From: an uncultured Bacteroidota bacterium
GTDB taxonomy: Bacteria; Bacteroidota; Bacteroidia; B-17B0; Aurantibacillaceae
Reading direction: 5' to 3'
NCBI GenBank assembly: GCA_903834765.1
Contig: CAILKE010000016.1
Location: forward strand, 2,686 to 66,685
DNA length: 64,000 nucleotides
Shown: positions 1 to 64,000 of the stretch, one piece after another
Layout of the letters: every line of letters starts with the position of its first letter
Position numbering within the stretch: position 1 is the stretch's first letter
Position numbers and translations under genes: made by a program
The notes under the pieces: model-generated
Seen by the model: only the letters and a program-made list of their open reading frames with translations
What the model was told of the DNA's origin: nothing
Databases searched by the model: none

Positions 1-1413
1 CTTGCAGCCATTGCTTGTGTTTGTGATGGTATAATTAAAATTCCCCCCTTGATTCACATTAATCGTTGCTGTACCTGCTCCTGATATTATTCCTGTTCCG
101 CTCCAAACATAACTTACTGGTGTAGTTGTTGTAGTTGCAATAATTTGTGCAGAGGTTGTTAAGCAACTTAATGAATTAGAAACAGCCGATGTGGCAGTTA
201 CAACAGTGGTGTTTTGAACAACGGCTACCGTTCCTGTTGTGCTACAGCCTGAGCTTGTATTAGTAACTATATAAGTATATGTTCCGGGCGAACTTACTGA
301 AGCAGATGCTGTTGTAGCGCCACTGGTAACACTAGGGCCAGACCAACTATACGTTACTGGAGTGGAAGTTGTTGTAGCAATAGCTTGAATGGTTGTTGTA
401 TTGCAAGTTAATGTGTTTGAAGTTGAAGATGTAACGCTTGGTGGCGCACCCCCAGAACCAATATTATATGTTGCTGTAGAACTGCATCCTCCAGGATTAA
501 TAACTAATGTGTAAATGCCTGTCCCAGAAACTGCTGTTGATGCAGCGCTAGGTGATGCAACGGTTGAACCTCCTGGACCCGTCCAAGAATATGTTGGAGA
601 ACTGGCAGATGTTGTTCCAGTTAGAGTTGTAGATGTTGTGCCACACGCTAAAGTTGGCGAAGAAATAGTAGCTGTAGGAGGAGGAGTTCCAGTAATCGGA
701 GAAATAAAAATGTATTGGTATTGAGAAATTCCATACCGAACAGGAGAGCCAGCGGGACTAGGACAATGAGTTGGTAAATCTTGATTTGAATAAACAATAG
801 TAATTTGTTTTATTTGCTGCCCCACAATTCCCACAGACATTGCTTGGTTTTTACATTGACCAAGCAAGTTGTTAGCTGTTAAAACCCTTGTGTTTCCAAC
901 CACAGCATTATCAATAGCACCGTTTAATGTAACCCCAGGAATAACAGGGTTACCAGCATTATCTAAAGCGCTAATGGTTACCTTATCTTGATAATAAACG
1001 AAGTTGTTTGTTCCATCATTATAAATCGCCTCCGTGATATCGTATATATTAAAGGTAACTGGAGCGCATAAATTATTAGGAAAGTTAATTACAATTGTCT
1101 CGCTATTATTCCAAACTCCTGTACCTAATCCGTTTCCAGCACCACTCATTTCTAACCTCAATCCAGTATATGTTCCACAGTTTTGAGCAGTACTACCACT
1201 TGTCCCAAACCCTAATGCAGAAACTCCTGCAGACCCACTTTCTCTCACGTCAAATGTTCCTCCGCCTGCAGTTGCTTTGGTCATATTAAAACTAGCAGAA
1301 GGCGTCCAAGTTACTCCATTGGTAGGATAACCAGTCCAATTAAACGTTTGAGAAAAAAAGTTCGAAAACAGAAAGCAAAGCAATACTGTTACTTTAGTTT
1401 TTAATAATGTCAT
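1..1413 (-). CDS. Secreted repeat-rich cell-surface protein, N-terminal part (gene runs off the window start)
   Basis: Absent from the supplied track because it has no stop in the window. Reverse-strand reading from the ATG at 1413..1411 gives MTLLKTKVTVLLCFLFSNFFSQ (signal-peptide-like). I translated 721..1413 by hand and found no stop. Downstream are Thr/Ser-rich units with Cys and Y.WSG-type motifs like those in 58644..62624. Confidence 0.7.
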   Translation of the reverse strand, partial: MTLLKTKVTVLLCFLFSNFFSQTFNWTGYPTNGVTWTPSASFNMTKATAGGGTFDVRESGSAGVSALGFGTSGSTAQNCGTYTGLRLEMSGAGNGLGTGVWNNSETIVINFPNNLCAPVTFNIYDITEAIYNDGTNNFVYYQDKVTISALDNAGNPVIPGVTLNGAIDNAVVGNTRVLTANNLLGQCKNQAMSVGIVGQQIKQITIVYSNQDLPTHCPSPAGSPVRYGISQYQYIFISPITGTPPPTATISSPTLACGTTSTTLTGTTSASSPTYSWTGPGGSTVASPSAASTAVSGTGIYTLVINPGGCSSTATYNIGSGGAPPSVTSSTSNTLTCNTTTIQAIATTTSTPVTYSWSGPSVTSGATTASASVSSPGTYTYIVTNTSSGCSTTGTVAVVQNTTVVTATSAVSNSLSCLTTSAQIIATTTTTPVSYVWSGTGIISGAGTATINVNQGGNFNYTITNTSNGCK

Positions 1414-1509
1414 ATCTATTAATTTTGTAACAACCAATATTATAACAATAAGTTTAATTAAAATAGGGGGCTACCCCCTTACAATGCAAAGAATATAATA
1501 TATTTGAGA

Positions 1510-3486
1510 ATGAAATTTAAAAAGACCAAAAATATACTTTTTGTTATTATTTCTTGGTTTCTTTTTAATCATGGAGCACTTGCTCAGTACTGTCCAGAAA
1601 TTGATTCGTTAATCATAGAAGTTAAAGAAGCAACTTTCGAAGATTCTATACAGCTTTTTAATAAAGGCAAAAAAGCACTAACTATAATTTCAAAATCAAA
1701 ATTTAAAGACGCAATATCAGAGGTATATCTTTATTATGGCAATTATTTTTATTATATTAGAAATGTTGAACGCGCAAATTTATTTTTTGAAAAAGCAAAG
1801 TTATTTGCTTCCAACACAGGAAATAAACACATTGAAACACTTGCCAAAATTCGCTTAATATATATTAATAATGAATTTAATGAAAAGGCACCATTAGAAC
1901 AAGATTTATTAAATCTGCTTTTAGAAACAAAACAATCTAAGGATTATGCTAATTATGCTGAGATATTAAATTTATTAGGAATAATAAAAGAATCAAAAAA
2001 TGATTTGCAAGGTGCCGCCGAATTATATCTTGAAGGAATAGTTTTTTCCGAATCCCATTCGATACCCCATTATCCAGCCGTTTTCAAAAACAACTTAGGA
2101 TTAATTAAACTTTATGCTAAACAAATAGACGACGCATTAGTTGATTTTGAGGCGGGCTTAAAATCTGCTAATAAAGAAAATGATAAAAATTTAGCAAGCC
2201 ATATTCAAATTAATATTTGCCTAATTTATGTTCAAAAAAATAGAATAAAAGAAGCTTTGGCAATATTTGAAAACGTTATAAACTATGCAAGAACTAACAA
2301 TCATCCGCGTGAATTATCAACGGCTTTTATTAATATGAGTTCTGCTTTTAATAATTCTAATAATCAAGATATTGCAATCTCTTATATAGATTCGGCAATA
2401 GTTGTTCTTCAAAAACACAACTTAAATGTTGAATTAACAAAAGCTTATATAGTGAAAACAGATGTGCTCATCACGTTAAAAAAAAACGATGAGGCATCCA
2501 AAACAATAGCTCTTGCTGAAACATTATCTGAGAAAACTAATAACTTAGAAGATAAAGCTTCTTGTAAATATTTTCGATACCTCATAGATAACGCTGATAA
2601 AAAATATCAATCTGCGCTTAATAACTTTTTATCTTATCAGAAATTGAAAGACAGCCTTCAGCAAAAAATTAACGGCAGATTAATTCAGGAATTGCAACTG
2701 AAATATAATGTACAAAAAAAGGAAGTAGAATTGGAGAAAGAAAAATCAAACTCCTTATTATTAGGAAAAAAGAACCAAGAAGAGCGCTTTTTAAAGTGGC
2801 TATCAATTGGTATTTCATTAATTGTTTTGATATTAATTGTTGGTATTATTTCCTATAGATATTCAGTAAAAACTAGGGAAAGTCAGGCTATGTTTAGTCG
2901 GCAATTAATTCAAAGTGTAGAGCAAGACCGTTTAAGAATTTCTATGGACTTGCATGATGATATTGGGCAATCTCTTTCTATCATAAAAGCAAAAATATCT
3001 CATTTTAAAAATGATCAAGATTACGCTGTATTAGAAACAGATTTATCTTCTGTGATTGAACAAACACGAGAAATATCAAAAAACTTGTACCCTTCTTATT
3101 TAGAGAAAATCGGCTTGGTTCGATCTGTTGCGCGATTAACAGAAGGTATTCAATACTCTTCAAAATTAGAATGTAGTTTTGATATTTCCGAAAAAGTTGA
3201 AGACTTACCTTTAGAAACTAAAACACATATTTATAGAATATTACAAGAGTGTTCAAATAACACTATTAAACACGCTCAAGCAAGTGCTTTAAAAATAGAG
3301 ATAACAGAACACAATAATGAGTTTCATTTAATTTATCAAGACAACGGCATAGGTTTAAATTCAAAACAAAAAAATGGTTTAGGTTTATTGTCGATAAAAG
3401 AACGCGCAAAAATTATTAATGGCGTTGTTAGTTTTGAGACTAAAACAAATTTAAGTTTTAAATTAACATTAAAATTCAATGCCTAA
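1510..3486 (+). CDS. Sensor histidine kinase (TPR-like periplasmic/N-terminal region, TM segment, HisKA_3-type H-box, HATPase)
   Basis: H-box 'DLHDDIGQSLS' is typical of NarX/DegS-type kinases. TM 'WLSIGISLIVLILIVGIISY'. C-terminal N/G boxes ('ECSNNTIKHA', 'DNGIGL', 'GLGLLSIKERA'). I prefer the ATG at 1510 to the track's TTG at 1504. Confidence 0.85.
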   Translation: MKFKKTKNILFVIISWFLFNHGALAQYCPEIDSLIIEVKEATFEDSIQLFNKGKKALTIISKSKFKDAISEVYLYYGNYFYYIRNVERANLFFEKAKLFASNTGNKHIETLAKIRLIYINNEFNEKAPLEQDLLNLLLETKQSKDYANYAEILNLLGIIKESKNDLQGAAELYLEGIVFSESHSIPHYPAVFKNNLGLIKLYAKQIDDALVDFEAGLKSANKENDKNLASHIQINICLIYVQKNRIKEALAIFENVINYARTNNHPRELSTAFINMSSAFNNSNNQDIAISYIDSAIVVLQKHNLNVELTKAYIVKTDVLITLKKNDEASKTIALAETLSEKTNNLEDKASCKYFRYLIDNADKKYQSALNNFLSYQKLKDSLQQKINGRLIQELQLKYNVQKKEVELEKEKSNSLLLGKKNQEERFLKWLSIGISLIVLILIVGIISYRYSVKTRESQAMFSRQLIQSVEQDRLRISMDLHDDIGQSLSIIKAKISHFKNDQDYAVLETDLSSVIEQTREISKNLYPSYLEKIGLVRSVARLTEGIQYSSKLECSFDISEKVEDLPLETKTHIYRILQECSNNTIKHAQASALKIEITEHNNEFHLIYQDNGIGLNSKQKNGLGLLSIKERAKIINGVVSFETKTNLSFKLTLKFNA

Positions 3487-4160
3487 TGACATCACTAAAA
3501 ACTCTTTTAATTGCAGATGATCATCCTATTTTTAGAAAGGGATTAATGGATCTTATTCAACAAACATTTCCTAAGGTTAAAATTATAGAATGTTGCAATG
3601 GCACTGAGGCATTTTCTGGAATAAAAAATTATAAGCCAAATATTGCTATTTTAGATATTAATATGCCTGAAGCTAATGGACTAGAAGTTTGTAAAAAAGT
3701 TATTAAAGAAAAAACAAACACAAAAATAATCATCCTTACTATGTATCAAGAAAAGGAAATGATTAAAAATGCCATGCTTGCAGGAGCTAGCGGATATATT
3801 TTGAAAGACAATGCTGTTGATGAAATTATGGACTGCTTAAACACTGTTTGGAATGGCAAAACTTATTTTGGAACAGCAATGTTGCCCTATCATATTGAAT
3901 TATCGGAGGAAGACAAGAAAAAACAACTACTTATTGATGCTTTAAATACATTAAGTCAAGCAGAATTAAAAACATTAAAACTCGTTAGCTTAAATAAAAC
4001 GTCGAAAGAAATTTCTGAATTATTATTTTTATCAGAAAAAACAGTAGAAAATTATCGTTCACGTATTTGCCAAAAATTAGAATTACCGCCTCGCAATAAT
4101 AGTTTAGTAATCTGGATTAACGAAAATAAAGCCTTGTTGAGTTATATAAGTGAATTTTAA
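3486..4160 (+). CDS. Response regulator, NarL/LuxR family (REC + LuxR HTH)
   Basis: 'LIADDHPIFRKG', 'AILDINMP', 'IIILT' REC motifs. C-terminal 'LSQAELKTLKLVSLNKTSKEISELLFLSEKTVENYRSRI' is a LuxR-type HTH. TAATG overlap with the kinase stop. Confidence 0.9.
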   Translation: MTSLKTLLIADDHPIFRKGLMDLIQQTFPKVKIIECCNGTEAFSGIKNYKPNIAILDINMPEANGLEVCKKVIKEKTNTKIIILTMYQEKEMIKNAMLAGASGYILKDNAVDEIMDCLNTVWNGKTYFGTAMLPYHIELSEEDKKKQLLIDALNTLSQAELKTLKLVSLNKTSKEISELLFLSEKTVENYRSRICQKLELPPRNNSLVIWINENKALLSYISEF

Positions 4161-4230
4161 TTATATAAAACTTAAGATAAAAAACCATTGACGTTTTTAC
4201 TTGCTGCAGCATTTAATATTAGAAATAGCT

Positions 4231-4311
4231 GAAAAAAGGGTTAATCTATTGTATATCAACAAAAAATCCCCTTCAAATATTTGAAGGGGATTGATTTGAG
4301 GTCCCGTCCAG
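4231..4311. repeat. Left copy of island-flanking imperfect direct repeat (att site); ends in a 14-nt copy of the tRNA-Cys 3' end
   Basis: 4231..4311 aligns by eye with 47442..47523, including a hairpin. The last 14 nt 'gaggtcccgtccag' (4298..4311) are identical to 47510..47523, which lie inside tRNA-Cys. Confidence 0.75.
4265..4292 (-). terminator. Rho-independent terminator-like hairpin (probable original tRNA-Cys terminator)
   Basis: Perfect palindrome aatccccttcaaat/atttgaaggggatt. On the minus strand it is followed by a T6 run (complement of the a-run just left of the hairpin, ending at 4266). Confidence 0.6.
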
Positions 4312-4369
4312 AATAGAACCCTCGCCCTTTTTAGGCTGATATTCAATTGGTTAAGAGAATTATAAAATC

Positions 4370-4391
4370 TCAACTGCAACATTACTGCAAC
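4370..4391 (+). promoter_or_regulatory. Tandem pair of 11-nt ACTGCAAC repeats (putative arm-type integrase sites), island left end
   Basis: 'tcaactgcaac attactgcaac' at 4370..4391. 'ctgcaacattactgcaacaa' recurs at 47393..47412. Confidence 0.45.
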
Positions 4392-4479
4392 AACTTATTA
4401 AAAAGCAAATCTAAATGAGTGAATGATTTGATTACTGGAGGTTGATTAATTAACTTAGCTTTTTATAAAAAATAGGAAG

Positions 4480-4992
4480 TTGAAAGAGATTTTTGAAAAT
4501 ATATGCGAAATGGCCAAGAAAAATGGCTCTAATTTGTTTTGGGTTTGTTTTTCACTCCTAGTCCAAAATTCTTTTCCGAATTTCAAAATTCAAAATTTTG
4601 TAGGGTTTCTATTTAGAGTTTTTAATTATGTGGTTCTCTTTTTTATCTATATGCTAATTGATATATTAAAAGAATTTAGTCGGTCAATAGAATATTCTAA
4701 GACTACATCTTTATTAATTAGTATGCATACATTGAAAGCCTCTAAATTCGTATTAAATCAATCAAAAATCCTTATATCCAAAAGTGGGGAGTTTGCTGAA
4801 AGAAGTATGCAGTTTACCATAGTGGTTTTGGTTGCATGGCTAATTATTTTTAGATTAAAACTACATGATTGGGGTTTTAAATTAAGCCCACAAAAACTCA
4901 TGGCTGTAGCCGCTATAATTTTCATCGCAATTTGTATTGCAGCGCTTCCAAAATTGAAGCTTGGTACCCATCAACCGGATAAATCTTCATAA
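4480..4992 (+). CDS. Hypothetical membrane protein
   Basis: ORF with several hydrophobic segments (e.g. 'FTIVVLVAWLIIF', 'AVAAIIFIAICIAAL'). TTG start is uncertain (ATG at 4510). No recognisable motifs. Confidence 0.35.
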   Translation: MKEIFENICEMAKKNGSNLFWVCFSLLVQNSFPNFKIQNFVGFLFRVFNYVVLFFIYMLIDILKEFSRSIEYSKTTSLLISMHTLKASKFVLNQSKILISKSGEFAERSMQFTIVVLVAWLIIFRLKLHDWGFKLSPQKLMAVAAIIFIAICIAALPKLKLGTHQPDKSS

Positions 4993-5076
4993 GCAATACT
5001 GCCTAGTAGAATTCAATCACATTTTAATTTTTAAACTGTCTCCTGGTTATGGAGATTCACTATAACATATAAAAAC

Positions 5077-5628
5077 ATGAAAGAGCAAATAGTAGATTCA
5101 GACAAACATTATAGCCCAGAATTCTATAAACCAGCCCCCGCTGAAATTTTAGAGGATTATTACCCATTAATTGGACAAGTAGCATCACAATTTAACTATT
5201 TAGATGATTCATTAAGTGAAAGTTTAGTTGGATTTATTAACCCAGACGATGAGGAAATTGGATGGATTGTTATTGCTGGGATGCAGTTTAATCAAAAAGT
5301 TGATCTTTGGGAAAAAATATTGAAGTGGTGTATATATGATTCAGACTGGAGCGAAATAGACAAAAACTCTGCAACCCTTAAAGTAAAAGATATATCATTA
5401 GAGTTGAAAGACGTAGCTACTAAAAGAAATAAAATAGTTCATGCTGATTGGGAAGGAATAAACGACAAATTATTAGTAAAGACTAAAACAAAAAATAGTG
5501 ATAAAGGAGTTCAGCATTGTTACGTGAGTATTGAAAAATCAGAATTCGATAAAATAATAGATCAATTTGATACCTTATCTATTACATTGTATGATTTTGA
5601 TAAATATATTTTTGAAAAACTTAAATAA
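5077..5628 (+). CDS. HEPN-like domain protein (RNxxxH motif)
   Basis: 'ATKRNKIVHADWEG' fits the HEPN Rx4-6H catalytic signature. TAATG overlap with the next gene. Confidence 0.5.
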   Translation: MKEQIVDSDKHYSPEFYKPAPAEILEDYYPLIGQVASQFNYLDDSLSESLVGFINPDDEEIGWIVIAGMQFNQKVDLWEKILKWCIYDSDWSEIDKNSATLKVKDISLELKDVATKRNKIVHADWEGINDKLLVKTKTKNSDKGVQHCYVSIEKSEFDKIIDQFDTLSITLYDFDKYIFEKLK

Positions 5629-7013
5629 TGACAAGAATGAATTGCATATATTGTTCGAGACCTTTAGATAAATCTAACGAACATATTATTCCCGACTCAA
5701 TGAATGGTAGGTTGCAATCAACAAACATTATTTGTGCTGATTGTAATAATAAGTTTGGAAGGTATGTTGATCCAGTATTTAAAGAGATGTTAAATCCCTT
5801 ACTAATTGTATTTGGATTTGAAAATGCAAGGCATACACACGCAGAAGGTTTAGATAACGAAACATATAATTTTAGTAAAGATGGTAAACCATCTTATCTA
5901 AAAAATGAAGTTACCATTTCCCAAGAAGATAATAAAACTATACTACGCGCTGCGGGAAATCCAAAAGAAGCATTAAAAGCATTTCAGAAGCAAGCTAAAA
6001 AACTGAATGAGAGTGGAAAAGTATTTACTGGAGATATTACAGTAGAAAACATTGCTGAGTACAATAGTTTTCGAATTAAATGGGAAATGAAGGTTAACTC
6101 AAAATTAATTTTAGCTCTCAATAAAATAGCTACTGAATTTTATGCTCATTGCGAGTTAGATACGTCCTTAATTATTGATTTGTTATCAAGGATTCGAGGA
6201 TTAGACGAAAGCATTGACAATGTAACTTTCTGTAATTGGAATTGTGAAGTTCGGAAATACGCGGAAGATGAAGTAACACATTTAATAGTCTTAAGAAAAA
6301 ATAAGGATAATACCCTATATTGTTATCTGGAGTTGTTTAATGTTATTTGTGTTGCCATCCCATTATGTAATAACTATGAAAGCCAAGCAGACTTCGTGTA
6401 TTATCAAAATGCTCTTACAGGAGAAAAATTAACTAAAGAGATCATCTTTGAAACTGAAGTTGAATTCACAAACAATAGAGTTGGAAATTTTGACTTACTT
6501 ATTAATGCAGCGTGTGAAAGGCATAATCAAATTAAATTTAGAGAAATTTATACTGAAGAAACTAAAAAGATTCTAGAACAATACAAACTAGACATGGAGC
6601 AAGGGGTTATACCTGCTAACGATGAAAAATTTGTTTTAGAGAAACGGCTTGGAGCAATGATAGCTCAATTAAGTATTGATTTTCCTTATATGATAGAAGA
6701 TTACAAGGACGAGATGAATGACGATATGAACCATATTCACTCAAATCTCAGGGAAGATCAATATGATGATTTTTGCGAAAAATATAAATTTCTAATTGGG
6801 AAGAATGTGAAAATTGGCAATGATTTTTTCGTATTTGATTCATTTGTCAAATCGCCGTTTATTATAAGAAATAGCATACAGCTTTTGAAAGTCCATTTCT
6901 GCCTAACTAACATCAAGACAAATAAGCCGAAGTATTATCCCTACGAAGAATTTTTAAGAATGTTGAGCAATGCGGCTGATAAACTTAAACAGGAAGATCC
7001 ACCTGCAAATTAG
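5628..7013 (+). CDS. HNH endonuclease-domain protein with large uncharacterised C-terminal region
   Basis: N-terminus 'CIYCSRPLDKSNEHIIPDSMNGRLQSTNIICADCNNKFG' = CxxC ... (N)EH-I-I-P ... N ... CxxCN, an HNH/ββα-Me pattern. The remaining ~400 aa have no motif I recognise. Confidence 0.6.
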   Translation: MTRMNCIYCSRPLDKSNEHIIPDSMNGRLQSTNIICADCNNKFGRYVDPVFKEMLNPLLIVFGFENARHTHAEGLDNETYNFSKDGKPSYLKNEVTISQEDNKTILRAAGNPKEALKAFQKQAKKLNESGKVFTGDITVENIAEYNSFRIKWEMKVNSKLILALNKIATEFYAHCELDTSLIIDLLSRIRGLDESIDNVTFCNWNCEVRKYAEDEVTHLIVLRKNKDNTLYCYLELFNVICVAIPLCNNYESQADFVYYQNALTGEKLTKEIIFETEVEFTNNRVGNFDLLINAACERHNQIKFREIYTEETKKILEQYKLDMEQGVIPANDEKFVLEKRLGAMIAQLSIDFPYMIEDYKDEMNDDMNHIHSNLREDQYDDFCEKYKFLIGKNVKIGNDFFVFDSFVKSPFIIRNSIQLLKVHFCLTNIKTNKPKYYPYEEFLRMLSNAADKLKQEDPPAN

Positions 7014-7056
7014 CTTCGTTATCATCCATAAGATATATAAATAAAAAAACATACTT

Positions 7057-7278
7057 ATGGAAGATAATATAATAATGGTGAGTTATTTGAAAAGCGGAAG
7101 ATGTTGGTGGATACTAAGAGTATTTGATAACAATACATTTGATATTTATTTTACTAGCTCTCAACCAACTTATGATAAAGAGGTAAGAAGACAACGATAC
7201 AGCTTTGATGATTTTGATACAGTTATTAAAGTAGGAGAATTAAAAGATTGGATTGGTAGTATTATTGGTGTTAAATAA
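7057..7278 (+). CDS. Hypothetical small protein
   Basis: 73-aa ORF in an otherwise unoccupied interval; no motif. Confidence 0.3.
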   Translation: MEDNIIMVSYLKSGRCWWILRVFDNNTFDIYFTSSQPTYDKEVRRQRYSFDDFDTVIKVGELKDWIGSIIGVK

Positions 7279-7279
7279 A

Positions 7280-7828
7280 CTACAGTTTTTCAATAGCTGT
7301 TATGCCACTAATTTTAGCTTCAATTATCTTATCTATTGATTCACCGTTACGTTCTACGTTTAATATGAAGAGTGGATGGTGCAAGGTTAAAACACTGGCT
7401 GTAAATGTGTCACCGTTTTTAAGTTGACTGCGTTTTGAAGAAATAACTTTAAAACGTGATTTCCCAATAAACTCAATTATCACTTCTGCATTTGGCTTAA
7501 ACTTATATTCATATTGTTCACCCAACTTAAGTTTATTTGGTTTTAGTTCAATGATACTATTTGAACTTATGTTTTCGTTAGGATCAAACGGTTTTATTAA
7601 ATCTTCCCATGTAGAATAGCCTAAATAATTACTGATAACATCTAAAGTGTAAACACGAGCTTCTTGAGTTCCTTTTACAAATCCAAATAAGCGTCTTAAA
7701 GTCGAGGCAGAAATACGACAATTAGACTCAGAAGATATTTTATTTGCTAGAATATCACAATCACGAGAATACAAAACCTTGATTCCGCTTTTTTCTTCTA
7801 TACGTTTTTTAATTATTTCTGATAACAC
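7280..7828 (-). CDS. Hypothetical protein (possible N-terminal HTH)
   Basis: 182-aa ORF. The 'ISASTLRRLFGFVKG' region resembles a DNA-binding helix; no firm family assignment. Confidence 0.45.
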   Translation of the reverse strand: MLSEIIKKRIEEKSGIKVLYSRDCDILANKISSESNCRISASTLRRLFGFVKGTQEARVYTLDVISNYLGYSTWEDLIKPFDPNENISSNSIIELKPNKLKLGEQYEYKFKPNAEVIIEFIGKSRFKVISSKRSQLKNGDTFTASVLTLHHPLFILNVERNGESIDKIIEAKISGITAIEKL

Positions 7829-7977
7829 TTTGTAAAAATATAGTGCAATGTTGTCATTTAATCAGAATGGAATAAATGATACAAATGAATGAAATGAAAT
7901 TAATGAAAGAATTGCTTTCAATTTAGTTAAGTGTTTTTTCCAATCTTTATATTGAAGTAGATTCAATTTAAAAAAAC

Positions 7978-9267
7978 ATGAAAAAATCAATCTTAACAAT
8001 CGCAATTACTATGATTTCAACATTATCAATGTTGTCGCAATCATGGACACAAGTTGGCTCAGGATTATCATCAACTGTAAATGGATTATACACTGATGCT
8101 AGCGCAAACAGATTATATGCTACTGGAGCATTCACTGGAAAAGTTGCTTATTTATCTGGTTCAACTTGGAGTGTAGTTCCTTCTTATACTGGAACAACTG
8201 GTAATTCAATTTTATCTTATAGCAGTACTATAATTCCAATGGGAACTATAATTGTTTGCGCTGATAAAATTTATTCCTATGAAACTGGAGCATGGTCTGC
8301 GAGAACTACTGGTAACGCTTTGAGTAAGTATACAGCTTCATGTGTTGATAGTTTAACCGATTATTTATATGTCGCTGGATTACCTATAGGAGCATCATCA
8401 TATAAAATCTTCAAATATGATTTAGCAGATTTATATGTTGTGAGTGGAACATTAACTCCTGTTGCAACTTACACAAGTCCTAATTTTCCAACTTCAACTG
8501 GCAAAATAAATGATTTAAAAATTTTAAATAATGTGTTATATATTGGCTTAGAAAATTCAGGAGCAGCTTTAATGCAATTAGATTTATCAACCTCTTCTTT
8601 AACAACTGTAGGAACGCCAACAATAGCAGTAAATGTAAAATGTTTAAGTGTTAATTCAAATCAATTATATGTAACTGGAAGTTTTAATAGTTTTAATAAT
8701 CCAACACCTTCAAATAATTTAACATCATATAATGGAACTGCTTTTCAATCTTACGGTTCTCTAATGAACTCTGCTACATTAGGTCAAAATCAAATGTATA
8801 ATGGCAAATTATATGTTGCTGGTTCTACTAATACTCTTGTTAAAGTTGTTACTGGAACAAATACAGCTTCTCCAATTGTTAGTATATATCCAATGGCAAC
8901 AACAGGTTCAATTAATACAATGGCTGTTTATAATGGTGATTTATATGCAGGTGGAACTTTTACAGTCTCAACTGGTGGCTCTTCACATTTTGATAATATA
9001 GCTAAGTATAACAGCAGTGTAACAACAACATTAAATAATATGCAGCAATCAAACAATGTAAATATTTATCCAAATCCATTTACAAATAATTTGACTATTG
9101 ATGTCGAGAATAGTTACATTTTAGATGTATTTGATTATACTGGTAGAAAAATTAGAACAATCAACTGTAATGGTAAAACTGAAATAACATTAGAAAAGTC
9201 TGGGATTTATTTTATCGAAGTTAATAATGAAAATATACACTTTATTAAAAAAGTAATTAAAGAGTAA
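7978..9267 (+). CDS. Secreted protein with T9SS C-terminal sorting domain
   Basis: Signal peptide 'MKKSILTIAITMISTLSMLSQ'. C-terminus 'NIYPNPFTNNLTIDVEN...GIYFIEVNNENIHFIKKVIKE' is typical of Por_Secre_tail CTDs. Confidence 0.8.
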   Translation: MKKSILTIAITMISTLSMLSQSWTQVGSGLSSTVNGLYTDASANRLYATGAFTGKVAYLSGSTWSVVPSYTGTTGNSILSYSSTIIPMGTIIVCADKIYSYETGAWSARTTGNALSKYTASCVDSLTDYLYVAGLPIGASSYKIFKYDLADLYVVSGTLTPVATYTSPNFPTSTGKINDLKILNNVLYIGLENSGAALMQLDLSTSSLTTVGTPTIAVNVKCLSVNSNQLYVTGSFNSFNNPTPSNNLTSYNGTAFQSYGSLMNSATLGQNQMYNGKLYVAGSTNTLVKVVTGTNTASPIVSIYPMATTGSINTMAVYNGDLYAGGTFTVSTGGSSHFDNIAKYNSSVTTTLNNMQQSNNVNIYPNPFTNNLTIDVENSYILDVFDYTGRKIRTINCNGKTEITLEKSGIYFIEVNNENIHFIKKVIKE

Positions 9268-9273
9268 CATCTA

Positions 9274-9462
9274 TCACTGGCTAATTAAAGTAATAACAAT
9301 CCTATTTTCTTCACAGGCAATCGAAACAGATTGCCCTTGATGAAACCCCCAATCACTTAGCCAACGTCCACATAATTTGATTTCGGGTACAGTTTTGTGT
9401 ACTCTATTAAGAGTTAATTTATGTTTGGCATGTATCTTTAATTTTCTGCTAGTCTTCTTCAT
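9274..9462 (-). CDS. symE: SymE-family (AbrB-fold) type I toxin-like protein
   Basis: 62 aa. 'VPEIKLCGRWLSDWGFHQGQSVSIACEENRIVITL' matches the SymE/SpoVT-AbrB pattern (P.L.L.G.WL...GF..G..V.V....G.I.I). Confidence 0.6.
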   Translation of the reverse strand: MKKTSRKLKIHAKHKLTLNRVHKTVPEIKLCGRWLSDWGFHQGQSVSIACEENRIVITLISQ

Positions 9463-9577
9463 TTTATATTTAGCTGTTTCAAGCTAATCTATTTCATTCA
9501 TTCTATTGGAAAAACAGTATTGATTTTTTTGTGGAAAAATCTTCCACAAAAAAGATATATAAAATAAAAACAATACA

Positions 9578-9850
9578 ATGGAGATACCACTAAACTATCT
9601 AGTCGAGTTTTCTAAATCGGATATTATAGATTTAAAACTTATTACTGAAACACCTGATAAGCTTATTTTCAAAGAAACTAAAGTTCATTATGATTTAGAA
9701 ACAAACGAAAAATCAAAGCTATTGATCTATATTGAATTAACTCAAATGACAGATAAAGAACGAAGACATGAATTAATGAGGACTATCGAATTTAAAAGTC
9801 CTACTGAGGATGTAAGCAAAAATACCGACCAACTAAATGAAAAGATATAA
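9578..9850 (+). CDS. Hypothetical small protein
   Basis: First of four co-directional small ORFs (9578..10658); overlaps the next by 14 nt. Confidence 0.35.
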   Translation: MEIPLNYLVEFSKSDIIDLKLITETPDKLIFKETKVHYDLETNEKSKLLIYIELTQMTDKERRHELMRTIEFKSPTEDVSKNTDQLNEKI

Positions 9851-10037
9851 AGATTTTATTATTAAGTTTCATGAAGGAGAACAAGTAACACTGAATTATA
9901 AAAGTGAAGTTGATGGATTGGTTAGATATGAAACATCATTTGTAAACCCTACTAGTTTAAAAGAAGGAGAATATGTGAAACTTACTTTAATAGTTGAGCA
10001 CGCTCTTATCAATAAAGAAAATAAAAAAATCCACTAA
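9837..10037 (+). CDS. Hypothetical small protein
   Basis: 66-aa ORF abutting the next ORF (stop 10037, start 10038). Confidence 0.3.
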   Translation: MKRYKDFIIKFHEGEQVTLNYKSEVDGLVRYETSFVNPTSLKEGEYVKLTLIVEHALINKENKKIH

Positions 10038-10424
10038 ATGCTTCTATTAAAATATTTCGAAAACTTTAACGATGATGACAATAAGTTGTCAAAAAAAGTA
10101 TATGATCTACAAAATGATAATGAATTTAATGCTAATAAGTATGTTGAATCCGAAGAATCTTATCGCTTCGTTTATTATAGTGATGATTATTCACACTATA
10201 AACTGCAAATCTATCCGCAGTTTGAAATTTGTTTAATTACTTATCCCGATTCAGCATTTAACTGGACCGCTTGTAATGCAATTGAAAAAAATGAAGATTA
10301 CTTTAGGCAAGATGTTTTTGATAGTGAATTTTATGATTGGCTTTTATTTACTGTTACTAATTATAAAAGTATAGAAATTCCAAGCATAACATTTAAAACA
10401 ACAAAACTATTGTCCCGAAATTAA
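10038..10424 (+). CDS. Hypothetical protein
   Basis: 128-aa acidic/aromatic-rich ORF; no motif. Confidence 0.4.
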   Translation: MLLLKYFENFNDDDNKLSKKVYDLQNDNEFNANKYVESEESYRFVYYSDDYSHYKLQIYPQFEICLITYPDSAFNWTACNAIEKNEDYFRQDVFDSEFYDWLLFTVTNYKSIEIPSITFKTTKLLSRN

Positions 10425-10469
10425 TTCCAAATATTTAAAATAAATAGATTCGCTCATACTAACCATTGA

Positions 10470-10658
10470 ATGAATAATCTATTTAATAAAAAGAAATTTC
10501 AGCTAAATCAAATAGAAAAACTGGATCCAATGGTTGAATTATTTTTATTGGAAATGGTACTCGAAACATTAGTGGAAGATGAAAAATATGAGTTAGCCTC
10601 AATTATTTTTAACAGAATTGAGAGTGTTAAAAACACCTCAGACTTAGATAGGTCATAA
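10470..10658 (+). CDS. Hypothetical small protein
   Basis: 62-aa ORF; no motif. Confidence 0.25.
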   Translation: MNNLFNKKKFQLNQIEKLDPMVELFLLEMVLETLVEDEKYELASIIFNRIESVKNTSDLDRS

Positions 10659-10781
10659 ACTCTCAATCCTCTTTTAGTAGTGTAAAATAAACGTTACAAT
10701 AAATTGTCAAGGGTCAATGGAAGTAGGTACTTTAGCTATGAAACGCCTGTTAATAGGCATTAATATAAACTTAAAACAGAA

Positions 10782-11456
10782 ATGAAAATGAAAACAACAG
10801 AAGAACAACCGTTATCTCCAACGCAACAAACTTTGATCGATCACCTTGAAAAATTTGCCAATTCACCGGTAGATTTAATTGTTACAGCAACTGGATTAAA
10901 CAAATTATTAGTCACTAATTCTTTAAAAATATTATTGGAGAAAAAGAAGCTAGTTGAAGTTTCTGATACAACTCCTCCAGTATACAATTTAGTAGCTACT
11001 ACTAAAAAAATTACAAATATTGCTGAGAAAAAATCAGTCAAAACTGAAACAGATAAGACTTCACTACCAAAAACTGAAGTAGCAAAAAAGAAAGCTGATG
11101 ATGAAGTTGTTTTAAAAAAAGAAAATGGTCGTGATACTTCTAAACTGAAATTTAATGGAAATGAATACGGAAAAGGAAGATTAGTATTAGCTGTTGTAAA
11201 AAAATATATGGAAGATAATCCTAGAACAACTTTAACAAAATTGAAAGAAGTATTTCCTGACGAACTACAAAATAGATATGGAATCATACAAGAAGTTGCA
11301 AAAGCAAAAAAGTTAAGTGCTGAAATTGACCGTTTTTTCTTTAAGCCTGAAGACTTAATCAAAGTTGGAGATAAAAAAGTTGCTGTTTGTAATCAATTTG
11401 GATCACACAACCTTCCATTAAAACATTTTAAGTCTTTAGGATTTGTAATTAAATAA
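10782..11456 (+). CDS. Hypothetical Lys-rich protein (possible winged-helix N-terminus)
   Basis: 224-aa ORF followed by a clean terminator. N-terminal 'SPTQQTLIDHLEKFANSPVDLIVTATGLNKLLVTNSLKILLEKKKLV' looks wHTH-like. The central region is K/E-rich. Confidence 0.55.
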   Translation: MKMKTTEEQPLSPTQQTLIDHLEKFANSPVDLIVTATGLNKLLVTNSLKILLEKKKLVEVSDTTPPVYNLVATTKKITNIAEKKSVKTETDKTSLPKTEVAKKKADDEVVLKKENGRDTSKLKFNGNEYGKGRLVLAVVKKYMEDNPRTTLTKLKEVFPDELQNRYGIIQEVAKAKKLSAEIDRFFFKPEDLIKVGDKKVAVCNQFGSHNLPLKHFKSLGFVIK

Positions 11457-11481
11457 AAACCACGCCATGGTTTTTAACGAG

Positions 11482-11500
11482 GGGAGCAATTATTGCTCCC
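11482..11500 (+). terminator. Rho-independent terminator
   Basis: gggagcaa-tta-ttgctccc (8-bp stem) followed by tttgttgttttt, 25 nt after the stop of 10782..11456. Confidence 0.7.
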
Positions 11501-11857
11501 TTTGTTGTTTTTATCGTTTCTCATTAGGTTTATTTAGGAGGAGAATGGTTTAAAAGCCATAACAATACTCATTTTAACAAAAACTATATTCTAGGTTTAA
11601 GCAGGAGGGCTGAGGAACATGTTTTAAAGCTAAATACAATGCTAATTCTTTAAAATTTCAAATAAGTACCCAAATTGTGCTCGTTTTGTATTAGTTCGTT
11701 TAAAGCTTTTACCCTGCGAATACAGTAACATTTCAAAATAAGTAACAAATCTTACATCAATTGGTTGTTTTGCTAAAATTTGCCGTCATTTTACTTGGGA
11801 GTACCCTTAAATTTTCTCATATTTGAACATAACGGTTTCAAAAAAGAGAAGTACTAA

Positions 11858-13468
11858 ATGGCAAAAATTAAGGCAGAAATAGCAAAACCAAAAGCAGATA
11901 TTGATTTTGAAAAAGAATTGTGGAATGTAGCCAATGAGTTACGAGGAGCAGTAGCAGAAAATCAATATAAGGATTATGTGTTGTCCCTTATTTTTTTAAA
12001 ACACATGAGTGAGCGTTATGAAACGCGCCGTGACGAATTATTACATTTAGTTAGCGAACCACAGTCAGAATACTTTACTAAAAATAAAAAAGAAGCCGAA
12101 GCAATAGTAAGTGATCCTGATGAGTACATTTCTAAAAACACGTTCATTATACCACATAAAGCCACTTGGCAATATTTACAGGATAATACTGAGCAGGATG
12201 ATATTAAAGTAAAAGTAGATGACGCGTTTGAATTATTAGAAAACACAATTGCAATTTTTCGTCCTGAGTTAAAAGGCATTCTTCCAAGAATATTTGTAAA
12301 GAGTCAATTATCAAGTAAACAGTTAGGTGGGTTAATTAATTTATTTTCTAATCCTAAATTTTCAGAAAAAAACAATCCTGAAAGTGATGTCTTAGGTCGG
12401 ATATACGAATACTACATTGGACGTTTTGCTATTGCTGAAGGTAGTGGTGCAGGCCAGTTCTTTACGCCTGGTTGTATAGTACGATTGCTTGTGGAAATGT
12501 TGGAGCCACTAAAAGGAAAGATTGCAGATTTTGCTTGTGGAAGCGGCGGAATGTTTGTGCAATCTTTAAAATTTATTAATGCACATGGCGGTAATAAAAA
12601 AGATATTTCACTATATGGACAAGAACGTTATGATGGAACATTACGTTTAGCTAAAATGAATTTGGCTTTACGTGACTTAAATTTTCAATTAGAGTTAGGT
12701 GATTCTTTATTACAAGATAAATTGCCAGAGTTAAAAGCAGATTACATTATTATGAATCCGCCATTTAATGTAAGCCAATGGCACCCTGAAGATTTACCTG
12801 AAAATGACCCACGTTTATTTAAACTAAAAGATAGTAACGACCCAGTTGTAACCGATGGTAACGCAAATTACATGTGGTTTCAAACTGTATGGAGCCATTT
12901 AAGTGATAGTGGAACTGCGGGTATTGTTATGGCAAATGGTGCCATGACCTCCAATAACAAAGGAGAACGTAATGTACGTGAACACATGCTTAATGAAAGC
13001 ATGATTGATTGCATTGTACGTTTACCGGATAAATTATTTTTAACTACTGGCATACCTGCATGTTTGTTTTTTTTAAGCAAAACACGCAAAGGAAATAAAC
13101 AGCATCGTGAACGTAAAAACGATGTATTATTCATAGATGCTAGTAAACTTGGTGAAATGACTAACCGTAAATTACGTGTGCTTACTGATGGAGAAATGGA
13201 ACGTATTGCTAATGTTTACCATAATTGGAGAAATACAAAAGGTAAATATGAAGACATACAAGCCTTTTGCAAAAATGCTACTTTACAAGACATTATTAAG
13301 CAAGATTACAAATTAACACCTGGTATTTATGTTGGTAGTGAAGATGCCGAAATTGATTTAATACCATTTGAAGAAAAAATGGACACACTTAAATCTACTC
13401 TTAAACAACAATTTGCTAAGAGTATTGAGTTGCAAAAACGTATTGAAAAAAATTTAAGTCAATTATAA
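11858..13468 (+). CDS. hsdM: Type I restriction-modification methyltransferase subunit
   Basis: HsdM N-terminal region ('FEKELWNVANELRG...YKDYVLSLIFLKHMSERYE'). SAM motif 'DFACGSGGMF'. Catalytic 'NPPFN'. Confidence 0.95.
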   Translation: MAKIKAEIAKPKADIDFEKELWNVANELRGAVAENQYKDYVLSLIFLKHMSERYETRRDELLHLVSEPQSEYFTKNKKEAEAIVSDPDEYISKNTFIIPHKATWQYLQDNTEQDDIKVKVDDAFELLENTIAIFRPELKGILPRIFVKSQLSSKQLGGLINLFSNPKFSEKNNPESDVLGRIYEYYIGRFAIAEGSGAGQFFTPGCIVRLLVEMLEPLKGKIADFACGSGGMFVQSLKFINAHGGNKKDISLYGQERYDGTLRLAKMNLALRDLNFQLELGDSLLQDKLPELKADYIIMNPPFNVSQWHPEDLPENDPRLFKLKDSNDPVVTDGNANYMWFQTVWSHLSDSGTAGIVMANGAMTSNNKGERNVREHMLNESMIDCIVRLPDKLFLTTGIPACLFFLSKTRKGNKQHRERKNDVLFIDASKLGEMTNRKLRVLTDGEMERIANVYHNWRNTKGKYEDIQAFCKNATLQDIIKQDYKLTPGIYVGSEDAEIDLIPFEEKMDTLKSTLKQQFAKSIELQKRIEKNLSQL

Positions 13469-13469
13469 T

Positions 13470-15512
13470 ATGGCAAAAAGAAATCTAACTACAAACTCCA
13501 GAATACTAAATGAACATCTTACAAAATACAGAAATACATTTTTTGCATTTTGTGAGTTAATAAACAATTCCATACAAGCAGGAGCTACAAATATCTCCAT
13601 TGATATTAAGTATCCAAAAGCTAATGCAGTTGCCACTTCTCCTGTAGAAGAAATAGTTATTAAAGATGATGGGAAAGGTGTTTCTAACTCTGAGTTTGAC
13701 CAAAAAATACTTGAGATTGGAACAACTTCTAAAGATGGTGGCGAAGGGATAGGAAGATTTGGAGCATTACAAATAGGCTCTAAAATGGAAATTGAAACCG
13801 TTGCGTATGACAAAAAAATTGACCAATTCACTAAAGTAAATTTTAATTTAGATTCAAGTCTATTTAAAAACAAAGAGCTAAAAGATCTCGATTTAGAAAT
13901 ACAATCTGAGGATTTAGGAAAAAACGATAAACCAACTTCTTATCAAGTTAAAATAAAGGAGCTATATCATGCGAAACAAGACACCGTTCAACGCAAAAAT
14001 AAAATAACAGAAGATTTTTTAGAAGAAAATATAAAACTTTCAATTTTCGAAAGATATACGTTACCAATATTTAATGAAAGTATTTCTTTTACAATCAATA
14101 AGCAAAAAATAAAAAAGAAAGATTTTTTAGAAGAAGAGCCTTCTAAAAAAACATTAAGCATTAAGGATCTCAAAGGAACATTAAGGAAAGTAAACCTATA
14201 TTTCTATAATATTAAAGTTAATTTAAAAAAAGTAAAAGTATTTTTTCAGGTTGAAAATGCTGGTATAAAAACAGTAGGTCATGAATACACATATTCATCT
14301 GACTGGTATACTCCTGATTTAGGAACATGGTTTGTTTATGTAGATTCTGATTTCTTCTCGAGTGATTTATTTAGAAATGTAGACTTTGGAGTTTATGCAG
14401 ATGATGAGTTAAGGAATTTACAAATTAATGTTAGAGCTGCGATTGACGAGTTTTTTAAAAATAGAAATAAAAAATTTGAAAAATTCGTAAATACTTTAGA
14501 AAGCGATACATACTATCCATTTAAAAAAGGCGAGCCTGTTATGGATACGCAACAGAACTTGTTTAATAAAGTAGCTTTTCTAATCGAAGAAGAACATAAA
14601 TTAATTGAAGGGGACAATAAAATTAGAAATTTTATATACCCATTAATAAATAGTGCCATTAGAGAGGGGAAAATAAAAGATATTTTCGAAAAAGTACTTA
14701 ATTTAAAAGCTGACACCATTGATAAATTCCATTCATTACTTGAAAAAACAGATTTGGAAGATGTTATTTCTTTTTCAAGTCAAGTGGCAGATAGATTACA
14801 ATTTTTAGATTTTTTAGAAAACATAACTTACGGAAAAGTAGCTGAATTTTTAAAAGAGAGAAAGCAGTTACATAAGATAGTCGAAAAAAATCTTTGGGTT
14901 TTCGGTGAAAATTATAATGGCACACCAGCATTGTGGTCGGACAAAAATTTAGGTAAAATACTAACTGATTTACATCAAGAAATTGAATATACTCCATCAG
15001 AACCAGATGATAATATTGATACTGATTTAAAGATAGAGGGAATAAGTGAAATCACAGATTTAGTTTTTTATAATGAAAAAATAACCGATGATGATTGCAG
15101 AGAGATTATGGTCGTAGAGTTAAAAGCACCTAAGTGTAAAATCTCACCAAAAGAATTAAGTCAAATATTTGGTTATGGTTATAAAATAAAAGAGAACTCT
15201 CAGTTTCCTTCTGATAAAGTAAAATATAAATTACTATTAATATCATCCAAAATTAATGGTAAAGCAGATACTCAGATTAAATCTAATAATTTACGTAAGG
15301 AAAAGCCTTTTTTATATCAAAAAATAGAAGAAAAAAATATTGAAATCTATGTTATGACTTGGGCTGAATTATTAGAATTGAATAAACGAAAATTGGGCTA
15401 CTTATCAAATAAATTAAAAGTAAAAGAGAAAGATGTTTCTGAGGTTTTTGAAGAAGAGTATCCGGAAATTGTTGATGCAACATTTACTTCACGAATGAGG
15501 AAAACAGCTTAA
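13470..15512 (+). CDS. GHKL (MORC/HATPase_c_3-like) ATPase with C-terminal PD-(D/E)xK-like nuclease motif
   Basis: Bergerat-fold motifs 'ELINNSIQAGA', 'DDGKGV', 'GEGIGRFG'. C-terminal 'DLVFYNE...IMVVELKAP' (~15050..15135) fits D...ExK. Starts 1 nt after the hsdM stop; TAATG overlap with hsdS. Confidence 0.65.
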   Translation: MAKRNLTTNSRILNEHLTKYRNTFFAFCELINNSIQAGATNISIDIKYPKANAVATSPVEEIVIKDDGKGVSNSEFDQKILEIGTTSKDGGEGIGRFGALQIGSKMEIETVAYDKKIDQFTKVNFNLDSSLFKNKELKDLDLEIQSEDLGKNDKPTSYQVKIKELYHAKQDTVQRKNKITEDFLEENIKLSIFERYTLPIFNESISFTINKQKIKKKDFLEEEPSKKTLSIKDLKGTLRKVNLYFYNIKVNLKKVKVFFQVENAGIKTVGHEYTYSSDWYTPDLGTWFVYVDSDFFSSDLFRNVDFGVYADDELRNLQINVRAAIDEFFKNRNKKFEKFVNTLESDTYYPFKKGEPVMDTQQNLFNKVAFLIEEEHKLIEGDNKIRNFIYPLINSAIREGKIKDIFEKVLNLKADTIDKFHSLLEKTDLEDVISFSSQVADRLQFLDFLENITYGKVAEFLKERKQLHKIVEKNLWVFGENYNGTPALWSDKNLGKILTDLHQEIEYTPSEPDDNIDTDLKIEGISEITDLVFYNEKITDDDCREIMVVELKAPKCKISPKELSQIFGYGYKIKENSQFPSDKVKYKLLLISSKINGKADTQIKSNNLRKEKPFLYQKIEEKNIEIYVMTWAELLELNKRKLGYLSNKLKVKEKDVSEVFEEEYPEIVDATFTSRMRKTA

Positions 15513-16693
15513 TGAATAACTGGAAAAAATATAAACTTACTGATTTGGGAACGTTAGCTAGAGGCAAATCTAAAAACAGACCTAGAGATGCTGCGTTTCT
15601 TTATGGTGGACCATATCCATTTATTCAAACTGGGGATATAAAAGGTTCTAATCATAGAATCTATAGTTATACTCAAACATATTCTGAAGCGGGATTAAAG
15701 CAAAGTAAGCTTTGGCCTAAAGACACTATATGCCTTACGATTGCTGCAAATATTGGTGATACTGCTATTCTAGATTTTCCCGCTTGCTTTCCTGATAGTG
15801 TATTAGGATTTATTGCAGATAAAACAAAATGTGATGTTGAGTTTATTGAATACCTTTTGCAACATTATAAAAAGGAAATTCAATCTCATTCAATTGGCTC
15901 AGTTCAAGACAATATAAATCTTGGAACATTTGAAAATGTAGAATTTAATCTCCCCACCCTCTCCGAACAACAAACCATTGCCGAAATACTATCATCATTA
16001 GATGATAAAATAGAACTCAACTTACAAATCAATAAAACCTTAGAGGAAATGGCTAATGCTTTATACAAACATTGGTTTGTTGATTTTGGCCCTTTTCAAG
16101 ACGGTAAGTTTGTTGAGAGTGAATTAGGTTTGATACCCGAAGGTTGGGAGGTTAAAACACTAGAATATATCGCTGACTTTAAAAATGGGAAAGGAATAAA
16201 AGATGAAGACAAGCATGAAAATGGTAAATACATTGTGCTCGGTTCAAATGGTATAGTTGGCAGAACCGATAAAGTATTATTTAAAGAACCTGTAATTGCT
16301 ACAGGAAGAGTTGGTGCAAATTATGGTGCAATTCACTATTCACTTCTTCCATGTTGGATTTCAGATAATGCTATTACCTCACAACCAATCATCAAAACCA
16401 ATTTATGGTTCCTGCTTAGATTATTACAAAACATCAATTATAATAATTTTGCTGTAGGTTCAGCCCAACCACTTATAACTCAAGGTGCGATAAAGAACAT
16501 TTTATTTGCATATCCTAATCAAAACATATTAGATAACTATTATTCTAAAGTTAATAATCTATATCTAAGTATTAATGAAAATAAAATTGAATGTGAAAAT
16601 CTTAAGCAGATCCGTGATTGTCTACTACCAAAATTAATTAGTGGAGAAATAGGAGTAAAGGATCCAGCTAAAAAAGTAAAAGAAGTATTGTAG
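15512..16693 (+). CDS. hsdS: Type I R-M specificity subunit
   Basis: Two target-recognition halves separated by the conserved 'LSEQQTIAEILSSLDDKIELN' helix. C-terminal 'LKQIRDCLLPKLISGEI'. Confidence 0.9.
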   Translation: MNNWKKYKLTDLGTLARGKSKNRPRDAAFLYGGPYPFIQTGDIKGSNHRIYSYTQTYSEAGLKQSKLWPKDTICLTIAANIGDTAILDFPACFPDSVLGFIADKTKCDVEFIEYLLQHYKKEIQSHSIGSVQDNINLGTFENVEFNLPTLSEQQTIAEILSSLDDKIELNLQINKTLEEMANALYKHWFVDFGPFQDGKFVESELGLIPEGWEVKTLEYIADFKNGKGIKDEDKHENGKYIVLGSNGIVGRTDKVLFKEPVIATGRVGANYGAIHYSLLPCWISDNAITSQPIIKTNLWFLLRLLQNINYNNFAVGSAQPLITQGAIKNILFAYPNQNILDNYYSKVNNLYLSINENKIECENLKQIRDCLLPKLISGEIGVKDPAKKVKEVL

Positions 16694-19600
16694 TGAGCAT
16701 AAACAAAATAAAAGATTTTGGGTTTTACAAACTCACTGCTCCTATACAGGAACAAGCCAATTCTTTTGTGTCTTATGTAGTGTCGCCCGATGGCAAATCT
16801 TATTTTATAAAAATACCAAAGGGTTTGCAAAGTGGTTCGGCAGCTGGGCGTATGTTTTCAAACATGCTTCAAAAATTAAAATCAATTAATAACCCTTACT
16901 TAGGCAAAGTAATTGATTATGGGTTTGAGCAAGGTTATGCTTACATTATTATGGAAGACTATAGCCAATATAAACCCTTGCAATTATTGGTTTCTGATAA
17001 TGGTTACAGCCTTTCAAAAACAATGCAGCTTTGGTATAAATGTGCTGCTGCTTTGCATACACTTTCAGGTTCTAATTTATTTCATCGCGATTTGCAACCT
17101 GCTAATATTTTAGTGCATAACGATGAACTAAAATTAGTTGATATTGGTTGGGCAGAATTGGAGCATACTATTAGCCAAACCGAACAACAACTAAACTTGG
17201 CAAAAGAGTTTGCAGCTCCCGAACTTATACAGCAAAATGAGTCGTTAAACCGCCGTCATAGTGATGTTTATTCCTTAGCACAAATTGTGGTTTATTTAAT
17301 ACTAGAGCACCAATTGTTTTACGAATACAGAAACACTGATAAACGATTGGAACTTATTAAAGAAAATTTTGAAAATCGTATTAGTGTAGATGCTTTAGAA
17401 CAATTATTACATACTCTAAAAAAATGCCTCGACCTTATACCACAAAACCGCTTTGGTAATTATGTGGAATTGCAAGAAGCTATTAAAAAATTAATAGATG
17501 CTGATACACTGGCACCTTTGGATGCCAAGGTAGATTCGATCTTACCACGGTTATCGAGATCACAAGACCATGAATTTTATAAGTGGAAAACGCTTATAAC
17601 CGAAGAGATGGATTTTATAAAGGCAAATGCCTTTACAGTATCCTATAGCGAAAGAACAATAGATGCTCAAAAATCGGAAGCTATTTTTAAGTTGCAGGAT
17701 ATTGAAGACCAAAAAGTAATGGACTTTATTAATAAAACCCGTAAGGAAGATGATATTACAATCGTAATACCTGGCACTCATAAAGATAGCAGAGGTCGCG
17801 CTGCCTCTATAGGCTATACTGAAAGCTATAACAAACAAAGCAAAGAACTAAAAGTAAAAAACTTTACAGGCGATGCCGATGCTATACCTATGCGCGGCAC
17901 CCTAGCCCAGGATATTGAAAAAGAATTAATACAATATAAACGTCAGCAAGCAGCTATTACCGATTTTAAAAAAGGCGACATGGTAAATCCTGAGTTGCGC
18001 AACTACTTATTTAACGCACATCAATTGCCAGAAGCAGGTTTTATAAATTCCAATCTTCAAATTATTTCTCAAACAAAACAACATACACCTGTTCCTTTTA
18101 AAAATTCACAACTCAACGCCGTTGAAAAAAGTTTGTTTCGAGCTCCTTATGTATTAATACAAGGCCCGCCGGGCACAGGTAAAACAACAGTTATTACGGA
18201 GGTCATAAGGCAATTGGTAAAACGTAATCCTGAAGTTAAAATATTAATAACCTCTCAAACCAATTTGGCAGTAGATAACGTGCTAAAAAAAATTGCTAGC
18301 GATAAAAACATTCGCTTTATTCGTTTAGGCGCCGAAGAACGCATTTCGTTTAATGAACTAAAAAAAGAATCGTACGAAAACAAATTAAAAACCTGGGGTG
18401 ATAAATCGAGAGAAAAATCAAAGGCGCATTTTAAAGCTCATTATAAAGCAACAGAACTTAATCCCATACTAAATACGATTGTATCAACCTTTGAAGCCAA
18501 TAAACACAATTGGAAAGAAGCTAAACAAAAACTAATGCAAGTATTGTCGTTTGGCAAGCACGCTTATGTTGGCTTATCATCTCATTTAGATACGAAGGAC
18601 ACTTTTGAAAAAGCCTTAAAACCGCTTTTACCGCAACAATATCATCAATACAGTCAGTTAAAAAACATACAGGATAAATGGTTGCAAATCATATCAAACA
18701 TACATGATAAACCTGCTATTACCGAACGCTTGATGCGAAGCGTAAATGTAATTGCATCTACCTGCAACCATATCGCCGCTGGTTTATACCGCAATCATAA
18801 ATTTAATTTCGATTATATGATTATGGATGAGGCTGCAAAAGCTACTTTGCCCGAAACCTTAGTGCCGTTAAATATGGCAAAAAACGTCATCTTAATTGGC
18901 GACCATAAACAGTTACCACCGTTGGTCTTATCAACCAAAAGTGTAAAAGAAAAGGTAGTGCAAAAACTAAAAACACAACTCGACGAAGAAAATATTGATT
19001 TTGATAAAATGTATTTAGAGGAGCCTACGCTCTTTGAAACTATGTACGAAAGTGCCTCTACCGATTACAAAGAGTTGTTGGATACACAATTTCGAATGCC
19101 CATAAGTTTAGGAAACATGGTTTCAAAATTTGTTTACAACCGTGATCTAAAATCAGAAGAAGGTATGTGTGGAGCTAGCCACACTATTTCAAACTTTGGC
19201 CCACTAGTATTTATTGATACTTCAACATCACCGTTACGATTTTCAAAACAAAACAAACACTCGCATAGCAATGCATATAATGCTAAAACAATTTTTAATG
19301 TATTGCAGTACATCGATCAATTTGAGGAAGTAAAAGGTTATACCATTGGTATCATCACAGGATATTTAGCGCAGGTAAGTGAGTTAGAAAAATTATTAAG
19401 TGGCAAAACATTTAAAAACATACAAGTACCCAATGATTTTAAACGAGCCAATGATAGAGAATTAGTGATCTCTACCGTTGATAAATTTCAGGGCAGTGAA
19501 AAAGACATTATTATTTTTGATGTGGTAAAAAGTGAAGTAAATGGCAGTCTTGGTTTTTTAGCGATGCCAAACCGCATTAACGTTGCCTTTTCGCGCGCCC

Positions 19601-19755
19601 AGCGCTTAATGATTGCTGTGGGCGATACTGACTTTATAAAAAACACAAGCTCTCAAATACTGGCAAAAAAAGTATTGTTGCAGGAATTTACTGAATATAT
19701 GTTAGATAAGGCCCAAGTCATAAACGCAGAAGAAATTGAAAAACTAAAACCTTAA
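16693..19755 (+). CDS. mkoA: Ser/Thr protein kinase fused to Upf1/DNA2-like SF1 helicase (type I Mokosh MkoA-like)
   Basis: Kinase: 'YFIKIPK', 'HRDLQPANILV' (~17083), 'DIGWAE', 'APE'. Helicase: 'GPPGTGKTT' (~18165), 'MDEAAKA', 'DKFQGSEKDIIIFD', 'RINVAFSRAQ'. GTG start overlaps the hsdS stop. Confidence 0.7.
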   Translation: MSINKIKDFGFYKLTAPIQEQANSFVSYVVSPDGKSYFIKIPKGLQSGSAAGRMFSNMLQKLKSINNPYLGKVIDYGFEQGYAYIIMEDYSQYKPLQLLVSDNGYSLSKTMQLWYKCAAALHTLSGSNLFHRDLQPANILVHNDELKLVDIGWAELEHTISQTEQQLNLAKEFAAPELIQQNESLNRRHSDVYSLAQIVVYLILEHQLFYEYRNTDKRLELIKENFENRISVDALEQLLHTLKKCLDLIPQNRFGNYVELQEAIKKLIDADTLAPLDAKVDSILPRLSRSQDHEFYKWKTLITEEMDFIKANAFTVSYSERTIDAQKSEAIFKLQDIEDQKVMDFINKTRKEDDITIVIPGTHKDSRGRAASIGYTESYNKQSKELKVKNFTGDADAIPMRGTLAQDIEKELIQYKRQQAAITDFKKGDMVNPELRNYLFNAHQLPEAGFINSNLQIISQTKQHTPVPFKNSQLNAVEKSLFRAPYVLIQGPPGTGKTTVITEVIRQLVKRNPEVKILITSQTNLAVDNVLKKIASDKNIRFIRLGAEERISFNELKKESYENKLKTWGDKSREKSKAHFKAHYKATELNPILNTIVSTFEANKHNWKEAKQKLMQVLSFGKHAYVGLSSHLDTKDTFEKALKPLLPQQYHQYSQLKNIQDKWLQIISNIHDKPAITERLMRSVNVIASTCNHIAAGLYRNHKFNFDYMIMDEAAKATLPETLVPLNMAKNVILIGDHKQLPPLVLSTKSVKEKVVQKLKTQLDEENIDFDKMYLEEPTLFETMYESASTDYKELLDTQFRMPISLGNMVSKFVYNRDLKSEEGMCGASHTISNFGPLVFIDTSTSPLRFSKQNKHSHSNAYNAKTIFNVLQYIDQFEEVKGYTIGIITGYLAQVSELEKLLSGKTFKNIQVPNDFKRANDRELVISTVDKFQGSEKDIIIFDVVKSEVNGSLGFLAMPNRINVAFSRAQRLMIAVGDTDFIKNTSSQILAKKVLLQEFTEYMLDKAQVINAEEIEKLKP

Positions 19756-21131
19756 TGGCTGAAAAATTCAGACATAACCATAAAAACCAAAAGCAAAGCC
19801 AAAAAGTTTTGCCCAATAGATCTTATAATAAGGTACAATCGTCACTATACGATGACTTTGAAAAAGCATACGGCATGGATTACATGTTACAAAACGTGCT
19901 GCAAATAGCATGGCCTGTGCATAAAGTAAAATTGGATGTGATAGTAACCGCAGAGCCCGAAAATGTTTTAAAAGAAATTCATTTTACCTTGTTGCAATTG
20001 ATTAAACTAAACATCAATACCTACGAAAGCATTGCTGCCTTTTTAGGATTGGAGCCAACCGACTTTTTATTAGATGAATTGTTGGAACTTCGAAAAAATT
20101 ATTTAATTGAATATCATAACGAGGCTTTTTATATAAAGCCTATGGGTGAAGATTATTTAATGGGTAAAATAAATATACCGGTTACCGAGAAAAAAGTGTA
20201 TGCCATTTGTATTGATGGTTTTACTAATGAAGTTATAAGAGATTACGAAATCACAAGAGCAGATGAAACCTTTCAACAAATTGAAGGACAATCTATAAAA
20301 ATTGATTATACTTTTATTGAAACGCATTGGTTAAACATTAGTGCCAAATATAAAGCCAATAACAAAGGCTTTGAAATTGTTGACTTAGCTAATGGCAGGC
20401 AGAGTGTGGATTCGCACCAGTTATTTGAAAAACGATACTTGATGATTTTTAAAGGTAAGGAAGGAGCAGAAGAAGGAAAGATAAAATTAAAGCTAGTAAA
20501 TGAAAGCCGTCAAGAATTCAGCAATGCATGCCAAGTAATAGAAACGTTTATTTTTAATTCTCCTGAAAACTACCTGCAAAAGTTTGAAGGATTTGAGTAT
20601 AAAGCGTCAAGTAAAAATAATGATCCCTTAAAAGATAAATTAAATGCTATTGACGGCTATTTGCACATTAATTTCCAAGAGGTAGATGATTATTTACGTT
20701 ACGCTTTAACGCATGGTAAAACCGTGTATTTAGAAGTACCACGTATCTTAAAAAAAGCGAAATCTTTTATTGATGACATTGAACAATTTTTAAAGAAACC
20801 CGAATCAAAATTATACCTCATTTACGGCGTAAGCCATGATTATAAACATGATGAGGGTATTCTATCTAAACTAAATGAATTAAAAAGAAGTTACCGTAAC
20901 TTTGTATTAATTGATTTACCTGACCATGCTTATAATATTGGATTGGAAGTGAGTGGTGTGCACAATAGAACCATTATTAAAGACAGTGACTTTTATATTG
21001 AAACTTCATACAATTTCTTTACATTAGATGTAGAAAGAAAAGAAAAGATTTCGGCGGAAACCGCAACCATATTTAAAAGAGAAGTAGAGGAATATTTAAA
21101 TAAACAAAAAAAATTGTACGGAATAAGGTGA
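19755..21131 (+). CDS. mkoB: Single-HKD PLD-family nuclease-like protein (MkoB-like)
   Basis: C-terminal 'HNRTIIKDSDFYIETSYN' (20961..) matches Hx(K)x4Dx6(G)SxN with Arg in place of Lys. TAATG overlap with the upstream gene and 4-nt overlap with hsdR. Confidence 0.6.
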   Translation: MAEKFRHNHKNQKQSQKVLPNRSYNKVQSSLYDDFEKAYGMDYMLQNVLQIAWPVHKVKLDVIVTAEPENVLKEIHFTLLQLIKLNINTYESIAAFLGLEPTDFLLDELLELRKNYLIEYHNEAFYIKPMGEDYLMGKINIPVTEKKVYAICIDGFTNEVIRDYEITRADETFQQIEGQSIKIDYTFIETHWLNISAKYKANNKGFEIVDLANGRQSVDSHQLFEKRYLMIFKGKEGAEEGKIKLKLVNESRQEFSNACQVIETFIFNSPENYLQKFEGFEYKASSKNNDPLKDKLNAIDGYLHINFQEVDDYLRYALTHGKTVYLEVPRILKKAKSFIDDIEQFLKKPESKLYLIYGVSHDYKHDEGILSKLNELKRSYRNFVLIDLPDHAYNIGLEVSGVHNRTIIKDSDFYIETSYNFFTLDVERKEKISAETATIFKREVEEYLNKQKKLYGIR

Positions 21132-24130
21132 GCGAATTAAAAGAGTTTCATATAGAACAAGCTGCTATTGAATGGTTACAGCAGATGGGTTATGTTTATC
21201 AGCATGGCGCGGCTATTACACGTGATGCTCGTACTGTAGTATTGGAAGATGAGTTGATGCAATTTATTGCTAAAACTTATCCTAAGCTTCCTGCTGATAT
21301 GGTGAAAGAAGCAGCTAAAGAATTTATTAATAATGCAGGTGCTGATATGGACTACCGTAACCGTGATTTTCATTTAAAACTCACTAAGGGAATTGATATT
21401 AGTTGGAAAGATTCAAGTGGCAAAGAATCTGCTTTGCATGTATATCCAATTGATTTCGAAAATCCACAAAACAATACTTTTACTTGCGTTAATCAATTAG
21501 AGATTGTTGGGCGTAACCGTCGCATCCCTGATTTACTTATTTACATCAATGGGTTACCCTTAATTATCTTTGAATTCAAAAATTGGTTTGATTATAACAC
21601 GACTGAAAACGAAGCTTACAATCAAATACAACATTACAAACAAGACATACCTTTATTATTTGAGTACAACGCCTTAACTATTATTAGTGATGGCAAAACC
21701 GCTCAACATGGTATGTTCCCAGCTAGTATGGAATGGTACTCGCCATGGAAATCCATAAATGGTAAAGACATTGTTGATGCCAATGATTTTCAATTAAACA
21801 CCTTATTGCATGGCTTGTTTGTAAAAGAACGGTTAATCAACTACTTAAAATATTTTATTTTCTTTGAAGATCATAATGGTACTTTAATAAAAAAAGGCGC
21901 TAAGTATCATCAATACTTTGGAGTAAACTTTGCGGTTGAAAAAACCAAGCAAGCTATTAAACCAATTGGTGATGGACGTATTGGTGTGATATGGCACACA
22001 CAAGGTTCGGGCAAAAGTATTTCGATGGCAATATACACAGGTATGTTACGTCAGTTACCTGAATTAAAAAATCCAACCGTAATTATTCAAGTAGATAGAA
22101 ATGATTTGGATTGGCAGCTTTACGAAAACTTTGTATTATGTAAAGACATTGTTGGCTCTGTGCAACATGCAACCAGTACTGATGAATTAAGACGTTTATT
22201 AGATACCGACGCAGGTGGTGTTATTTTTACCACCATTGAAAAGTTTCGTTTAAAAAAGGATGATGGCGAAATCCAACATCCAGTTTTATCAAAACGTGAT
22301 AACATCATTGTAATCGCCGATGAAGCGCACCGTACACAATATGGTTTATTGGATGGCTATGCAGCTAATTTAAGAACCGCTTTACCTAACGCTTCTTTTA
22401 TTGGATTTACTGGTACACCAGTAGATAGTAAACAAGCCGATACAGAAGAGTTATTTGGAGAGGTAATACATACCTATGATATTAAACAAGCGGTTGAAGA
22501 TGGAGCAACAGTTCCAATATACTATGAGCCACGTTTAGCAAAATTGCATTTAGCAAACGAAAACATTGATGAAGAAGTTGATGAATTGCAAGAAGCCCAA
22601 GGCGACCAACAATCTTTAAAATGGGCTGCTATTGAAGATGCAGCAGGTTCATTGGATAGAGTTTCAAAAATAGCAGAAGACATTATATCGCATTTTAACA
22701 AACGTACAGGCACCTTAGAAGGTAAAGCCATGGTGGTTTGTATGAGCCGTAAAAATTGCGTGAAGATGTATGATGCTTTAAAACAAATTGAAGGTTGCCC
22801 CGAAATAGCAGTTATTATTACTGCAAACATTTCTAAAGACCCACCAGAGTGGAAAGACCACATTAGAACCAAAGACCAATTTGAGGCGATTAAAAAACGT
22901 TTCAAAAATCCTGACGACCCTTTAAAAATTGTAATTGTACGTGATATGTGGTTAACAGGCTTTGATGCGCCTATTATCAATACCATGTATGTAGATAAGG
23001 TTATGACAGGGCACAATCTAATGCAAGCTATTGCCAGGGCTAATCGTGTGTTCGCAGATAAACAATCAGGTGTTATTGTAGATTATATTGGTATCGGTGA
23101 TCAATTGAAAGCAGCCACTATGAAATACACTCAAGGTGGTGGACGTGGTGATACAAAGATTGACATCGAGCAAGCTTTAGAAATGTTCTACAATCAAGTA
23201 GAAAAATGTAAAGCTCATATACCAGATAATATTAATTATCAAAAATGGAAAGTCTTGACTACTGGTGATAAAATGATGTTGATTAATGAAGGAATGAGTG
23301 TCATTTTAAAGTCAGATCAGTTAGCCGAAGAATTCATGCAAGATGAAAAAAAGTTAACTGGTTTAGTAAGCATTGTTAAAAGTAGAGAGGAGTTGGCAGA
23401 GTTTGCTTTAGATGTAATTTACATTCAGCATGTGTCAGCAGCGGTGCGTAAAGCAAAATCAATAGTAGTCGGTAAAAAAGACAATCAAAAGAAAGTACGT
23501 GATTTAATTTCACAAAGTATAGAATCGGAGGACATCATTGATGTATTTGCCATGGCTGGTATTGCTCGTCCTGATGTATCTATATTAAATGAAGAATTTT
23601 TATTAGGCGCTAAAAAAGATAAATCGGGATTAGCTTTAAAAATTGAGTTAATGCGTAACATTTTAAAGGGTGAAATAGCTTTACGTTTAAGAAAAAACAT
23701 AAAAAAATATACTTCCTTAAAAGAAGAAATAGAAAAAGTAATTGACCTCTATCATAAAAACGCTATTGATTCTTATACTACTATCCTTGAATTAGTAGAA
23801 CGTGCTAAGGACATGCAGGAAGAAGAAAAACGCCAAAAGGAATTAGGAATCACCGATGAAGAGTTGGCTTTTTACGACATCATCAATGCTAAAAAAGAAA
23901 TCATACAAGAAGCTGGACCAATACAAAACATAGTTCATGCAGTTTGCAAAGCAGTAAAAGATAATTTAGAAATTGACTGGACGAAGAAAGAAGATGCAAA
24001 AGCAAATATTCGTTTAGCTGTTAAACGAGAACTTAGAGGAAAAGTAAGTTTAGAAGAACTCAACATCATACTACAAGAAATTATGGAACAAACAGAAGGT
24101 CAATTTAAAGATTGGCCTATTGTTGGATAA
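21128..24130 (+). CDS. hsdR: Type I restriction enzyme R subunit
   Basis: N-terminal nuclease region ('PDLLIYINGLPLIIFEFK'). Helicase motifs 'TQGSGKS' and 'DEAHRTQ'. Length and domain order are typical of HsdR. Confidence 0.95.
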   Translation: MSELKEFHIEQAAIEWLQQMGYVYQHGAAITRDARTVVLEDELMQFIAKTYPKLPADMVKEAAKEFINNAGADMDYRNRDFHLKLTKGIDISWKDSSGKESALHVYPIDFENPQNNTFTCVNQLEIVGRNRRIPDLLIYINGLPLIIFEFKNWFDYNTTENEAYNQIQHYKQDIPLLFEYNALTIISDGKTAQHGMFPASMEWYSPWKSINGKDIVDANDFQLNTLLHGLFVKERLINYLKYFIFFEDHNGTLIKKGAKYHQYFGVNFAVEKTKQAIKPIGDGRIGVIWHTQGSGKSISMAIYTGMLRQLPELKNPTVIIQVDRNDLDWQLYENFVLCKDIVGSVQHATSTDELRRLLDTDAGGVIFTTIEKFRLKKDDGEIQHPVLSKRDNIIVIADEAHRTQYGLLDGYAANLRTALPNASFIGFTGTPVDSKQADTEELFGEVIHTYDIKQAVEDGATVPIYYEPRLAKLHLANENIDEEVDELQEAQGDQQSLKWAAIEDAAGSLDRVSKIAEDIISHFNKRTGTLEGKAMVVCMSRKNCVKMYDALKQIEGCPEIAVIITANISKDPPEWKDHIRTKDQFEAIKKRFKNPDDPLKIVIVRDMWLTGFDAPIINTMYVDKVMTGHNLMQAIARANRVFADKQSGVIVDYIGIGDQLKAATMKYTQGGGRGDTKIDIEQALEMFYNQVEKCKAHIPDNINYQKWKVLTTGDKMMLINEGMSVILKSDQLAEEFMQDEKKLTGLVSIVKSREELAEFALDVIYIQHVSAAVRKAKSIVVGKKDNQKKVRDLISQSIESEDIIDVFAMAGIARPDVSILNEEFLLGAKKDKSGLALKIELMRNILKGEIALRLRKNIKKYTSLKEEIEKVIDLYHKNAIDSYTTILELVERAKDMQEEEKRQKELGITDEELAFYDIINAKKEIIQEAGPIQNIVHAVCKAVKDNLEIDWTKKEDAKANIRLAVKRELRGKVSLEELNIILQEIMEQTEGQFKDWPIVG

Positions 24131-24142
24131 AAAATATAAATT

Positions 24143-24742
24143 ATGGCAGATTGTATTAAATGTGGCGCTTACACAAAATTTAATGGTGGCTTATGTTTAA
24201 GTTGCTACAAAAAAGATACTAAAGAAGATGTTTTAGTTGAAGAGCCAAGTGGTTTAAAAGACAAAGAATGGACTTATCATTATAATATGATTAAAGGTCG
24301 TATTGCTGAAACTTTAATCCAAGAATTGTTTTTAAGTCTTAAATTTAACGTATTCCGCTATGGTATGGAAAATACTATTCCTGGTATTATGGAGTTATTA
24401 AAAGGAGTAAGAACAGATGTAGCAAAGGATATTAAAAACATGCCTGATTTTGTTGTTCAAGACCCACGAAGTAATTCAGTATATTTTGTTGAAGTAAAAT
24501 TTAGAGCAGCGGAAACATTTAAAATTTCTGATTTACCAAAAGAGTATCCTTATACAAATGCTTATATTATTGTTGTTTCCAAAAAACACATCAAATGCAT
24601 TACTGTTGAGGAATTAAAAAACGGTAAAGAAATTACACCAACTTGTAAAAACTATCTTGGTAGTCGAAAAGAATTTGATTTAGATAAGGAAGTAATTATC
24701 GATTTCTGTGATTTTGCAGTAAAGTTTTTTGAGAACGTGTAA
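24143..24742 (+). CDS. Zinc-ribbon + PD-(D/E)xK nuclease-fold protein
   Basis: 'CIKCG...CLSCY' zinc ribbon. 'PDFVVQD' ... 'VYFVEVKFR' fits the D...ExK restriction-endonuclease fold. Starts 12 nt after the hsdR stop. Confidence 0.5.
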   Translation: MADCIKCGAYTKFNGGLCLSCYKKDTKEDVLVEEPSGLKDKEWTYHYNMIKGRIAETLIQELFLSLKFNVFRYGMENTIPGIMELLKGVRTDVAKDIKNMPDFVVQDPRSNSVYFVEVKFRAAETFKISDLPKEYPYTNAYIIVVSKKHIKCITVEELKNGKEITPTCKNYLGSRKEFDLDKEVIIDFCDFAVKFFENV

Positions 24743-24843
24743 GTAAATATAAAAACACATACACGAATTGAAAATTTAAGAATCTTAATTACTAAGTGTA
24801 TATGTTAATGAAAAAATCAATATAAATTAGAATAAATTTCAAC

Positions 24844-25416
24844 ATGGATGCTTCAACATATAAGGAATCAATTGATCTATATAAAAACAAATTATTAAAC
24901 CATCTTAATTCAGTAAGTTTAATAAGTCCACCTAATTTTAATTCATTTCCAATTGATTGTAGGCAGATTGACAGTTTTAAAGAAAAAAAATATAAAGCAT
25001 TAGTTGAAAAAGGTGTTTTAGATGGAGATACACCATACATTTATTACTTTAAGTTGGCTTCAAAATGTGATAAGAAAGCGCTAATAAATGAAATACAGAT
25101 ATTTAAAAGTAGTGAAGATAATAGTAAGGCTTTAAAATTACCTTTGGTTCATGGTCACTTTGATAGCGATATACTTTATGTTGGTAAATCTCAAGGTGAT
25201 TTTTTAACCAGGACTAAAGTTCATTTTGGATTTACTGGCGACAAAACTTATGGCTTACATTTAAAGAAGTGGTTTGACATTATAGGAATAAGTCCAGATC
25301 TTACACTTCAATTTTATTATGCTCCAATAGAGGTAAAAGATGAAAATTTAGTTGAATTAATTGAAAGTTCCTTACACCTTAAATTAAAACCTATATTAGG
25401 ACGTTCAGGCCACTAA
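24844..25416 (+). CDS. GIY-YIG-like nuclease-domain protein (divergent)
   Basis: 'YIYYF' ... 'ILYVGKSQGDFLTRTKVH' ... 'ELIESSLH' resemble GIY / YIG-R-H / E elements. The GIY-to-YIG spacing (~45 aa) is longer than canonical. Confidence 0.45.
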   Translation: MDASTYKESIDLYKNKLLNHLNSVSLISPPNFNSFPIDCRQIDSFKEKKYKALVEKGVLDGDTPYIYYFKLASKCDKKALINEIQIFKSSEDNSKALKLPLVHGHFDSDILYVGKSQGDFLTRTKVHFGFTGDKTYGLHLKKWFDIIGISPDLTLQFYYAPIEVKDENLVELIESSLHLKLKPILGRSGH

Positions 25417-25419
25417 AAA

Positions 25420-26556
25420 ATGTATTTTCTTACACAACAAGACCCAAACTATACCATTAAAGGCTCCCGTGACCCATTAGGGTTTCAGGTGTTGTGGCAA
25501 GCTGCTGGCCGTAAACTAATACCTCATTTATCTACAGTATCAGGAAGTATTATTGATTTTCAAATAATATCATTAGCCTTTTACATAAAAAAAGAATTTA
25601 ATATTAGTGATGAAGAATTTAATTCGTTCTTCATTAAATTAGAACAACTAATGGCTTATTCAAGATTTAAGTTAAATGAAGAGACAGGTTTTAATGGTAT
25701 CGATAAAGTAAGAAAAACATTACAATCAGGAAGTTCTACCGTTAAAATCTCAAATGCAGAACAAATACTGTCTAACCAACGTGCTTATGGTATTTGGGGT
25801 AAATACAATAGACCATTTACTGATATGCAGTTAAAGGAGAATGAAGAATTTGATAAAATTTATAAATCAAAAATTGAAAACAACTCAGAATTCTTAAACC
25901 AAATAAAAGTATTAATTAAAAAAGGAGATACTGATACTGCCTCCGTTAGTATAGAAAAACTTTCTCATTTTACAAGCTTAATTAATAAACCTACTGATAA
26001 AGAAAAAGAACTATTTATCAATAAAATTCTACAAGATAATTGTGATGACGAGTTGCTTAAAATATTTTCTAGCAATCCAGAATTAATTAAATTGGGTGGT
26101 TACGAATTGTTTGAAAAAATTAGTTCAAATTCTAATAATCAAAAATTAAAGGCGGAAATTAAGCATATTGTAAATACAGAGAAAGTATTAAGCCCTTTAA
26201 ATAGAATATTCAGGCTTTTACAAACACAGTCATTTTGGTCAAAAGAGCAAATTGATAATAATGAAAACATTTCAAAATGGAGAACTAATGTTGATTCATC
26301 AGTTTTGGATTCAACAACGAAAGAACTTTCAATATTATTGCAAAAATCAAATTGGGAATTAGTATCAGGACTTGTTAAGCGTAACGAAGAAGTATCAAAT
26401 TTAAGGAATTCAGCGGCTTGGGTTCGCTTTGCAGCAAACGGCATAGAAGTTAATCATTTTGAAGGTGCTGGTGAGTGGGAATACAACCCCGAATCTGAAA
26501 TGGATAATAATTACTTTTTATATACCTATGTTTCTTTATTTGAACAGTTAAATTAA
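25420..26556 (+). CDS. Hypothetical protein, first tightly coupled partner of the PLD/SNF2 pair
   Basis: 378-aa ORF starting 3 nt after the previous stop. N-terminal 'GSRDPLGFQVLWQAAGRKLIPHLS' looks conserved, but I cannot assign a family. Confidence 0.6.
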   Translation: MYFLTQQDPNYTIKGSRDPLGFQVLWQAAGRKLIPHLSTVSGSIIDFQIISLAFYIKKEFNISDEEFNSFFIKLEQLMAYSRFKLNEETGFNGIDKVRKTLQSGSSTVKISNAEQILSNQRAYGIWGKYNRPFTDMQLKENEEFDKIYKSKIENNSEFLNQIKVLIKKGDTDTASVSIEKLSHFTSLINKPTDKEKELFINKILQDNCDDELLKIFSSNPELIKLGGYELFEKISSNSNNQKLKAEIKHIVNTEKVLSPLNRIFRLLQTQSFWSKEQIDNNENISKWRTNVDSSVLDSTTKELSILLQKSNWELVSGLVKRNEEVSNLRNSAAWVRFAANGIEVNHFEGAGEWEYNPESEMDNNYFLYTYVSLFEQLN

Positions 26557-26557
26557 A

Positions 26558-28549
26558 GTGGAGAAATTTATATTAAAAGAGAAGCTTAAAGAGCAAATTG
26601 ACAATAGGAAAGTTATTGCATCATTGTTCTATACTTTTAATTTTGATCCTAAGTTTTTTGAAAATTACATCATGCCTTTACTTATCCCAAAAGAAAAAAG
26701 TGAAAAATTTAGAGATGAAGTAATACATAATAAAATATTATGGAGGCAATATATTAAAGACGACATAATACCCCCTACAGCTGTATTCTGCGATTATTTC
26801 GCAAAAGATAATACAGAGGCACCATCATTAGGATATGACATACATTGTATTAGAACGCCTGCTGCACAGGGTAAAATATGTAATTTTCATCCAAAACATA
26901 TTTTTTTATTAGTTGAAGATGCTTCTAATACGTCATTAATTGTAGTTACAGGTTCTGGTAATATCACACCAAGTGGTTGGTGTGATAATATAGAATGCTT
27001 TTCAATAGAAGAATATAAGAAAAATAAAACTTTCCCAAATAAGACAACAACAAACATATTTCAAGACATAATAATTCAAACAGGGAAGCTAGCCAACTTA
27101 AAATTTTATTTGCCTGCTGAGGAGTTAATTAATGACTTTTTAAAATATGTTGATTATGAATTTCAATATTTTAATAGCACTGTTACTTCTTTTGAAGACT
27201 TTATAACTGAAAATATTTTATTAAAAGATACTATAACTGAAATTGAAATTGTATCTCCATATTTTAGTAATGATACTAAGTTAGTTTCACATTTAATGAG
27301 TAAGGGGATTAAAACAATCAAATGTTTAGTCCCAACATTAAAGGATAATGAAATACAAATTAATAAAGAAACCTTTGATACTTTAAGTGTTTCTGGTTTA
27401 AAATGGTCATTTTGGTCTGATTCGAAAATTAATAAAGAAGTAAGAAACTTGCATGCTAAAATATACAGGTTGCATGGTGAAAAGTATATTTATACAATTA
27501 TAGGTTCAGTGAACTTCACCAATCCTGCATGGAAAAAATTTGAGCAAAAAAATAACGAGGCCAATATTGAATCAGCCTATCTTTATAAAGAAAAAATGGC
27601 TATTAAATTATTAAAAGAGGCTAAAAATATTGATTTTAGCACCTATAATTTTATACCTAAAGAAAGTTTAGAAAACCAAATTGAAAATTTATTTAATCGA
27701 AATCCTCCTGATATAAGCTTTGAGATTGATTGGAAAAATAAATTAATTAAATACGAAGGCAAGAAAATAAATTCTGAATGTTTTTTCACTTCTTTGCTTG
27801 ATAAAAAAGTAATCACAACAGGTAAGCATGAGTATACTTTAAATAGCCAAGATTTAAAATCTCTTTCTAAGAATAGTTTAATTGAAGTTACTTTAATTAA
27901 TAACGGTAATACCGAATTTTATAGTTTTTATCCAACACAACTAAATTTTGAGTTCAAGCCACTAGATTTTAAAATTGATGCTTCAACAATTTTAAAATAT
28001 TGGCAATTTTTAGAAGATGAATTCCAAAAGGAAGGATTATTAAGTTTACTTATTGAGAGAATAACTGATGAATCAGGTATTGTGCATGAAGATAGAATTG
28101 AAAAAGTTTCTATTCTTAATGAAATGGCAACACATTTTAGCGCACTAATTAAACTAGAAGAATTTTTATTTTATAAAAAACTAACTTCTAAAACAGCTCA
28201 AAAGGAACATTTCAACTTTTTAAAGTATTACCTTTTATCTGAAAACATTGATACTATATCTTTCTACCTTGCAGATCTAGAAACCCAATTTCAAAACAAT
28301 AAAATTTACAAAACATTTTATTGGATGATTTTACAAATAATAATTAACAACTTTTATTTAAAGGCTGAAAAATGGGATTTCAAAAAGGAAATTGATAATA
28401 AAGAATGGAATGTTTTTAAAATCGACTTAAAACAAAAGCAAGAAACATTATCAATTTTAGCAAAAAATATTTCTAAAGAGCTTTCTGATGAAAATATAAA
28501 TCAGAAACTAGAGTGGGTAATAGAAAAATTAAAGGAAAATCATGAGTAA
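26558..28549 (+). CDS. PLD-superfamily protein with two HKD-like motifs plus ~330-aa unknown C-terminal region
   Basis: Motif 1 'FHPKHIFLL...VVTGSGNIT' (H111/K113, nt 26888..). Motif 2 'LHAKIYRLHGEKYIYTIIGSVNFT' (H299/K301, nt 27452..). GTG start 1 nt after the upstream stop. Confidence 0.75.
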   Translation: MEKFILKEKLKEQIDNRKVIASLFYTFNFDPKFFENYIMPLLIPKEKSEKFRDEVIHNKILWRQYIKDDIIPPTAVFCDYFAKDNTEAPSLGYDIHCIRTPAAQGKICNFHPKHIFLLVEDASNTSLIVVTGSGNITPSGWCDNIECFSIEEYKKNKTFPNKTTTNIFQDIIIQTGKLANLKFYLPAEELINDFLKYVDYEFQYFNSTVTSFEDFITENILLKDTITEIEIVSPYFSNDTKLVSHLMSKGIKTIKCLVPTLKDNEIQINKETFDTLSVSGLKWSFWSDSKINKEVRNLHAKIYRLHGEKYIYTIIGSVNFTNPAWKKFEQKNNEANIESAYLYKEKMAIKLLKEAKNIDFSTYNFIPKESLENQIENLFNRNPPDISFEIDWKNKLIKYEGKKINSECFFTSLLDKKVITTGKHEYTLNSQDLKSLSKNSLIEVTLINNGNTEFYSFYPTQLNFEFKPLDFKIDASTILKYWQFLEDEFQKEGLLSLLIERITDESGIVHEDRIEKVSILNEMATHFSALIKLEEFLFYKKLTSKTAQKEHFNFLKYYLLSENIDTISFYLADLETQFQNNKIYKTFYWMILQIIINNFYLKAEKWDFKKEIDNKEWNVFKIDLKQKQETLSILAKNISKELSDENINQKLEWVIEKLKENHE

Positions 28550-31500
28550 TTTAAAGGAAGATATAAATAACATTCTTAGATTACGAACCAATGATTCAAT
28601 TGGTAAAGAATTGGCTGAACGCCAATTTGAAGTTATTATGAGATCATTTGAATACCTCAATAAGCCTGAAAACAATATTATTTACATTGCTGATGAAGTA
28701 GGATTAGGAAAAACATATATAGCCGCTGGTATAGCTATGTTATTTCGTCATTTTAGTTCAGACATTAATAATCATAAAGATTTAATTATTGTACCAAAGA
28801 AGAACTTGCAATTTAAATGGAAAAAAGAACTGAATAATTTTATAAAATTTAATTACGTTGTAGAAAGTGATTCAATAAAAAAATTAGATTTTGAAAGTTG
28901 TATTAAGGATAAATTATTTGGCGTAAAATCAGAGGATCCAATAACAATTTTCAGAATGACTTCCTTTAGTAGCATAACATCTTCTGCAACAAATGAGAGA
29001 GCAAAACATTACAATCATTTGGTATATGTAGTTTTTGAAGAAGATGAATATTGTGAGGAAATTTTACTCGAAGCGTGGAATTTGAAATATTTTGAAAAAG
29101 ATAATCAACATAAATTGAGAAAGTTAATTGCTTATTTATTTAATGTAATTTCTTCAAAAGTTGATTGTTTAATAATTGATGAAGCTCATAATTACAAATA
29201 TGGCATTGGAAATGATTTTCACGATTCATCAATTAGAAACGAAGTAACAGCAAGATTTTTAGGGGCAGTTGATGATAAATCAATAATTAATGATTTTTCT
29301 AAATATAATTTACGTGGTAAAATCAAATTCCCTCTAGCAAATAAGACAATTTGTTTATCAGCAACCCCAAAAGACAGAAATTTACTTGAAATTAGAAATC
29401 AATTAAATTGCTTTGCTAAAACACATGTACTATCTGATTGTAAAGAAAGTAATGATATTAAAGAAAAATTAAAATCGTTTTTAATAAGAGGTAATTTAGA
29501 ATACAATTTAACCTCACGTGAAATACCTTTTTCAAGAAATGAATGTAGAGAAGAACACAGAAAAGGTAACGTTAATAAAATTGGTGAGGCAAAAAGATTA
29601 ATTGTTGAAGATAATTTTGAAAGTGTGTTTTGGCAGCTTTTACAATATAAATCAATCAAACATTTAGATCAAAAAAACAATAAGTCATTTGAAATAGGAA
29701 TGCTTGCTGGCTTTGAAAGCTACCAATTAGACACAGATAAAGTAAGAGCTACTAATGATGAAGTTGAAAACGAATCGTATAGCGATGAAAGTAAAGAGTA
29801 CGAACAAACCTCAAGCAGGAAACATAAAGAAAGTCAGGATATAAATATTGTAAAAGACATAGTTGATTCATACGTTGAACGATTTAAAAAAGAACCTCCA
29901 CCGCATCCAAAACAAAGTAAACTTGAGGAAGAGATAGTTAATCAACTATCTAGGCAAGAAAAATCATTAATCTTTGTAAGAAGGGTTGCTACTGCTTACG
30001 AATTAGAAAAACGCTTAATTCATTTATACGAAAATAAAGTTATTAAGGATAAGCATTTAAAGTTCACAGGTAAATATTCAAAATTTAACAGTCAAAAACT
30101 GAATGATTTACTTTCTGAATTTGATGAAAAACATATTGCTGAAAAGCTTGATGATGTTTTTAGATTAATTGATAATCGTTTAAATGTTCAGCAAATAATA
30201 CATTATAAATTACCCGACGAGAGTTTTCATTTACCTATAAATTCTTTAACTCTGTTACATAGAACATATAGTAATCCCAAAAACTCTGTATTTAAAGATT
30301 ATATTAAAAAATTCATCATTAAGAATTCTAAAAATATACTCGATGATTCAAAAAGTTTGATTATCAGTTCAATCGAAAGTACCCTCATTGACTATCTAAA
30401 TGAAATCAATGAAAACGATGGGATTGAAATAGAAATCAATGAATTTGATAACGCTGGAGATGAAAACTTTAAATATTTTTTTAGCGACTATTTTAAGGAA
30501 AATAAAAATGGATTCTTTTTTAGAACCAAGATGTATAGAGAGAATTGGTTTGATTTTAATTTGTGCCTAATTAATCAGTACTTCGATTTATTTAAATACA
30601 ATTCGCAACTATTGAAAATTGATATTGATAAAATTACTTTTGACGATAAGAAAAAGAAACATCAAAAATTCAATGATTATCAAGATGCGTATAAAAAATT
30701 TATAATATCAAATATTATTGCTGGTTCAGCTCAAAATGAAACCCAAGCAATTGAGCAATTAACTATCAATACTTTTCTTACAGATATTTTAATTAATCAT
30801 TGTTTTGCAGAATTTTATAATTGGATTGAGAAACATAATAACTCAGAAGCAGCGAGAGTTTTTGAGGATTTACAATTACTAAATGTATTATTAAAATGTG
30901 TTTTCAGAACTGGCAGTGGCTTACTACCAGCATTTGTTGCTGATTCAAGCGAAGGTGATTTCTCAGCAAATTTAGTAGAGTTAATTACTTTGGTAGATTC
31001 TCCATTTTATTATATGTTAAATGAAATTAAAACCATAATAAATGATTTTGATTTAATTATTGCAGTGAATTTTCAGGACAAAGATGAACGCAAAATCATA
31101 AGTACATTCAAAAATTTATCGCCAATCATTGGCACTAGTGGTCAAGATAAAAGAGATAGAGGTATTTTAGCAAATCAATTTAGAATGCCAGGCTATCCCT
31201 ACGTATTGGTAACAACAGATATTTTTCGTGAAGGAGAAGATTTACATACCTATTGCCAAAATATTTACCATTACGGTATAGCATGGAATCCTAGTGATAT
31301 GGAACAAAGAACAGGTCGTATCGATAGAATTAATTCATTAAGTTATAGAAGACTAAATCAAACTAATGATGTTAGTTTTAATAATAAAATTCATGTCTTT
31401 TATCCTTATTTAACCCAATCCGTTGAAGTAAATCAAGTTGCTAAATTGCTTACCAACATGAATATTTTTATTGAAGACTTTAATGAAATTGATAAAACGA

Positions 31501-31613
31501 ATAGTTATGAATCAAGCGTAAATACTAATGAAGAAATAACCGAAAAAGATATGCCAGAAGCAATTAAAAAAAGATTAATATCAAAATATGATATTCACGA
31601 TTTTATGGTTTAG
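28542..31613 (+). CDS. SNF2/SF2-family helicase-like ATPase
   Basis: 'ADEVGLGKTYIAAG' (motif I), 'IIDEAHNYK' (II), 'LSATP' (III), 'LVTTDIFREGEDLH' (V), 'QRTGRIDRINS' (VI). 8-nt overlap with the PLD gene. Confidence 0.85.
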   Translation: MSNLKEDINNILRLRTNDSIGKELAERQFEVIMRSFEYLNKPENNIIYIADEVGLGKTYIAAGIAMLFRHFSSDINNHKDLIIVPKKNLQFKWKKELNNFIKFNYVVESDSIKKLDFESCIKDKLFGVKSEDPITIFRMTSFSSITSSATNERAKHYNHLVYVVFEEDEYCEEILLEAWNLKYFEKDNQHKLRKLIAYLFNVISSKVDCLIIDEAHNYKYGIGNDFHDSSIRNEVTARFLGAVDDKSIINDFSKYNLRGKIKFPLANKTICLSATPKDRNLLEIRNQLNCFAKTHVLSDCKESNDIKEKLKSFLIRGNLEYNLTSREIPFSRNECREEHRKGNVNKIGEAKRLIVEDNFESVFWQLLQYKSIKHLDQKNNKSFEIGMLAGFESYQLDTDKVRATNDEVENESYSDESKEYEQTSSRKHKESQDINIVKDIVDSYVERFKKEPPPHPKQSKLEEEIVNQLSRQEKSLIFVRRVATAYELEKRLIHLYENKVIKDKHLKFTGKYSKFNSQKLNDLLSEFDEKHIAEKLDDVFRLIDNRLNVQQIIHYKLPDESFHLPINSLTLLHRTYSNPKNSVFKDYIKKFIIKNSKNILDDSKSLIISSIESTLIDYLNEINENDGIEIEINEFDNAGDENFKYFFSDYFKENKNGFFFRTKMYRENWFDFNLCLINQYFDLFKYNSQLLKIDIDKITFDDKKKKHQKFNDYQDAYKKFIISNIIAGSAQNETQAIEQLTINTFLTDILINHCFAEFYNWIEKHNNSEAARVFEDLQLLNVLLKCVFRTGSGLLPAFVADSSEGDFSANLVELITLVDSPFYYMLNEIKTIINDFDLIIAVNFQDKDERKIISTFKNLSPIIGTSGQDKRDRGILANQFRMPGYPYVLVTTDIFREGEDLHTYCQNIYHYGIAWNPSDMEQRTGRIDRINSLSYRRLNQTNDVSFNNKIHVFYPYLTQSVEVNQVAKLLTNMNIFIEDFNEIDKTNSYESSVNTNEEITEKDMPEAIKKRLISKYDIHDFMV

Positions 31614-31641
31614 CACTATGTCGCTTCTTCATATTTTTTAT

Positions 31642-32106
31642 TTATTTCATCGTATTACTTTTATTTCCAATTAAATAATCACCGAAAAAATAGTTGCACA
31701 ATTCCGCGCGGATGACCTTAATTTTTAAATCATCATGCAAATGATCTATATCCTCAAACAATAAAGCTTCACTATCCTTTGTATTAAAAAGGTCTTTCAA
31801 CTTATTAATTTTACTAATGTAAAAAGAATCATTTTTGAATTTTTGATAAGCATTAGCACCTTTTATACTAATTGTTATTAGTTGGGGTTGGTTGGGAAAT
31901 TGGGACGGATTAATTTGTATTAATCCGTCAGCTACTAAATCATCAAATAGTTCATTTAATGTTATTGGGTCTGTCAATTGATTTTTTAAGACCTTTAATA
32001 TAGATTTTTCATCATATTGAATAATATCATTGTATTTCGCATGTTCCTCAAATAGGGTCTTAATTATTAGATAGGCGTCTACACTACTTTGTACTATAGT
32101 TCTCAT
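31642..32106 (-). CDS. Hypothetical protein
   Basis: 154-aa ORF downstream of and co-directional with the serine recombinase; no motif. Confidence 0.45.
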   Translation of the reverse strand: MRTIVQSSVDAYLIIKTLFEEHAKYNDIIQYDEKSILKVLKNQLTDPITLNELFDDLVADGLIQINPSQFPNQPQLITISIKGANAYQKFKNDSFYISKINKLKDLFNTKDSEALLFEDIDHLHDDLKIKVIRAELCNYFFGDYLIGNKSNTMK

Positions 32107-32179
32107 TGTTAATCTATTAAAATCCTTATGAAGATAATAATTATTCTTATATCTTTTGAAGTGATTAATACCCGCGCTT

Positions 32180-32881
32180 TTAATGGCTCAAAGGAGCAGT
32201 ATTATACTCGGTTAAAAGTTTCGTTAAACTATATCTTTGTACTAATCGTTTAACTTGTTGGGGTTTAAAGTCCATGCCATTTATAGTTTTAGTTTTTAAC
32301 TTATTTAATTCATTAGATATAGCTAAGTAGTTTACTTGTTTTGTTTTCAGTATTATATTTTCTATGGATAGTACAATGTTTTTATTTTTATAACTATAAA
32401 GCTTTTTAGTGGCATTTGCCCCTTCGCTTCTTCCTTTTGTGCTAAAATTTCTAGTGCCTATTTTAGTAAACTCCCAATTATTTTCAGCCCTTAATTTATC
32501 CATTGTTTGTTTTATACGGTTACGTGTTACCGTAACCTCATTTTCGTACACAACGCTTAATATCTGTAAAGTAAACCGATCTATATTTTGATTCTCAACA
32601 AAAATGATATTTATAGATGAATCATATATCTGTTGTATAGTTGAACTCTTGCGCCCTAAACGGTCAATTGATTTACAAATCAGAGTTGCATTATTCTTTT
32701 TACAATAATCAATTGCTCTTAACAATTCTTTTCTGTTATCTTTTCTGCCGCTTATTTGTTCAATAAATTTCTGTTCAATGATATATTTATTGAGAGCAAA
32801 AGATGTGATAATGTTTTCTTGAATTACAAGACTATTATCCTGTCGCTTAGTCGATGTTCTAATATATGCTACTGCTTTCAT
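32180..32881 (-). CDS. Small serine recombinase (resolvase/invertase family)
   Basis: 'AVAYIRTSTKRQ' (catalytic Ser region), 'LICKSIDRLGRK', 'E..R..IKQ'-like 'TVTRNRIKQTMD'. 233 aa with a C-terminal helix region. Confidence 0.85.
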   Translation of the reverse strand: MKAVAYIRTSTKRQDNSLVIQENIITSFALNKYIIEQKFIEQISGRKDNRKELLRAIDYCKKNNATLICKSIDRLGRKSSTIQQIYDSSINIIFVENQNIDRFTLQILSVVYENEVTVTRNRIKQTMDKLRAENNWEFTKIGTRNFSTKGRSEGANATKKLYSYKNKNIVLSIENIILKTKQVNYLAISNELNKLKTKTINGMDFKPQQVKRLVQRYSLTKLLTEYNTAPLSH

Positions 32882-32929
32882 GCTATAAATATTTATGATT
32901 TATAGCTAATGTACTAAAAGCTTTATATG

Positions 32930-32967
32930 CTTAACACAGCTAAGTCAACTGACTTAGCTGTGTTAAG
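32930..32967. promoter_or_regulatory. Perfect 18-bp inverted repeat (2-nt spacer) in the divergent promoter region of the serine recombinase
   Basis: cttaacacagctaagtca-ac-tgacttagctgtgttaag. Lies 49 nt upstream of the recombinase start and 34 nt upstream of the 33001 ORF. Confidence 0.6.
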
Positions 32968-33000
32968 AAAGGCCAGAATATACAATTCATTGCATTTAAA

Positions 33001-33714
33001 ATGGTTAACTTCGTAACTATGAATTGGGAAAGTAAATACGATGAATACGTTTTAAAGATGTCAGAAGAATATTTTGAAGAGAGATTTGAAATACGTCAGG
33101 ATGTCCCCTTTGAATTTGTTTACAAATACGAAAACATTAGAGAGTTTTTAAATGACAATAAAACAAACTTTTTGAATTTTATAGTATCTGATCCACTATC
33201 AGCCTTTCGAAATCTACAGTCACAATTACCAATTCTAGCAGAGCATTTAATATACTGTGCACATAAAGAGCAATCACTAAGTGAAAAAGACTTCTGTAAA
33301 TGCTTTCTGCGGATATACTTATATGCAGCAAAAGGGAAAACATTGTTTAAGCATTTAATTAGTTATTCAGAATTGGTTGAAATATTTAGTACCTATAATT
33401 TTAAATCTATTATGGATACTGATGAGAAAAAACAATTTGAAAAACTGCAAACAAGTGTGGCATTATTTCGAGGGTCAGCGGGAATTGATTTTGATGAAGC
33501 AAAGAAAGGTATTAGTTGGTCCTTAAATTATGATAGAGCAGAAGAATTTGCTCTGTATGATAGAGATTACTTTAATGCTAATTCTGCCATTGTTATTGAC
33601 GCAACTATCTCAAAGAAAGACATCCTAGTTTTTTCCAATCTACGAGGGGAATATGAAGTTATTATTAATCCTGATGAATTAAGAAATATACGTTTTAGAG
33701 ACCTAGGTCGTTGA
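33001..33714 (+). CDS. Hypothetical protein; weak R-S-E ADP-ribosyltransferase-like motif set
   Basis: 'LFRGS' (R157), 'ISWSLNYDRAEEFA' (S172-x-S174), 'GEYEVIINP' (E217-x-E219). The order fits the ART R/STS/ExE pattern, but the R-to-S spacing is short. Confidence 0.5.
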   Translation: MVNFVTMNWESKYDEYVLKMSEEYFEERFEIRQDVPFEFVYKYENIREFLNDNKTNFLNFIVSDPLSAFRNLQSQLPILAEHLIYCAHKEQSLSEKDFCKCFLRIYLYAAKGKTLFKHLISYSELVEIFSTYNFKSIMDTDEKKQFEKLQTSVALFRGSAGIDFDEAKKGISWSLNYDRAEEFALYDRDYFNANSAIVIDATISKKDILVFSNLRGEYEVIINPDELRNIRFRDLGR

Positions 33715-33808
33715 GCACAGTTAAGTAATTAATACGACAACACTTATTTTTAAATAACTATTGACATTTTACCTAGATTAACTATATTTAATTAAAACAA
33801 TAGATATT

Positions 33809-34576
33809 ATGAAAATTTCAAACGACATAAAAACAGAAATGGATGCATTAATTGCTAATAATATAGGATTTAACGAAATGTACCAAGAGCTCCAATTGAA
33901 GTATACTATTACGGTAGGTGAAATTACTCTAATAGGAGAAAGTCAGGGAACAATCCCTTGTTGGACTTGTAAGATAAACCAAAATGAAATTACGATAGAA
34001 TCTCCGCTAGCAAGCAGAGATATTGAGTCATTTGTTCATGAATTATTGCATGGTATTTTAGACTCAAAAGGCTTTTCTGAAACTAAAATTGTATTAAATT
34101 GGATCAACAAGCTGCCGCACCCTATCCCGTTTTTATTAGGGGAGCCCAATTTACTTGGCCACATTAATAATTCACTGGCACATGAAAAAATGTATCCGTA
34201 TTATGATGCGCATGGGTTTAATCCTGAAAATTTCGTACTTGATTATGCGCTTTGTCCGGTGCAAGATGCCTATATGGATTGTATAAATTCGGATTTTTAC
34301 AACGCTGGATTGCCCAACGATGCAATTGGTGTTTATATCGGTCAATTTATTGCATGTAGATATTGTTTGAACGATACTTTTTTACCGCAGATTAGAGAAT
34401 GTCTGAATACTCTTCATACTATTAATAATGATCTATATGATTTATGTGAAGAATTTTTAGTTGAATGGAGTACTATTCCTGAAAGGCATAATTTAGCACA
34501 TATCATAAGATTTGCCTATAAAGTTCGTGATTGGTATAATACTAATAAAGGCCTTTTTATAAATGGGATTTCGTAA
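33809..34576 (+). CDS. Hypothetical protein with HExxH motif (possible metallopeptidase)
   Basis: 'FVHELLHGILD' is the only recognisable motif. Confidence 0.45.
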   Translation: MKISNDIKTEMDALIANNIGFNEMYQELQLKYTITVGEITLIGESQGTIPCWTCKINQNEITIESPLASRDIESFVHELLHGILDSKGFSETKIVLNWINKLPHPIPFLLGEPNLLGHINNSLAHEKMYPYYDAHGFNPENFVLDYALCPVQDAYMDCINSDFYNAGLPNDAIGVYIGQFIACRYCLNDTFLPQIRECLNTLHTINNDLYDLCEEFLVEWSTIPERHNLAHIIRFAYKVRDWYNTNKGLFINGIS

Positions 34577-34645
34577 ATAATGAAAATTACCCCCATATAA
34601 TAGAACAAAATTTATCAGAGGTATATAAAGTAAAACTTAATACCA

Positions 34646-35971
34646 ATGATAAAATTCCTACCAAAAAACCTAGACTTAAAACATTTATTAGCCGAACACC
34701 CACCAGAGTTCAAATATCATATTGATCACTTTGTACATCTTTGTAGCTTATTGTATGAATTACCAGCAAAGAAGAAAGGTGCTCTAAATGAAGGAGGTTA
34801 TGTTTCTTTAAATGCTCACATGTTAAAGAAAGTAAATAACAATTATAAGAAGTATTTTAATTATTTAATTCAGCATGGTGTAATAGAATGTGATAATTCA
34901 TACATCGTTGGCAAGAAAAGTAAAAGTTACCGCTATGCCCCAAAATACCAGGATATAATACAACCTACTTATATTACTAAGTATACTTTAACTAAAAACT
35001 TAAAAGAAATACACAGGTTTAACAGAGACATGTATGCTAAATATAATTATTTGTATAAATGGTTTGATGATGGGCTATGTGTAGATTTTGAAAAAGCAGA
35101 ACAAAAGCTGATTGAACTATATCAAAAGAATAAAGAAGCAGGAGAGAAGAACGCCCTACATAAACTGAATGTTAATTTAGTAAACCTAATTAAGCTACAA
35201 AAGAAGGATTTCTATTTCACTGTAGATTCAACATCTAAAAGATTACATACCTTACTTACTAAAATAAAAAAGGATTTAAGAGAGTACATTACATTTGATA
35301 ATAAAAAGTTAAGTAATATCGACATACAATGTTCTCAACCAACATTATCATTGTGTTTATTAGAACCATCATTTTATAATACAGAATTAAAGCAGGAGCG
35401 TGTCACTATAAATTCTATAGACCCACAGCTAACAGATAAACTGCCGATACAAGCTATTACTAAATATGTAACAGCTAATCAAGATAAATTTGACAGCTAC
35501 CGTAAATTAGTGTTTGATGATTTATATGTCGGTATGGCTGAGATTTTAAAAAGTAAATCCGTTAATATTGCCACTGACAGAGATAGTTTAAAAGATATGA
35601 TGTATATGGTACTATACTCTAGTAATAAGTTTTTAAACGGCAACCAAGGACTACCTAAACGTATTTTTAAAGAACTGTTTCCTGAAGTGTACGAAGTATT
35701 TAAAATGTATAAATCAGCAGGACAAGAAAACCTACCAATACTACTACAAAAAATTGAAGCTGTATTGATATTAGAAAAGGCCGCTAAAACAATAGCAAAA
35801 GCTCAACCCGGCATGCCACTTTTTACAATCCACGATTCTATAGTCTGCCCGACTGATAAAACTGAATTTTGTAAAAATATTATTGTATCAGAAGCTATTA
35901 AGTATTTAGGTTTTGAGCCCAAACTTAAGATTGATCTGTGGGCTGAACCCACAGAGAAGAAGGGGGGTTAG
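34646..35971 (+). CDS. Compact family-A / T7-RNAP-like polymerase-fold protein (motifs A, B, C present; no exonuclease domain)
   Basis: 'SKRLHT' (cf. TGRLSS). Motif A 'NIDIQCSQPTL' (D226, nt 35321). 'DLYVGMAEIL' (cf. DIHTATA). Motif B 'RDSLKDMMYMVLYSS' (cf. RxxxKxxxxxxxYG). Motif C 'FTIHDSIV' (nt 35831..35839). Confidence 0.55.
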   Translation: MIKFLPKNLDLKHLLAEHPPEFKYHIDHFVHLCSLLYELPAKKKGALNEGGYVSLNAHMLKKVNNNYKKYFNYLIQHGVIECDNSYIVGKKSKSYRYAPKYQDIIQPTYITKYTLTKNLKEIHRFNRDMYAKYNYLYKWFDDGLCVDFEKAEQKLIELYQKNKEAGEKNALHKLNVNLVNLIKLQKKDFYFTVDSTSKRLHTLLTKIKKDLREYITFDNKKLSNIDIQCSQPTLSLCLLEPSFYNTELKQERVTINSIDPQLTDKLPIQAITKYVTANQDKFDSYRKLVFDDLYVGMAEILKSKSVNIATDRDSLKDMMYMVLYSSNKFLNGNQGLPKRIFKELFPEVYEVFKMYKSAGQENLPILLQKIEAVLILEKAAKTIAKAQPGMPLFTIHDSIVCPTDKTEFCKNIIVSEAIKYLGFEPKLKIDLWAEPTEKKGG

Positions 35972-36155
35972 GTGTTCTAAATATAATTTTCGGGGGTCAC
36001 ATGTGTGATACACTCTATTATATAATTTTGGGATTCAACACTGTTTGGTGTTATACCTTTAAAAATTCGTGGAATTCTCTTTTCTTTTCTACACTATGTG
36101 GGTAAATTATAAGGTTTTTAATAATTGCTACAACCCTTATACTAATCCCTAAAAT

Positions 36156-36216
36156 GTTCTCACCTTTTAACTTTTCTCTTGAATGTCCCATTGTTACTGA
36201 GAAGTTAAGGGTGAAA
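36156..36216. terminator. Long imperfect hairpin between convergent genes (probable bidirectional terminator)
   Basis: 'ttctcaccttttaacttttctc' ... 'gagaagttaagggtgaaaa' form imperfect complementary arms, immediately downstream of the PolA stop (36223). Confidence 0.4.
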
Positions 36217-36222
36217 ACATTT

Positions 36223-38124
36223 TTAATGTGCCTCTAACCAATTATCACCATACCCAATATCTACCTTTAGAGGGACTAATAATTCTGCTGCACTTTCCAT
36301 GACTCTTTTAAGCATAGGGATTAGAGTATCTAATTCTTTTTTTGGAACGTCTAATACAATCTCATCATGAACAGATAAAACCATCTTAGCTTTATAACCA
36401 CCGCGTTCTAATTCATTAAACACATTGATCATTGCTTTTTTAATTATATCCGCAGATGTCCCTTGTATAGGAGTATTTACCGCCATGCGTTTAGCTGCTG
36501 TACGTTTAGATTTGTTTTGGGAGTCAATTTCTTTAATGTATCGTCGTCTTCCGAATAATGTAGTACTATAACCGTTAATCGTTGCTAAATAGTACGCCTC
36601 CTCATGGTAATTTCTGACACCTGCAAATCCTTCAAAATAACTATCCATGTATTCTTTCGCTTTCTCAACATCTACCTCTTCTCCAGTTTCATCAGCAATA
36701 CGTTCAGCTAAAGTTTTAGCAGACATAAGATAATTTAAACCAAAGTTGATTGTCTTTGCAACCTTTCGTCTTTTATCATCTTTACCAATTTCTTCTATAG
36801 GTGCACCAAATACTTTAGAAGCAGTAGCAGTATGTATATCTAAGCCAGCTTTAAACGCCTTTATCATATCAGGGTCTTTAGAGTAGTGAGCAATAACACG
36901 AAGCTCAATCTGTGAATAATCAGCAGATACAATAACATGATCTGCATCAGTAGGAATAAATACTTTACGTATTTGTTTTCCAAAACCTTCGTGCTGATGC
37001 GGTATGTTTTGCAGGTTGGGATTAGATGAACTTAAACGTCCAGTAACAACACGCGCTTGTCTAAAATTACTGTGTATTTTATTCGTATCAGGATGAATGT
37101 TATTCGGTAATTTACTTAAGAAACTATTTTTAATTGAAGAAATAGCTTTGTATTTAAGTATTAATGACACTACTGGATGATCATGTTTTAATTTTAGTAA
37201 TGTTTTTTTACTAGTGCTTAATTCACCTGTTTTGGTTTTTATGTCGCTGACTAATTGTAGTTCATCAAACAACACCTCTCGTAAATCCTGATTAGAATTT
37301 ATATTAAACTCAGCACCAACTAAATCAAATATCTGTTGCTGTAATATTTCTAATTCAACATCAGCCTCCATATCAAGAATAAGTAAAGCATCGTAATCAA
37401 TATTGACACCAGTATATTCCATATCTGCTAACACTTTAACTAAAGGCATTTCAATGGTTTCAAATAAAGTGTCAATACCCATTTTACTTAGAATAGGTTC
37501 TAAATGATGTTGAAGTTGTAATGTTTGGTCGGTATCCTCAGAAGCATAAACAGCAGCCTCTTCAATCGAAACTTCTCTCATGGATAGCTGTGTTTTACCT
37601 GTTCCAATTAAATCTGAAATTTCTATTTGCTGGTAGTTCAATAACTCTTTAGATAGTTCCTTTAATCCATGCTTAGCATCACCATCGATTAAATAGTGAG
37701 CAATCATTGTATCAAACAGTTTACCGTTAACAGCTATGTCATATCTGCGTAGAACATTAATATCAAATTTTAAATTATGGCCGGTTTTTGATATAGTTGG
37801 ATTTTCAAAATACGGTTTGTAGGGTAGGAGTAGTTGCTGAGCTTGTGCAGGGTCTTCGGGAACAGGTAAGTAGTATGATTCGTTAGCATTAAATGCAAAT
37901 GAAATACCAACTAATTGTAATGAATGAATGGTTAATGCAGAACCTGATTCGGTTGCACCAGTTTCAGTATCGAATGTGAAACTGGTGCAGTTTTGAAGTT
38001 CACTAAGTAATTGCTGTTTTATTTCCTCAGAATCTACCACCATATAAGAGTAGTTTACATCGGCAAGTGTTTTATATACATCAGTTACATTAGGGGTCAA
38101 TCGCATTATCCTCTTCCTGAACAC
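36223..38124 (-). CDS. Family A DNA polymerase (3'-5' exonuclease + polymerase domains, phage/plasmid type, no 5' nuclease)
   Basis: Exo motifs 'FDTETG', 'GHNLKFD', 'YASEDT'. Pol motifs 'TGRLSSSNPNLQNIP', 'DYSQIELRV', 'RRKVAKTINFGLNYLMS', 'SVHDEIVLD'. The start may be the internal M7 (38106). Confidence 0.92.
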   Translation of the reverse strand: MFRKRIMRLTPNVTDVYKTLADVNYSYMVVDSEEIKQQLLSELQNCTSFTFDTETGATESGSALTIHSLQLVGISFAFNANESYYLPVPEDPAQAQQLLLPYKPYFENPTISKTGHNLKFDINVLRRYDIAVNGKLFDTMIAHYLIDGDAKHGLKELSKELLNYQQIEISDLIGTGKTQLSMREVSIEEAAVYASEDTDQTLQLQHHLEPILSKMGIDTLFETIEMPLVKVLADMEYTGVNIDYDALLILDMEADVELEILQQQIFDLVGAEFNINSNQDLREVLFDELQLVSDIKTKTGELSTSKKTLLKLKHDHPVVSLILKYKAISSIKNSFLSKLPNNIHPDTNKIHSNFRQARVVTGRLSSSNPNLQNIPHQHEGFGKQIRKVFIPTDADHVIVSADYSQIELRVIAHYSKDPDMIKAFKAGLDIHTATASKVFGAPIEEIGKDDKRRKVAKTINFGLNYLMSAKTLAERIADETGEEVDVEKAKEYMDSYFEGFAGVRNYHEEAYYLATINGYSTTLFGRRRYIKEIDSQNKSKRTAAKRMAVNTPIQGTSADIIKKAMINVFNELERGGYKAKMVLSVHDEIVLDVPKKELDTLIPMLKRVMESAAELLVPLKVDIGYGDNWLEAH

Positions 38125-39331
38125 TTGATAAATCTACATGTATCACACGTTTGGTATTAGCTGGCTTTTCTTCATAAGCAATACCACGGTACTTTAAATA
38201 TTTGTGAACCTTCATCATAAATTTATTTTGAGACGGATAATATTTTTGTAAACCATAATGGCTTTTTACAAAATCATCATACAAATCTTTTTTATTCCAC
38301 TTCTCAGCACCTGATAGTACCTTCTCATCTAAAAAGTCTTTAAGGTCACTACCACCTAATTCACCTATAAGTTTACGAAGAGCTGCATTAATTTGTGGCG
38401 GTTGTATAATTCCTTTTTTTAAATACAACTGAGTGCAATTAATAAAAAAATTAAACATGTGATTAAAATCTTCGTTATTCCATTCTTGAAAAAACTCACG
38501 TCCGAACTCCTGCATTGGTTTTAGAGCAGAGCCATAGTATGACGAAACTTCAAACTCAACCTTACGTCTTTCTGAACTATTGCCTGCAATACATTTAACA
38601 GGGAAGTTAGATGAAATGATAATTTTAGGTGTACGTTCCTTTGGAATTTTAAACGCTGCTTTGTTTTTTTGGTTAACCTCTAAACCAGCAGATACAATAC
38701 TAAAACAAAATTCAAAAGATGTGTGTCTGTCTAGATCATCAATAAACATTATTTCGGTATCTAAATCCAAACGTTGAAACCTGAAGTCCCCACCTGGTTT
38801 AAAATCCTTGCCGTCAATATCTATCATGTTTCTAATTAACCCTAGAGCCAAACATATCGTTGTTTTTCCTGTGCCGCCTTGGGCCTCTTCGGTTCCATTA
38901 ATAGTTTCATCAAGGAAGCATGGTACTACAGTTAAAGATGGCGACCAGTAGCGGTGTAATATATAGCCGATAATAGTTTGTAAGGCTTCAAATCGTTTTT
39001 CATCTTTATTACATACTCTAAAGCAGAACTCTTTAAAATCGCCTAATGATACGCCAACGCCAAGTAAATTAATATCGTAAGGTTTAACTTGTTTCATCCA
39101 AATAAAACCGTCCAGTTCTTTATAATCCATTAAGTTTATGCCATCAGCAGTAACTTTTACAACACCATTTTTAAAATAAAAAAAGCTTTCTTTTTTAGTA
39201 TCATAATGAAAAGATATTTCTTTAATACCAAGTAATCTAAGCTTAGGTACATTGATGTATTTATCAATACCTCTAACTAGTACGTTTATTAAATGATTCT
39301 TCTCGAAACCATAAATTGAAAAATCATCCAC
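38090..39331 (-). CDS. P-loop NTPase, D5/P4-like (SF3) replicative helicase candidate; same frame as the upstream ORF across a single TGA
   Basis: 'FFYFKNGVVKVTADG' (D5_N-like), Walker A 'QGGTGKTT', Walker B 'IMFIDDLD'. The track start is GTG. 36 sense codons lie open upstream, back to the TGA at 39440..39442. Confidence 0.65.
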   Translation of the reverse strand: MDDFSIYGFEKNHLINVLVRGIDKYINVPKLRLLGIKEISFHYDTKKESFFYFKNGVVKVTADGINLMDYKELDGFIWMKQVKPYDINLLGVGVSLGDFKEFCFRVCNKDEKRFEALQTIIGYILHRYWSPSLTVVPCFLDETINGTEEAQGGTGKTTICLALGLIRNMIDIDGKDFKPGGDFRFQRLDLDTEIMFIDDLDRHTSFEFCFSIVSAGLEVNQKNKAAFKIPKERTPKIIISSNFPVKCIAGNSSERRKVEFEVSSYYGSALKPMQEFGREFFQEWNNEDFNHMFNFFINCTQLYLKKGIIQPPQINAALRKLIGELGGSDLKDFLDEKVLSGAEKWNKKDLYDDFVKSHYGLQKYYPSQNKFMMKVHKYLKYRGIAYEEKPANTKRVIHVDLSSVQEEDNAIDP

Positions 39332-39439
39332 CTCATTTTGAATGAACTGATATACATGATCAGTAATATCAGTGATGTCAACGTCTTGAACTTTTTTGCC
39401 ATGAATTTTAACAAGTCGTTTTTTATCTTCAATTTTCAG

Positions 39440-39748
39440 TCAGCAAAAACCTTTGTCACGTAAATGAATTAGTAATCCTTCATGGTGTATTGTAATTTCC
39501 TTTTTTGAGATTTGCCAAAAATCACCGAAAACGGTTTTTGATTCAGGTTCTATGACTTCAATTGTAGTAGGTGTAGTTTGATCTGTTGGTTCCGTTGTTG
39601 TTTCTGATTCAGGAATTATTACATCAGCAGTTGCTTGTGTAGTTAGATCTACTGGTTCATTTGTTATTCCTGATTCAGGTGTTACAGCATAATCAAATGT
39701 TGGTTTAGTTTGGTCATCTGACCCTGTTGAGTTTTTTGGAGTTTCCAT
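39440..39748 (-). CDS. Thr/Glu/Pro-rich ORF, probably the N-terminal part of the helicase gene
   Basis: 102 aa ending 'LIHLRDKGFC*'. In frame with 38090..39331. Confidence 0.4.
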   Translation of the reverse strand: METPKNSTGSDDQTKPTFDYAVTPESGITNEPVDLTTQATADVIIPESETTTEPTDQTTPTTIEVIEPESKTVFGDFWQISKKEITIHHEGLLIHLRDKGFC

Positions 39749-39787
39749 TTTAAATTGTTTTTTAAATTAATTAATAAGGTAAATGTT

Positions 39788-39807
39788 GGGCAGGCTATTG
39801 CCTGCCC
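39788..39807 (-). terminator. GC-rich hairpin downstream of the DUF3127-like gene
   Basis: gggcaggc-tatt-gcctgccc (8-bp stem), conspicuous in AT-rich DNA. The T-tract is weak. Confidence 0.4.
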
Positions 39808-39816
39808 AAAGGCACT

Positions 39817-40155
39817 TTACACTTTTTCTGTTAAGGTTTCTTTTGTGTTTTCTACTTTAGTAACTACTAAATCAGTAACTACTATTTCAATACTGGACGT
39901 TCTTAATACATTAAAGCATTTAGTTTGACCATCTTTCGCTGTGTAAGATTTACCGTGAATTTCAAAAGTTACTTCTACGATACTATTTAATGGTATCGCA
40001 TCTAGTTTTTTAATATCATTGCCGAGTATTTCAAATGATAAATTTGGATAAGCACCGGGGCTCAGTCGAGATACTATGAATTCTTTTTTGGTCAATTTGC
40101 TACTGAATTCTTGAAATGCTCCTACATGAAATAGGATTCCTTTAATTTTAAACAT
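39817..40155 (-). CDS. DUF3127-like OB-fold protein (putative ssDNA-binding)
   Basis: 112 aa. 'MFKIKGILFHVGAFQEFSSKLTKKEFIV...LSFEILGNDIKKLD...VEVTFEIHGKSY' matches the layout of DUF3127 proteins in Bacteroidota phages and elements. Confidence 0.55.
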   Translation of the reverse strand: MFKIKGILFHVGAFQEFSSKLTKKEFIVSRLSPGAYPNLSFEILGNDIKKLDAIPLNSIVEVTFEIHGKSYTAKDGQTKCFNVLRTSSIEIVVTDLVVTKVENTKETLTEKV

Positions 40156-40198
40156 GTTGTTTTGTTTTTTAATTGTTAGACATTACTTTAATTTATAT

Positions 40199-40221
40199 GC
40201 GCCTGCTTTCAGTGCAGGCGC
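40199..40221 (-). terminator. GC-rich hairpin downstream of 40234..40929
   Basis: gcgcctgc-tttcagt-gcaggcgc (8-bp stem). Confidence 0.4.
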
Positions 40222-40233
40222 ATAATGGTTACA

Positions 40234-40929
40234 TTATCCGATAAGGAGTTTTGCCACCTGTAACTTTAATACTTTACCTTTTGCAGGTAATGCTATTGCT
40301 TTTTCAGCCTCTGTTTTAGGGAAATAAAGTGCTCGACGTGAACCTTTACTCTCACCTTTAAGTACATAACCAACTAGGTGTTTACCGTTTACTAAAACAA
40401 GGGTTGCTTGGTCTCTGTGCTTAGTGCCATAAAACCTAAAACCAGAAAAACCTAATTCAACCATAGTTGAACCTATTAATCCACCTTCTGAAGCTTTGTC
40501 GCTATTACGTCCTATCGGAAGTATAATAAAGGTTCCATTTTTTGGCTGGTATGTTTTAACAGCTCTCGTTAAATCCGTATTAGCCACGAACCTTGAGCCA
40601 CTTCCTCTGCCTGCTGAATCAACAGTTTCAAAAACAACATTTTCGTTAATGAAGTCGAACTTTGCAGCATCAAGATAAGGCATTTCAATGCCACCATCGG
40701 TTTGATGATTAAGCGGTATGTTACGTACAGGTAATTCCTCTGAAATAGGATTTATCTGATTTGTAACATTTGAAGCTACACTTACCTCCTGCACGTTATT
40801 AGTTAAAGCAGTACTGTCCGTTGCAGGGCTTTCAGGTGCTTTGTTTTCTACTGGTGTGTTATTTTCACTGCCAGTACTTTGGTTTTCGTCTACTACTGAT
40901 GAGTTGACCTCTTTTGTTTGTTCTTCCAT
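40234..40929 (-). CDS. Hypothetical protein (disordered N-terminus, structured C-terminus)
   Basis: 231-aa ORF within the replication module; no recognisable motif. Confidence 0.5.
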   Translation of the reverse strand: MEEQTKEVNSSVVDENQSTGSENNTPVENKAPESPATDSTALTNNVQEVSVASNVTNQINPISEELPVRNIPLNHQTDGGIEMPYLDAAKFDFINENVVFETVDSAGRGSGSRFVANTDLTRAVKTYQPKNGTFIILPIGRNSDKASEGGLIGSTMVELGFSGFRFYGTKHRDQATLVLVNGKHLVGYVLKGESKGSRRALYFPKTEAEKAIALPAKGKVLKLQVAKLLIG

Positions 40930-41019
40930 GATGGATTTTTTTAGTTATTATTTTATTTAATTTTCATTCAACGAATTGAATAGGTGGCGATTTATTTTTT
41001 AGCATCGTTAGGGCAATAT

Positions 41020-41718
41020 TTAAATGTTGGTTATTGATTTGCGTTTAAGCATCCATAGATTTTGCTGACAGTGTTCAGGGAAGAAAGGTGACATAAAACC
41101 TGAAAGCAGTTCAGGGCTATAGTATGGAGTTAACCCTTCATACATCTTTATCTGCCAATCATTCATAACAGGTTTAAAATCTTCAGTTGAACCTAATACA
41201 CCGAACTTATTTACTACTGAGAAGTAGGTTGTAATAAACTTATCTATGTCCTGAGCCGTTATTAAATCAGTAGATTTCGGAAGTAGTATGTAATAAGTAG
41301 CATCAGGGTTACCGCACATATAGAAGTTCTGCATGTAATAGTAAAGGTTGATTCTACTTATTGTATCAGGAACATTTAATGCAACAACTGTGTCTGCACC
41401 AATATTTGAGAAGGTGCTGTAATCATCACTTCCTGATGAAAGATCTGCTACTATGAATGTCGCCCAAGGCAGTTGTTTCCATTTGCTACTGTTAGCTTCA
41501 ATAATAGATGGGTTCGTGTCCATACCGATATAACTACCGATTGCAGTTCTATTCCGATATTCTAATTCTAAAAGGCCACCATCGCCGCATCCAAAATCAC
41601 ATACGCGTTCACCACCTCTTGCATTTTGTAAAATTGGTGACCATTGTAGGTATTTAATGAAATTTAAGATATTGTAAGCGTGATTGCTTAATAATTGTTT
41701 TTGTTCAGTTGTCTCCAT
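41020..41718 (-). CDS. Class I SAM-dependent methyltransferase
   Basis: Motif I 'VCDFGCGDGGLLE' and post-I 'YIGMD'. No DPPY/NPPF motif seen, so the substrate is unknown. Confidence 0.7.
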   Translation of the reverse strand: METTEQKQLLSNHAYNILNFIKYLQWSPILQNARGGERVCDFGCGDGGLLELEYRNRTAIGSYIGMDTNPSIIEANSSKWKQLPWATFIVADLSSGSDDYSTFSNIGADTVVALNVPDTISRINLYYYMQNFYMCGNPDATYYILLPKSTDLITAQDIDKFITTYFSVVNKFGVLGSTEDFKPVMNDWQIKMYEGLTPYYSPELLSGFMSPFFPEHCQQNLWMLKRKSITNI

Positions 41719-41870
41719 GTTGTTTTTTAAATTTTAATATTATTAGCTATAGGATTTCCCCCTACAAATTTTTCAATAATATTTCTGGAATTTTAAACGG
41801 TAGTGCTACAGAAGTACTACGGAAGTTTCTGCTACATTTTCTTTATTACCTTTGTGATAAAAAAAAACAC

Positions 41871-42953
41871 ATGACTAATTTTAGCCCAAACACACTATTA
41901 ACACAAATAAGTAACTATAAAAACGAGTTGTTTAAGAATAGCTGTAAGGAATTATTTCGTATTAATGATCTGTACGATAATGTAGATGGTACTACGAAAA
42001 TTGTAGGAAATAATTTTAATTATTTTATTCCTTTTTCTTTAGAGTTACAGGACTACGTTACAAATTATACAAATCAAGGCAATGAAGAGTTAAACTCACT
42101 ATTATTTGCTAACCTTAAATTTCTGAAACTAGAAATAGATAGAACTTGCACTGATGAACATATAACGCAACTAATAACTAACTTAAAAACAGATTTACTA
42201 AATAACGATGGACATTATATTGATATAGTCGATGAAGAAGGGGAGGTTCACACTTATATAGTCGACGAGGATGGGTATACATATTATACAGATCAAAGTC
42301 ATGAAGAATACTGTATCCAAATACTATTTAAAATTGCGTTAAAAAATATACGAGAAATGTTAGGAAATTACAGTAGTTACTTTGATGATAACTATTCGCT
42401 ACTACCGACAATAAAAGCAGAATCAGTATTTCCACCATTAGCTAATCTTAGTGTTAATCAACTTACATTTAATTGTGCTATCTCTATACCACATAAACTC
42501 TACTGGGACGAAGAAATAATAAAATTTGAAAGTTTCTTCAGTAAAAAAAATATAGTTCAAAATATAACACTTATGAATGGTGAAGTAGACAGAGTTAAGA
42601 TTTTGTCAATTTTAAAAGAAGTGTTTTTAGTTGGAAATTTTGGTGGGATGTTAAAAAATGATGACAATACTGGTTCTGTAGACAATAGACCTTTTATGAT
42701 TTCAGAGGGATTAAAATGGAATGGTGGAGCACCTTTATTTGCAAATACATTTTCAGAATTAATAAAATTTGAAAATAGAAAGTCAACAAGTAACACTACC
42801 GTGTTTTGTAATTTTAGTAAAACAGGAGTTCGTGATACAATTGTAAAAGTTTTGTATTTCCTATTTTATATTGATAAACAAACGGGAGAAAGGATTGCAC
42901 CTTCATATCTGAAACAAGCATTTAAGGATTATGAAGCAGATCAAGGTTTGTAA
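41871..42953 (+). CDS. Hypothetical protein
   Basis: I prefer the ATG at 41871 ('MTNFSPNTLL'). The track's N-terminal 54 aa look like translated promoter DNA. Followed by a clean terminator. Confidence 0.55.
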   Translation: MTNFSPNTLLTQISNYKNELFKNSCKELFRINDLYDNVDGTTKIVGNNFNYFIPFSLELQDYVTNYTNQGNEELNSLLFANLKFLKLEIDRTCTDEHITQLITNLKTDLLNNDGHYIDIVDEEGEVHTYIVDEDGYTYYTDQSHEEYCIQILFKIALKNIREMLGNYSSYFDDNYSLLPTIKAESVFPPLANLSVNQLTFNCAISIPHKLYWDEEIIKFESFFSKKNIVQNITLMNGEVDRVKILSILKEVFLVGNFGGMLKNDDNTGSVDNRPFMISEGLKWNGGAPLFANTFSELIKFENRKSTSNTTVFCNFSKTGVRDTIVKVLYFLFYIDKQTGERIAPSYLKQAFKDYEADQGL

Positions 42954-43004
42954 TATTTATTTTGAAAAATCAGAATTACCCTAACCGCTGTCATACAACT
43001 TCCG

Positions 43005-43034
43005 AAGCGCTACTGTATAGGTAGCGCTTTTTTT
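43005..43034 (+). terminator. Rho-independent terminator
   Basis: aagcgctac-tgtatag-gtagcgctt followed by ttttt. Confidence 0.7.
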
Positions 43035-43052
43035 ATGCTATAATTTTATCCT

Positions 43053-43967
43053 ATGAATAATAACATGGATATAGCTAAAGGGCATCAGATGCCAATTCAG
43101 CCGGAGATTACCGCCGAACAAAATCAGGTAATGGAAATAACTCCAGTCGAAGGCCTCCCAATTGTAGACGTTTTAGAAGAATGTAAAAAAAGGATTCGGG
43201 ATATGAATATATCGCAATTACTTTTAAGTCTGAAAGAGAAACAAGTTTGTTTTTACTCCAATGGTAGTTGGGTTATTGCAAATGAGGAATTATTAATTGA
43301 CCTTATTGCTGATACAATTGTTGATCCAAAAGTAATTTCAGTTTTATGTAATGTTATTCCTTCAGTAATTGAATTTAGTGATTTAAACGGGGAGCTAGTT
43401 TTTAAACTAGATAAAAATTTAAATGATATTGAGAATATTGTTATGGATATTGTTAATGAATTTGATTTTGATACAACCGCATTTGAGCTAAGAGGACATC
43501 GAATAGATTTTGGTTTGAATAAAACTGAAAGTTTCACGATAAAAGAAGATTTAATAATCGCTGCAAAAAGCACACTATATGAATTGTTTTGTTCTGAAAA
43601 ACTATGGTGTAATCAGGTTGTTAAAACTTTTGATATTATTAAAACTGGCATAGTAGATAGAGGTCATTTCATTGCCCAAAGAGATATTAATAAAATTGAA
43701 TTGTTGTTTGCTTTTACAGATTTAAGCGCTGATGATGCAAATGATATTGAATCTATTCGTGTAGAATATAATAAAAAAGAAATTGGAGATTGGAAATGTA
43801 CCAATTACATTTTAGCACTTGAAGATATTCAATGTTATGTTGCAAATGGTAGATACTCAAATATTCAGGATTGTATAAGGAATAGCCATTTTCAAAATTG
43901 TAACATTGAGGATCAAGAACAACTGAATGATATGGCTAGTTTGTATTTATATAAGCCTGAACAATAA
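43053..43967 (+). CDS. Hypothetical protein
   Basis: 304-aa ORF; no motif. Confidence 0.5.
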   Translation: MNNNMDIAKGHQMPIQPEITAEQNQVMEITPVEGLPIVDVLEECKKRIRDMNISQLLLSLKEKQVCFYSNGSWVIANEELLIDLIADTIVDPKVISVLCNVIPSVIEFSDLNGELVFKLDKNLNDIENIVMDIVNEFDFDTTAFELRGHRIDFGLNKTESFTIKEDLIIAAKSTLYELFCSEKLWCNQVVKTFDIIKTGIVDRGHFIAQRDINKIELLFAFTDLSADDANDIESIRVEYNKKEIGDWKCTNYILALEDIQCYVANGRYSNIQDCIRNSHFQNCNIEDQEQLNDMASLYLYKPEQ

Positions 43968-44009
43968 ATATCAAATTCATAATCCTATTATTTTATACAG
44001 CAACAGAAG

Positions 44010-44357
44010 GTGTTTTTCAACGACTGTTGCTATTGTATAATTTATTCCAATCAAACAAAAAGCATAAGATTGCTTAACGATAATAACATAAACAACGTCA
44101 TTGATAAACTAAATGCTCTACAGGCATCAGTGAATATTATTGACGAAAAGTTACAGAAGCTTCAAAAAGAGAGGATCACTTTTGGTGAGTGGGTTTCTGA
44201 AAAAGAAGTTATTGCTGTAACAGGTTTGTCACGTGCTACATTACTAAAACTGCGAAATACAGGTAAAGTAAGTAGCAGTACAATTTCCGGCAAACAGCTT
44301 TATTATCGCTTAAGTGACTTTAAAAAATTATTAGATAAAAACGAATTAGAAATGTAA
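44010..44357 (+). CDS. Excisionase-like helix-turn-helix protein
   Basis: 'EWVSEKEVIAVTGLSRATLLKLRNTGKVSSSTISGKQLYYRLSDFKKLL' is the MerR/excisionase-type HTH usually found just upstream of Bacteroidota integrases. The true start is probably downstream of the GTG at 44010. Confidence 0.6.
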   Translation: MFFNDCCYCIIYSNQTKSIRLLNDNNINNVIDKLNALQASVNIIDEKLQKLQKERITFGEWVSEKEVIAVTGLSRATLLKLRNTGKVSSSTISGKQLYYRLSDFKKLLDKNELEM

Positions 44358-44358
44358 C

Positions 44359-45627
44359 ATGGAATTAATACAAAGCATACCAATGTCAATAAAGTTTACT
44401 TTGGAGAAATCTAGAGATAAAAGTAAAGATGTGTACTGGGTTTATGCTCGGATAATTTGTAAAAGAGAACGAGTATTAATCTCTTTAAAAATGGAAGCAC
44501 AAATAGATGACTGGGATTTCGCAAACCATCAATTTGTTCAATCTAAAAAAATAAACCTAGTTAAAAATAATAAGTTGCGTTCAATTGCTGATGAGTTAAC
44601 GCAAATCTACCTTGACTTAAAACGTACAGGTTCACCAATTTCATCTAAAGTAATTAAGAATATCTACAATGGAGATATAACACAATCATCTGATGTTGAG
44701 TTTATGACGTTTTATAACAAACACTTAGAAGAACTCAAGCTAAAAACAAATGAATATACAGATGGGGTTATAGGGCATTATGTTAAAACACAAACTCATT
44801 TAGTGAGATTCTTAAAGCTGAACGGCCTCTCAAAAATTAAAATGAATGAATTAAGCAGAAAATTTATAGAGCGTTTTGAGAACTATTTATTGAGTACACC
44901 TAATGCACACACCGGTAGACCTATGAATTCTAATACATCTGCTACATACATTAGAAAATTAAGAGCTACTATAAATGCTGCATATAAAATGGAAGTGATA
45001 CCAACTAATCCGTTTGTTAGTTTCAAAATGCATCCAATTAAGTCTGCAAATAAAACTGTATTATCACAAGAAGAACTTGATGTCCTAAATAGTCATGCTT
45101 TAGATGATAATTTTGCTTTAGATAAAGCAAGAAAAATGTTTTTATTTTGTTGTGCAACTGGCTTACGTCACTCCGATGCTACGCAACTTCATAATGACAT
45201 GATTAGAAAAGATGAGGATGGTGTTTATTGGATTTCTATGAGTCAACAAAAAACAGGTGACAATGTTGAAATACCACTTTCTAACATAGCTGAAAAAATT
45301 TACCATGAGTTTGAAGCACACCGCATAGCAACTGGATTTGCCTTACCAATGCTGAGCAATCAAAAATCTAATGATGCATTAAAAGCTATATCTAAAAAAG
45401 TAGAAATAAATAAAAACATAAGCTGGCACGTTGCGAGGCATACATTCGCTACCAATAGTTTGAATCATGGTGTTGATATAGCAGCAGTAAGTAGTTTAAT
45501 GGGTCATCGTACAATTAAAACAACTCAAATCTATGGTAAGGTAACACGTAAGCGTAAAGCTGATGTAATTAAGTTTTTAAATGCAAAAACAGCGGTAGCA
45601 AAACCTAAAAAGAAAAATGGAAAGTAG
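44359..45627 (+). CDS. int: Tyrosine-type site-specific integrase (Arm-binding N-terminus + SAM-like + catalytic domain)
   Basis: 'GLRHSDA' (R), 'WHVARHTFAT' (HxxR), 'LMGHRTIKTTQIYGKV' (H...Y). Confidence 0.92.
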   Translation: MELIQSIPMSIKFTLEKSRDKSKDVYWVYARIICKRERVLISLKMEAQIDDWDFANHQFVQSKKINLVKNNKLRSIADELTQIYLDLKRTGSPISSKVIKNIYNGDITQSSDVEFMTFYNKHLEELKLKTNEYTDGVIGHYVKTQTHLVRFLKLNGLSKIKMNELSRKFIERFENYLLSTPNAHTGRPMNSNTSATYIRKLRATINAAYKMEVIPTNPFVSFKMHPIKSANKTVLSQEELDVLNSHALDDNFALDKARKMFLFCCATGLRHSDATQLHNDMIRKDEDGVYWISMSQQKTGDNVEIPLSNIAEKIYHEFEAHRIATGFALPMLSNQKSNDALKAISKKVEINKNISWHVARHTFATNSLNHGVDIAAVSSLMGHRTIKTTQIYGKVTRKRKADVIKFLNAKTAVAKPKKKNGK

Positions 45628-45758
45628 GCTCTTATAGTATTATTTAATTAAAATCTAAAAAATCGAAGTTAAGTTAATGTATAGTATCAATCTTTAATAT
45701 TCTTTTTGTTTTTACCGTATATTTAACTGATTCATTGCTTCTTTTCATTTTGTTAATT

Positions 45759-47126
45759 TTAATTTGAACCTTTACTCTTGCAATATTTATTTAAAGCATC
45801 AGTTGCAACTTTAAGTCCTTTTTCCGAAGCCTCTTTCCAATCCTTACAAGCACCATTATCCTTTAAATTGTATTTAGAAAAACCCCTATAATACAAAGCA
45901 GTTACTGAAAATTGAGAGTTAGATTCTATTGCTTTAGTTAGATCAGGTAAGGCTTCTTGATATTTCCCCAAATAACCAAATGCCAATCCCCTTTGTAAAT
46001 ATGTCCAATAATTTTCTTTGTTTAATTCAATAGCTTTAGTATAATCATCAATTGCCCCTTGATAATCTTTCGATCCACATTTAAGCAATCCTCTGTTTGC
46101 AAAAGCAAGGTCATTTTTTTTGTCATTCTCAATTACATAGTTGTAATCAGTCATTGCCAGTGATAACTCTTTCTTTGCCTGATAAACATTCCCACGTTCC
46201 ATTATGGCCCTAATGTTTTTTGAGTCATTACCAATAACTTTATTTAAATCGCTTAAAGCGTCATCTAATTGGTTTATTTTCAGTTCGAGAACTGCTCTGT
46301 TTATTAAATACTCAACATTGTTAGGTTGTAATTTGATGGCTTTAGTGTAGTCTTTTAGAGCAGACGCATCATTACCTAATTCTGCACTTGTTGCTGCACG
46401 ACCATTCAAAGCCTCATCATTATTTTGATCTAATTCAATCGCCTTATTGTAATCCTCAATAGATGCTTCAAGTCTTGCCATTAATCCTTTGCAATGCCCC
46501 CTTTGATAATAAGCTTCGGAAAATGTTGGGTTCAAAGAAATTGATTGACTAAAATAGTCAATTGCTTCATCGAATCGTTCACCTGTTTTTAGTCTCATTC
46601 CTTCTTTAAAGTAAGAGGTTGCTTGCGAGTTGTCATACTCTTTCATAACCTTTTCTTTTTTTAAACGATACTCTTCTAGTTGTTTATCATTAACGCTTAT
46701 TTCCGTAATATAAAAACTATACAAACAACCATTTAAAAACACTTTTGCTCCTGGCAAAAAAACAATTTCATCGTTCTTAGAGAGAGTAATCTGAAATATG
46801 AATTTATCTGTAATGTCAGCCTTTTTGTATTCGCTTAAATAAACAGGAAAAACCTTAATGTTTGGTCTTTCTCCCTCACAAACTCCAATCAATTTAAGAT
46901 CTTTAATAAGTTGTGCTGAGCAAAGAGAACCCATTTGATTTGGATTAAAAGAAAATTCGCACTTCGTGCTTTTTCCGGTTTTTAAAATCCAAACTTTACC
47001 ACTTGGAACAGTTTGATAATAATCTGATGATAATAGTATTTCGGTTTGAGACCACGCTTTTGTGAAAACAAACAAAATAAGAATTCCGCAGAATTTTACA
47101 ATATTATTTCTATAGATAGTAATCAT
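45759..47126 (-). CDS. TPR-repeat protein with N-terminal signal/anchor
   Basis: 'ILILFVFTKAWSQ' leader. At least 7 TPR units ('AYYQRGHCK', 'ALNGRAATS', 'YLINRAVLE', 'AFANRGLLK', 'TYLQRGLAF', ...). Confidence 0.8.
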   Translation of the reverse strand: MITIYRNNIVKFCGILILFVFTKAWSQTEILLSSDYYQTVPSGKVWILKTGKSTKCEFSFNPNQMGSLCSAQLIKDLKLIGVCEGERPNIKVFPVYLSEYKKADITDKFIFQITLSKNDEIVFLPGAKVFLNGCLYSFYITEISVNDKQLEEYRLKKEKVMKEYDNSQATSYFKEGMRLKTGERFDEAIDYFSQSISLNPTFSEAYYQRGHCKGLMARLEASIEDYNKAIELDQNNDEALNGRAATSAELGNDASALKDYTKAIKLQPNNVEYLINRAVLELKINQLDDALSDLNKVIGNDSKNIRAIMERGNVYQAKKELSLAMTDYNYVIENDKKNDLAFANRGLLKCGSKDYQGAIDDYTKAIELNKENYWTYLQRGLAFGYLGKYQEALPDLTKAIESNSQFSVTALYYRGFSKYNLKDNGACKDWKEASEKGLKVATDALNKYCKSKGSN

Positions 47127-47370
47127 ACAATGACTTATTTCAGGTTTAATTGTTGACGCAGTAGGGATAGAATAAACAACCGTCTCCTTGGTCTTGACTA
47201 TTTAATTCAGTTGTTTTCATAACACTAATCCTTTTAAGGCTTAAATTTAACGTATCTAAATTTAAGCAATTAATAACCTACGGTAAAAACAAAAACTACT
47301 ATAGTAAACAAAAAAAGGTATGCTTATAAAACACTAAACTATAAATAGTTCAAAAATATAAAAAGGAACC

Positions 47371-47410
47371 ATTACTGCAACATTTTCGATTACTGCAACA
47401 TTACTGCAAC
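47371..47410 (+). promoter_or_regulatory. Three direct copies of ATTACTGCAAC (putative arm-type integrase sites), island right end
   Basis: Copies at 47371..47381, 47389..47399 and 47400..47410, in the same orientation as the 4370..4391 pair. Confidence 0.45.
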
Positions 47411-47441
47411 AATTTTAAGCAGAAATAAGCGGAAGTAAGCA

Positions 47442-47523
47442 GAAAAAAGCGTTAATCTATTGATTATCAATAAAAAATCCCCTTCATTTAGTATGAAGGG
47501 GATTAGTTGGAGGTCCCGTCCAG
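47442..47523. repeat. Right copy of island-flanking direct repeat (overlaps the tRNA-Cys 3' end)
   Basis: Aligns with 4231..4311. Identical 14-nt core at 47510..47523. Confidence 0.75.
47476..47504 (-). terminator. Terminator hairpin following tRNA-Cys (island-borne copy)
   Basis: aatccccttcat-ttagt-atgaaggggatt. On the minus strand it is followed by a T run. Confidence 0.6.
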
Positions 47524-47581
47524 GTTCGAACTGGAGTAGCAGCTTTTGCAGAGCTGAGCCTAACCACTCGGCCACAGGACC
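47508..47581 (-). tRNA. tRNA-Cys: tRNA-Cys (anticodon GCA), CCA encoded
   Basis: Reverse complement GGTCCTGTGGCCGAGTGGTTAGGCTCAGCTCTGCAAAAGCTGCTACTCCAGTTCGAACCTGGACGGGACCTCCA. 7-bp acceptor stem; anticodon stem CAGCT/AGCTG with loop CTGCAAA; T-arm TCCAG-TTCGAAC-CTGGA. Confidence 0.92.
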
Positions 47582-47985
47582 ATTTTCGTAAATGGTTATT
47601 AATTGTTTTAATCAAATTCCAAGAACGGGTAGCAAATATAAGATTTTTTTAGCAATCTAGTTTAATTTTTATAAAAATTTGCTTTTACATTCTACTAATC
47701 TTGATATTATTATTCTTTTTAGAAATCGTTTGGAACAATTTTTTATGAGTGTCATCGTCTATATGGGTTCACCCAATCCCCTTTATGAATGTATATTCTA
47801 AATAAATAAAATATTTATTATTGAAATTTGAGTTTGTTGTTTTTTTAGCAAATATTAAAATAATATATATTAATAAATGTCAGGTTTTGTGAATTGAACA
47901 AATGAATTTGTAAGAAGGATTTAAAATAATAACGCCTGCAGTAATAAATTACAACAGGCGCTATTGGTTGTTTTTAATTTAAAAG

Positions 47986-48954
47986 CTATTCTTTAATAAA
48001 TTTATTAGCTTGTCCGGATTTTGAATCTTGAATAAAATAAACGCCAGATGTTAAGTTGCTCACATCAATTTTACTTAAACCATTAATTGTTTGTGTTAAA
48101 ACAATATCGCCTAAAACATTAGTAATAGAAATTTGAGTTTGTTCTTTTACTTCAATGTTTAAAATTGATGAAGTTGGGTTAGGAGATATGAATAAAATAT
48201 TTTGTTTTAAAGTTATTTTATTTATACTCGCCAAAGTAGGATTTAACTCATTAAACAAATCATCAATTTCAGTAGAAGTTAGTGCTTTATTATAAATTTG
48301 TATATCATCTATTTTTCCATTGAAAAAGTAGCCATTTTGTTCAGAGCTGTAGCCTGCAACCAAAGGGAAACCAGCAACATTAAATTGACCATTTTGAGCT
48401 GTTAAATCAGAATCAATAAATTGCCCATCAATATAAATCGATGAACTGTCTGAATATCTCTGATTTAACACAACATGGTGCCATGCTCCTGATTGATCAC
48501 CTGTTTCAGTTGCACGATAGCCACTACCTGAAGGGCTAAAAAAGCCCCATAACTTGTTAGAAGAACCACCAGAATATGGGCTTCCAATTACCATAATACT
48601 ATATTGATTGTAGCTACTTGTTGCTCCGCCTCTTTTATTAATTATAATTCCTTGTTGAGCTACTGTATAATAAACCCAAAGAGAAATTGAAAAGTCGTTC
48701 GCTCCAAATTGAAATTCTGGTTTATCGCCAAAATCTATATAATTATTTGTTCCATTAAAAGAGTAGGCCATGTTAGCATTTCCAAAACGGTCGGCAGTTA
48801 ATGTAGCACCATTTACGGTTCCATTATTTGAGCCTACTTCGTCGTTAGCATTTCCATTGTTAAAAGAGTACTTTGCAACTAGACCACTAGTTACTTGTCC
48901 AAACGAAATTGCACTTAGCCCTATAATTGAAAAAAATAGTAGAGTTTTTTTCAT
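47986..48954 (-). CDS. LamG/concanavalin-like domain protein with T9SS C-terminal sorting domain
   Basis: Signal peptide. 'FSISLWVY...GKIDDIQIYNKALT' is LamG-like. CTD 'ISPNPTSSILNIEVKE...GVYFIQDSKSGQANKFIKE'. Confidence 0.85.
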   Translation of the reverse strand: MKKTLLFFSIIGLSAISFGQVTSGLVAKYSFNNGNANDEVGSNNGTVNGATLTADRFGNANMAYSFNGTNNYIDFGDKPEFQFGANDFSISLWVYYTVAQQGIIINKRGGATSSYNQYSIMVIGSPYSGGSSNKLWGFFSPSGSGYRATETGDQSGAWHHVVLNQRYSDSSSIYIDGQFIDSDLTAQNGQFNVAGFPLVAGYSSEQNGYFFNGKIDDIQIYNKALTSTEIDDLFNELNPTLASINKITLKQNILFISPNPTSSILNIEVKEQTQISITNVLGDIVLTQTINGLSKIDVSNLTSGVYFIQDSKSGQANKFIKE

Positions 48955-49028
48955 GATATTTTATTTTAAATTGTTAAACAGGAAAGCTTTCTAAATAATT
49001 TTAGAAAGCTTTCCTGTGTTTGATATGA

Positions 49029-51209
49029 TTACTCTTTAATAAATTTAGTAGCTTGCCCTGATTTTGAGTCTTGAAAAAAGTAAACACCCGATGTTAAATT
49101 GCTCACATCAATTTTACTTAAACCATTAATTGTTTGTTTTAAAACGATATCTCCTAAAAAATTTATTACTGAAATTTGAGTTTGTTCTTTTACTTCAATG
49201 TTTAGGATAGAAGATACCGGGTTAGGATAAATTAAAAATATGTTTATAAATTTTTTTTCATTAACCTCAGTTGTTATTGGCAAACAAGATGTGTTTAAGA
49301 GGTTATTAAATGGGGCACCAACAAGATAATTGGAAGTTGCTCCATTTCTTGTAAAACCAGCTAAAGAACAATTGTAATTATTTCCAGAAGCATCAGATGT
49401 TGAGGTAATGCTTGTATTATTAGCCGTAGGAGTTCCTTCATTAAATTTATAATACGCTTTTAATCCTATTTGGTTTCCTGCTAATTCTGTATTCATATTT
49501 TGATTTATTTCAGCACAAGTTCTAGCAACTGTCCAAACTCTAGCATCATCTATTGTTCCGTCCCAAAATTGGCTAAGGGTTGGATGTTTACCAAAAGTCA
49601 AACCGCCTGAAGCTGTCGACAAGCCGCCTAAAGTAATTACAGAAGCAGTTAATACACCATTTTTATATGCTTTTAAAACCGTCCCATCATACGTTGCTGC
49701 CAAGTGATACCAAGTATTTGCTAATAAAGAGCCAAATGAAGCACCATAAAAATTATTTGAAGCATCTTGTACTGTTGCGCTTCCTCTATAAGTAAGAGTA
49801 TTATGGTCCCAAACAATACCCATGTTTGTGCCATACATTGGACCATTAAATTTGCCACTAGTTGGAATACTTGGACTTTTTGCCCAACATTCAAAGGTCC
49901 AGCTGCTTGTAAAATCACTGTATAATATACCAGTATTTAATACATCATCTGTTCCATTCATGTTTAATGAACTTCCACTTGCACCACAAACCTCAACCGT
50001 ACCTGTTGCCACACCCGACACGCAACCTAAAGCATTAGCACCTATTACCGTGTACATTGTAGTGATTGTTGGTGTAATAACACTTGAACCTGTGCTATAA
50101 GTATAGGAAGTTATCGGACCACCGATAGCTACTGTAGGAGAAATAGTATAACTACTACCTGAGCAAAAGTATCCCAAATCGTTTGATAAAACCGGGGTGT
50201 TTACCGTGCTAAAGGTAACAACCTGCGCAGGAGCATAACAACCGTTTACATCAGTTCCAAATACTTGTACATTCCAATTACCAGGGACATTAGCAGTTGT
50301 GATTGTGTAAATATTGGTTGCAGTGTTTGTTTGACCGGGAAATTGACTTGACCAACTATAATTAAACGCACCACTTGCTGAAAATGTATTTTGAGCTCCA
50401 CCACAAACGAGTGTAGCCGATGGGGTGACACTAACTGTAGGCAAAGCAAAAGTAGTAACAGCAACTCCTGAAGTAACTGCACCAGGGGCAACCCAGTTGG
50501 AAGCAGTACCTGACAATGCAAAATTAGTTAATGTTCCATTTCGATTAAAGCCTGAATCATCAAGGGCAGAAACAACCATCGTATTATTTCCGCCAGCTAC
50601 ACCTTGATTAAAATGATAATTTGTAACTAAACCTGGAGCTGTTGTAGCAATCTCACCATCTTTATTATTTATTATTTCCTCTAAACATAATTGGCGGTTC
50701 CAGATTCTTACCTCATCTAACTCCCCATTAAAATAACCTACACCAATAGCATTTCCACCCAAATGAAATTTGTTTAAATTTTGCCATATAGTGCCAATAT
50801 TAAATGCAGATACGGTTTCATTGCTGTTTACAGTAATTTTCATCTTCCCATTATTTTTTGCGCTGATTGCCACGTGATACCATGTTCCGGTAGTAACAGT
50901 AATGGTGCTAGTAAGAGTTCTCGCCGAGCCATCATAAAGATAGTGTTCAAATTTTCCACTTACTAATTTTATTTGGTGGGAAGCGCTAATTGAAGTTCCC
51001 ATATTATCAGTAGCAGTTATGATATTTTGATTATTTAAATTATTTAACTTAATCCATGCTTCAACAGTGTATTCGGTTAATACAGAATGAGGACTGGACA
51101 CGACTAAATCATTAGCTCCATCAAATTTTAATGCAGCCCCAACTTGCGATTTCATTGTTGTTTGCATACCCAAGCAAATGGAAGCAACTAAAAGTATTTT
51201 TTTAATCAT
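49029..51209 (-). CDS. Double LamG-domain secreted protein with Ig-like middle region and T9SS CTD
   Basis: Two 'W.H.A......k.Y.NG...DE/DD.R.W' LamG signatures ('ELDEVRIWNRQL', 'TIDDARVWTVAR'). The CTD is almost identical to that of 47986..48954. Confidence 0.85.
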   Translation of the reverse strand: MIKKILLVASICLGMQTTMKSQVGAALKFDGANDLVVSSPHSVLTEYTVEAWIKLNNLNNQNIITATDNMGTSISASHQIKLVSGKFEHYLYDGSARTLTSTITVTTGTWYHVAISAKNNGKMKITVNSNETVSAFNIGTIWQNLNKFHLGGNAIGVGYFNGELDEVRIWNRQLCLEEIINNKDGEIATTAPGLVTNYHFNQGVAGGNNTMVVSALDDSGFNRNGTLTNFALSGTASNWVAPGAVTSGVAVTTFALPTVSVTPSATLVCGGAQNTFSASGAFNYSWSSQFPGQTNTATNIYTITTANVPGNWNVQVFGTDVNGCYAPAQVVTFSTVNTPVLSNDLGYFCSGSSYTISPTVAIGGPITSYTYSTGSSVITPTITTMYTVIGANALGCVSGVATGTVEVCGASGSSLNMNGTDDVLNTGILYSDFTSSWTFECWAKSPSIPTSGKFNGPMYGTNMGIVWDHNTLTYRGSATVQDASNNFYGASFGSLLANTWYHLAATYDGTVLKAYKNGVLTASVITLGGLSTASGGLTFGKHPTLSQFWDGTIDDARVWTVARTCAEINQNMNTELAGNQIGLKAYYKFNEGTPTANNTSITSTSDASGNNYNCSLAGFTRNGATSNYLVGAPFNNLLNTSCLPITTEVNEKKFINIFLIYPNPVSSILNIEVKEQTQISVINFLGDIVLKQTINGLSKIDVSNLTSGVYFFQDSKSGQATKFIKE

Positions 51210-51307
51210 TTTTTTTAGATTTTATAATTTTACACAAATCTAAAATATAACTGTAGGCTAAAAAAAAGCGTTTTGTGAATGACGCATTTGAGTTTGTGAA
51301 TGGTTAT

Positions 51308-52081
51308 TTAATTTCCAATTTCCCCCAAAATTTTAAGAAATGAATTTCTTCTGTCGCGAGCTAAATCAACTTCTTTGCCATTTTGCATAATAATGGTTCC
51401 TCGTCCTGATTTGCTAAATGATGTCATTAAATTTAAATTGATGATAAACGAGCGATGAACTCGCACAAAATTTGCAGATGACTCTAAAGTTTGCTCAAAG
51501 TATTTCAAGTTTTTTGAAACTATTTTTTGTTTTTTATCAATTAAAAATATATGTACATACGAACCATCAGCTTCCAGATATTCAATATCATTTATGGTGA
51601 TATAATCATAACCATTTTGAATTGGAATGCAGATAACTTGTTTTTCGTTAGACTTTAAATTTTGCGATAAAGCTTTTAGTTGCTCTTGTGCTGTTTTAAG
51701 TTGAACTTGTTTTCTAATTTTTACAACGCTTTCTATTAATTGTTTTTCGTTGATAGGCTTTAATAAATAATCAATAGCCGATAGCCTGAAAGCATTAATA
51801 GCATATTGATTAAAGGCTGTTGTAAATATAATTTGACATTGGATATTTTCTTCTAGTAATTCTTCTGCTAGTTGAATGCCAGATTTTTCGGGCATATCAA
51901 TGTCTAAAAATGCGACATCAGGTTGATGAGTTTTTATGACTGAAATTCCTAAATTTCCATTTTCAGCCTCCGCTACAATATTAATGTCTGGAGCAAATTC
52001 TTGTAACATTAAGCGTAACAACTTTCTTGCTTGAGGAGCATCATCTATAATAACAGCTTTGATATTTAGTTTATTTATCAT
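51308..52081 (-). CDS. LytTR-family response regulator
   Basis: REC motifs ('AVIIDDAP', 'AFLDIDMP'). C-terminal LytTR ('FVRVHRSFIINL'). Confidence 0.9.
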   Translation of the reverse strand: MINKLNIKAVIIDDAPQARKLLRLMLQEFAPDINIVAEAENGNLGISVIKTHQPDVAFLDIDMPEKSGIQLAEELLEENIQCQIIFTTAFNQYAINAFRLSAIDYLLKPINEKQLIESVVKIRKQVQLKTAQEQLKALSQNLKSNEKQVICIPIQNGYDYITINDIEYLEADGSYVHIFLIDKKQKIVSKNLKYFEQTLESSANFVRVHRSFIINLNLMTSFSKSGRGTIIMQNGKEVDLARDRRNSFLKILGEIGN

Positions 52082-54965
52082 TTAAAGAAATAGTCAAAGT
52101 AACACTTGTACCTATTGCTATACCGTTAGCAATATTATCAATTATTTGTACACTAACAATATCTTTTTTATTTGTATTTAATAAGGCAATTCGTTTTGAG
52201 GTTGCATCAGTCGCAAATGATTGATGATTGGTTTTATTAGTTGAATTTAATTGAGCAGAAGCTATTCTTCCAATACCATTGTCAGTAATGGAAACTATTA
52301 AACAATTGGTATCACGGTTTATTTTAAAGTCGACATTTAATTCTTTTTTACCTTGCTTATGCTTTAATCCATGTTTAAAAGCATTTTCGACATAAGGCTG
52401 CACTAATAGGGCAGGTATTTTAATATTTGAAATTGCAATATCTTCATCGACAATGATCGAATATTTAAAGTCATCTTGGATTAACATAGCTTCTAATTCA
52501 ATATATAATTTTAATATTTCTATTTCTTCTAATAATTTAATATCGGGCGACGAACTATGAGTTAAAATTTTTCTAACTAAATCTGAAAAACTCGATAAAT
52601 AAAGTGTGGCGTTTTTTTTGTCGTTTTCATAAATATATCCTTTAATAGAATTTAGTACATTAAAAATAAAATGCGGATTCATTTGAGCCCTTAAAGCAGT
52701 TTCTTTAGATAGTTTTAATTGATGTTTGAGGTTAATACGTTCTAATTCAATAATTTGTTTTTTATGAATAACTTTTACGCGTTGCTTAAAAATAATAAGT
52801 GCAAGTAATAAACAGGTAATCCCAATCATAAGATAAAACCACCACCTCTGCCAAAACGGAGGGTTTACTGTTCCATTTATGAGAACAGAATTAATGGAAT
52901 CTTTTCCTAAATGATCTACTAATTTTATTTCTAAATTAAAGGGGCCAGAACTGAGAACAGGCAATTCAATTTGATTTATTTCTGCCGGTAAAAATATCCA
53001 AGAATTTTTGTAATTCAATCGATAAGCATATTGAAATTGATTTTCAGAACTCAAGGCCACAGCTTCTAATTCAATTTTTAATTCGTCTTTATATTCTAAA
53101 TTTAAATCATTGTTATATTTAATAATTGCATTATTTACAAAAATATTCTTAAGATATATTTTTGGTTGTGTTGTTTTACTTTTTGTATGTAATGGGATTT
53201 GCTGAACTCCTTTAGAAGTAGCCAGCCAAATATATTTATCGTCTACCGCTAAGCCATCAATATTATTGGATGCTAAACCAGATAATCTATTTTTAAGTTG
53301 CACTCCTTTATTTTTTAAATCATATATCCAAAGCCCTTTATTAGTTGCCGCAAATAAACAGGAATCATTTTCTTTTAATTGATAGCTAGTTGTGTTTTGA
53401 TTTAAAGTTGTGAGGATATGAGGAATTCTGTTGTTTTCTATTTCATAAACATCTCCGTTAAATGCTAAAGCATGTAATTTACTTTTATAAGATAGTGAAA
53501 TAATTTGAATACCATCAAGTTGCGTGCTAATAAATTCCCAATGGTTTTTTTTGAATTGATAAACGTCAATACCACTATTAGTTGCTACCCATAGCCGATT
53601 TGTAATTTTGTTGTAAGCAATGGATCTTGCCCATTTTTCATTTAAAATCTCTTGCTTTTGTTGCCTGTTAGGATTATGCCAAAAAGTGCCTTTTGAAGTT
53701 GCAATAATGTAACTATTCCCTATTTGCAATATATCTTTGGCTGGAGGAAGTTTCTCGCTAATGATTTTTGCTTTATTTTGCTTGAAAGTATAAACACTAG
53801 ATTGAATTCCAAAAAAAATAGACTGTTTGTCTTCAGCTAATGCAAGTGATTGTATATCCGACTTAGTAGTAAGTGAGAAGGTGTTTATACTATTATCATT
53901 TAATTTTAGTTCCCCAATTTTTCCATTAACTGAAGCAAAAAAAACTGAAGATTTAGCGCATACTACTTTATTAATTTTTGTAATCCCATTTGCATCATCT
54001 TTTATAATCCATAATTTATTAGACAATTCAGGTATTCTAAGTAACCCGTCATGAAGTGTACTAAGCCAGTAAGAATTCTCGTCATCCTTAATGCCGCACG
54101 AAAAAGCTTTGTCTTCATACAATAATTCACTTGTGTCATGTTTAATATCATAGATTATAATTCCGCTAAAGGTGTATATCCAAATACGATTTTGGTGGTC
54201 TTCTTCAACCCTGGTTATTTTTTTGTCTTTAAGAAGTGGATTTAAATTTTTGGAATAAAAGGGTTTTATGTTCCCTGCAACTAGGTGAAATATTTCTCCA
54301 TCAACTCGACTAAAAATAAATTTTTGTTGACTGTGAAATGCCAATTGATATTCGCCAGATACTTTATCCACAGACCAACTTAAAGGATAACACTTTTCAA
54401 CACCTTGGTCTATTTTAATTAAACCTTTTGGACCAATACACCAAAATACATTGTCTTTATCAATATAACATGAATGCGTGAAATTACCTGTTGGATATTT
54501 AGGGGTAGTTGCAAAATACGACCATTTATTAGTTTTATTTGATAGTGAGGTAATTCCTTTGCTATAGCTCACCCATAGATTACTGTTTTTGTCAATACAG
54601 ATGTTTGAAACCGATCCTTTATCCCAAGCATTCAATAGTTTTAAAGAGTCGTTTTCAATATAAAAAATCTGACCATTAAAATTATACATGTATATTTTAC
54701 CATCTATCGCTTTTTCAAGTCCAGTTAATGATCGTGATTTTTGCAGAGGATGTTTGTATTCAAAATAACGGATGCCATCATACCTAAATAATCCTGCATC
54801 TGTTCCTAGCCATATAAATCCTTTATTATCTTGAATGACACTGTAAATGGTTTGGCTAGGCAAGCCTTCTTCTGAAGTTATTTGAAAAGCAATAGGGTTT
54901 TGGGCATGTATAATCTGCGTTAGATTAAACACTAAAATAAAGCATATATAATAACTTTTTATCAC
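52071..54965 (-). CDS. Sensor histidine kinase with beta-propeller/Y_Y_Y periplasmic region and LytS-type kinase core
   Basis: Repeated 'W.gT..Gl' propeller motifs, one TM ('WWFYLMIGITCLLLALIIF'), 'QMNPHFIFNVLNSI' H-box, 'VENAFKHG' N-box. Overlaps the regulator gene by 11 nt. Confidence 0.88.
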   Translation of the reverse strand: MIKSYYICFILVFNLTQIIHAQNPIAFQITSEEGLPSQTIYSVIQDNKGFIWLGTDAGLFRYDGIRYFEYKHPLQKSRSLTGLEKAIDGKIYMYNFNGQIFYIENDSLKLLNAWDKGSVSNICIDKNSNLWVSYSKGITSLSNKTNKWSYFATTPKYPTGNFTHSCYIDKDNVFWCIGPKGLIKIDQGVEKCYPLSWSVDKVSGEYQLAFHSQQKFIFSRVDGEIFHLVAGNIKPFYSKNLNPLLKDKKITRVEEDHQNRIWIYTFSGIIIYDIKHDTSELLYEDKAFSCGIKDDENSYWLSTLHDGLLRIPELSNKLWIIKDDANGITKINKVVCAKSSVFFASVNGKIGELKLNDNSINTFSLTTKSDIQSLALAEDKQSIFFGIQSSVYTFKQNKAKIISEKLPPAKDILQIGNSYIIATSKGTFWHNPNRQQKQEILNEKWARSIAYNKITNRLWVATNSGIDVYQFKKNHWEFISTQLDGIQIISLSYKSKLHALAFNGDVYEIENNRIPHILTTLNQNTTSYQLKENDSCLFAATNKGLWIYDLKNKGVQLKNRLSGLASNNIDGLAVDDKYIWLATSKGVQQIPLHTKSKTTQPKIYLKNIFVNNAIIKYNNDLNLEYKDELKIELEAVALSSENQFQYAYRLNYKNSWIFLPAEINQIELPVLSSGPFNLEIKLVDHLGKDSINSVLINGTVNPPFWQRWWFYLMIGITCLLLALIIFKQRVKVIHKKQIIELERINLKHQLKLSKETALRAQMNPHFIFNVLNSIKGYIYENDKKNATLYLSSFSDLVRKILTHSSSPDIKLLEEIEILKLYIELEAMLIQDDFKYSIIVDEDIAISNIKIPALLVQPYVENAFKHGLKHKQGKKELNVDFKINRDTNCLIVSITDNGIGRIASAQLNSTNKTNHQSFATDATSKRIALLNTNKKDIVSVQIIDNIANGIAIGTSVTLTISLNDK

Positions 54966-55186
54966 AACTATATTTAATAGTAAAAAAACTCTAAAATCAA
55001 TTTATTCAGAGGGCTTTTAGAAGTCATTTCCAACATGGAGTTAGTTTAGCGACGATTACTTGATAATTACGTCTTTGGCCAAAATACAATTTAGTTACAG
55101 ATTTTCTATTATTTTAATTAAAATCCAAGAACGTGTAGCTAAAATAAGATTTTTTTAGCAACTTAGTCTAATTATTATAATAAAAT

Positions 55187-56332
55187 ATGCATCTAACATC
55201 AAAATTACCAAATATTGGCACTACTATATTCTCTGTTATGAGTGGTTTGGCAAAAGAATATAACGCAATTAACTTGTCTCAAGGATTCCCGGATTTTAAT
55301 TGTAACCCATATTTATTAGAATTAGCAAAAAAACACATGGATGCAAATTTTAATCAATATGCGCCCATGCCTGGTGTTCAACCATTAAGAGAAAGTATTA
55401 GTGAGTTACTCCAAAATTGTTACGGCGCAATTTATCATCCAGAAACTGACATAACTGTCACTGCTGGTGCAACACAAGCTATTTATACATCAATTGCTGC
55501 TTTCGTTAATAAAGGTGACGAGGTTATTGTTTTTGAACCGGCTTATGATTGTTATATACCAAGTATTGAAGTTAATGGAGGCATTGTAAAACCCATTCCT
55601 CTTGAGTACCCAAATTTTACAATCAATTGGGCAACTGTAAAAAATACAATCACAGATAATACCAAACTCATTATCATCAACTCTCCTCATAATCCAAGTG
55701 GAACAACGCTTACCGAGAATGATCTTATAGAACTCGAAAAATTAGTTGTTGGTAAAAATATTATCGTTATTAGTGACGAGGTTTACGAGCACATGGTATT
55801 TGATGGAAAATTACACCAAAGTGTTGCCCGATTTAAAAGATTAGCAGGGCAATCTATTATCGTATCATCTTTTGGAAAAACTATTCATGCTACTGGCTGG
55901 AAAATTGGTTATGTCGCCGCTCCTAAAGAGTTAATGATAGAGTTTAGAAAAGTTCATCAATTTTTAGTGTTTTGTGTTAATCATCCATTTCAATTAGCAT
56001 TAGCCGATTATTTGAAAGATGAATCAACCTATAGTGGTCTTCATCATTTTTATCAGTCAAAACGAGACTATTTTAGAAAATTAATTTCAACGTCTCGTTT
56101 TATATTGGAGCCATGCACTGGTACCTATTTCCAGTTAGTGAATTATAAAACTATTTCTGATGAAAAAGACACAGACTTTGCCATTCGATTAACCAAAGAA
56201 AAAGGGTTAGCCACGATTCCTTTGTCGGTATTTTATAGTGACCAACAACAACAACAACATTTATTGCGATTTTGTTTTGCTAAAAAAGAAGAAACGTTGG
56301 AACGTGCAGCAGAGATTATTTGTAAATTATAA
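55187..56332 (+). CDS. PLP-dependent class I/II aminotransferase (YbdL/methionine aminotransferase-like)
   Basis: 'NLSQGFPDF', 'NSPHNPSG', 'SDEVYEH', 'SFGKTIHATGWKIGY' (PLP lysine). Confidence 0.88.
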   Translation: MHLTSKLPNIGTTIFSVMSGLAKEYNAINLSQGFPDFNCNPYLLELAKKHMDANFNQYAPMPGVQPLRESISELLQNCYGAIYHPETDITVTAGATQAIYTSIAAFVNKGDEVIVFEPAYDCYIPSIEVNGGIVKPIPLEYPNFTINWATVKNTITDNTKLIIINSPHNPSGTTLTENDLIELEKLVVGKNIIVISDEVYEHMVFDGKLHQSVARFKRLAGQSIIVSSFGKTIHATGWKIGYVAAPKELMIEFRKVHQFLVFCVNHPFQLALADYLKDESTYSGLHHFYQSKRDYFRKLISTSRFILEPCTGTYFQLVNYKTISDEKDTDFAIRLTKEKGLATIPLSVFYSDQQQQQHLLRFCFAKKEETLERAAEIICKL

Positions 56333-56592
56333 TGGATTCAAGTTACTTCAATAAATCTAATCTTATAAAAAGATGAAAAAATAAAGTGTTAATTATAATT
56401 TATATTAGTATTAGTGCAAATCTTTTTAGTCAGGATGTTAGTCGCTTTATGAACAATACTATCATTGCGGCCTTGTTCTATATTCAAGAGTTGTAAAGTT
56501 TATGTACACGATGTTTCGTTAATATCTTATTATTTTAGGTATTTATAATGCTATGTAAATGCTTTATTTTTACTATTTTCTAATATTTTATT

Positions 56593-58074
56593 TTGGCAAA
56601 CCCTCTCAAAAAACTTGCAACTCAAACGGCTATTTATGGCTTAGGAAATGTGTTGCCTCGTATTATTACGTATTTGTTTTCGTTGGTGCTTACTTATATT
56701 TTCAGAGAACCCGCTTTATTAGCACCTAACGCAGTATTTTTTTCATACATCAGTTTTGTCAATATAATTTTTACGTATGGGATGGAAACGGCTTTTTTTA
56801 ATTTCGCTAATAAATCCGAAAATAAAGAGCGTGTTTATTCTACAACCCTAATATCCATTTTAGTTAGTACAGTTATACTGACATTAATTTTCATCATATT
56901 CTCGAAAAGCATCGCTAATGTTATAAAATATGAAGGTCATGCTGATTTTGTAATATGGTGTATTTTGATTGTAGCAACAGATGCGATTATGGCTATTCCA
57001 TTTGCTCGATTACGTTTAAATAATAACGCTATACGTTTTGCTATTATCAAATTAGTAAATGTGGTGGCTAATATTTTCATCTCGGTATTTTATTTTATCA
57101 TTTGTAAAAATGCGTTTCAGCAGGATCCCGATTCTTTTTTAGGAAAATGGTATAACCCCGAAATAGGCGTAGGATATGCCTTTTTAGCTAGTTTATATGC
57201 CAACGTGATTTGCTTATTGTTATTGCAAAAAGAATTTAGGGGATTTGATTATGTGTTTGATAAAGCACTTTGGAAAAAAATGTTTACATACGCTTGGCCA
57301 CTTATTATTTTAGGTTTAGCTGGTATGATTAATGAAACCTTTGATCGGCTTATTCTTGGATATTTAATGCCGAAAAATATTGGAGCGTATCAAGTAGGAG
57401 TGTATAGCGCTTGTTACAAGATAGCGATGCTAATGACCATTTTTACCACAGCATTCAAATATGCTGTTGAGCCTTTCTTTTTTAGTACCGCAGGAGATAA
57501 AAATTCTAAAAAACTGAATGCCGTTGTGATGAAATATTATGTATTGTTTTGTTTGTTTATTTTTTTAGGAACGATGATGAATTTGCCTTGGCTTAAAAAT
57601 GCCATTAGCGCCAAGTATCAGGTTGGACTTGATGTTGTGCCCATTTTGTTATTAGCTAATTTATGTTTAGGTGTTTACTGGAATTTATCTATTTGGTATA
57701 AGTTAACTGGTCAAACAAAGTTTGGGGCTTTGATTACCATTTTAGGTGCGATCATTACATTAGTTATTAATTTTATTGGCATTCCTTATTATGGCTTTAT
57801 GGCATGCGCTTGGGCAACATTTGCTTCTTATGCCGTAATGATGTTTGTTTCTTATCAATTAGGAAAAAAACATTATCCAATTAATTACAATTTAAGAAGC
57901 ATGTTTGTTTTTACGGCATTAGCCTTAGCGTTTTATGGGATTTCACTCTTATATTTAGGAATTGAAAATACAGGATTGAAGCTCTTTTTGAATAATGGTT
58001 TATTGTTTTTATTTGGTTGGATATTTTATAAATTAGAATTTGAAAATCTTAAAAATCTGAAACATTTATCTTAA
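56593..58074 (+). CDS. MOP-superfamily polysaccharide/oligosaccharide flippase (Wzx/MurJ-like)
   Basis: 493 aa with ~12-14 predicted TM helices. N-terminal '[21 protein letters not shown]'. TTG start. Confidence 0.75.
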
Positions 58075-58081
58075 CGTCATT

Positions 58082-58516
58082 ATGAAGATACAAGTAGTTA
58101 ATCAATCTAAACACCCTTTGCCAGAGTATGCTACAGAGTTTTCTGCAGGACTAGATTTAAGAGCAAACATAGATGAACCCATTGAGTTAAAACCATTAGA
58201 ACGAACACTGGTTTCTACAGGATTATTTATTGCATTACCTAAAGGTTATGAAGCACAGATTCGTCCTAGAAGTGGTTTAGCATTTAAACATGGCATTACG
58301 GTACTTAACTCACCAGGCACAATTGACGCGGATTATAGAGGAGAGCTTAAAGTGTTATTAGTAAACTTATCCAACATGCCATTTATGATTAATGATGGTG
58401 AACGCGTGGCGCAAATGGTTATTGCTAAGCACGAACAAGTTAGTTGGATCGAAACAAAAAGTTTGGATGAAACCGAAAGAGGTGCTGGTGGTTTTGGGCA
58501 TACGGGTACTAAATAA
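58082..58516 (+). CDS. dut: dUTP diphosphatase
   Basis: 'AGLDLRA', 'IRPRSGLA', '[10 protein letters not shown]', '[10 protein letters not shown]' are the canonical dUTPase motifs. Confidence 0.95.
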
Positions 58517-58643
58517 TGAGCGAGTATAGCTTGTTAATGATTAAATAATGAGTGTTTGCCGAGTTTATATTTTATCTTTATCTGTAATTTGCGAATTTGA
58601 CTAAACATTATTTATTTAAGCTTACTACGTTTATGGATGAAAT

Positions 58644-61600
58644 ATGACGAAAAAAATCTTTTTATATTTAATAGTATTATTTACAAAATTTAGCTTCTCT
58701 CAATCACTACAATTAACTACTAGTCCGCGATGGGTTAATGTTGGAGACATTGATGTTGTGGGAAATCAATTGACGGTTGAAGCTTTGGTATACTATACAG
58801 GTGGTGTGGATGTGGTTTCAAAGCATACAGGTCCTCCAAATGTTAATTATTTATTACGATTATCTTCTTTTGAATTAACCACCACCAGTGGGTTTTATTT
58901 GATGGCAAACCCTTATGTAATGAGCCCTAATACTTGGTATCATATTGCAGGAACATATGATGGTGCAAATATTAAATATTATGTTAATGGCTGTCTTGTT
59001 ATTACTGTGCCTGCAACAGGGAATTTATTTAATCAAAATTTAGCTACGGCTATTGGCAATCAATCATCGTGTCAATGCGAACAATTTTATGGAAATATTG
59101 ATGAGGTAAGGATATGGAATGTTGCTCGCACGCAAGCGCAAATTCAAGGCAACATGAATAATTTACCATCACCTACTACTCAAACAGGCTTGTTGGCGTA
59201 TTATCAATTTTCTAATAATTTAATAAATTCTCAAGGCAATGCTGCTTTTAATGGAGTGAGTGTTGGCGGAGCACCTGTTTATGCCCCCGATCCGCCTATA
59301 ATTATCACGCCAGCAATTACATCATTAATTGCACAAGATGCATTATGTGTTAATAACACTGGCACATTAGGCATTAATGCTGTTGGATCTAATTTACAAT
59401 ATTCCATTGATAATATAACTTATGGTTCAATATCATCCTTTATGGGATTAGCTGCAGGAAATTATACTGCTTATATTAAAAATCCAGAGGGTTGTATGCA
59501 AAAACAACCTTTTACTATTACATTAACGCCCACGCCCACTATTACTATAGTTGCTACAAGTCCTGTGCTTTGCACAGCAGGCGGAACGACGCTTACTGCA
59601 AGTGGCGCAACAAATTATACTTGGTCGCCATCAGCTACGTTAAGTTCTTCTAATGGAAATATAGTAGTCGCAAATCCTTCAGTTAATACTACTTATAACA
59701 TTATCGGAGAAAACTCTTCCTGTTCAAACACAGCTTCTATATCGGTTCATGTAAATACTATACTTACAGCAGTTACTTCCCAAACAAATGTTACTTGCTA
59801 CGGAGGAAATAATGGGTCTGCTTCTGTAATAGCAAGTGGTAGCTCAGGTTCGTATAATTATTTATGGTCGTCAACACCTACTCAAACAACCCAAACAGCT
59901 AGTGGGTTAGCGGCAGGAATATATTCGGTTACTGTCACAAATACAGTTTGCACTGCTTCGGGTAATGAATTAATTACAAATGGTGATTTTAGCTCCGGTA
60001 ATACGGGTTTTTCATCGGGCTATATTTATACAGTACCTCCAAATACAGCAGAAAGCCAATATTTTATTAGCACTGCTACTCAAGTGAGTAGTTGGAACGG
60101 AGGAATGTTTTCTGCGGGAGATCATACCTCAGGTTCTGGAAATTTCATGATGGTTAATGGCTCCGGAACTCCCGGCACTAATGTTTTTTGTCAAACAATA
60201 GCAGTTAATCCAAATACCAATTATAATTTTTCTACGTGGGTGAGCTCATTAAATACTGGGCTTCAGGCACAATTACAATTCTTTGTAAATGGAATACCCT
60301 TAGGTTCGGTTTTTACGGCACCTGCAACTATTAATACATGGTCACAATTTTTTTCTGTGTGGAATTCAGGGATAAATAATTCAGTATCCATTTGTATCGT
60401 CAATCAAAATAGTTCATTATCAGGAAATGATTTTGCATTGGATGATATTTCTTTTCAAGAATGTTTAACTCCATGTCCCATTACCCAAACATTGACTATT
60501 ACAGAGCCAGCTAATTTTACTGTGACTATAGCTTCAGCAAGTATCTGTGTTGGTTCATCTGCAAGCTTATCCGCAAGTGGAGCATCTTCATACACATGGA
60601 ATGCTTCTCCTAATTTAAGTAGTGCTAATGGCTCAACTGTATTAGCAACTCCTAATTTAACCGAAACATATACTGTAACAGCTAATATTGGAGTTTGCAC
60701 TAATACGGCAGTAACAACTATTACAGTAGTTCCAAATCCAACAATTACAGTGGTGCCTATTTCATCTTCTATTTGTCCGGGAAGTTCAACCACATTAACA
60801 GCGAGTGGCGCTTCAACTTATACATGGGTATCAAGCTCAACTCTAAGCAGTAATACTGGTAGTATAGTTACTGCTACTCCAACTACAACTACGATTTATA
60901 CTATTACAGGAACAGCTAATACTTGCACTAATACCGCTATTACAACGGTGAGTCTTTTGCCAAATCCTACGCTTACGCTTACACCTAGTTTCAGTATTTG
61001 TTCAGGAACATCAGCTACGTTAACAGCAAATGGCGCCATTACTTACACATGGAACGCTTCTGCTAATTTAAATAGTGCAATAGGAAGTATGGTCATAGCA
61101 ACTCCTAATGCCACAGAAACTTATACGGTTACAGGTGAATTAAACACTTGTACTGGTTCAGCAGTTGTTACTGTAAGTGTGATTAGTACGCCAACACTTT
61201 CGGCCAATACATCATCTGCGGTTATTTGTCCTCAAGGTTCAACATCATTAACTGTTTCTGGTGCTACTAATTATACATGGAGTCCTTCGGCATCACTAAG
61301 TGCGAGCTCTGGAACGTTAGTTGTCGCTACACCAATAAATACAAGTACTTATAGCGTTATAGGTTCTTATAGTAATTGCAGAGATACCACGCAAGTTGTA
61401 GTGACGGTTACAGTTAATCCAACAATTGCGTCTTCATCTGCAACTATCTGTTCTTCTGCATCTGTTAATTTATCAGCGAGTGGCGGAGTAACGTATACGT
61501 GGAGTCCAGCTACTAGTTTAAATACGACCTCTGGAGTAACTGTTACATCTACGCCGCCTTCATCCATTACGTATACAGTAAGTGGCTCTTCGACTTTAGG

Positions 61601-62624
61601 CTGCATAGGTTCTACATCCTTATCAGTAAATGTTATACCAACACCTACGATTACGATTTCTGCAAATCCATTAACAGTTTGTTCGGGCAGTAACAGCATC
61701 TTAATAGCAAACGGAGCAACATCTTATACATGGTCTCCATCAACGGTTAGTAATGCAAATTCCGGAAATACAATTGCCTCGCCTATTAATACAACAACAT
61801 ATTTAGTAACAGGCACAAATGGAAGTGCGCCGACTATTTGTACATCTACACAAACTATTCAAATTGTAGTAAGGCCAAAAATAATACCAATAGTTAGTCC
61901 AAATGATGCGATTTGTTTGGGTTACTCAACTAAGATATACGCTATAGGAGGAAATACTTACCATTGGAATCCAACAACAGGTGTTTCAAAACCAAACGAT
62001 TCTACAACCGTTGTAAAGCCAAGCTCAACAACTATTTACACAGTATCTGTTTCTATAAATAGTTTATGTCCTGTTACAAATACAGTTCAAGTAACCGTAT
62101 ACCCTTTACCGATTGTAAATGCAGGAAAAGACTCCACTATAAACATTGATCAGGAAATTGTATTAACAGGAACTGGTAATGTAGATGTAGGATTTTTATC
62201 GCCAGACGGTATTCCATTAATTTGTAATTGGTGTCCAATAGTAACTGTAGCTCCTAAAGAAACAACCTGTTATACCTTAGAAGGGTTTAATACCTATGGG
62301 TGCAGAAACACGGATGAGGTTTGTGTAATAGTTAAAAAAGAGTGGGATGTATTTTTCCCAAATGCATTTACGCCTAATGAAGATATTAATAATGAATATT
62401 TTTTACCAAAAGGTTATGGTATAGAACAAATAGACTTAATTATATTTGATAGATGGGGCTCAGTTATTTTTAATGAAACTAATACAACTTCAGGCTGGGA
62501 TGGAAAATATAAAGGATTGATATCTGCTCAAGGCGTTTATGTTTATCAAGCTACTGTTAAAGCGATGAGCGGTGAAAGTTTCGTAAAAACAGGACATGTT
62601 ACTTTGTTGAGTAAAGTAAAGTAG
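58644..62624 (+). CDS. Giant surface protein: LamG domain, carbohydrate-binding-like region, ~10 Ig-like repeats, gliding-motility-associated (T9SS type B) C-terminal domain
   Basis: 'NIDEVRIWNVART' (LamG). Repeated 'IC.G.S..LTASGA..YTWSP...L' units between ~59.5 and 62.1 kb. C-terminus 'FFPNAFTPNEDINNEYFLP...WDGKYKG...GVYVY'. Confidence 0.88.
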   Translation: MTKKIFLYLIVLFTKFSFSQSLQLTTSPRWVNVGDIDVVGNQLTVEALVYYTGGVDVVSKHTGPPNVNYLLRLSSFELTTTSGFYLMANPYVMSPNTWYHIAGTYDGANIKYYVNGCLVITVPATGNLFNQNLATAIGNQSSCQCEQFYGNIDEVRIWNVARTQAQIQGNMNNLPSPTTQTGLLAYYQFSNNLINSQGNAAFNGVSVGGAPVYAPDPPIIITPAITSLIAQDALCVNNTGTLGINAVGSNLQYSIDNITYGSISSFMGLAAGNYTAYIKNPEGCMQKQPFTITLTPTPTITIVATSPVLCTAGGTTLTASGATNYTWSPSATLSSSNGNIVVANPSVNTTYNIIGENSSCSNTASISVHVNTILTAVTSQTNVTCYGGNNGSASVIASGSSGSYNYLWSSTPTQTTQTASGLAAGIYSVTVTNTVCTASGNELITNGDFSSGNTGFSSGYIYTVPPNTAESQYFISTATQVSSWNGGMFSAGDHTSGSGNFMMVNGSGTPGTNVFCQTIAVNPNTNYNFSTWVSSLNTGLQAQLQFFVNGIPLGSVFTAPATINTWSQFFSVWNSGINNSVSICIVNQNSSLSGNDFALDDISFQECLTPCPITQTLTITEPANFTVTIASASICVGSSASLSASGASSYTWNASPNLSSANGSTVLATPNLTETYTVTANIGVCTNTAVTTITVVPNPTITVVPISSSICPGSSTTLTASGASTYTWVSSSTLSSNTGSIVTATPTTTTIYTITGTANTCTNTAITTVSLLPNPTLTLTPSFSICSGTSATLTANGAITYTWNASANLNSAIGSMVIATPNATETYTVTGELNTCTGSAVVTVSVISTPTLSANTSSAVICPQGSTSLTVSGATNYTWSPSASLSASSGTLVVATPINTSTYSVIGSYSNCRDTTQVVVTVTVNPTIASSSATICSSASVNLSASGGVTYTWSPATSLNTTSGVTVTSTPPSSITYTVSGSSTLGCIGSTSLSVNVIPTPTITISANPLTVCSGSNSILIANGATSYTWSPSTVSNANSGNTIASPINTTTYLVTGTNGSAPTICTSTQTIQIVVRPKIIPIVSPNDAICLGYSTKIYAIGGNTYHWNPTTGVSKPNDSTTVVKPSSTTIYTVSVSINSLCPVTNTVQVTVYPLPIVNAGKDSTINIDQEIVLTGTGNVDVGFLSPDGIPLICNWCPIVTVAPKETTCYTLEGFNTYGCRNTDEVCVIVKKEWDVFFPNAFTPNEDINNEYFLPKGYGIEQIDLIIFDRWGSVIFNETNTTSGWDGKYKGLISAQGVYVYQATVKAMSGESFVKTGHVTLLSKVK

Positions 62625-62665
62625 CACCATTAATTGTATTTATTTACGTAATTTTATATCAAAAC

Positions 62666-62980
62666 ATGACACCTATTTTTGATATACATATTTTTGTGTG
62701 CACCAACCAACGAACAGGCACTGATAAGTTAAGTTGTGGAGAAACTCATGGCCTAGAATTAGTTGCTGAATTTAAAAAGCAATTAAAAGATTTAAAGGTT
62801 GGTTTGAAAACAAGAGCGCAGCGAGCCGGTTGCCTTGGTATTTGTGATTTTGGACCAACCATCGCTATTTATCCAGAAGACATTTTTTATGTTGGAGTAA
62901 AAAAATCAGATGTACAAGAAATCATTGAATCTCATATTATCGCTAAAATTCCTGTTGAACGGTTATTATTAAAATCATAG
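62666..62980 (+). CDS. Thioredoxin-like [2Fe-2S] ferredoxin-family protein
   Basis: 'FVCTNQR....SCG' and 'GCLGICDFGP' Cys pattern. Confidence 0.75.
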   Translation: MTPIFDIHIFVCTNQRTGTDKLSCGETHGLELVAEFKKQLKDLKVGLKTRAQRAGCLGICDFGPTIAIYPEDIFYVGVKKSDVQEIIESHIIAKIPVERLLLKS

Positions 62981-63349
62981 ATGCAGCAACTCGTTAAGCA
63001 AGAACAATTAGATGTATTAAAGGTTTCTCAACAAGAATTAATTGAGAAGTTTAATATACAATTATTGAAAGATTTCGAAATGAGTGATGTATCAGCTTAC
63101 TTAGAACCAATCGTTGTTTTTGATTACGATGAAATTCATTTAAGCATTATGAATGCACTTAAAAGTATTGATAAGAAAGATTACTCAAAGTATCAGCATT
63201 TATTGTATCGTATTGATATTTCCGAAAAAACTATAGATCTAGAATTGAAATCGAAACCAGATAGTGAGCGTTATACTGTTTTAGCAGATTTAATTATCAA
63301 ACGCATTTTACAAAAAGTAATTTTAAAAATACAATTTTCTAAAAAATGA
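62981..63349 (+). CDS. Hypothetical protein
   Basis: 122-aa ORF abutting its neighbours; no motif. Confidence 0.5.
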   Translation: MQQLVKQEQLDVLKVSQQELIEKFNIQLLKDFEMSDVSAYLEPIVVFDYDEIHLSIMNALKSIDKKDYSKYQHLLYRIDISEKTIDLELKSKPDSERYTVLADLIIKRILQKVILKIQFSKK

Positions 63350-63810
63350 TACACATCCGAAAAGGCACTGAATCCGATATAGAACAAGCATTATCTTTAA
63401 TAAAAGAATTAGCAATTTATGAAAAAGCACCAGATGAAGTGGAGGTAACACCCACTGAAATGCTTGCGTGGGGTTTTGGTTCAGATAAGATCTTTGATTT
63501 TTATGTGGCAGAAGAAAATGACGTTATAATTGGAATGGCCTTGTATTACTTTAAATATAGCACATGGAAAGGTAAGTGTTTATTTTTGGAAGATATTATA
63601 GTAACTGAATCTCAAAGGGGGAAAGGAATTGGTAAACTCTTATTTGATAAAATAATTAAAGTTAGTAAAGAAACAAATGTGCGACGCATGGAATGGCAAG
63701 TATTGGATTGGAATACACCAGCTCTTAATTTTTACAAAAAATATGCGGCCACATTAGATGGTGAGTGGATAAATGGTAAACTCACCAATGCTCAATTAGA
63801 CAAGCTGTAA
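63346..63810 (+). CDS. GNAT-family N-acetyltransferase
   Basis: 'LEDIIVTESQRGKGIGKLLFDKI' (acetyl-CoA binding Q/RxxGxG/A), 'ALNFYKKYGA'-like 'ALNFYKKYAA'. Confidence 0.88.
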   Translation: MIHIRKGTESDIEQALSLIKELAIYEKAPDEVEVTPTEMLAWGFGSDKIFDFYVAEENDVIIGMALYYFKYSTWKGKCLFLEDIIVTESQRGKGIGKLLFDKIIKVSKETNVRRMEWQVLDWNTPALNFYKKYAATLDGEWINGKLTNAQLDKL

Positions 63811-63822
63811 ATACATTAGCCG

Positions 63823-64000
63823 TTAACGCCCGTTAAATAACCAACCACTAGGATCCATTGTTTTTTGACCTTTCCAAATTTGAAGGTTCATACTAGTTTT
63901 ACCATCTTCATCAAGGATGGTTCCAAGTGCTTGTTTGATAGAAACTTTATCACCTTGTTTTACAAACACATCACCAATATTCATGTATACACTTAAATAT
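63823..64000 (-). CDS. M23-family peptidase, C-terminal end (gene runs off the window end)
   Basis: Hand translation of the reverse strand: '...YLSVYMNIGDVFVKQGDKVSIKQALGTILDEDGKTSMNLQIWKGQKTMDPSGWLFNGR*'. This is typical of the LytM/M23 C-terminus ('V.V..G..V..GQ.iG', '.h.Ei......vdP..wl'). Confidence 0.6.
   Translation of the reverse strand, partial: YLSVYMNIGDVFVKQGDKVSIKQALGTILDEDGKTSMNLQIWKGQKTMDPSGWLFNGR

What the first reader, a model, noticed from the sequence alone, without database searches (positions are those of the whole stretch)
24844..31613. Candidate undescribed four-gene defence cluster: GIY-YIG-like + unknown 378-aa protein + double-HKD PLD + SNF2 helicase
The four genes are packed at 3-nt, 1-nt and -8-nt spacing after a 101-nt gap, so they likely form one transcription unit. 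(1) A 190-aa protein has GIY-YIG-like elements with an unusually long insert. (2) A 378-aa protein has no recognisable domain but a conserved-looking N-terminus ('GSRDPLGFQVLWQAAGRKLIPHLS'). (3) A 663-aa protein has two HxK...GSxN motifs (HPKHIFLL...GSGNIT; HAKIYRLH...GSVNFT), both lacking the canonical Asp, plus ~330 aa of unknown sequence. (4) A 1023-aa SNF2-type ATPase has a complete motif set (I, II, III, V, VI). PLD + SNF2 recalls DISARM DrmC/DrmD and other helicase+PLD systems, but there is no DUF1998 protein, no DrmA-type helicase and no dedicated methyltransferase in the cluster. I cannot match the combination to a named system. It sits in a defence island directly after a type I R-M/Mokosh operon, which is the strongest guilt-by-association context available.
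Basis: inference. Interest (0 to 1): 0.8.

Follow-up and report, generated by a model that had tools for sequence, protein, structure and literature searches.

The report
Azaca-like PLD–helicase defence module (PDC-M27)
The cluster is real, but three of its four genes are a widespread nuclease-helicase module that PADLOC already lists as the untested defence candidate PDC-M27 (built like the Azaca system), and the small GIY-YIG gene is an optional add-on found only in this lineage.

Summary
The four ORFs, their spacing (101, 3, 1 and -8 nt) and the stated motifs are all present. The cluster is not undescribed. PADLOC models PDC-M27A, B and C hit the 378-, 663- and 1023-aa proteins (3e-16, 3.5e-29, 3.8e-59). 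The next-best hits are Azaca ZacB/ZacC and DISARM DrmC/DrmD. This A-B-C triad is colinear in 63 of 65 and 53 of 55 related loci with enough contig, across many phyla. Non-Bacteroidota loci add a fourth ~125-aa gene D, which the window lacks.

- **A (378 aa):** an all-alpha protein with no solved structural relative. It has an invariant N-terminal KGSRDPLG peptide and no detectable similarity to ZacA/DUF6361.
- **B (663 aa):** a Tdp1-like double HxK...SxN (HKN) PLD fold, followed by a beta-sandwich and a helical domain.
- **C (1023 aa):** a Swi2/Snf2-type ATPase.
- **190-aa gene:** a divergent GIY-YIG family member. It lies next to the triad in only 4 of 81 loci. Elsewhere it trails type I R-M and other defence operons.

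Most likely function is an ATP-dependent, Azaca-like DNA-degrading complex without a cognate methylase. PDC-M27 is unpublished and untested, so moderate interest remains.

The parts
25420..26556 (+). Subunit A (378 aa), PDC-M27A family. An all-alpha protein of unknown fold.
   Evidence: PADLOC PDC-M27A 3.3e-16. All 25 diverse homologues hit PDC-M27A; none hit ZacA or Pfam DUF6361. AF2 pLDDT 89.3, helical. No Foldseek match in PDB or BFVD. 788 representative clusters at E<=1e-3.
25441..25560 (+). Invariant N-terminal segment of A (residues 8-47: D8, K14-G15-S16-x-D18-P19-L20, Q23, W26-Q27, P35, S38-T39-V40-S41, D46-F47).
   Evidence: These are invariant columns in alignment A1; a subset also stays invariant in A2, which adds R17 and G21. 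Residues 1-16 are predicted disordered (pLDDT <50). I infer that this segment docks into a partner.
26558..28549 (+). Subunit B (663 aa), PDC-M27B. A single-chain double-HKN PLD-superfamily nuclease (residues ~1-360), a beta-sandwich (~385-462) and a helical C-terminal domain (~475-660).
   Evidence: PADLOC PDC-M27B 3.5e-29, ZacB 1e-13, DrmC 2e-6. Pfam PLDc_2 on residues 223-338. AF2 pLDDT 87.7. Foldseek best hits are human Tdp1 at 4e-10, then PPK1, PLD1/2/3 and SauUSI.
26885..26995 (+). First HxK...SxN motif of B (F110-H111-P112-K113 ... S133-x-N135 ... E146).
   Evidence: Conserved in at least 90% of 60 homologues. Invariant in alignment A4.
27443..27571 (+). Second HxK...GSxN motif of B (R296, H299-x-K301, G316-S317-x-N319, N336-x-E338).
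28542..31613 (+). Subunit C (1023 aa), PDC-M27C. A Swi2/Snf2-type SF2 ATPase with large insertions.
   Evidence: PADLOC PDC-M27C 3.8e-59, ZacC 2.4e-21, DrmD 8.4e-21. Pfam Helicase_C, ResIII, DEAD; SNF2-rel_dom falls below its cut-off. The family profile hits RapA at 8e-8, plus SNF2H and ISWI, in PDB.
28683..28718 (+). Helicase motif I / Walker A of C (Y48 ... G54-L55-G56-K57-T58).
   Evidence: Invariant in 18 to 53 homologues.
29178..29198 (+). Helicase motif II / Walker B of C (D213-E214-A215-H216-N217).
31206..31328 (+). Helicase motifs V-VI of C (L889 ... T892-D893 ... E897-G898-E899-D900-L901-H902 ... Q922-R923-x-G925-R926-x-D928-R929).
24844..25416 (+). Lineage-specific accessory gene: a 190-aa divergent GIY-YIG-family protein (core at residues ~95-190, extra N-terminal domain at 1-95).
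   Evidence: Only 26 homologues were found. 17 of 25 hit PF01541. Invariant residues are Y112, G114, K115, R123, H127, E171, E174, H178. It lies beside the triad only in the window, L001, L095 and L022. Between the window and L001 its amino-acid identity is 39%, against 93-95% for A-C.

Best explanation
Genes 25420-31613 are a three-subunit nuclease-translocase module of the PADLOC candidate family PDC-M27. It is built like Azaca (ZacABC).

Proposed working (inferred, not shown):
- C, a Swi2/Snf2-type ATPase, binds and translocates on double-stranded DNA using ATP.
- C delivers or licenses B. B is a single-chain PLD-superfamily nuclease whose two HxK...SxN half-sites form one active site, and it would cut DNA through a covalent phospho-histidine intermediate.
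- A is an all-alpha protein with an invariant, probably partner-docking N-terminal peptide. It would be an obligatory structural, regulatory or sensing subunit.
- No methyltransferase is conserved with the module. Self versus non-self is therefore most likely decided by a feature of the invader's DNA (hypermodified bases, ends or replication intermediates). This is type-IV-like, as reported for Azaca with phage T4 DNA.

The upstream 190-aa GIY-YIG gene is not part of the family-wide core. It is a promiscuous accessory that trails various defence operons. In this lineage it has become linked, at 3-nt spacing, to the 5' end of the module.
For: Identity:
- PDC-M27A/B/C hit genes 2-4 in order.
- 25 of 25 diverse gene-2 homologues hit PDC-M27A.

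Unit:
- A-B adjacency holds in 63 of 65 loci and A-B-C in 53 of 55 loci with enough contig. These span Bacteroidota, Planctomycetota, Acidobacteriota, Myxococcota, Proteobacteria, Actinomycetota and Parcubacteria.
- The block shared with L001 at 91% nucleotide identity runs in effect from the ATG of gene 2 to 3 codons before the stop of gene 4. The flanks are unrelated.

Catalytic competence: both HKN sites and helicase motifs I-VI are conserved at 90% or more.

Folds:
- B is Tdp1-like PLD; SauUSI is also among its matches.
- C is RapA/ISWI-like.

Defence context:
- In the window the module follows type I R-M plus MkoA/MkoB-like genes.
- The nearest neighbours in 72 loci hit many PADLOC families (REase_I, ZorD, HmaA, DrmD, BrxH, DpdE) with no constant partner and no constant methylase.
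- GC dips to 27-28% over 24-32 kb.
- A resolvase gene lies just downstream.

Analogy: in BmAzaca all three proteins and the ZacC Walker A motif are needed to cleave T4 DNA (bioRxiv 10.1101/2025.07.10.664194).
Against: - PDC-M27 is an unpublished bioinformatic candidate (PMC11811056). No paper in the library mentions it, so anti-phage activity is not shown for any member.
- Subunit A has no detectable similarity to ZacA/DUF6361. The Azaca analogy therefore rests on B, C and architecture only.
- C scores about as well against DrmD as against ZacC.
- No complex, DNA binding or cleavage could be tested here.
- PADLOC's own system-level rules and DefenseFinder were not run; only the HMMs were.
- In the window's lineage the GIY-YIG gene is constantly present (3 of 3 contexts), so it may be functionally required there.
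Confidence: 0.6

Rival explanations
1. A genuine four-gene system. The GIY-YIG protein would be an integral fourth subunit, for example a second nuclease, at least in this Bacteroidota lineage.
For: - The GIY-YIG gene sits at 3-nt spacing before gene 2 in the window, L001 and L095, behind three different upstream genes: the 199-aa gene that follows HsdR (101-nt gap), a Card1-like gene, and a type ISP enzyme.
- L001 and L095 share an 83% DNA block that starts 36 nt into the GIY-YIG gene and runs through gene 4.
- A homologue also precedes the triad in a distant Kordia locus, L022.
- L008 has another GIY-YIG gene just after gene 4.
Against: - About 76 of 80 related loci have no such gene.
- The window's allele is only 39% identical to L001's, while A-C are 93-95% identical.
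- Homologues end other operons with no triad nearby: HsdM-HsdS-206 aa-8xMP, an SF1 helicase, a PD-(D/E)xK partner, or standing alone.
- The window protein itself does not reach any GIY-YIG model.
Confidence: 0.2
2. A genome-integrity or abortive type of nuclease-helicase, like Hachiman. The complex would survey DNA and, once triggered by phage-induced damage or a phage protein, degrade all DNA including the host's.
For: - It has nuclease-helicase architecture and no methylase partner.
- Hachiman works this way (PMC12278908, listed).
Against: Nothing here tests this directly. The closest experimentally studied relative by HMM, Azaca, showed a preference for T4 DNA in vitro rather than indiscriminate cleavage.
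Confidence: 0.15
3. A DISARM- or R-M-like restriction module that relies on methylation supplied in trans by the neighbouring type I R-M system.
For: - Type I hsdM/S/R genes lie beside the triad in the window and in 9 of 80 loci.
- C resembles DrmD and B resembles DrmC.
Against: - About 70 loci have no adjacent type I system.
- Neighbours vary widely.
- DrmA, DrmB and DrmMI/II are absent.
- The near-identical triad in L001 and the related one in L095 sit next to Mokosh/Card1 and a type ISP enzyme instead.
Confidence: 0.08
4. Not defence at all. The module would be a DNA-repair unit in which a Tdp1-like phosphodiesterase removes protein-DNA adducts with help from a Snf2 remodeller.
For: The best structural matches of B are Tdp1, with the same HKN (no Asp) signature. 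A few homologues carry PF06087.
Against: - Distribution across phyla is patchy and looks horizontally transferred.
- The near-identical module sits in different defence-island contexts.
- The top Tdp1 rank may simply reflect that Tdp1 is a single-chain two-domain PLD, so the whole fold aligns. This is my reading and was not tested.
- SauUSI, a restriction enzyme, also matches.
Confidence: 0.05

Closest known systems
PADLOC-DB v2 candidate system PDC-M27 (PDC-M27A/B/C)
   Same: All three proteins hit the three PDC-M27 models as their best PADLOC match, in A-B-C order. 25 of 25 diverse A homologues hit PDC-M27A.
   Different: - Scores are modest (57, 100 and 199 bits), so the window belongs to a divergent Bacteroidota branch.
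- This branch lacks the ~125-aa gene D that follows C in 28 non-Bacteroidota loci.
- PDC systems are unpublished and unvalidated candidates.
Azaca (ZacA DUF6361, ZacB PLD nuclease, ZacC SF2 helicase)
   Same: - The composition is the same: an unknown protein, a PLD nuclease and a large SF2 helicase.
- ZacB (1e-13) and ZacC (2.4e-21) are the best hits among experimentally studied systems.
- ZacB and ZacC model lengths (586 and 1019) are close to B and C.
   Different: - A shows no similarity to ZacA or Pfam DUF6361 in 46 family members.
- B and C score far lower against Zac models than against PDC-M27 models.
- Phage specificity is unknown.
DISARM (DrmD SNF2 helicase, DrmC PLD, DrmA, DrmB, DrmMI/MII)
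   Same: - C hits DrmD models (8.4e-21; NCBIfam DrmD at 78 bits).
- B hits DrmC (2e-6).
   Different: - No DrmA-type helicase, DUF1998 protein or methyltransferase is conserved with the triad.
- The NCBIfam DrmD score is far below its cut-off (78 against 610).
Tdp1 and SauUSI (solved PLD-superfamily structures)
   Same: - Residues ~1-360 of B adopt the two-domain PLD fold, with HxK...N half-sites lacking the Asp, as in Tdp1 (Foldseek 4e-10).
- SauUSI, an ATP-dependent PLD-helicase restriction enzyme, also matches (7e-5).
   Different: - Only 11-13% sequence identity, and no sequence-level PDB hit.
- B has extra beta-sandwich and helical domains.
- The helicase is a separate polypeptide, unlike in SauUSI.

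Membership tests
PDC-M27 (PADLOC candidate) | The protein matches the PDC-M27A model | tested here: met
   3.3e-16 for the window protein. 25 of 25 homologues match, best 5.8e-29.
PDC-M27 (PADLOC candidate) | The proteins match the PDC-M27B and PDC-M27C models, adjacent and colinear with A | tested here: met
   3.5e-29 and 3.8e-59, each the best PADLOC hit. Spacing is 1 nt and -8 nt.
PDC-M27 (PADLOC candidate) | PADLOC's own system-level rule (gene counts, distances, score thresholds) is passed | not testable with these tools
   Only the HMM library was available, not the PADLOC system definitions.
Azaca | A ZacA / DUF6361 protein is present | tested here: not met
   No ZacA (PADLOC) or DUF6361 (Pfam) hit for the window protein or for 45 homologues, at E up to 0.01-1. 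Remote or structural homology could not be tested, because no ZacA sequence or model was on hand.
Azaca | A ZacB-type PLD nuclease is present | tested here: inconclusive
   ZacB 1e-13 (49 bits) over residues 105-357, but PDC-M27B scores 100 bits.
Azaca | A ZacC-type SF2 helicase is present | tested here: inconclusive
   ZacC 2.4e-21 (74 bits), about equal to DrmD (72 bits) and far below PDC-M27C (199 bits).
DISARM | DrmA helicase, DrmB (DUF1998) and a DrmMI/MII methyltransferase lie in the operon | tested here: not met
   None is present in the window cluster. No such gene recurs in the flanks of 80 related loci.
PLD superfamily, HKN (Tdp1-like) type | Two HxK half-sites with a downstream Asn, on the two-domain PLD fold | tested here: met
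   H111/K113/N135 and H299/K301/N319 are invariant. Pfam PLDc_2 9.9e-10. AF2 model plus Foldseek gives Tdp1 at 4e-10.
Swi2/Snf2 ATPases | SF2 motifs I-VI, with closest relatives among Snf2 proteins | tested here: met
   The motifs are conserved. The family profile hits RapA at 8e-8, plus SNF2H and ISWI. Pfam SNF2-rel_dom scores only 22 bits against a cut-off of 24.9.
GIY-YIG nucleases (190-aa protein) | The protein matches a GIY-YIG domain model and keeps the catalytic Tyr, Arg and Glu | tested here: inconclusive
   The window protein has no hit at E<=1. 17 of 25 homologues hit PF01541 (best 7.3e-6) and 5 hit GIY_YIG_2. Y112, R123, H127, E171 and E174 are invariant. No PDB sequence hit.

The most novel reading that the evidence does not exclude
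PDC-M27 is a mechanistically distinct, still uncharacterised nuclease-helicase immune system.
- Its A subunit has a fold with no solved relative and an invariant KGSRDPLG N-terminal peptide. A would be the specificity or sensor element, not a ZacA homologue.
- Small GIY-YIG 'trailer' proteins would be exchangeable accessory nucleases that plug into unrelated defence operons: type I R-M, type ISP, SF1-helicase systems and PDC-M27.
- Gene D or the GIY-YIG gene would be alternative fourth components in different clades.
Probability: 0.3. Interest if true: 0.6.

Novelty: new member of a known kind. Interest (0 to 1): 0.4.

Why it matters
If validated, PDC-M27 would add a widespread system (788 clusters of subunit A at 50% identity, across many phyla) to the nuclease-helicase class of phage defences.

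- It would give a second, independent example next to Azaca of a three-part PLD/SF2 machine, with a different third subunit. That helps in asking what the enigmatic third subunit does.
- The Tdp1-like HKN active site and the extra domains of B are concrete handles for biochemistry.
- The GIY-YIG 'trailer' family hints at shared accessory modules between unrelated defence operons.

For genome annotation the practical message is that this is a catalogued candidate, not a new discovery.

Tried and rejected
- **ZacA/DUF6361 homology of gene 2.** hmmscan of 46 family members against Pfam and PADLOC found nothing. A direct profile or structure comparison was impossible, because no ZacA sequence was available.
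- **Structural relatives of gene 2.** Foldseek against PDB and BFVD gave only noise, best E 0.6-1. The profile against PDB sequences also gave noise.
- **Sequence search of genes 3 and 4 against PDB.** No hits. Only the gene-4 family profile reached RapA/ISWI.
- **Plasmid collection.** tblastn with genes 2 and 3 found no match.
- **IMG/VR.** Only 2 contigs carry the ABCD form, and none carries the GIY-YIG family.
- **Metagenome scan for the GIY-YIG family.** Only 3 short loci.
- **Literature.** 'PDC-M27' appears in no paper in the library.
- **Promoter and terminator scan of 24.0-32.3 kb.** Fewer promoter-like sites than in shuffles and no terminator after gene 4. The scan is uninformative for an AT-rich Bacteroidota genome whose promoter type the tool does not cover. 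The 'one transcription unit' idea rests on spacing only.
- **Gene D.** Considered as a cryptic GIY-YIG or as fused into the window's proteins. Rejected by HMM searches. Its profile has no PDB, Pfam or PADLOC hit.
- **GIY-YIG gene simply belonging to the upstream operon.** I first thought so, because its partner, the 199-aa gene, is paired with a homologue in L088. L095 and the L001/L095 DNA block showed that it also travels with the triad, so I settled on 'promiscuous accessory'.


Full report
**Observation**

The four ORFs exist exactly as described. They are 24844-25416 (190 aa), 25420-26556 (378 aa), 26558-28549 (663 aa, GTG start) and 28542-31613 (1023 aa), all on the + strand. A 101-nt gap precedes the first, and the spacings between them are 3 nt, 1 nt and an 8-nt overlap. 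They end a long run of co-directional genes that starts at 11858. A convergent gene follows at 31642. GC falls to 27-28% over 24-32 kb, against 31-35% around it.

**What the genes match**

PADLOC-DB models give PDC-M27A (3.3e-16) for the 378-aa protein. For the 663-aa protein they give PDC-M27B (3.5e-29), then ZacB (1e-13) and DrmC (2e-6). For the 1023-aa protein they give PDC-M27C (3.8e-59), then ZacC (2.4e-21) and DrmD (8.4e-21).

Pfam sees only PLDc_2 (residues 223-338) in the 663-aa protein. In the 1023-aa protein it sees Helicase_C, ResIII and DEAD, plus a sub-threshold SNF2 domain. NCBIfam gives only far-sub-threshold DrmD and DpdE hits.

The name is a candidate name only. PDC-x systems are described as unpublished candidates of Payne et al. 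(PMC11811056), and no paper in the library mentions PDC-M27.

**The conserved unit**

Homologues of the 378-aa protein number 288 in the word-indexed search and 788 representative clusters in the exhaustive search. I fetched 80 genome loci.

- The PLD gene follows directly in 63 of 65 loci that have room, and the helicase in 53 of 55.
- The two exceptions, L052 and L076, hold only ~60-aa remnants of gene A.
- The loci come from Bacteroidota, Planctomycetota, Acidobacteriota, Myxococcota, Proteobacteria, Actinomycetota, Chloroflexota, Parcubacteria and others.
- There are two architectures. Bacteroidota loci, including the window, have A-B-C.
- In 28 non-Bacteroidota loci and two IMG/VR contigs, a ~125-aa gene D overlaps the stop codon of C. 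D has no Pfam, PADLOC or PDB match and is absent from the window in all six frames.
- No methyltransferase or other gene recurs with the triad. Type I hsdM/S/R lie beside it in 9 loci. The 124 nearest neighbours in 72 loci hit hundreds of different PADLOC families, including type I REase, ZorD, HmaA, DrmD, BrxH and DpdE. The module is a free-standing resident of defence islands.
- Between the window and L001 (a Bacteroidia MAG), the block of 91% nucleotide identity runs in effect from the ATG of A to three codons before the stop of C. Everything outside it is unrelated.

**The 190-aa gene**

It has only 26 detectable homologues.

- 17 of 25 hit Pfam GIY-YIG (best 7.3e-6) and 5 hit GIY_YIG_2. 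The window protein itself hits nothing.
- Y112, G114, K115, R123, H127, E171, E174 and H178 are invariant. This fits the YIG strand plus the Arg and Glu of GIY-YIG enzymes; the assignment is from general knowledge, not tested.
- A canonical GIY-YIG protein (L008, 132 aa) aligns its GIY strand to residues ~97-103, ten residues before 'ILYVGKS'. The 'long insert' is more simply an extra N-terminal domain (residues 1-95).
- An HMM of the family finds it beside the triad only in L001, L022 (upstream) and L095. L008 has a different GIY-YIG gene just after C.
- Elsewhere homologues are the last gene of other defence operons:
  - after HsdM-HsdS-206 aa-8xMP membrane protein;
  - after a 255/208/181-aa trio;
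  - after an HsdR-like protein plus SF1 helicase;
  - before a small PLD protein;
  - alone beside SIR2;
  - in L088, after a 203-aa protein that is 73% identical to the window's 199-aa ORF at 24143-24742, with no triad nearby.
- Within the window's own lineage it always precedes A at 3 nt, behind three different upstream genes. L001 and L095 share an 83% DNA block that begins 36 nt into the GIY-YIG gene. The window carries a different allele, 39% identical, while A-C are 93-95% identical.

I therefore read it as a promiscuous accessory gene that is linked to the triad in this lineage. It is not a defining member of the system.

**Anatomy of the three core proteins**

- **A.** The AF2 model is confident (pLDDT 89.3, pTM 0.85) and almost entirely helical. 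The first 16 residues are disordered, and the most conserved segment of the family begins within them (D8, K14-G15-S16-x-D18-P19-L20) and continues through Q23, W26-Q27, P35, S38-T39-V40-S41 and D46-F47. Foldseek finds nothing in PDB or BFVD.
- **B.** The AF2 model (pLDDT 87.7) shows a two-lobed PLD fold in residues ~1-360, a beta-sandwich at ~385-462 and a helical domain at ~475-660. The best matches are human Tdp1 (4e-10), then PPK1, PLD1/2/3 and the ATP-dependent restriction enzyme SauUSI. Both half-sites (H111-x-K113...S133-x-N135 and H299-x-K301...G316-S317-x-N319) are invariant.
- **C.** It keeps all SF2 motifs. As a family profile it is closest to RapA, SNF2H and ISWI.

**Mechanism**

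I propose that A, B and C form an ATP-dependent DNA-degrading complex of the Azaca type. Every step of this is inferred.

- C translocates on DNA and licenses B, which cuts through a phospho-histidine intermediate. A is an obligatory adaptor or sensor.
- The only experimental anchor is the work on BmAzaca. There ZacA, ZacB and ZacC are all required to cleave T4 DNA, the ZacC Walker A motif is required, and mutations of conserved ZacA residues had no in vitro effect (bioRxiv 10.1101/2025.07.10.664194).
- Because no methylase travels with the module, I favour recognition of an invader-specific DNA feature, which is type-IV-like.
- The rivals are a true four-gene system in this lineage, a Hachiman-like trigger-and-degrade mode, dependence on neighbouring type I methylation, and a Tdp1-like repair role. 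They are listed with their tests.

**Comparison and membership**

- The cluster passes the HMM features of PDC-M27.
- It fails the ZacA/DUF6361 feature of Azaca and matches ZacB and ZacC only weakly. It works like Azaca by architecture but is not a member by the tests I could run.
- It lacks the defining DrmA, DrmB and methylase genes of DISARM.

**Novelty and score**

The window holds a new, divergent Bacteroidota member (ABC form, with a GIY-YIG add-on) of a family that is already catalogued as a candidate but has never been published on or tested. That is useful but not surprising, so I score interest at 0.4. The remaining novelty lies in three things: subunit A, which has no solved structural relative and no link to ZacA; the alternative fourth components (D or GIY-YIG); and the GIY-YIG 'trailer' family shared among unrelated defence operons.

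**Limits**

No ZacA sequence could be obtained. Promoter and terminator scans were uninformative.

Noticed in passing
window 24143-24742 (+): A 199-aa ORF lies between hsdR and the GIY-YIG gene. It has an N-terminal CxxC...CxxC zinc-ribbon-like motif and a 'DFVV...FVEVK' PD-(D/E)xK-like motif, with a weak VRR_NUC hit (0.023). A 73%-identical homologue sits 2 nt upstream of a GIY-YIG homologue in L088/L089, with no PDC-M27 nearby. The two small nuclease-like genes may form their own pair.
   Followed up: partly
window 11858-24130 (+): A composite upstream operon. Type I hsdM (11858), hsdS (15512) and hsdR (21128) are interleaved with three other genes:
- a GHKL/HATPase_c_3 protein (13470);
- a protein-kinase plus SF1-helicase fusion that hits MkoA at 8e-150 (16693);
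- a 458-aa protein with only a weak MkoB hit (3.5e-13) and no Pfam PLD domain (19755).

This is an unusual R-M/Mokosh mosaic.
   Followed up: partly
L038-L080 (e.g. L080:16788-17189), L093, L094: A conserved fourth gene D (~125 aa) overlaps the stop codon of the helicase gene in 28 non-Bacteroidota PDC-M27 loci and in 2 IMG/VR contigs. It has no Pfam, PADLOC or PDB match. None of the PDC-M27 models that came up in these searches corresponds to it.
   Followed up: partly
P0122 contig, L090:5853-7598, L084:6825-8579: A recurrent three-gene 'trailer' follows type I hsdM-hsdS or stands alone. It consists of a ~206-aa unknown protein, a ~180-aa membrane protein (weak 8xMP) and a GIY-YIG homologue, with overlapping stop and start codons.
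   Followed up: no
L052:10001-10183, L076:10001-10240: Only ~60-aa N-terminal remnants of gene A (73-79% identical) remain, with no B or C. In L052 the remnant follows the same 1618-aa protein that L008-L010 carry intact upstream of the triad (its L009 homologue hits PDC-S37/Hhe); in L076 it follows a 2717-aa ORF. These look like decayed copies of the module.
   Followed up: no
window 31642-35971: Directly downstream lie a convergent 154-aa ORF, a serine resolvase/invertase (32180-32881, -) and three ORFs (237, 255 and 441 aa) with no Pfam or PADLOC hit. Together with the GC dip at 24-32 kb, this suggests an island boundary or a mobile cassette.
   Followed up: no
L086:8001-9306: In Cytophaga aurantiaca, a GIY-YIG homologue is followed after 44 nt by a 239-aa single-HKD PLD protein with C-terminal zinc-ribbon motifs. 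The pair sits in a TIR / PDDEXK_4 island. This is another GIY-YIG plus PLD pairing.
   Followed up: no

Follow-up and report, generated by a model that had tools for sequence, protein, structure and literature searches.

A tRNA-adjacent island from an uncultured Bacteroidota bacterium that combines a TV-Pol-type mini-polymerase with a putative PolA, helicase and DUF3127 replication module

The island and its integration site

The window, by which is meant the whole stretch of 64,000 nucleotides that was analysed, contains an island of 43.2 kb (approximately positions 4312–47509) with the hallmarks of a tRNA-targeting tyrosine-integrase element. Direct repeats of a tRNA 3' end are found at both ends of the island and the integrase gene is located on the side of the intact tRNA. 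The repeats share a 14-bp core, GAGGTCCCGTCCAG, which corresponds to the 3' end of tRNA-Cys, lies at 4298–4311 in attL, and is present in only two copies in the whole genome. An intact tRNA-Cys(GCA) at 47508–47581 is contained within attR. The arm-type repeats are internal to both ends. An 18-mer of the left set is present only at the two island ends, and the left repeat is also found upstream of the tRNA in a relative, L178, in which the right set is kept as well. The features of the island are presented in Table 1.

Table 1. Features of the island, in window coordinates
Feature	Coordinates	Strand	Evidence and remarks
attL	4227..4319	.	imperfect direct repeat of 47438-47531; terminator-like hairpin and 14-bp core
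Left arm-type repeats	4370..4396	+	CTGCAACATTACTGCAAC; candidate integrase arm-binding sites
Variable cargo: small ORFs, HNH_5 protein (5628-7013), T9SS-sorted protein (7978-9267)	4480..11456	+	Pfam
Type I R-M operon (hsdM, GHKL ATPase, hsdS, hsdR) with Mokosh type I pair MkoA/MkoB inside	11858..24130	+	Pfam, PADLOC
PLD nuclease and SNF2 helicase module	24844..31613	+	Pfam; PADLOC candidate PDC-M27A/B/C
Small serine recombinase (resolvase), 233 aa	32180..32881	-	Pfam Resolvase 1.8e-21
Two genes, 237 and 255 aa	33001..34576	+	no family match (Pfam, PHROGs, NCBIfam)
TV-Pol-type mini family-A-like polymerase (predicted), 441 aa	34646..35971	+	conserved residues, AF2 model, Foldseek
Exo+ family A DNA polymerase (PolA)	36223..38124	-	Pfam DNA_pol_A 1e-135, DNA_pol_A_exo1 2e-29
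SF3/D5-like helicase	38090..39748	-	phrog_28855 8.6e-58; Walker A/B; ORF part 38090-39331
DUF3127 SSB-like (OB-fold) protein	39817..40155	-	Pfam 31.9 bits, above cut-off; phrog_4932 SSB
Conserved 231-aa protein	40234..40929	-	first gene of replication operon
Class I SAM-dependent methyltransferase	41020..41718	-	GCGDGG SAM motif; Pfam matches sub-threshold only
Two genes upstream of xis-int, 360 and 304 aa	41871..43967	+	no family match (Pfam, PHROGs, NCBIfam)
HTH_17 excisionase-like protein (Xis)	44010..44357	+	HTH_17; excisionase PHROGs
Tyrosine integrase (Int)	44359..45627	+	Pfam Arm-DNA-bind_5, SAM_5, catalytic domain
TPR protein	45759..47126	-	between int and attR
Right arm-type repeats	47371..47450	+	ATTACTGCAAC x3 and TAAGCAGAAA x3.5
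attR	47438..47581	-	hairpin and 14-bp core at 47510-47523

The backbone of this tRNA-integrating island occupies window positions 32180–47531. At its left edge, the small resolvase probably serves for multimer resolution, and a perfect 18+18 palindrome beside its gene (32930–32967) may be the resolvase site. The resolvase is 90% identical in the relative L173; at this position the relatives carry either a resolvase or a 195-aa tyrosine recombinase. At the right edge, orthologues of the integrase adjoin a tRNA in L113, L115, L178 and L181. The TPR gene is specific to the window copy and missing from the relatives, with L181 having a PDDEXK_9 gene at that place. The range of the first-pass annotation did not include the att sites or the genes for the resolvase and the TPR protein, yet these are part of the element.

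A comparison with 53 genomes of the same genus never produced the response regulator gene (3486–4160) followed by tRNA-Cys. Same-genus genomes carry tRNA-Cys beside a homologue of the gene at 55187, without the island; the left flank of the window is not their tRNA neighbour. The genes that neighbour the response regulator in the relatives map to other contigs of the source genome. Thus, the locus has been rearranged and no clean attB can be demonstrated. tRNA-Cys ancestrally had another neighbour than the present left flank, so the island may have been brought in together with flanking DNA instead of inserting by its own integrase.

Defence and other cargo

The first-pass annotation had described a large defence cargo, and this description held: a type I restriction-modification (R-M) operon, a Mokosh type I pair (PADLOC: MkoA 8e-150, MkoB 3.5e-13) and a PDC-M27 candidate were identified. 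The leftmost cargo (4480–11456) gave no PHROG structural matches and is not conserved in the backbone relatives. The cargo to the left of the backbone differs in each relative and includes SIR2 with DUF87, SduA, MksE, AAA_15/21 with HNH, and Mrr. The two genes that follow the resolvase gene are not conserved in the relatives either and lie outside the conserved backbone.

Polymerases of the predicted replication module

The island encodes two polymerases that differ in size and composition. The smaller is matched by no Pfam or NCBIfam model, and a Pfam domain was found in none of its 83 homologues. The AF2 model of this protein (pLDDT = 91.6) presents a family A polymerase fold with an extra N-terminal domain. 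In a Foldseek search against the PDB, all matches were family A polymerases with a probability of 1.0 and modest TM scores (0.28–0.41), while a comparison with BFVD gave TM scores of 0.74–0.79 to phage proteins of approximately 400 aa. PDB searches with sequence profiles made from the mini-polymerase and helicase alignments produced no match.

Among 46 aligned sequences of the mini-polymerase, R199, D226, K316 and H396-D397 are invariant and R312 nearly so. In the AF2 model, R199 is placed between strands 191–193 and 200–202, the position of the β-hairpin arginine of TV-Pols. The two metal-binding aspartates of an RRM-like palm are D226 (strand 222–227) and D397, the latter in an HDS motif (strands 393–402). 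The fingers motif RxxxK is formed by R312 and K316 in helix 312–324. The protein has no exonuclease domain and is of minimal size, as is the family A core of TV-Pols. From these features and the modelled fold, the gene at 34646–35971 is assigned to the TV-Pol type as described in PMC2579912, and its product is predicted to be a primase-polymerase.

The larger polymerase, PolA, is Klenow-like and its 5' nuclease domain is absent. The proofreading exonuclease motifs I, II and III are intact (DTET52, NLKFD117, YASED193), as are the polymerase motifs A, B and C (DYSQIELR402, RRKVAKTINFGLNY452, VHDE585). The PolA proteins of the window and six island relatives are monophyletic and apart from 79 chromosomal PolI sequences (SH-aLRT 100). 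From this phylogeny, PolA is assigned to an island-specific lineage. PolA also matches the PADLOC model RTasPolA (1e-38); this match is generic PolA homology.

Helicase, SSB-like protein and neighbouring genes

The helicase presents Walker motifs AQGGTGKT and IMFIDD, and its DUF5906 score in Pfam is 20 bits, below the cut-off of 27.6. The AF2 model of the helicase is poor (mean pLDDT = 60), with residues 309–418, most of the ATPase core, below 50. The top Foldseek matches obtained from this poor model were all SF3 primase-helicases, such as ASFV PrimPol and SaPI5 Rep, which suggests an SF3 fold. Homologues of 781–793 aa carry AEP or Zn-ribbon primase domains, whereas the window helicase is without a primase domain. 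Its reading frame is interrupted by an in-frame TGA (39440–39442) at a conserved tryptophan codon; the closest relative, which is 88% identical, has TGG at the site. Recoding of TGA as tryptophan was considered and rejected, since translation table 11 leaves all other ORFs intact and TGG stands at the site in the closest relative. A replacement helicase paralogue was not found elsewhere in the genome.

The replication operon follows the order 231-aa gene, DUF3127, helicase and PolA, and this order is kept in the relatives. The 231-aa protein is itself kept in L113, L115, L017, L021, L178 and L181, and searches of Pfam, PHROGs and NCBIfam gave no family match for it. The methyltransferase is conserved in the relatives. 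Upstream of xis-int, the 360-aa gene is conserved and the 304-aa gene is variable. Homologue searches returned seven sequences for the 231-aa protein and three for the 360-aa protein, the latter family being too small to be modelled reliably, and NCBIfam supplied no name for ten backbone or neighbouring proteins. A search for repeats and palindromes identified no iteron-like origin.

The first-pass annotation had proposed a self-replication module at this locus. Its exo+ PolA, its mini-polymerase, the DUF3127-like OB-fold protein, the SAM methyltransferase, the excisionase-like HTH protein and the tyrosine integrase were all recovered by the motif, profile and model evidence given above and in Table 1. 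Every gene named for the module is where it had been placed; the module is, however, not complete, as the helicase gene is interrupted by a stop codon.

Relatives of the backbone and the search for virion and transfer genes

The backbone is shared by at least six relatives from metagenomes or genomes (L113, L115, L178, L181/L173, G109 and, in part, L021), where it adjoins tRNA-Cys or tRNA-Arg. A ten-gene order may be considered in terms of three blocks: the TV-Pol gene; then PolA, helicase, DUF3127, the 231-aa gene and the methyltransferase; and lastly the 360-aa and 304-aa positions, Xis and Int. The 19-kb contig of L178 shows no circular-contig signature and ends in the tRNA, which indicates an integrated copy. 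L180 carries an AEP primase, a D5 helicase, ThyA and MazG in place of the PolA module, an exchange that fits a role in replication for this slot. L021 has the PolA/helicase/DUF3127 operon with no TV-Pol nearby, and distant TV-Pol islands exist without PolA. The parts are thus separable, and how labour is divided between them is uncertain.

Profile searches for capsid, terminase, portal, tail and lysis genes gave none (Pfam, approximately 45 island ORFs; PHROGs, approximately 30 hypothetical ORFs), in agreement with what the first-pass annotation had read from the sequence. The same is true of its statement on conjugation and mobilisation, since relaxase, coupling protein, T4SS and Mob families were not matched (Pfam, all island ORFs; NCBIfam, ten proteins). 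Searches of Pfam and PHROGs for terS, cpm, ppi-like, head-connector and helper-interference genes were likewise negative. Among 2.9 million IMG/VR contigs, only distant PolA proteins (at most 32% identity) and no relative of the helicase were found, and matches in phage databases were distant only. Structural genes were not found in the backbone relatives. The earlier description of an integrative island, as opposed to a prophage or an ICE, is upheld, and the backbone recurs in independent relatives that lack structural genes. Its suggestion of a phage-satellite-like element is disfavoured, given that packaging and capsid-redirection genes and IMG/VR relatives were not found.

Comparison with known systems

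Two known systems resemble parts of the island. TV-Pol elements were predicted to be replicative, with TV-Pol acting as a primase-polymerase, and Bacteroidetes members were listed (Iyer, Abhiman and Aravind 2008, Biol Direct 3:39; PMC2579912). As in those elements, the 441-aa protein has a minimal family-A-like core with the β-hairpin arginine, two palm aspartates, the RxxxK of the fingers and an extra N-terminal domain, and its gene lies beside genes for a resolvase of the gamma-delta type and an integrase of the lambda type, among many R-M and defence genes. According to that study, TV-Pols are never found linked to polymerases that bear a nuclease (PMC2579912). The fixed ten-gene backbone of the island, beside a tRNA att site, differs from the elements of that study in that it additionally encodes a complete exo+ PolA, an SF3-like helicase of its own, the DUF3127 SSB-like protein and a methyltransferase, a combination that the study does not describe.

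Among systems that have been studied, the closest analogue is CcPol-MP-Cch2, the PolA-SSB-helicase module of SCCmec-type elements (Bebel et al. 2020, PMC7581432; Rice 2023, PMC10061031), of which all published cases are from Bacillota; the likeness is one of gene content, with sequence kinship compared at the level of family A only. In both, a single operon on a recombinase-bearing, non-viral and non-conjugative island encodes a polymerase of family A together with a small SSB of the OB fold and an SF3-like helicase, and R-M or defence cargo is frequent. The gene order differs, being SSB-helicase-Pol here and Pol-SSB-helicase in SCC. For recombination, the island has a tyrosine integrase at a tRNA and a small 233-aa resolvase, in contrast to SCC-type islands, in which the gene for a large serine recombinase acting at rlmH or ssrA lies downstream of the module. 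The island also has a second, TV-Pol-type polymerase.

Other elements are less similar. SaPI/PICI islands share the integrase, Xis, a putative self-loading SF3 replication helicase (SaPI5 Rep is among the best structural matches) and the lack of capsid genes; however, the present island is approximately three times larger, has its own DNA polymerases and is without packaging or helper-interference genes and virome relatives. Pipolins and casposons are likewise integrative elements that encode a DNA polymerase, which in some of them can prime, and they sometimes bear defence cargo, but their polymerase is of family B and not family A, casposons use Cas1, and terminal inverted repeats are lacking in the island. 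The first-pass annotation drew no connection from the element to TV-Pol elements or to SCC-type modules, both of which had already been described.

Proposed mechanism and alternative explanations

From the gene content, we infer that the island replicates autonomously after excision. Int and Xis would excise the island as a circle, and the SF3-like helicase, itself without a primase domain, would open and unwind the DNA. Priming would fall to the TV-Pol-type mini-polymerase, and PolA together with DUF3127 may also prime, in the manner of CcPol-MP in SCCmec. Elongation would be the task of the proofreading PolA, and DUF3127 would coat single-stranded DNA. The small resolvase would separate multimers and Int would reintegrate the circle. 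Replication may raise the copy number and the cargo dosage, or it may rescue the element for transfer. Taken jointly with this mechanism, we consider it fairly probable that 32180–47531 represents the shared backbone of Bacteroidota islands which insert at tRNA genes, exchange their defence cargo and form a family that has received little attention.

Two alternatives would tie the element to phages. A satellite that excises and replicates on helper infection and is packaged in helper capsids, like PICI, P4 or PLE, would account for the integrase and Xis, the element's own replication initiator/helicase, the tRNA insertion, the absence of structural genes and the SaPI5 primase-helicase among the best PDB matches of the helicase model. 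Such a satellite appears unlikely, since at 43 kb the island is far larger than known satellites, genes for terS, capsid-size redirection, head connectors and helper interference were not detected by Pfam or PHROGs, and neither the PolA lineage nor the helicase has relatives among the viral contigs of IMG/VR. A degraded prophage, with replication and integration modules left after the loss of structural genes, would agree with PHROG matches for PolA, the SSB and phrogs of unassigned function, and with Bacteroidota phages commonly encoding DUF3127, SF3 helicases and polymerases of family A. Yet the backbone recurs in at least six independent relatives which lack structural genes and keep the att-proximal architecture intact, phage records and IMG/VR hold no close relatives, and the island PolA proteins form their own clade; a prophage origin is therefore highly improbable.

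The remaining alternatives concern the role of the module. It was raised for PolA-SSB modules that they serve in defence (Rice 2023, PMC10061031), and PolA, DUF3127 and helicase, with or without TV-Pol, could accordingly be anti-phage cargo and not the replication machinery of the island. The module does reside in a defence-rich island and PolA matches RTasPolA. We give this explanation little weight, as the module is invariant beside Xis and Int where recognised defence genes vary, the RTasPolA match is generic, and the slot in L180 holds replication-type genes. We judge equally improbable an integrative mobilisable element that would transfer by means of the conjugation genes of an ICE in the same cell, using an oriT or relaxase that escaped recognition, with the polymerase module making the complementary strand once a single strand has entered. 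ICEs and mobilisable elements are common in Bacteroidota, the 360-aa and 304-aa proteins upstream of xis-int are without a family match, and second-strand synthesis after entry of single-stranded DNA is one proposed role of the SCC primase (PMC10061031); nevertheless, neither Pfam on any ORF nor NCBIfam on the ten proteins gave a relaxase, T4CP or Mob match.

State of the window copy and implications

Based on the nonsense codon in the helicase gene and the rearranged locus, the window copy is probably replication-defective. It was probably disabled recently and is probably fixed in the chromosome, with a defence cargo that would still serve the host.

For the family as a whole, autonomous replication remains the preferred explanation. 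A wider proposal is offered tentatively and with some doubt, namely that Bacteroidota harbour a class of capsid-less, conjugation-less replicative islands in which TV-Pol, PolA with its proofreading activity, the SF3-like helicase and DUF3127 as SSB form a minimal replisome and which amplify on excision or phage attack, raising the dosage of the defence cargo. Islands of this kind would represent the PolA-based equivalent of pipolins and SCC elements, and with them a PolA-SSB-type replication system would be known for the first time from a phylum other than Bacillota.

To our knowledge, TV-Pol has never been studied biochemically in this form. The Bacteroidota family provides an independent and clearly bounded system for understanding why SCCmec-like islands carry a polymerase, an SSB and a helicase. 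With it, one may test TV-Pols as primases, an SSB partner that enables family A priming, and whether replication serves transfer or defence dosage. The family is also a recurrent carrier of Mokosh, R-M, Shedu, SIR2 and PDC-M27 systems in environmental Bacteroidota.

Replication genes and cargo of the island

Profile searches bear out most of the gene inventory that the first-pass annotation had drawn up. The family A DNA polymerase (PolA), described there as exonuclease-positive, matches Pfam DNA_pol_A (1e-135) and exo1 (2e-29) and retains the Exo I-III motifs as well as motifs A, B and C; no 5' nuclease domain was found in it. The DUF3127 OB-fold protein scores 31.9 bits in Pfam, above the cut-off, the excisionase-like protein matches HTH_17, and the tyrosine integrase carries Arm-DNA-bind_5 and SAM_5 domains. 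The SAM methyltransferase is recognized by a GCGDGG SAM-binding motif, its Pfam matches all being sub-threshold. The large defence cargo is likewise recovered, since PADLOC identifies MkoA/MkoB (Mokosh type I) within a type I R-M operon, plus PDC-M27A/B/C. As had been claimed, no virion or transfer genes are seen: capsid, portal, terminase, tail, lysis, relaxase, coupling-protein and T4SS genes were all without a match when every island ORF of at least 60 aa was searched against Pfam, about 30 hypotheticals against PHROGs and ten against NCBIfam. Membership tests placed the element outside prophages, ICE/IMEs and the known satellites; the earlier reading had likewise argued against a prophage or an ICE.

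Features of the island and its flanks (window positions)
Feature	Position	Remark
Response regulator	3486-4160	two-component system, left flank
Left junction	4160-4230
Direct repeat, left copy	4227-4319	imperfect, 78-84%
Element	~4312-47509	43.2 kb
T9SS-sorted protein	7978-9267	Por_Secre_tail
Palindrome	32930-32967	perfect, 18+18 nt
Mini-polymerase	34646-35971	441 aa
PolA	36223-38124
Helicase ORF	38090-39331
TGA codon	39440-39442
Helicase ORF	39440-39748
Tandem repeat	39534-39665	66 nt, 2 copies, 73%
Hairpin	39786-39809	G+C-rich
Direct repeat, right copy	47438-47531	imperfect, 78-84%
tRNA-Cys(GCA)	47508-47581	minus strand
tRNA upstream region	47581-47677	97 nt
Laminin_G_3/T9SS genes	47986-51209	two, adjacent
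Shared 216-nt 3' end	47987-48202; 49030-49245	85% identical
Ancestral tRNA-Cys position	54981-55183	no tRNA
tRNA-aligning stretch	~55031-55100	~70 nt
Gene next to ancestral position	55187-56332

The mini-polymerase

None of the 83 homologues of the mini-polymerase has a Pfam domain. Residues R199, D226, K316 (with R312) and H396-D397 are invariant in the family. The AF2 model is confident (pLDDT = 91.6), and a Foldseek search against the PDB identified family A polymerases only (probability 1.0, TM 0.28-0.41). In BFVD, the model matches phage proteins of ~400 aa (TM 0.74-0.79), one of which is annotated as a 'putative DNA polymerase I'. Iyer, Abhiman and Aravind predicted in 2008 that TV-Pol is a primase-polymerase of replicative mobile elements, some of them in Bacteroidetes (PMC2579912). 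As then described, it has an extra N-terminal domain, resolvase and lambda-integrase neighbours, and four synapomorphies: a beta-hairpin Arg, two palm Asp, a fingers RxxxK and a bi-helical thumb (PMC2579912). All four are observed in the mini-polymerase, together with an extra N-terminal domain, and its resolvase and integrase neighbours agree as well. Judged by these defining residues and by the predicted fold, the mini-polymerase is a TV-Pol.

The helicase and its stop codon

The helicase matches DUF5906 weakly (20 bits) and phrog_28855 strongly, and has Walker A and B motifs. Its AF2 model is mediocre (pLDDT = 60); the top PDB matches are all SF3 primase-helicases (ASFV PrimPol, SaPI5 Rep). 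Homologues of 781-793 aa from same-family genomes have N-terminal primase domains, either BT4734-like_N with PriCT_1 or a Zn-ribbon with DUF6371, which are missing from the island helicase.

The inventory needs one important correction: in this copy, the helicase is split by a TGA into two ORFs that share one frame. In four relatives, the TGA position is a conserved Trp within the motif GFCW, and the closest element (L181/L182, 88% nucleotide identity) has TGG there. Family members with a naturally intact helicase thus exist, the L181/L173 element being an example. Recoding of TGA was rejected because the remaining genes all read normally under table 11; thus, the TGA stems either from a nonsense point mutation or from an error in the assembly. 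With the helicase interrupted and no second helicase, TV-Pol or island-type PolA copy elsewhere in the genome, the window copy of the island is probably replication-defective, unless read-through suffices.

The tandem repeat codes for an N-terminal, low-complexity helicase tail rich in Thr, Pro and Glu; the tail is similar and slightly longer in L181 and absent from more distant relatives. A strong hairpin, TTGGGCAGGC AATA GCCTGCCCAA, separates the stop codon of DUF3127 from the start of the helicase gene, where it could function as an attenuator or as a site of processing within the replication operon. The helicase and PolA genes overlap by 35 nt in the window. In the related genome G109 (L016 15634-17989), the frame holding PolA stays open for 784 codons and reaches the contig end within the C-terminal part of the helicase; the two genes may be fused there or may simply share a frame.

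A conserved backbone with variable cargo

At the right end of the island, TV-Pol (+) is followed by PolA, helicase, DUF3127, a 231-270-aa protein and a ~237-aa methyltransferase (-), then by one or two unknowns, HTH_17 and a 422-423-aa integrase (+). This order is shared by L113 (a 391-kb JGI contig), L115 (Bacteroidetes RIFCSPLOWO2_12_FULL_35_15), L178, L181 with L173, and G109; a Vicingaceae chromosome (L021) has the PolA operon only. Immediately after the integrase is a tRNA, tRNA-Cys in L113 and L181 and tRNA-Arg in L115, and the L178 contig ends in a partial tRNA uncalled by ARAGORN. To the left of TV-Pol lies the gene of a small recombinase, which is a Ser resolvase in some relatives and a 195-aa Tyr recombinase in others; farther out, the cargo is unrelated from one relative to the next (SIR2+DUF87 and Shedu; MksE; AAA_15/21+HNH; an Mrr-type nuclease). 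The R-M/Mokosh/PDC-M27 genes of the window occupy the same place. Beside these defence genes, the T9SS-sorted protein represents surface-protein cargo; the G109 island encodes a distant homologue of it (26%), and comparable genes are found in further TV-Pol islands (L171).

The variant island L180 (10001-19026) encodes a TV-Pol 70% identical to that of the window. Where the others have the PolA/helicase/DUF3127 operon, it has an AEP primase (BT4734-like_N), a D5_N/DUF5906 helicase, thymidylate synthase (ThyA) and MazG, after which come HTH_17 and an integrase. Such a swap of replication modules fits a replication role for the PolA-operon slot. TV-Pol islands further off are without PolA. When the seven island PolAs were placed in a tree with 79 chromosomal Bacteroidota PolI, that of the same genome included, they formed a single clade (SH-aLRT 100) on a long branch apart from the others; the genome's own PolI is 42.7% identical to the island PolA. 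A search of IMG/VR identified no relative of the island PolA lineage or of the helicase, and phage-database matches are distant.

Proposed mechanism and comparison with known systems

We infer the function of the island from its observed architecture, which is most economically read as a five-step scheme. A circle would be excised by Int and Xis and unwound by the helicase, itself lacking a primase domain. Priming would fall to TV-Pol, possibly aided or paralleled by the PolA/DUF3127 pair in the manner of CcPol-MP, the SCCmec primase (PMC7581432, PMC10061031). The proofreading PolA would then elongate while DUF3127 covers ssDNA, and multimers would be resolved by the small resolvase. The palindrome, CTTAACACAGCTAAGTCA / TGACTTAGCTGTGTTAAG, adjoins the serine resolvase gene in the intergenic region between divergent genes and may serve as a res site or as an operator. 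No replication origin was found. Replication might help the element to survive once excised, make its transfer more efficient or raise the dosage of its cargo.

In its working, the element would resemble the TV-Pol elements of the 2008 prediction (PMC2579912) and SCC-type islands, which have a PolA-SSB-helicase operon. It differs from the SCC module (CcPol-MP-Cch2) in gene order, in the type of recombinase and in phylum, and is therefore not a member of that module as defined. A description of the Bacteroidota backbone was not found in the searchable literature. That it represents a PolA-based replicative defence-island class is a tentative proposal, to which we give somewhat less than even weight.

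Insertion site and locus rearrangement

The window has a G+C content of ~30% and encodes several T9SS-sorted proteins, which identifies the host as a member of the Bacteroidota. It contains a single tRNA gene, with the integrase at the tRNA-proximal end of the element. Each copy of the direct repeat has a terminator-like hairpin and a perfect 14-mer, GAGGTCCCGTCCAG, that corresponds to the tRNA-Cys 3' end and has two sites in the whole 3.6-Mb genome, both at island ends. Genome-wide, the 18-mer CTGCAACATTACTGCAAC occurs only immediately inside each end, as expected of putative arm-type integrase sites around an attP core; these arm repeats are kept in L178. The limits of the element therefore follow from core and arm repeats at both ends.

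In about 28 same-genus genomes, tRNA-Cys directly adjoins the homologue of gene 55187-56332. At this ancestral position, the window has a stretch that aligns to the relatives' tRNA with low identity only, within intergenic DNA that is ~80-90% conserved. After this stretch, the tRNA upstream region occurs once more, at 79% identity to the copy at 47581-47677. The functional tRNA-Cys, with its own upstream copy, is at the island end, 7.4 kb away, and the gene at the ancestral position appears to have been replaced or to have decayed. On the left, the response regulator homologue in four same-genus genomes is followed by homologues of C35 (2368->1) and C43, two other contigs of the window's genome, and not by tRNA-Cys, which is 240-380 kb distant from that locus. 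This order argues that the left junction is a rearrangement breakpoint. The nearly identical L181 element is at the canonical tRNA-Cys locus. Given the position of the tRNA, the left flank and the location of L181, the island and both att flanks may have entered, or been moved, within a larger segment. Beyond the tRNA, the two Laminin_G_3/T9SS genes share their 3' ends, and in relatives only the second has orthologues at the locus.

What the first reader, a model, noticed from the sequence alone, without database searches (positions are those of the whole stretch)
34646..35971. 441-aa miniature PolA/T7-RNAP-like polymerase with an HDS motif C and no steric-gate Glu
The C-terminal ~250 aa align motif by motif with the bona fide PolA encoded 300 nt away. 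'SKRLHT' pairs with 'TGRLSS'. 'NIDIQCSQPTL' pairs with 'ADYSQIELR' (motif A). 'DLYVGMAEIL' pairs with 'DIHTATASKV'. 'RDSLKDMMYMVLYSS' pairs with 'RRKVAKTINFGLNYL' (motif B); T7 RNAP has RSVTKRSVMTLAYGS here. 'LLQKIEAVLILEKA' pairs with 'PIQGTSADIIKKAM'. 'FTIHDSIV' pairs with 'SVHDEIVL' (motif C); T7 RNAP has HDS. There is no exonuclease domain, and the N-terminal ~190 aa are unassignable. The motif A position equivalent to the PolA steric-gate Glu is not Glu, and motif C is the RNAP-like HDS, so the enzyme might polymerise ribonucleotides. The element has a helicase and a DNA polymerase but no recognisable DnaG/AEP primase. I therefore speculate that this protein is the element's primase or a dedicated transcriptase. 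At about half the size of T7-like RNAPs it would be an unusually small single-subunit polymerase.
Basis: inference. Interest (0 to 1): 0.7.

Follow-up and report, generated by a model that had tools for sequence, protein, structure and literature searches.

The report
Minimal PolA-like polymerase of genomic islands
This 441-aa gene encodes a stripped-down relative of DNA polymerase I fused to a DNA-binding domain; it is typical of tRNA-integrated islands in Bacteroidota and most likely primes the island's own replication, a type of enzyme (TV-Pol) predicted in 2008 but almost untested.

Summary
An AlphaFold2 model (pLDDT 93) matches only family A DNA polymerases in the PDB (88 hits, E down to 3e-6). 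Sequence methods (Pfam, NCBIfam, PHROGs, PADLOC, HMM vs PDB, hhalign vs PolA) see nothing.

The N-terminal 145 aa form a winged-helix-like domain, not an exonuclease remnant. The family is large (9,505 clusters at 50% identity) and always annotated 'hypothetical'. Its conserved partner is a tyrosine integrase in tRNA-targeting islands (22 of 31 loci). Only the three closest relatives have the PolA/D5-like module.

This matches the published TV-Pol family (Iyer, Abhiman and Aravind 2008): minimal superfamily-A polymerases on mobile elements, predicted to be primase-polymerases. One member, SCCmec CCPol-MP, has been shown to prime. I could not prove TV-Pol membership by sequence.

'HDS' and the missing steric-gate Glu are real, but the T7-type 2'-OH-sensing Tyr is mostly Phe, so sugar choice is open. 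Verdict: a new, unannotated member or subfamily of a known kind, of moderate interest.

The parts
34646..35971 (+). Target ORF, 441 aa: winged-helix-like N-domain plus a minimal family-A-like polymerase core (TV-Pol-like)
34646..35080 (+). N-terminal domain (aa 1-145), winged-helix-like, putative DNA-binding or targeting domain
   Evidence: Modelled alone at pLDDT 87.7. All weak Foldseek hits are wHTH proteins (MarR/PadR/Fur, ScpB/MukE, plasmid RepA_N, DnaD-N, ORC), best E=0.03. The fold class is inferred, not significant.
35087..35200 (+). Thumb: two long antiparallel helices (aa 148-164, 170-185)
   Evidence: DSSP of the model, interpreted by analogy with the TV-Pol/PolA thumb (PMC2579912)
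35216..35251 (+). Beta-hairpin (aa 191-202) carrying invariant R199 (Klenow R668 equivalent); R212 (98%) follows 13 residues later (R682 equivalent)
35303..35350 (+). Motif A strand and helix start (aa 220-235): invariant D226, then S230-Q231-P232; no Glu at the steric-gate position
35579..35626 (+). Motif B / O-helix (aa 312-327): R312-x3-K316-x3-Y320-x3-Y324-S-x-N327
35741..35761 (+). LLQxIE motif (aa 366-372): Q368 (99%, Klenow Q849 equivalent) and invariant E371
35822..35845 (+). Motif C hairpin (aa 393-400): F-T-I-H396-D397-S398-I-V
36223..38124 (-). Island-encoded Klenow-like PolA (3'-5' exo plus pol), about 46% identical to chromosomal Bacteroidota Pol I; probable elongating polymerase
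38090..39331 (-). D5-like/DUF5906 NTPase (putative replicative helicase); fused to the PolA in relatives
39817..40155 (-). DUF3127 / phrog_4932 SSB-like small protein
32180..32881 (-). Serine recombinase (resolvase family)
44359..45627 (+). Tyrosine integrase (Arm-DNA-bind_5 + SAM_5 + Phage_integrase) of the island
4227..4319 (.). Distal att-like direct repeat (partial copy of the tRNA-Cys 3' end and its downstream hairpin)
   Evidence: D5, D9
47438..47581 (-). tRNA-Cys (47508-47581) plus the proximal copy of the repeat: the integration site of the ~43-kb island

Best explanation
The gene encodes a catalytically competent, minimal superfamily-A (PolA/T7-RNAP-type) nucleotidyl transferase of the TV-Pol kind. 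It has a ~290-aa thumb, beta-hairpin, palm and fingers core with no nuclease domain, preceded by a ~145-aa winged-helix-like domain. It is a core gene of tRNA-targeting, tyrosine-integrase-borne genomic islands of Bacteroidota and neighbouring phyla. Most likely it is the island's primase-polymerase. After excision, or on incoming single-stranded DNA, the N-domain positions the enzyme on island DNA. The polymerase core then starts a chain de novo and extends it for a short distance. Synthesis is then handed to a processive polymerase: in this window the island's own proofreading PolA with its D5-like NTPase and SSB-like protein, and in the small islands the host replisome. Shown here: the fold, the conservation of the catalytic constellation, and the genomic association. 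Inferred: de novo priming, DNA targeting by the N-domain, the hand-off, and the type of nucleotide used.
For: Fold: the AF2 model has pLDDT 93.4 and pTM 0.89. Foldseek against the PDB gives 88 hits at E<=1e-3, and all 50 top hits shown are family A DNA polymerases at probability 1.0. BFVD gives full-length matches to ~400-aa phage proteins (TM 0.73/0.79, E=4e-25), one named 'putative DNA polymerase I', followed by many phage PolAs. Active site: equivalents of Klenow R668, R682, D705, R754, K758, F762, Y766, Q849, H881 and D882 are 98-100% conserved, except R312 (85% Arg, 9% Lys) and the aromatic positions 320 and 324 (mostly Phe, with Leu or Tyr). Context: a tyrosine integrase lies within 10 kb in 22 of 31 loci, often next to a tRNA. 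There is an 8.5-kb tRNA-Phe island with int, HTH_17, target and AbiH, where the target is the only replication-type gene. D5-like/VapE NTPases are adjacent in the window, L001, L010, L011 and L042. No DnaG or AEP primase was found in the island. A proofreading PolA already present in the island makes a second plain elongating polymerase redundant. Precedent: TV-Pols were predicted to be prim-pols from the same contexts (PMC2579912). SCCmec CCPol-MP is an experimentally shown A-family primase-polymerase on an integrative element beside a helicase (PMC7581432, PMC10061031).
Against: There is no biochemical data for this family. No sequence-level link was found to PolA or to the one candidate TV-Pol I could fetch, Ma-LMM01 MAP_030. 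CCPol needs an OB-fold partner to prime, and an SSB-like neighbour (DUF3127) was found in only 4 of 31 loci. Most islands carrying the gene have no helicase, so autonomous replication is unproven. No iterons or origin-like repeats were seen next to the gene. The winged-helix assignment of the N-domain rests on non-significant hits. One plasmid and one viral contig that carry a member also have a conventional Rep initiator.
Confidence: 0.55

Rival explanations
1. It is a primer-dependent DNA polymerase only, with no priming. For example it could be a gap-filling or low-fidelity synthesis enzyme used during integration, excision or second-strand completion of the island.
For: The best structural matches are DNA polymerases. 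Position 320 (the Klenow F762 equivalent) is Phe in 65% of members. PolA-type enzymes are normally primer-dependent, and CCPol alone only extends primers (and PMC7581432).
Against: In this island and its close relatives a full proofreading PolA is already present, which would make such an enzyme redundant. The small islands offer no primase for it to follow except the host's. The added N-terminal DNA-binding-type domain and the int-xis-X gene position are those usually held by initiator or primase genes.
Confidence: 0.15
2. It is a dedicated single-subunit RNA polymerase (transcriptase) for island genes, a half-size analogue of T7 RNAP whose N-domain recognises a promoter.
For: HDS motif C is 91% Ser and never Glu. 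There is no steric-gate Glu. The D-x-x-x-S motif A resembles T7 RNAP DGSCS. The enzyme has an N-terminal DNA-binding-type domain.
Against: None of the 50 top PDB matches shown is a T7-like, mitochondrial or N4 RNAP. The Tyr639 equivalent that senses the 2'-OH in T7 RNAP is Phe in 61% of members. Cargo genes differ from island to island and lie on both strands, and I found no shared promoter-like repeat. There is no counterpart of the specificity loop or promoter-melting hairpin in a ~290-aa core; this last point is inference.
Confidence: 0.1
3. It is a defence-related polymerase whose nucleic-acid synthesis contributes to anti-phage immunity (like the Abi/DRT polymerases) rather than to island replication.
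For: The islands are packed with defence cargo: type I R-M, Mokosh-like genes, PDC-M27, AbiH, ArdA and AAA_13. Rice (PMC10061031) raises this possibility for the PolA-SSB primases.
Against: The gene travels with the integrase core, not with any one cargo system. No PADLOC model matches it. It also occurs next to ParA or VapE-type maintenance genes on a plasmid and on a viral contig.
Confidence: 0.08
4. It is a degenerate, catalytically dead PolA remnant kept as a DNA-binding or regulatory protein.
For: It is not detectable by any PolA sequence profile. Rice (PMC10061031) found RRM-only, probably inactive relatives in similar operons.
Against: Both metal-binding Asp residues, the triphosphate-binding Arg and Lys, and the template-contacting Arg and Gln are 98-100% conserved in 215 sequences that share as little as ~22% identity. 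That pattern is the signature of selection on catalysis.
Confidence: 0.03

Closest known systems
TV-Pol family (Transposon-Virus polymerases; Iyer, Abhiman and Aravind 2008, Biol Direct 3:39, PMC2579912)
   Same: Size is 400-600 aa. The minimal superfamily-A core consists of a bihelical thumb, a beta-hairpin with an absolutely conserved Arg, an RRM palm with two Asp, and fingers with RxxxK. There is no nuclease domain. A subset has an extra N-terminal globular domain. Contexts are lambda-type integrases, gamma-delta resolvases, R-M hot spots and D5-like helicases. Members are reported in Bacteroidetes. The family was predicted to be primase-polymerases.
   Different: I could not verify membership by sequence. 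The paper's alignments are not available here. The one candidate exemplar I could fetch (Ma-LMM01 MAP_030) gave only E=0.016 in a profile-profile comparison, and in the N-domain only. The paper predicts an all-helical N-domain, whereas this one models as a helix-plus-hairpin winged-helix type. The paper's 'conserved aspartate' in the fingers has no clear counterpart; here an invariant Tyr294 occupies that region.
CCPol-MP primase-polymerase of SCCmec, and the PolA-SSB pairs of Bacillota (Bebel et al. 2020, PMC7581432; Rice 2023, PMC10061031)
   Same: It is an exonuclease-less A-family polymerase on an integrative island, encoded beside a helicase and a small SSB-like protein. It is the only relative with demonstrated de novo priming.
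   Different: CCPol is recognisable as PolA by sequence and is closest to the CHEAP subfamily. It keeps a partial exo remnant and the E710/F762 sugar-discrimination residues, and it makes DNA primers. It needs the OB-fold protein MP. Its hosts are Bacillota and its recombinases are large serine recombinases. The present family instead has a winged-helix-like N-domain, Gln231 or an aromatic residue in place of the Glu, HDS, usually no SSB neighbour, tyrosine integrases, and Bacteroidota hosts.
Pol I polymerase domain (Klenow, KlenTaq, Bst, apicoplast apPOL)
   Same: These are the best structural matches. The order and spacing of the catalytic residues are the same (R668, R682, D705, R754, K758, F762, Y766, Q849, H881 and D882 equivalents).
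   Different: The core is about 290 aa against about 400 aa. There is no 3'-5' exo domain, motif C is HDS rather than HDE, there is no steric-gate Glu, and there is no detectable sequence similarity.
T7-like single-subunit RNA polymerases
   Same: Shared features are HDS motif C, the D-x-x-x-S motif A, the R-x3-K-x7-[Y/F]-[S/G] motif B, an N-terminal nucleic-acid-binding domain, and capacity for de novo initiation.
   Different: It is half the size, T7-like RNAPs are not among the top structural matches, the Tyr639 equivalent is mostly Phe, and it has no specificity loop or other promoter-handling elements.
piPolB of pipolins and AEP prim-pols of integrative elements (functional analogues)
   Same: Each is a self-priming or priming polymerase that serves as a hallmark gene of tyrosine-integrase, tRNA-targeting islands.
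   Different: The polymerase folds or families are unrelated (family B and AEP respectively).

Membership tests
Superfamily A polymerase fold (PolA / T7 RNAP / TV-Pol) | Right-hand thumb, palm and fingers fold of the family A type | tested here: met
   The AF2 model has pLDDT 93.4. Foldseek against the PDB gives 88 hits at E<=1e-3, and all 50 top hits shown are family A DNA polymerases at probability 1.0. Phage PolAs are hit in BFVD. Global TM-scores are only 0.26-0.39 because of size and domain-pose differences.
Superfamily A polymerase fold (PolA / T7 RNAP / TV-Pol) | Two metal-binding Asp residues (motifs A and C) and the R-x3-K O-helix motif | tested here: met
   D226, D397 and K316 are 100% conserved. 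R312 is 85% Arg and 9% Lys, in 215 sequences.
Pfam DNA_pol_A (PF00476), i.e. canonical PolA by sequence | Significant match to the PolA profile | tested here: not met
   No Pfam hit for the target or for any of 50 members at E<=1. An HMM of the family against PDB sequences gives 0 hits. hhalign against a Bacteroidota PolA profile gives Prob 1.6%.
Pfam DNA_pol_A (PF00476), i.e. canonical PolA by sequence | HDE motif C and the steric-gate Glu in motif A (DNA polymerase signature) | tested here: not met
   Motif C is H-D-[S/C/N/A] and never E. Position D+5 is Gln in 98% of members.
TV-Pol (Iyer et al. 2008) | Thumb made of two antiparallel helices | tested here: met
   Helices 148-164 and 170-185 lie immediately before the hairpin.
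TV-Pol (Iyer et al. 2008) | Beta-hairpin with an absolutely conserved Arg | tested here: met
   Strands 191-193 and 200-202 form the hairpin, and R199 is 100% conserved.
TV-Pol (Iyer et al. 2008) | Fingers inserted after the first palm strand, with RxxxK and a conserved Asp | tested here: inconclusive
   RxxxK is present (R312, K316) in helix 312-324. No conserved fingers Asp was found; instead Y294 and E371 are invariant.
TV-Pol (Iyer et al. 2008) | No fused or linked nuclease; mobile-element context with an integrase, resolvase or transposase, or with a D5-like helicase | tested here: met
   A tyrosine integrase is present in 22 of 31 loci. A resolvase lies two genes upstream in the window. 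D5-like/VapE NTPases are neighbours in 5 loci. R-M cargo is present. Caveat: in the window and 3 relatives, an exo-containing PolA is a neighbour.
TV-Pol (Iyer et al. 2008) | Sequence-profile relatedness to named TV-Pol members | tested here: inconclusive
   The reference alignment is not available. The candidate Ma-LMM01 MAP_030 shows the same motif order, including LLQRIE and HDG. However, hmmsearch is not significant, and hhalign gives E=0.016 for the N-domain only. The catalytic halves are not above the controls.
CCPol-MP / PolA-SSB primases | Obligate small OB-fold partner encoded between the polymerase and the helicase | tested here: not met
   An SSB-like DUF3127 protein is present in the window's island but is separated from the target by the D5-like and PolA genes and lies on the other strand. 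It was found in only 4 of 31 loci.
CCPol-MP / PolA-SSB primases | De novo primer synthesis | not testable with these tools
   This needs biochemistry.
T7-like single-subunit RNAP | Tyr (T7 Y639) that senses the 2'-OH; promoter specificity loop; size of about 800-1100 aa | tested here: not met
   Position 324 is Phe in 61% and Tyr in 38% of members. The protein is 441 aa. No RNAP appears among the 50 top PDB matches shown.

The most novel reading that the evidence does not exclude
The family is a self-contained initiator-primase. A winged-helix domain would recognise the island's origin, and a ~290-aa A-family core would start chains de novo with ribonucleotides, without an SSB partner. That would make it the smallest known single-subunit DNA-dependent RNA polymerase. 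It would also be a third, widespread class of RNA primase beside DnaG and AEP, driving replication of thousands of Bacteroidota defence islands.
Probability: 0.15. Interest if true: 0.8.

Novelty: new member of a known kind. Interest (0 to 1): 0.45.

Why it matters
It matters for four reasons.

1. Annotation. A family of about 9,500 clusters at 50% identity is labelled 'hypothetical' everywhere and is invisible to Pfam, NCBIfam, PHROGs and PADLOC. It can now be annotated as a minimal PolA-like (TV-Pol-type) polymerase.

2. Island biology. The gene marks a very common class of tRNA-integrated islands in Bacteroidota that carry defence systems. It suggests that these islands replicate or prime their own DNA after excision, which bears on how defence islands spread.

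3. Enzymology. Only one TV-Pol-type enzyme (CCPol-MP) has ever been tested. This family offers a compact, confidently modelled enzyme of 441 aa. It could be used to ask what turns a primer-dependent PolA fold into a primase, and what sets sugar selectivity when neither the Pol I steric gate nor the T7 Tyr is conserved.

4. Evolution. TV-Pols were proposed to resemble the ancestor of both Pol I and T7-like RNAPs.

Tried and rejected
- Sequence routes to a fold assignment all failed: Pfam, PHROGs, NCBIfam and PADLOC on the target; Pfam on all 50 aligned members at E<=1; phmmer and a family HMM against PDB sequences; BLASTP and hhalign against the neighbouring PolA and against a 33-sequence PolA profile.
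- TV-Pol membership by sequence was not established. The paper's supplement is not held. I fetched Ma-LMM01, picked MAP_030 as the likely TV-Pol (506 aa, next to transposases) and built a 6-sequence profile. The hmmsearch, hhalign and shuffle-controlled comparisons were not significant. I do not know for certain that MAP_030 is the paper's TV-Pol.
- Plasmid Rep hypothesis: the Hymenobacter plasmid that carries a member also has a conventional replication initiator with its own ParA, so that context is uninformative.
- Origin search: there are no iterons or tandem repeats next to the gene.
- N-domain as an exonuclease remnant: rejected, because all weak structural hits are winged-helix proteins.
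- SNF2 protein at 28542-31613 as the island's replicative helicase: rejected, because it matches PDC-M27C/DrmD-type defence helicases.
- Literature searches for a recent description of this Bacteroidota family found nothing.
Full report
**Observation**

A genuine PolA with 3'-5' exonuclease and polymerase domains (PF01612 + PF00476, E=1e-135) lies convergent to it at 36223..38124, 251 nt away. The target has no match in Pfam, PHROGs, NCBIfam or PADLOC. It has no match among PDB sequences, either as a single sequence or as a family HMM. BLASTP and hhalign against the neighbouring PolA, or against a PolA profile, are not significant.

**It is a real and large family**

A word-indexed search found 83 clusters, all named 'hypothetical' and without Pfam domains. 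An exhaustive HMMER search with a 50-sequence profile found 9,505 representatives at 50% identity with E<=1e-3, and 3,688 with E<=1e-30. The 150 listed are nearly all 430-600 aa and match almost the full length of the profile. Source names are 'hypothetical protein' throughout. The genome scan found members mainly in Bacteroidota (Draconibacterium, Tenacibaculum, Aestuariibaculum, Hymenobacter, Sediminibacterium), with some in Ignavibacteria and Verrucomicrobiia.

**Fold**

An AlphaFold2 model built on the alignment is very confident (mean pLDDT 93.4, pTM 0.89).
- Foldseek against the PDB gives 88 matches at E<=1e-3. All 50 top matches shown are family A DNA polymerases: apicoplast apPOL (E=3e-6), M. 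smegmatis Pol1, KlenTaq, Bst, Klenow and Pol nu, at probability 1.0.
- Global TM-scores are modest (0.26-0.39), as expected for a much smaller protein with mobile subdomains.
- Against BFVD, the best matches are ~400-aa phage proteins that superpose over the full length (A0A516L5C2: TM 0.73/0.79, E=4e-25; A0A8D9FR19: 'Putative DNA polymerase I'). Many phage PolAs follow.
- No T7-like RNAP is among the PDB matches shown.

**Catalytic constellation**

In 215 aligned members, R199, D226, Y294, K316, E371 and D397 are invariant. R212, Q231, P232, Q368 and H396 are at least 98% conserved. Read against the model's secondary structure, these fall as follows:
- R199 lies in a beta-hairpin (strands 191-193 and 200-202), and R212 lies 13 residues later. 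These correspond to Klenow R668 and R682.
- D226 ends the first palm strand (motif A).
- R312-x3-K316-x3-[F/L/Y]320-x3-[F/Y]324 lies in a finger helix. This is motif B, corresponding to R754, K758, F762 and Y766.
- Q368 corresponds to Q849.
- H396-D397 lie in the motif C hairpin, corresponding to H881 and D882.

The Klenow numbering is from my own knowledge of that enzyme. The equivalences are inferred from order, spacing and secondary structure, because the tools return no residue-level superposition. This degree of conservation, in sequences sharing as little as ~22% identity, argues for an active enzyme and against a dead remnant.

**The rest of the protein**

Helices 148-164 and 170-185 form the bihelical thumb. 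Residues 1-145 model confidently on their own (pLDDT 87.7). This domain has no significant PDB match (best E=0.03). Every weak hit is a winged-helix DNA-binding protein: MarR, PadR, Fur, ScpB/MukE, the staphylococcal plasmid RepA_N initiator, DnaD-N and ORC. I therefore read it as a winged-helix-like DNA-binding domain and not as an exonuclease relic, with low confidence.

**Sugar selectivity**

Motif C is H-D-S (Ser 91%, otherwise C/N/A, never Glu). There is also no Glu at the steric-gate position: D226+5 is Gln231 (98%), and if the register is instead set by the helix N-cap (S-Q in both families), the equivalent is position 233 (Y/F/L/T).

The inference to ribonucleotide use is weak, for three reasons. 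Gln is isosteric with Glu. The position equivalent to T7 RNAP Tyr639, which reads the 2'-OH (my own knowledge), is Phe in 61% of members. The F762 equivalent is Phe in 65%. Neither the Pol I nor the T7 discrimination device is conserved, so the substrate cannot be called. By contrast, the characterised CCPol keeps the E710 and F762 equivalents and makes DNA primers.

**Genomic setting in the window**

A 93-nt stretch at 4227-4319 repeats 47438-47531 (78-84% identity). The latter overlaps the 3' end of tRNA-Cys at 47508-47581. The target therefore lies in a ~43-kb tRNA-Cys island, with its tyrosine integrase at 44359-45627. The island carries the following:
- type I R-M genes, with an embedded Mokosh-like MkoA/MkoB pair;
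- a PDC-M27-type candidate defence system, which includes the SNF2 'helicase' at 28542-31613;
- a serine recombinase at 32180-32881;
- a replication block on the minus strand: an SSB-like DUF3127 protein (39817-40155, phrog_4932), a D5-like/DUF5906 NTPase (38090-39331), and the PolA.

The PolA is about 46% identical to chromosomal Bacteroidota Pol I, and in relatives it is fused to the D5-like protein. No DnaG or AEP primase was found among the island's ORFs.

**Setting elsewhere**

In 31 non-redundant loci, the PolA and D5-like genes accompany the target only in the three closest relatives (72-73% identity). A tyrosine integrase lies within 10 kb in 22 loci, often beside a tRNA gene. Typical islands read tRNA - integrase - (HTH_17 excisionase-like) - target - cargo, where the cargo is AbiH, ArdA plus a resolvase, or type I R-M. 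One example is bounded by 20-nt repeats at a tRNA-Phe and is only 8.5 kb long, with the target as its only replication-type gene. On an IMG/VR contig, a member follows a VapE/DUF5906 NTPase and precedes a ParA. On a Hymenobacter plasmid, a member lies near a ParA-like gene, but that plasmid also has a conventional Rep.

**Comparison with what is known**

This anatomy and context are those of the TV-Pol family, defined in 2008 (PMC2579912). TV-Pols are 400-600 aa proteins from mobile elements and viruses, including Bacteroidetes. They contain the minimal superfamily-A core:
- a bihelical thumb;
- a hairpin with an absolutely conserved Arg;
- a palm with two Asp;
- fingers with RxxxK.

They are never fused to nucleases. 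They occur either with D5-like helicases, or with an extra N-terminal domain next to lambda-type integrases, resolvases or transposases in R-M-rich hot spots. They were predicted to be primase-polymerases. The one tested member, SCCmec CCPol, is a DNA primase-polymerase when bound to the OB-fold protein MP. The authors noted that no other TV-Pol has been characterised (PMC7581432). Related PolA-SSB pairs have been described only in Bacillota (PMC10061031). Later classifications of PolAs do not cover this family (PMC10201439, PMC12926913).

Four of the five TV-Pol features I could test are met. The fifth is only partly met: the 'conserved fingers Asp' has no clear counterpart. Sequence-level membership could not be verified, because the reference alignment is unavailable. 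My surrogate, Ma-LMM01 MAP_030, shows the same motif order, including an LLQRIE motif and HDG, but gives no significant profile score.

**Mechanism proposed**

The enzyme is the island's primase-polymerase.
1. The winged-helix-like domain brings the core to island DNA. In this role it would be analogous to the promoter-binding N-domain of T7 RNAP, to the winged-helix domains of plasmid initiators, and to MP in CCPol-MP.
2. The core starts and briefly extends a chain.
3. Synthesis then passes to the island's PolA, D5-like NTPase and SSB-like protein (this window), or to the host replisome (the small islands).

The fold, the active-site conservation and the gene associations are shown here. Priming, targeting and hand-off are inferred. 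Rivals are a primer-dependent polymerase only, a dedicated transcriptase, a defence polymerase, and a dead remnant. They are listed with their evidence in the rival explanations.

**Verdict**

The functional speculation (primase) is reasonable and has precedent, while the ribonucleotide and transcriptase reading is weak. The enzyme type is not new, since TV-Pols date from 2008 and CCPol-MP from 2020. This particular family, however, is very large, unannotated, biochemically untouched and distinctive in three ways: the winged-helix-like N-domain, the HDS motif C, and the absence of either sugar-discrimination device. I rate it a new member (probably a distinct subfamily) of a known kind, with interest 0.45.

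Noticed in passing
window 4227-4319 and 47438-47581: Imperfect direct repeats (78-84% identity) that include the 3' end of tRNA-Cys delimit a ~43-kb integrated island holding almost all the defence and replication genes of the window. A second short repeat pair (4373-4396 and 47392-47415) lies alongside.
   Followed up: partly
window 16693-21131: A Mokosh-like pair (MkoA: kinase plus SF1 helicase, 1020 aa; MkoB, 458 aa) is inserted inside a type I R-M operon, between hsdS (15512-16693) and hsdR (21128-24130). A GHKL-ATPase gene (13470-15512) lies between hsdM and hsdS.
   Followed up: no
window 25420-31613: Three genes match the candidate defence system PDC-M27A/B/C (an unknown protein, a PLD-family nuclease and an SNF2/DrmD-like helicase). 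The helicase is not a replication protein.
   Followed up: no
window 38090-38124; L001 11638-15075: The D5-like NTPase ORF and the PolA ORF overlap by 35 nt here. In relatives they form one fused protein of 1108-1145 aa (D5-like N-terminus, exo plus pol C-terminus), an unusual helicase-PolA fusion.
   Followed up: partly
window 32930-32967: A perfect 18-nt inverted repeat with a 2-nt spacer lies in the intergenic region between the serine recombinase gene and ORF 33001-33714. It could be an operator or a recombination site.
   Followed up: no
window 39534-39665: A 66-nt tandem duplication (73% identity) lies inside the small Thr/Pro/Glu-rich ORF 39440-39748, between the D5-like and SSB-like genes.
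   Followed up: no
window 47581-47677 and 55087-55183: A 97-nt non-coding repeat (79% identity) lies upstream of tRNA-Cys and again upstream of ORF 55187-56332. It may be a shared regulatory region.
   Followed up: no
L016, L017, L032: Family members occur on short contigs (2-5 kb) binned into Promethearchaeota, Methanosarcinaceae and 'uncultured archaeon' MAGs. One carries a tyrosine integrase and an HTH_17 gene. This is probably mis-binned bacterial island DNA rather than archaeal carriage.
   Followed up: no
phage records LR756501-LR756504, LR756511, LR745206: Megaphage-sized uncultured phage genomes (595-735 kb) give partial tblastn matches (26-28% identity, E down to 2e-9), mostly to the catalytic half of the protein.
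   Followed up: no
L037 22746-24266 (Microcystis phage Ma-LMM01 MAP_030): This 506-aa hypothetical protein lies next to two transposase genes. It shows the same motif order as the target family (vPL..NY..G.cFRYR; GLRVY; NYDVVKCH; LLQRIE; QHDG), but statistical support is lacking. It has only 6 homologous clusters in the 5.8-billion-protein set.
   Followed up: partly
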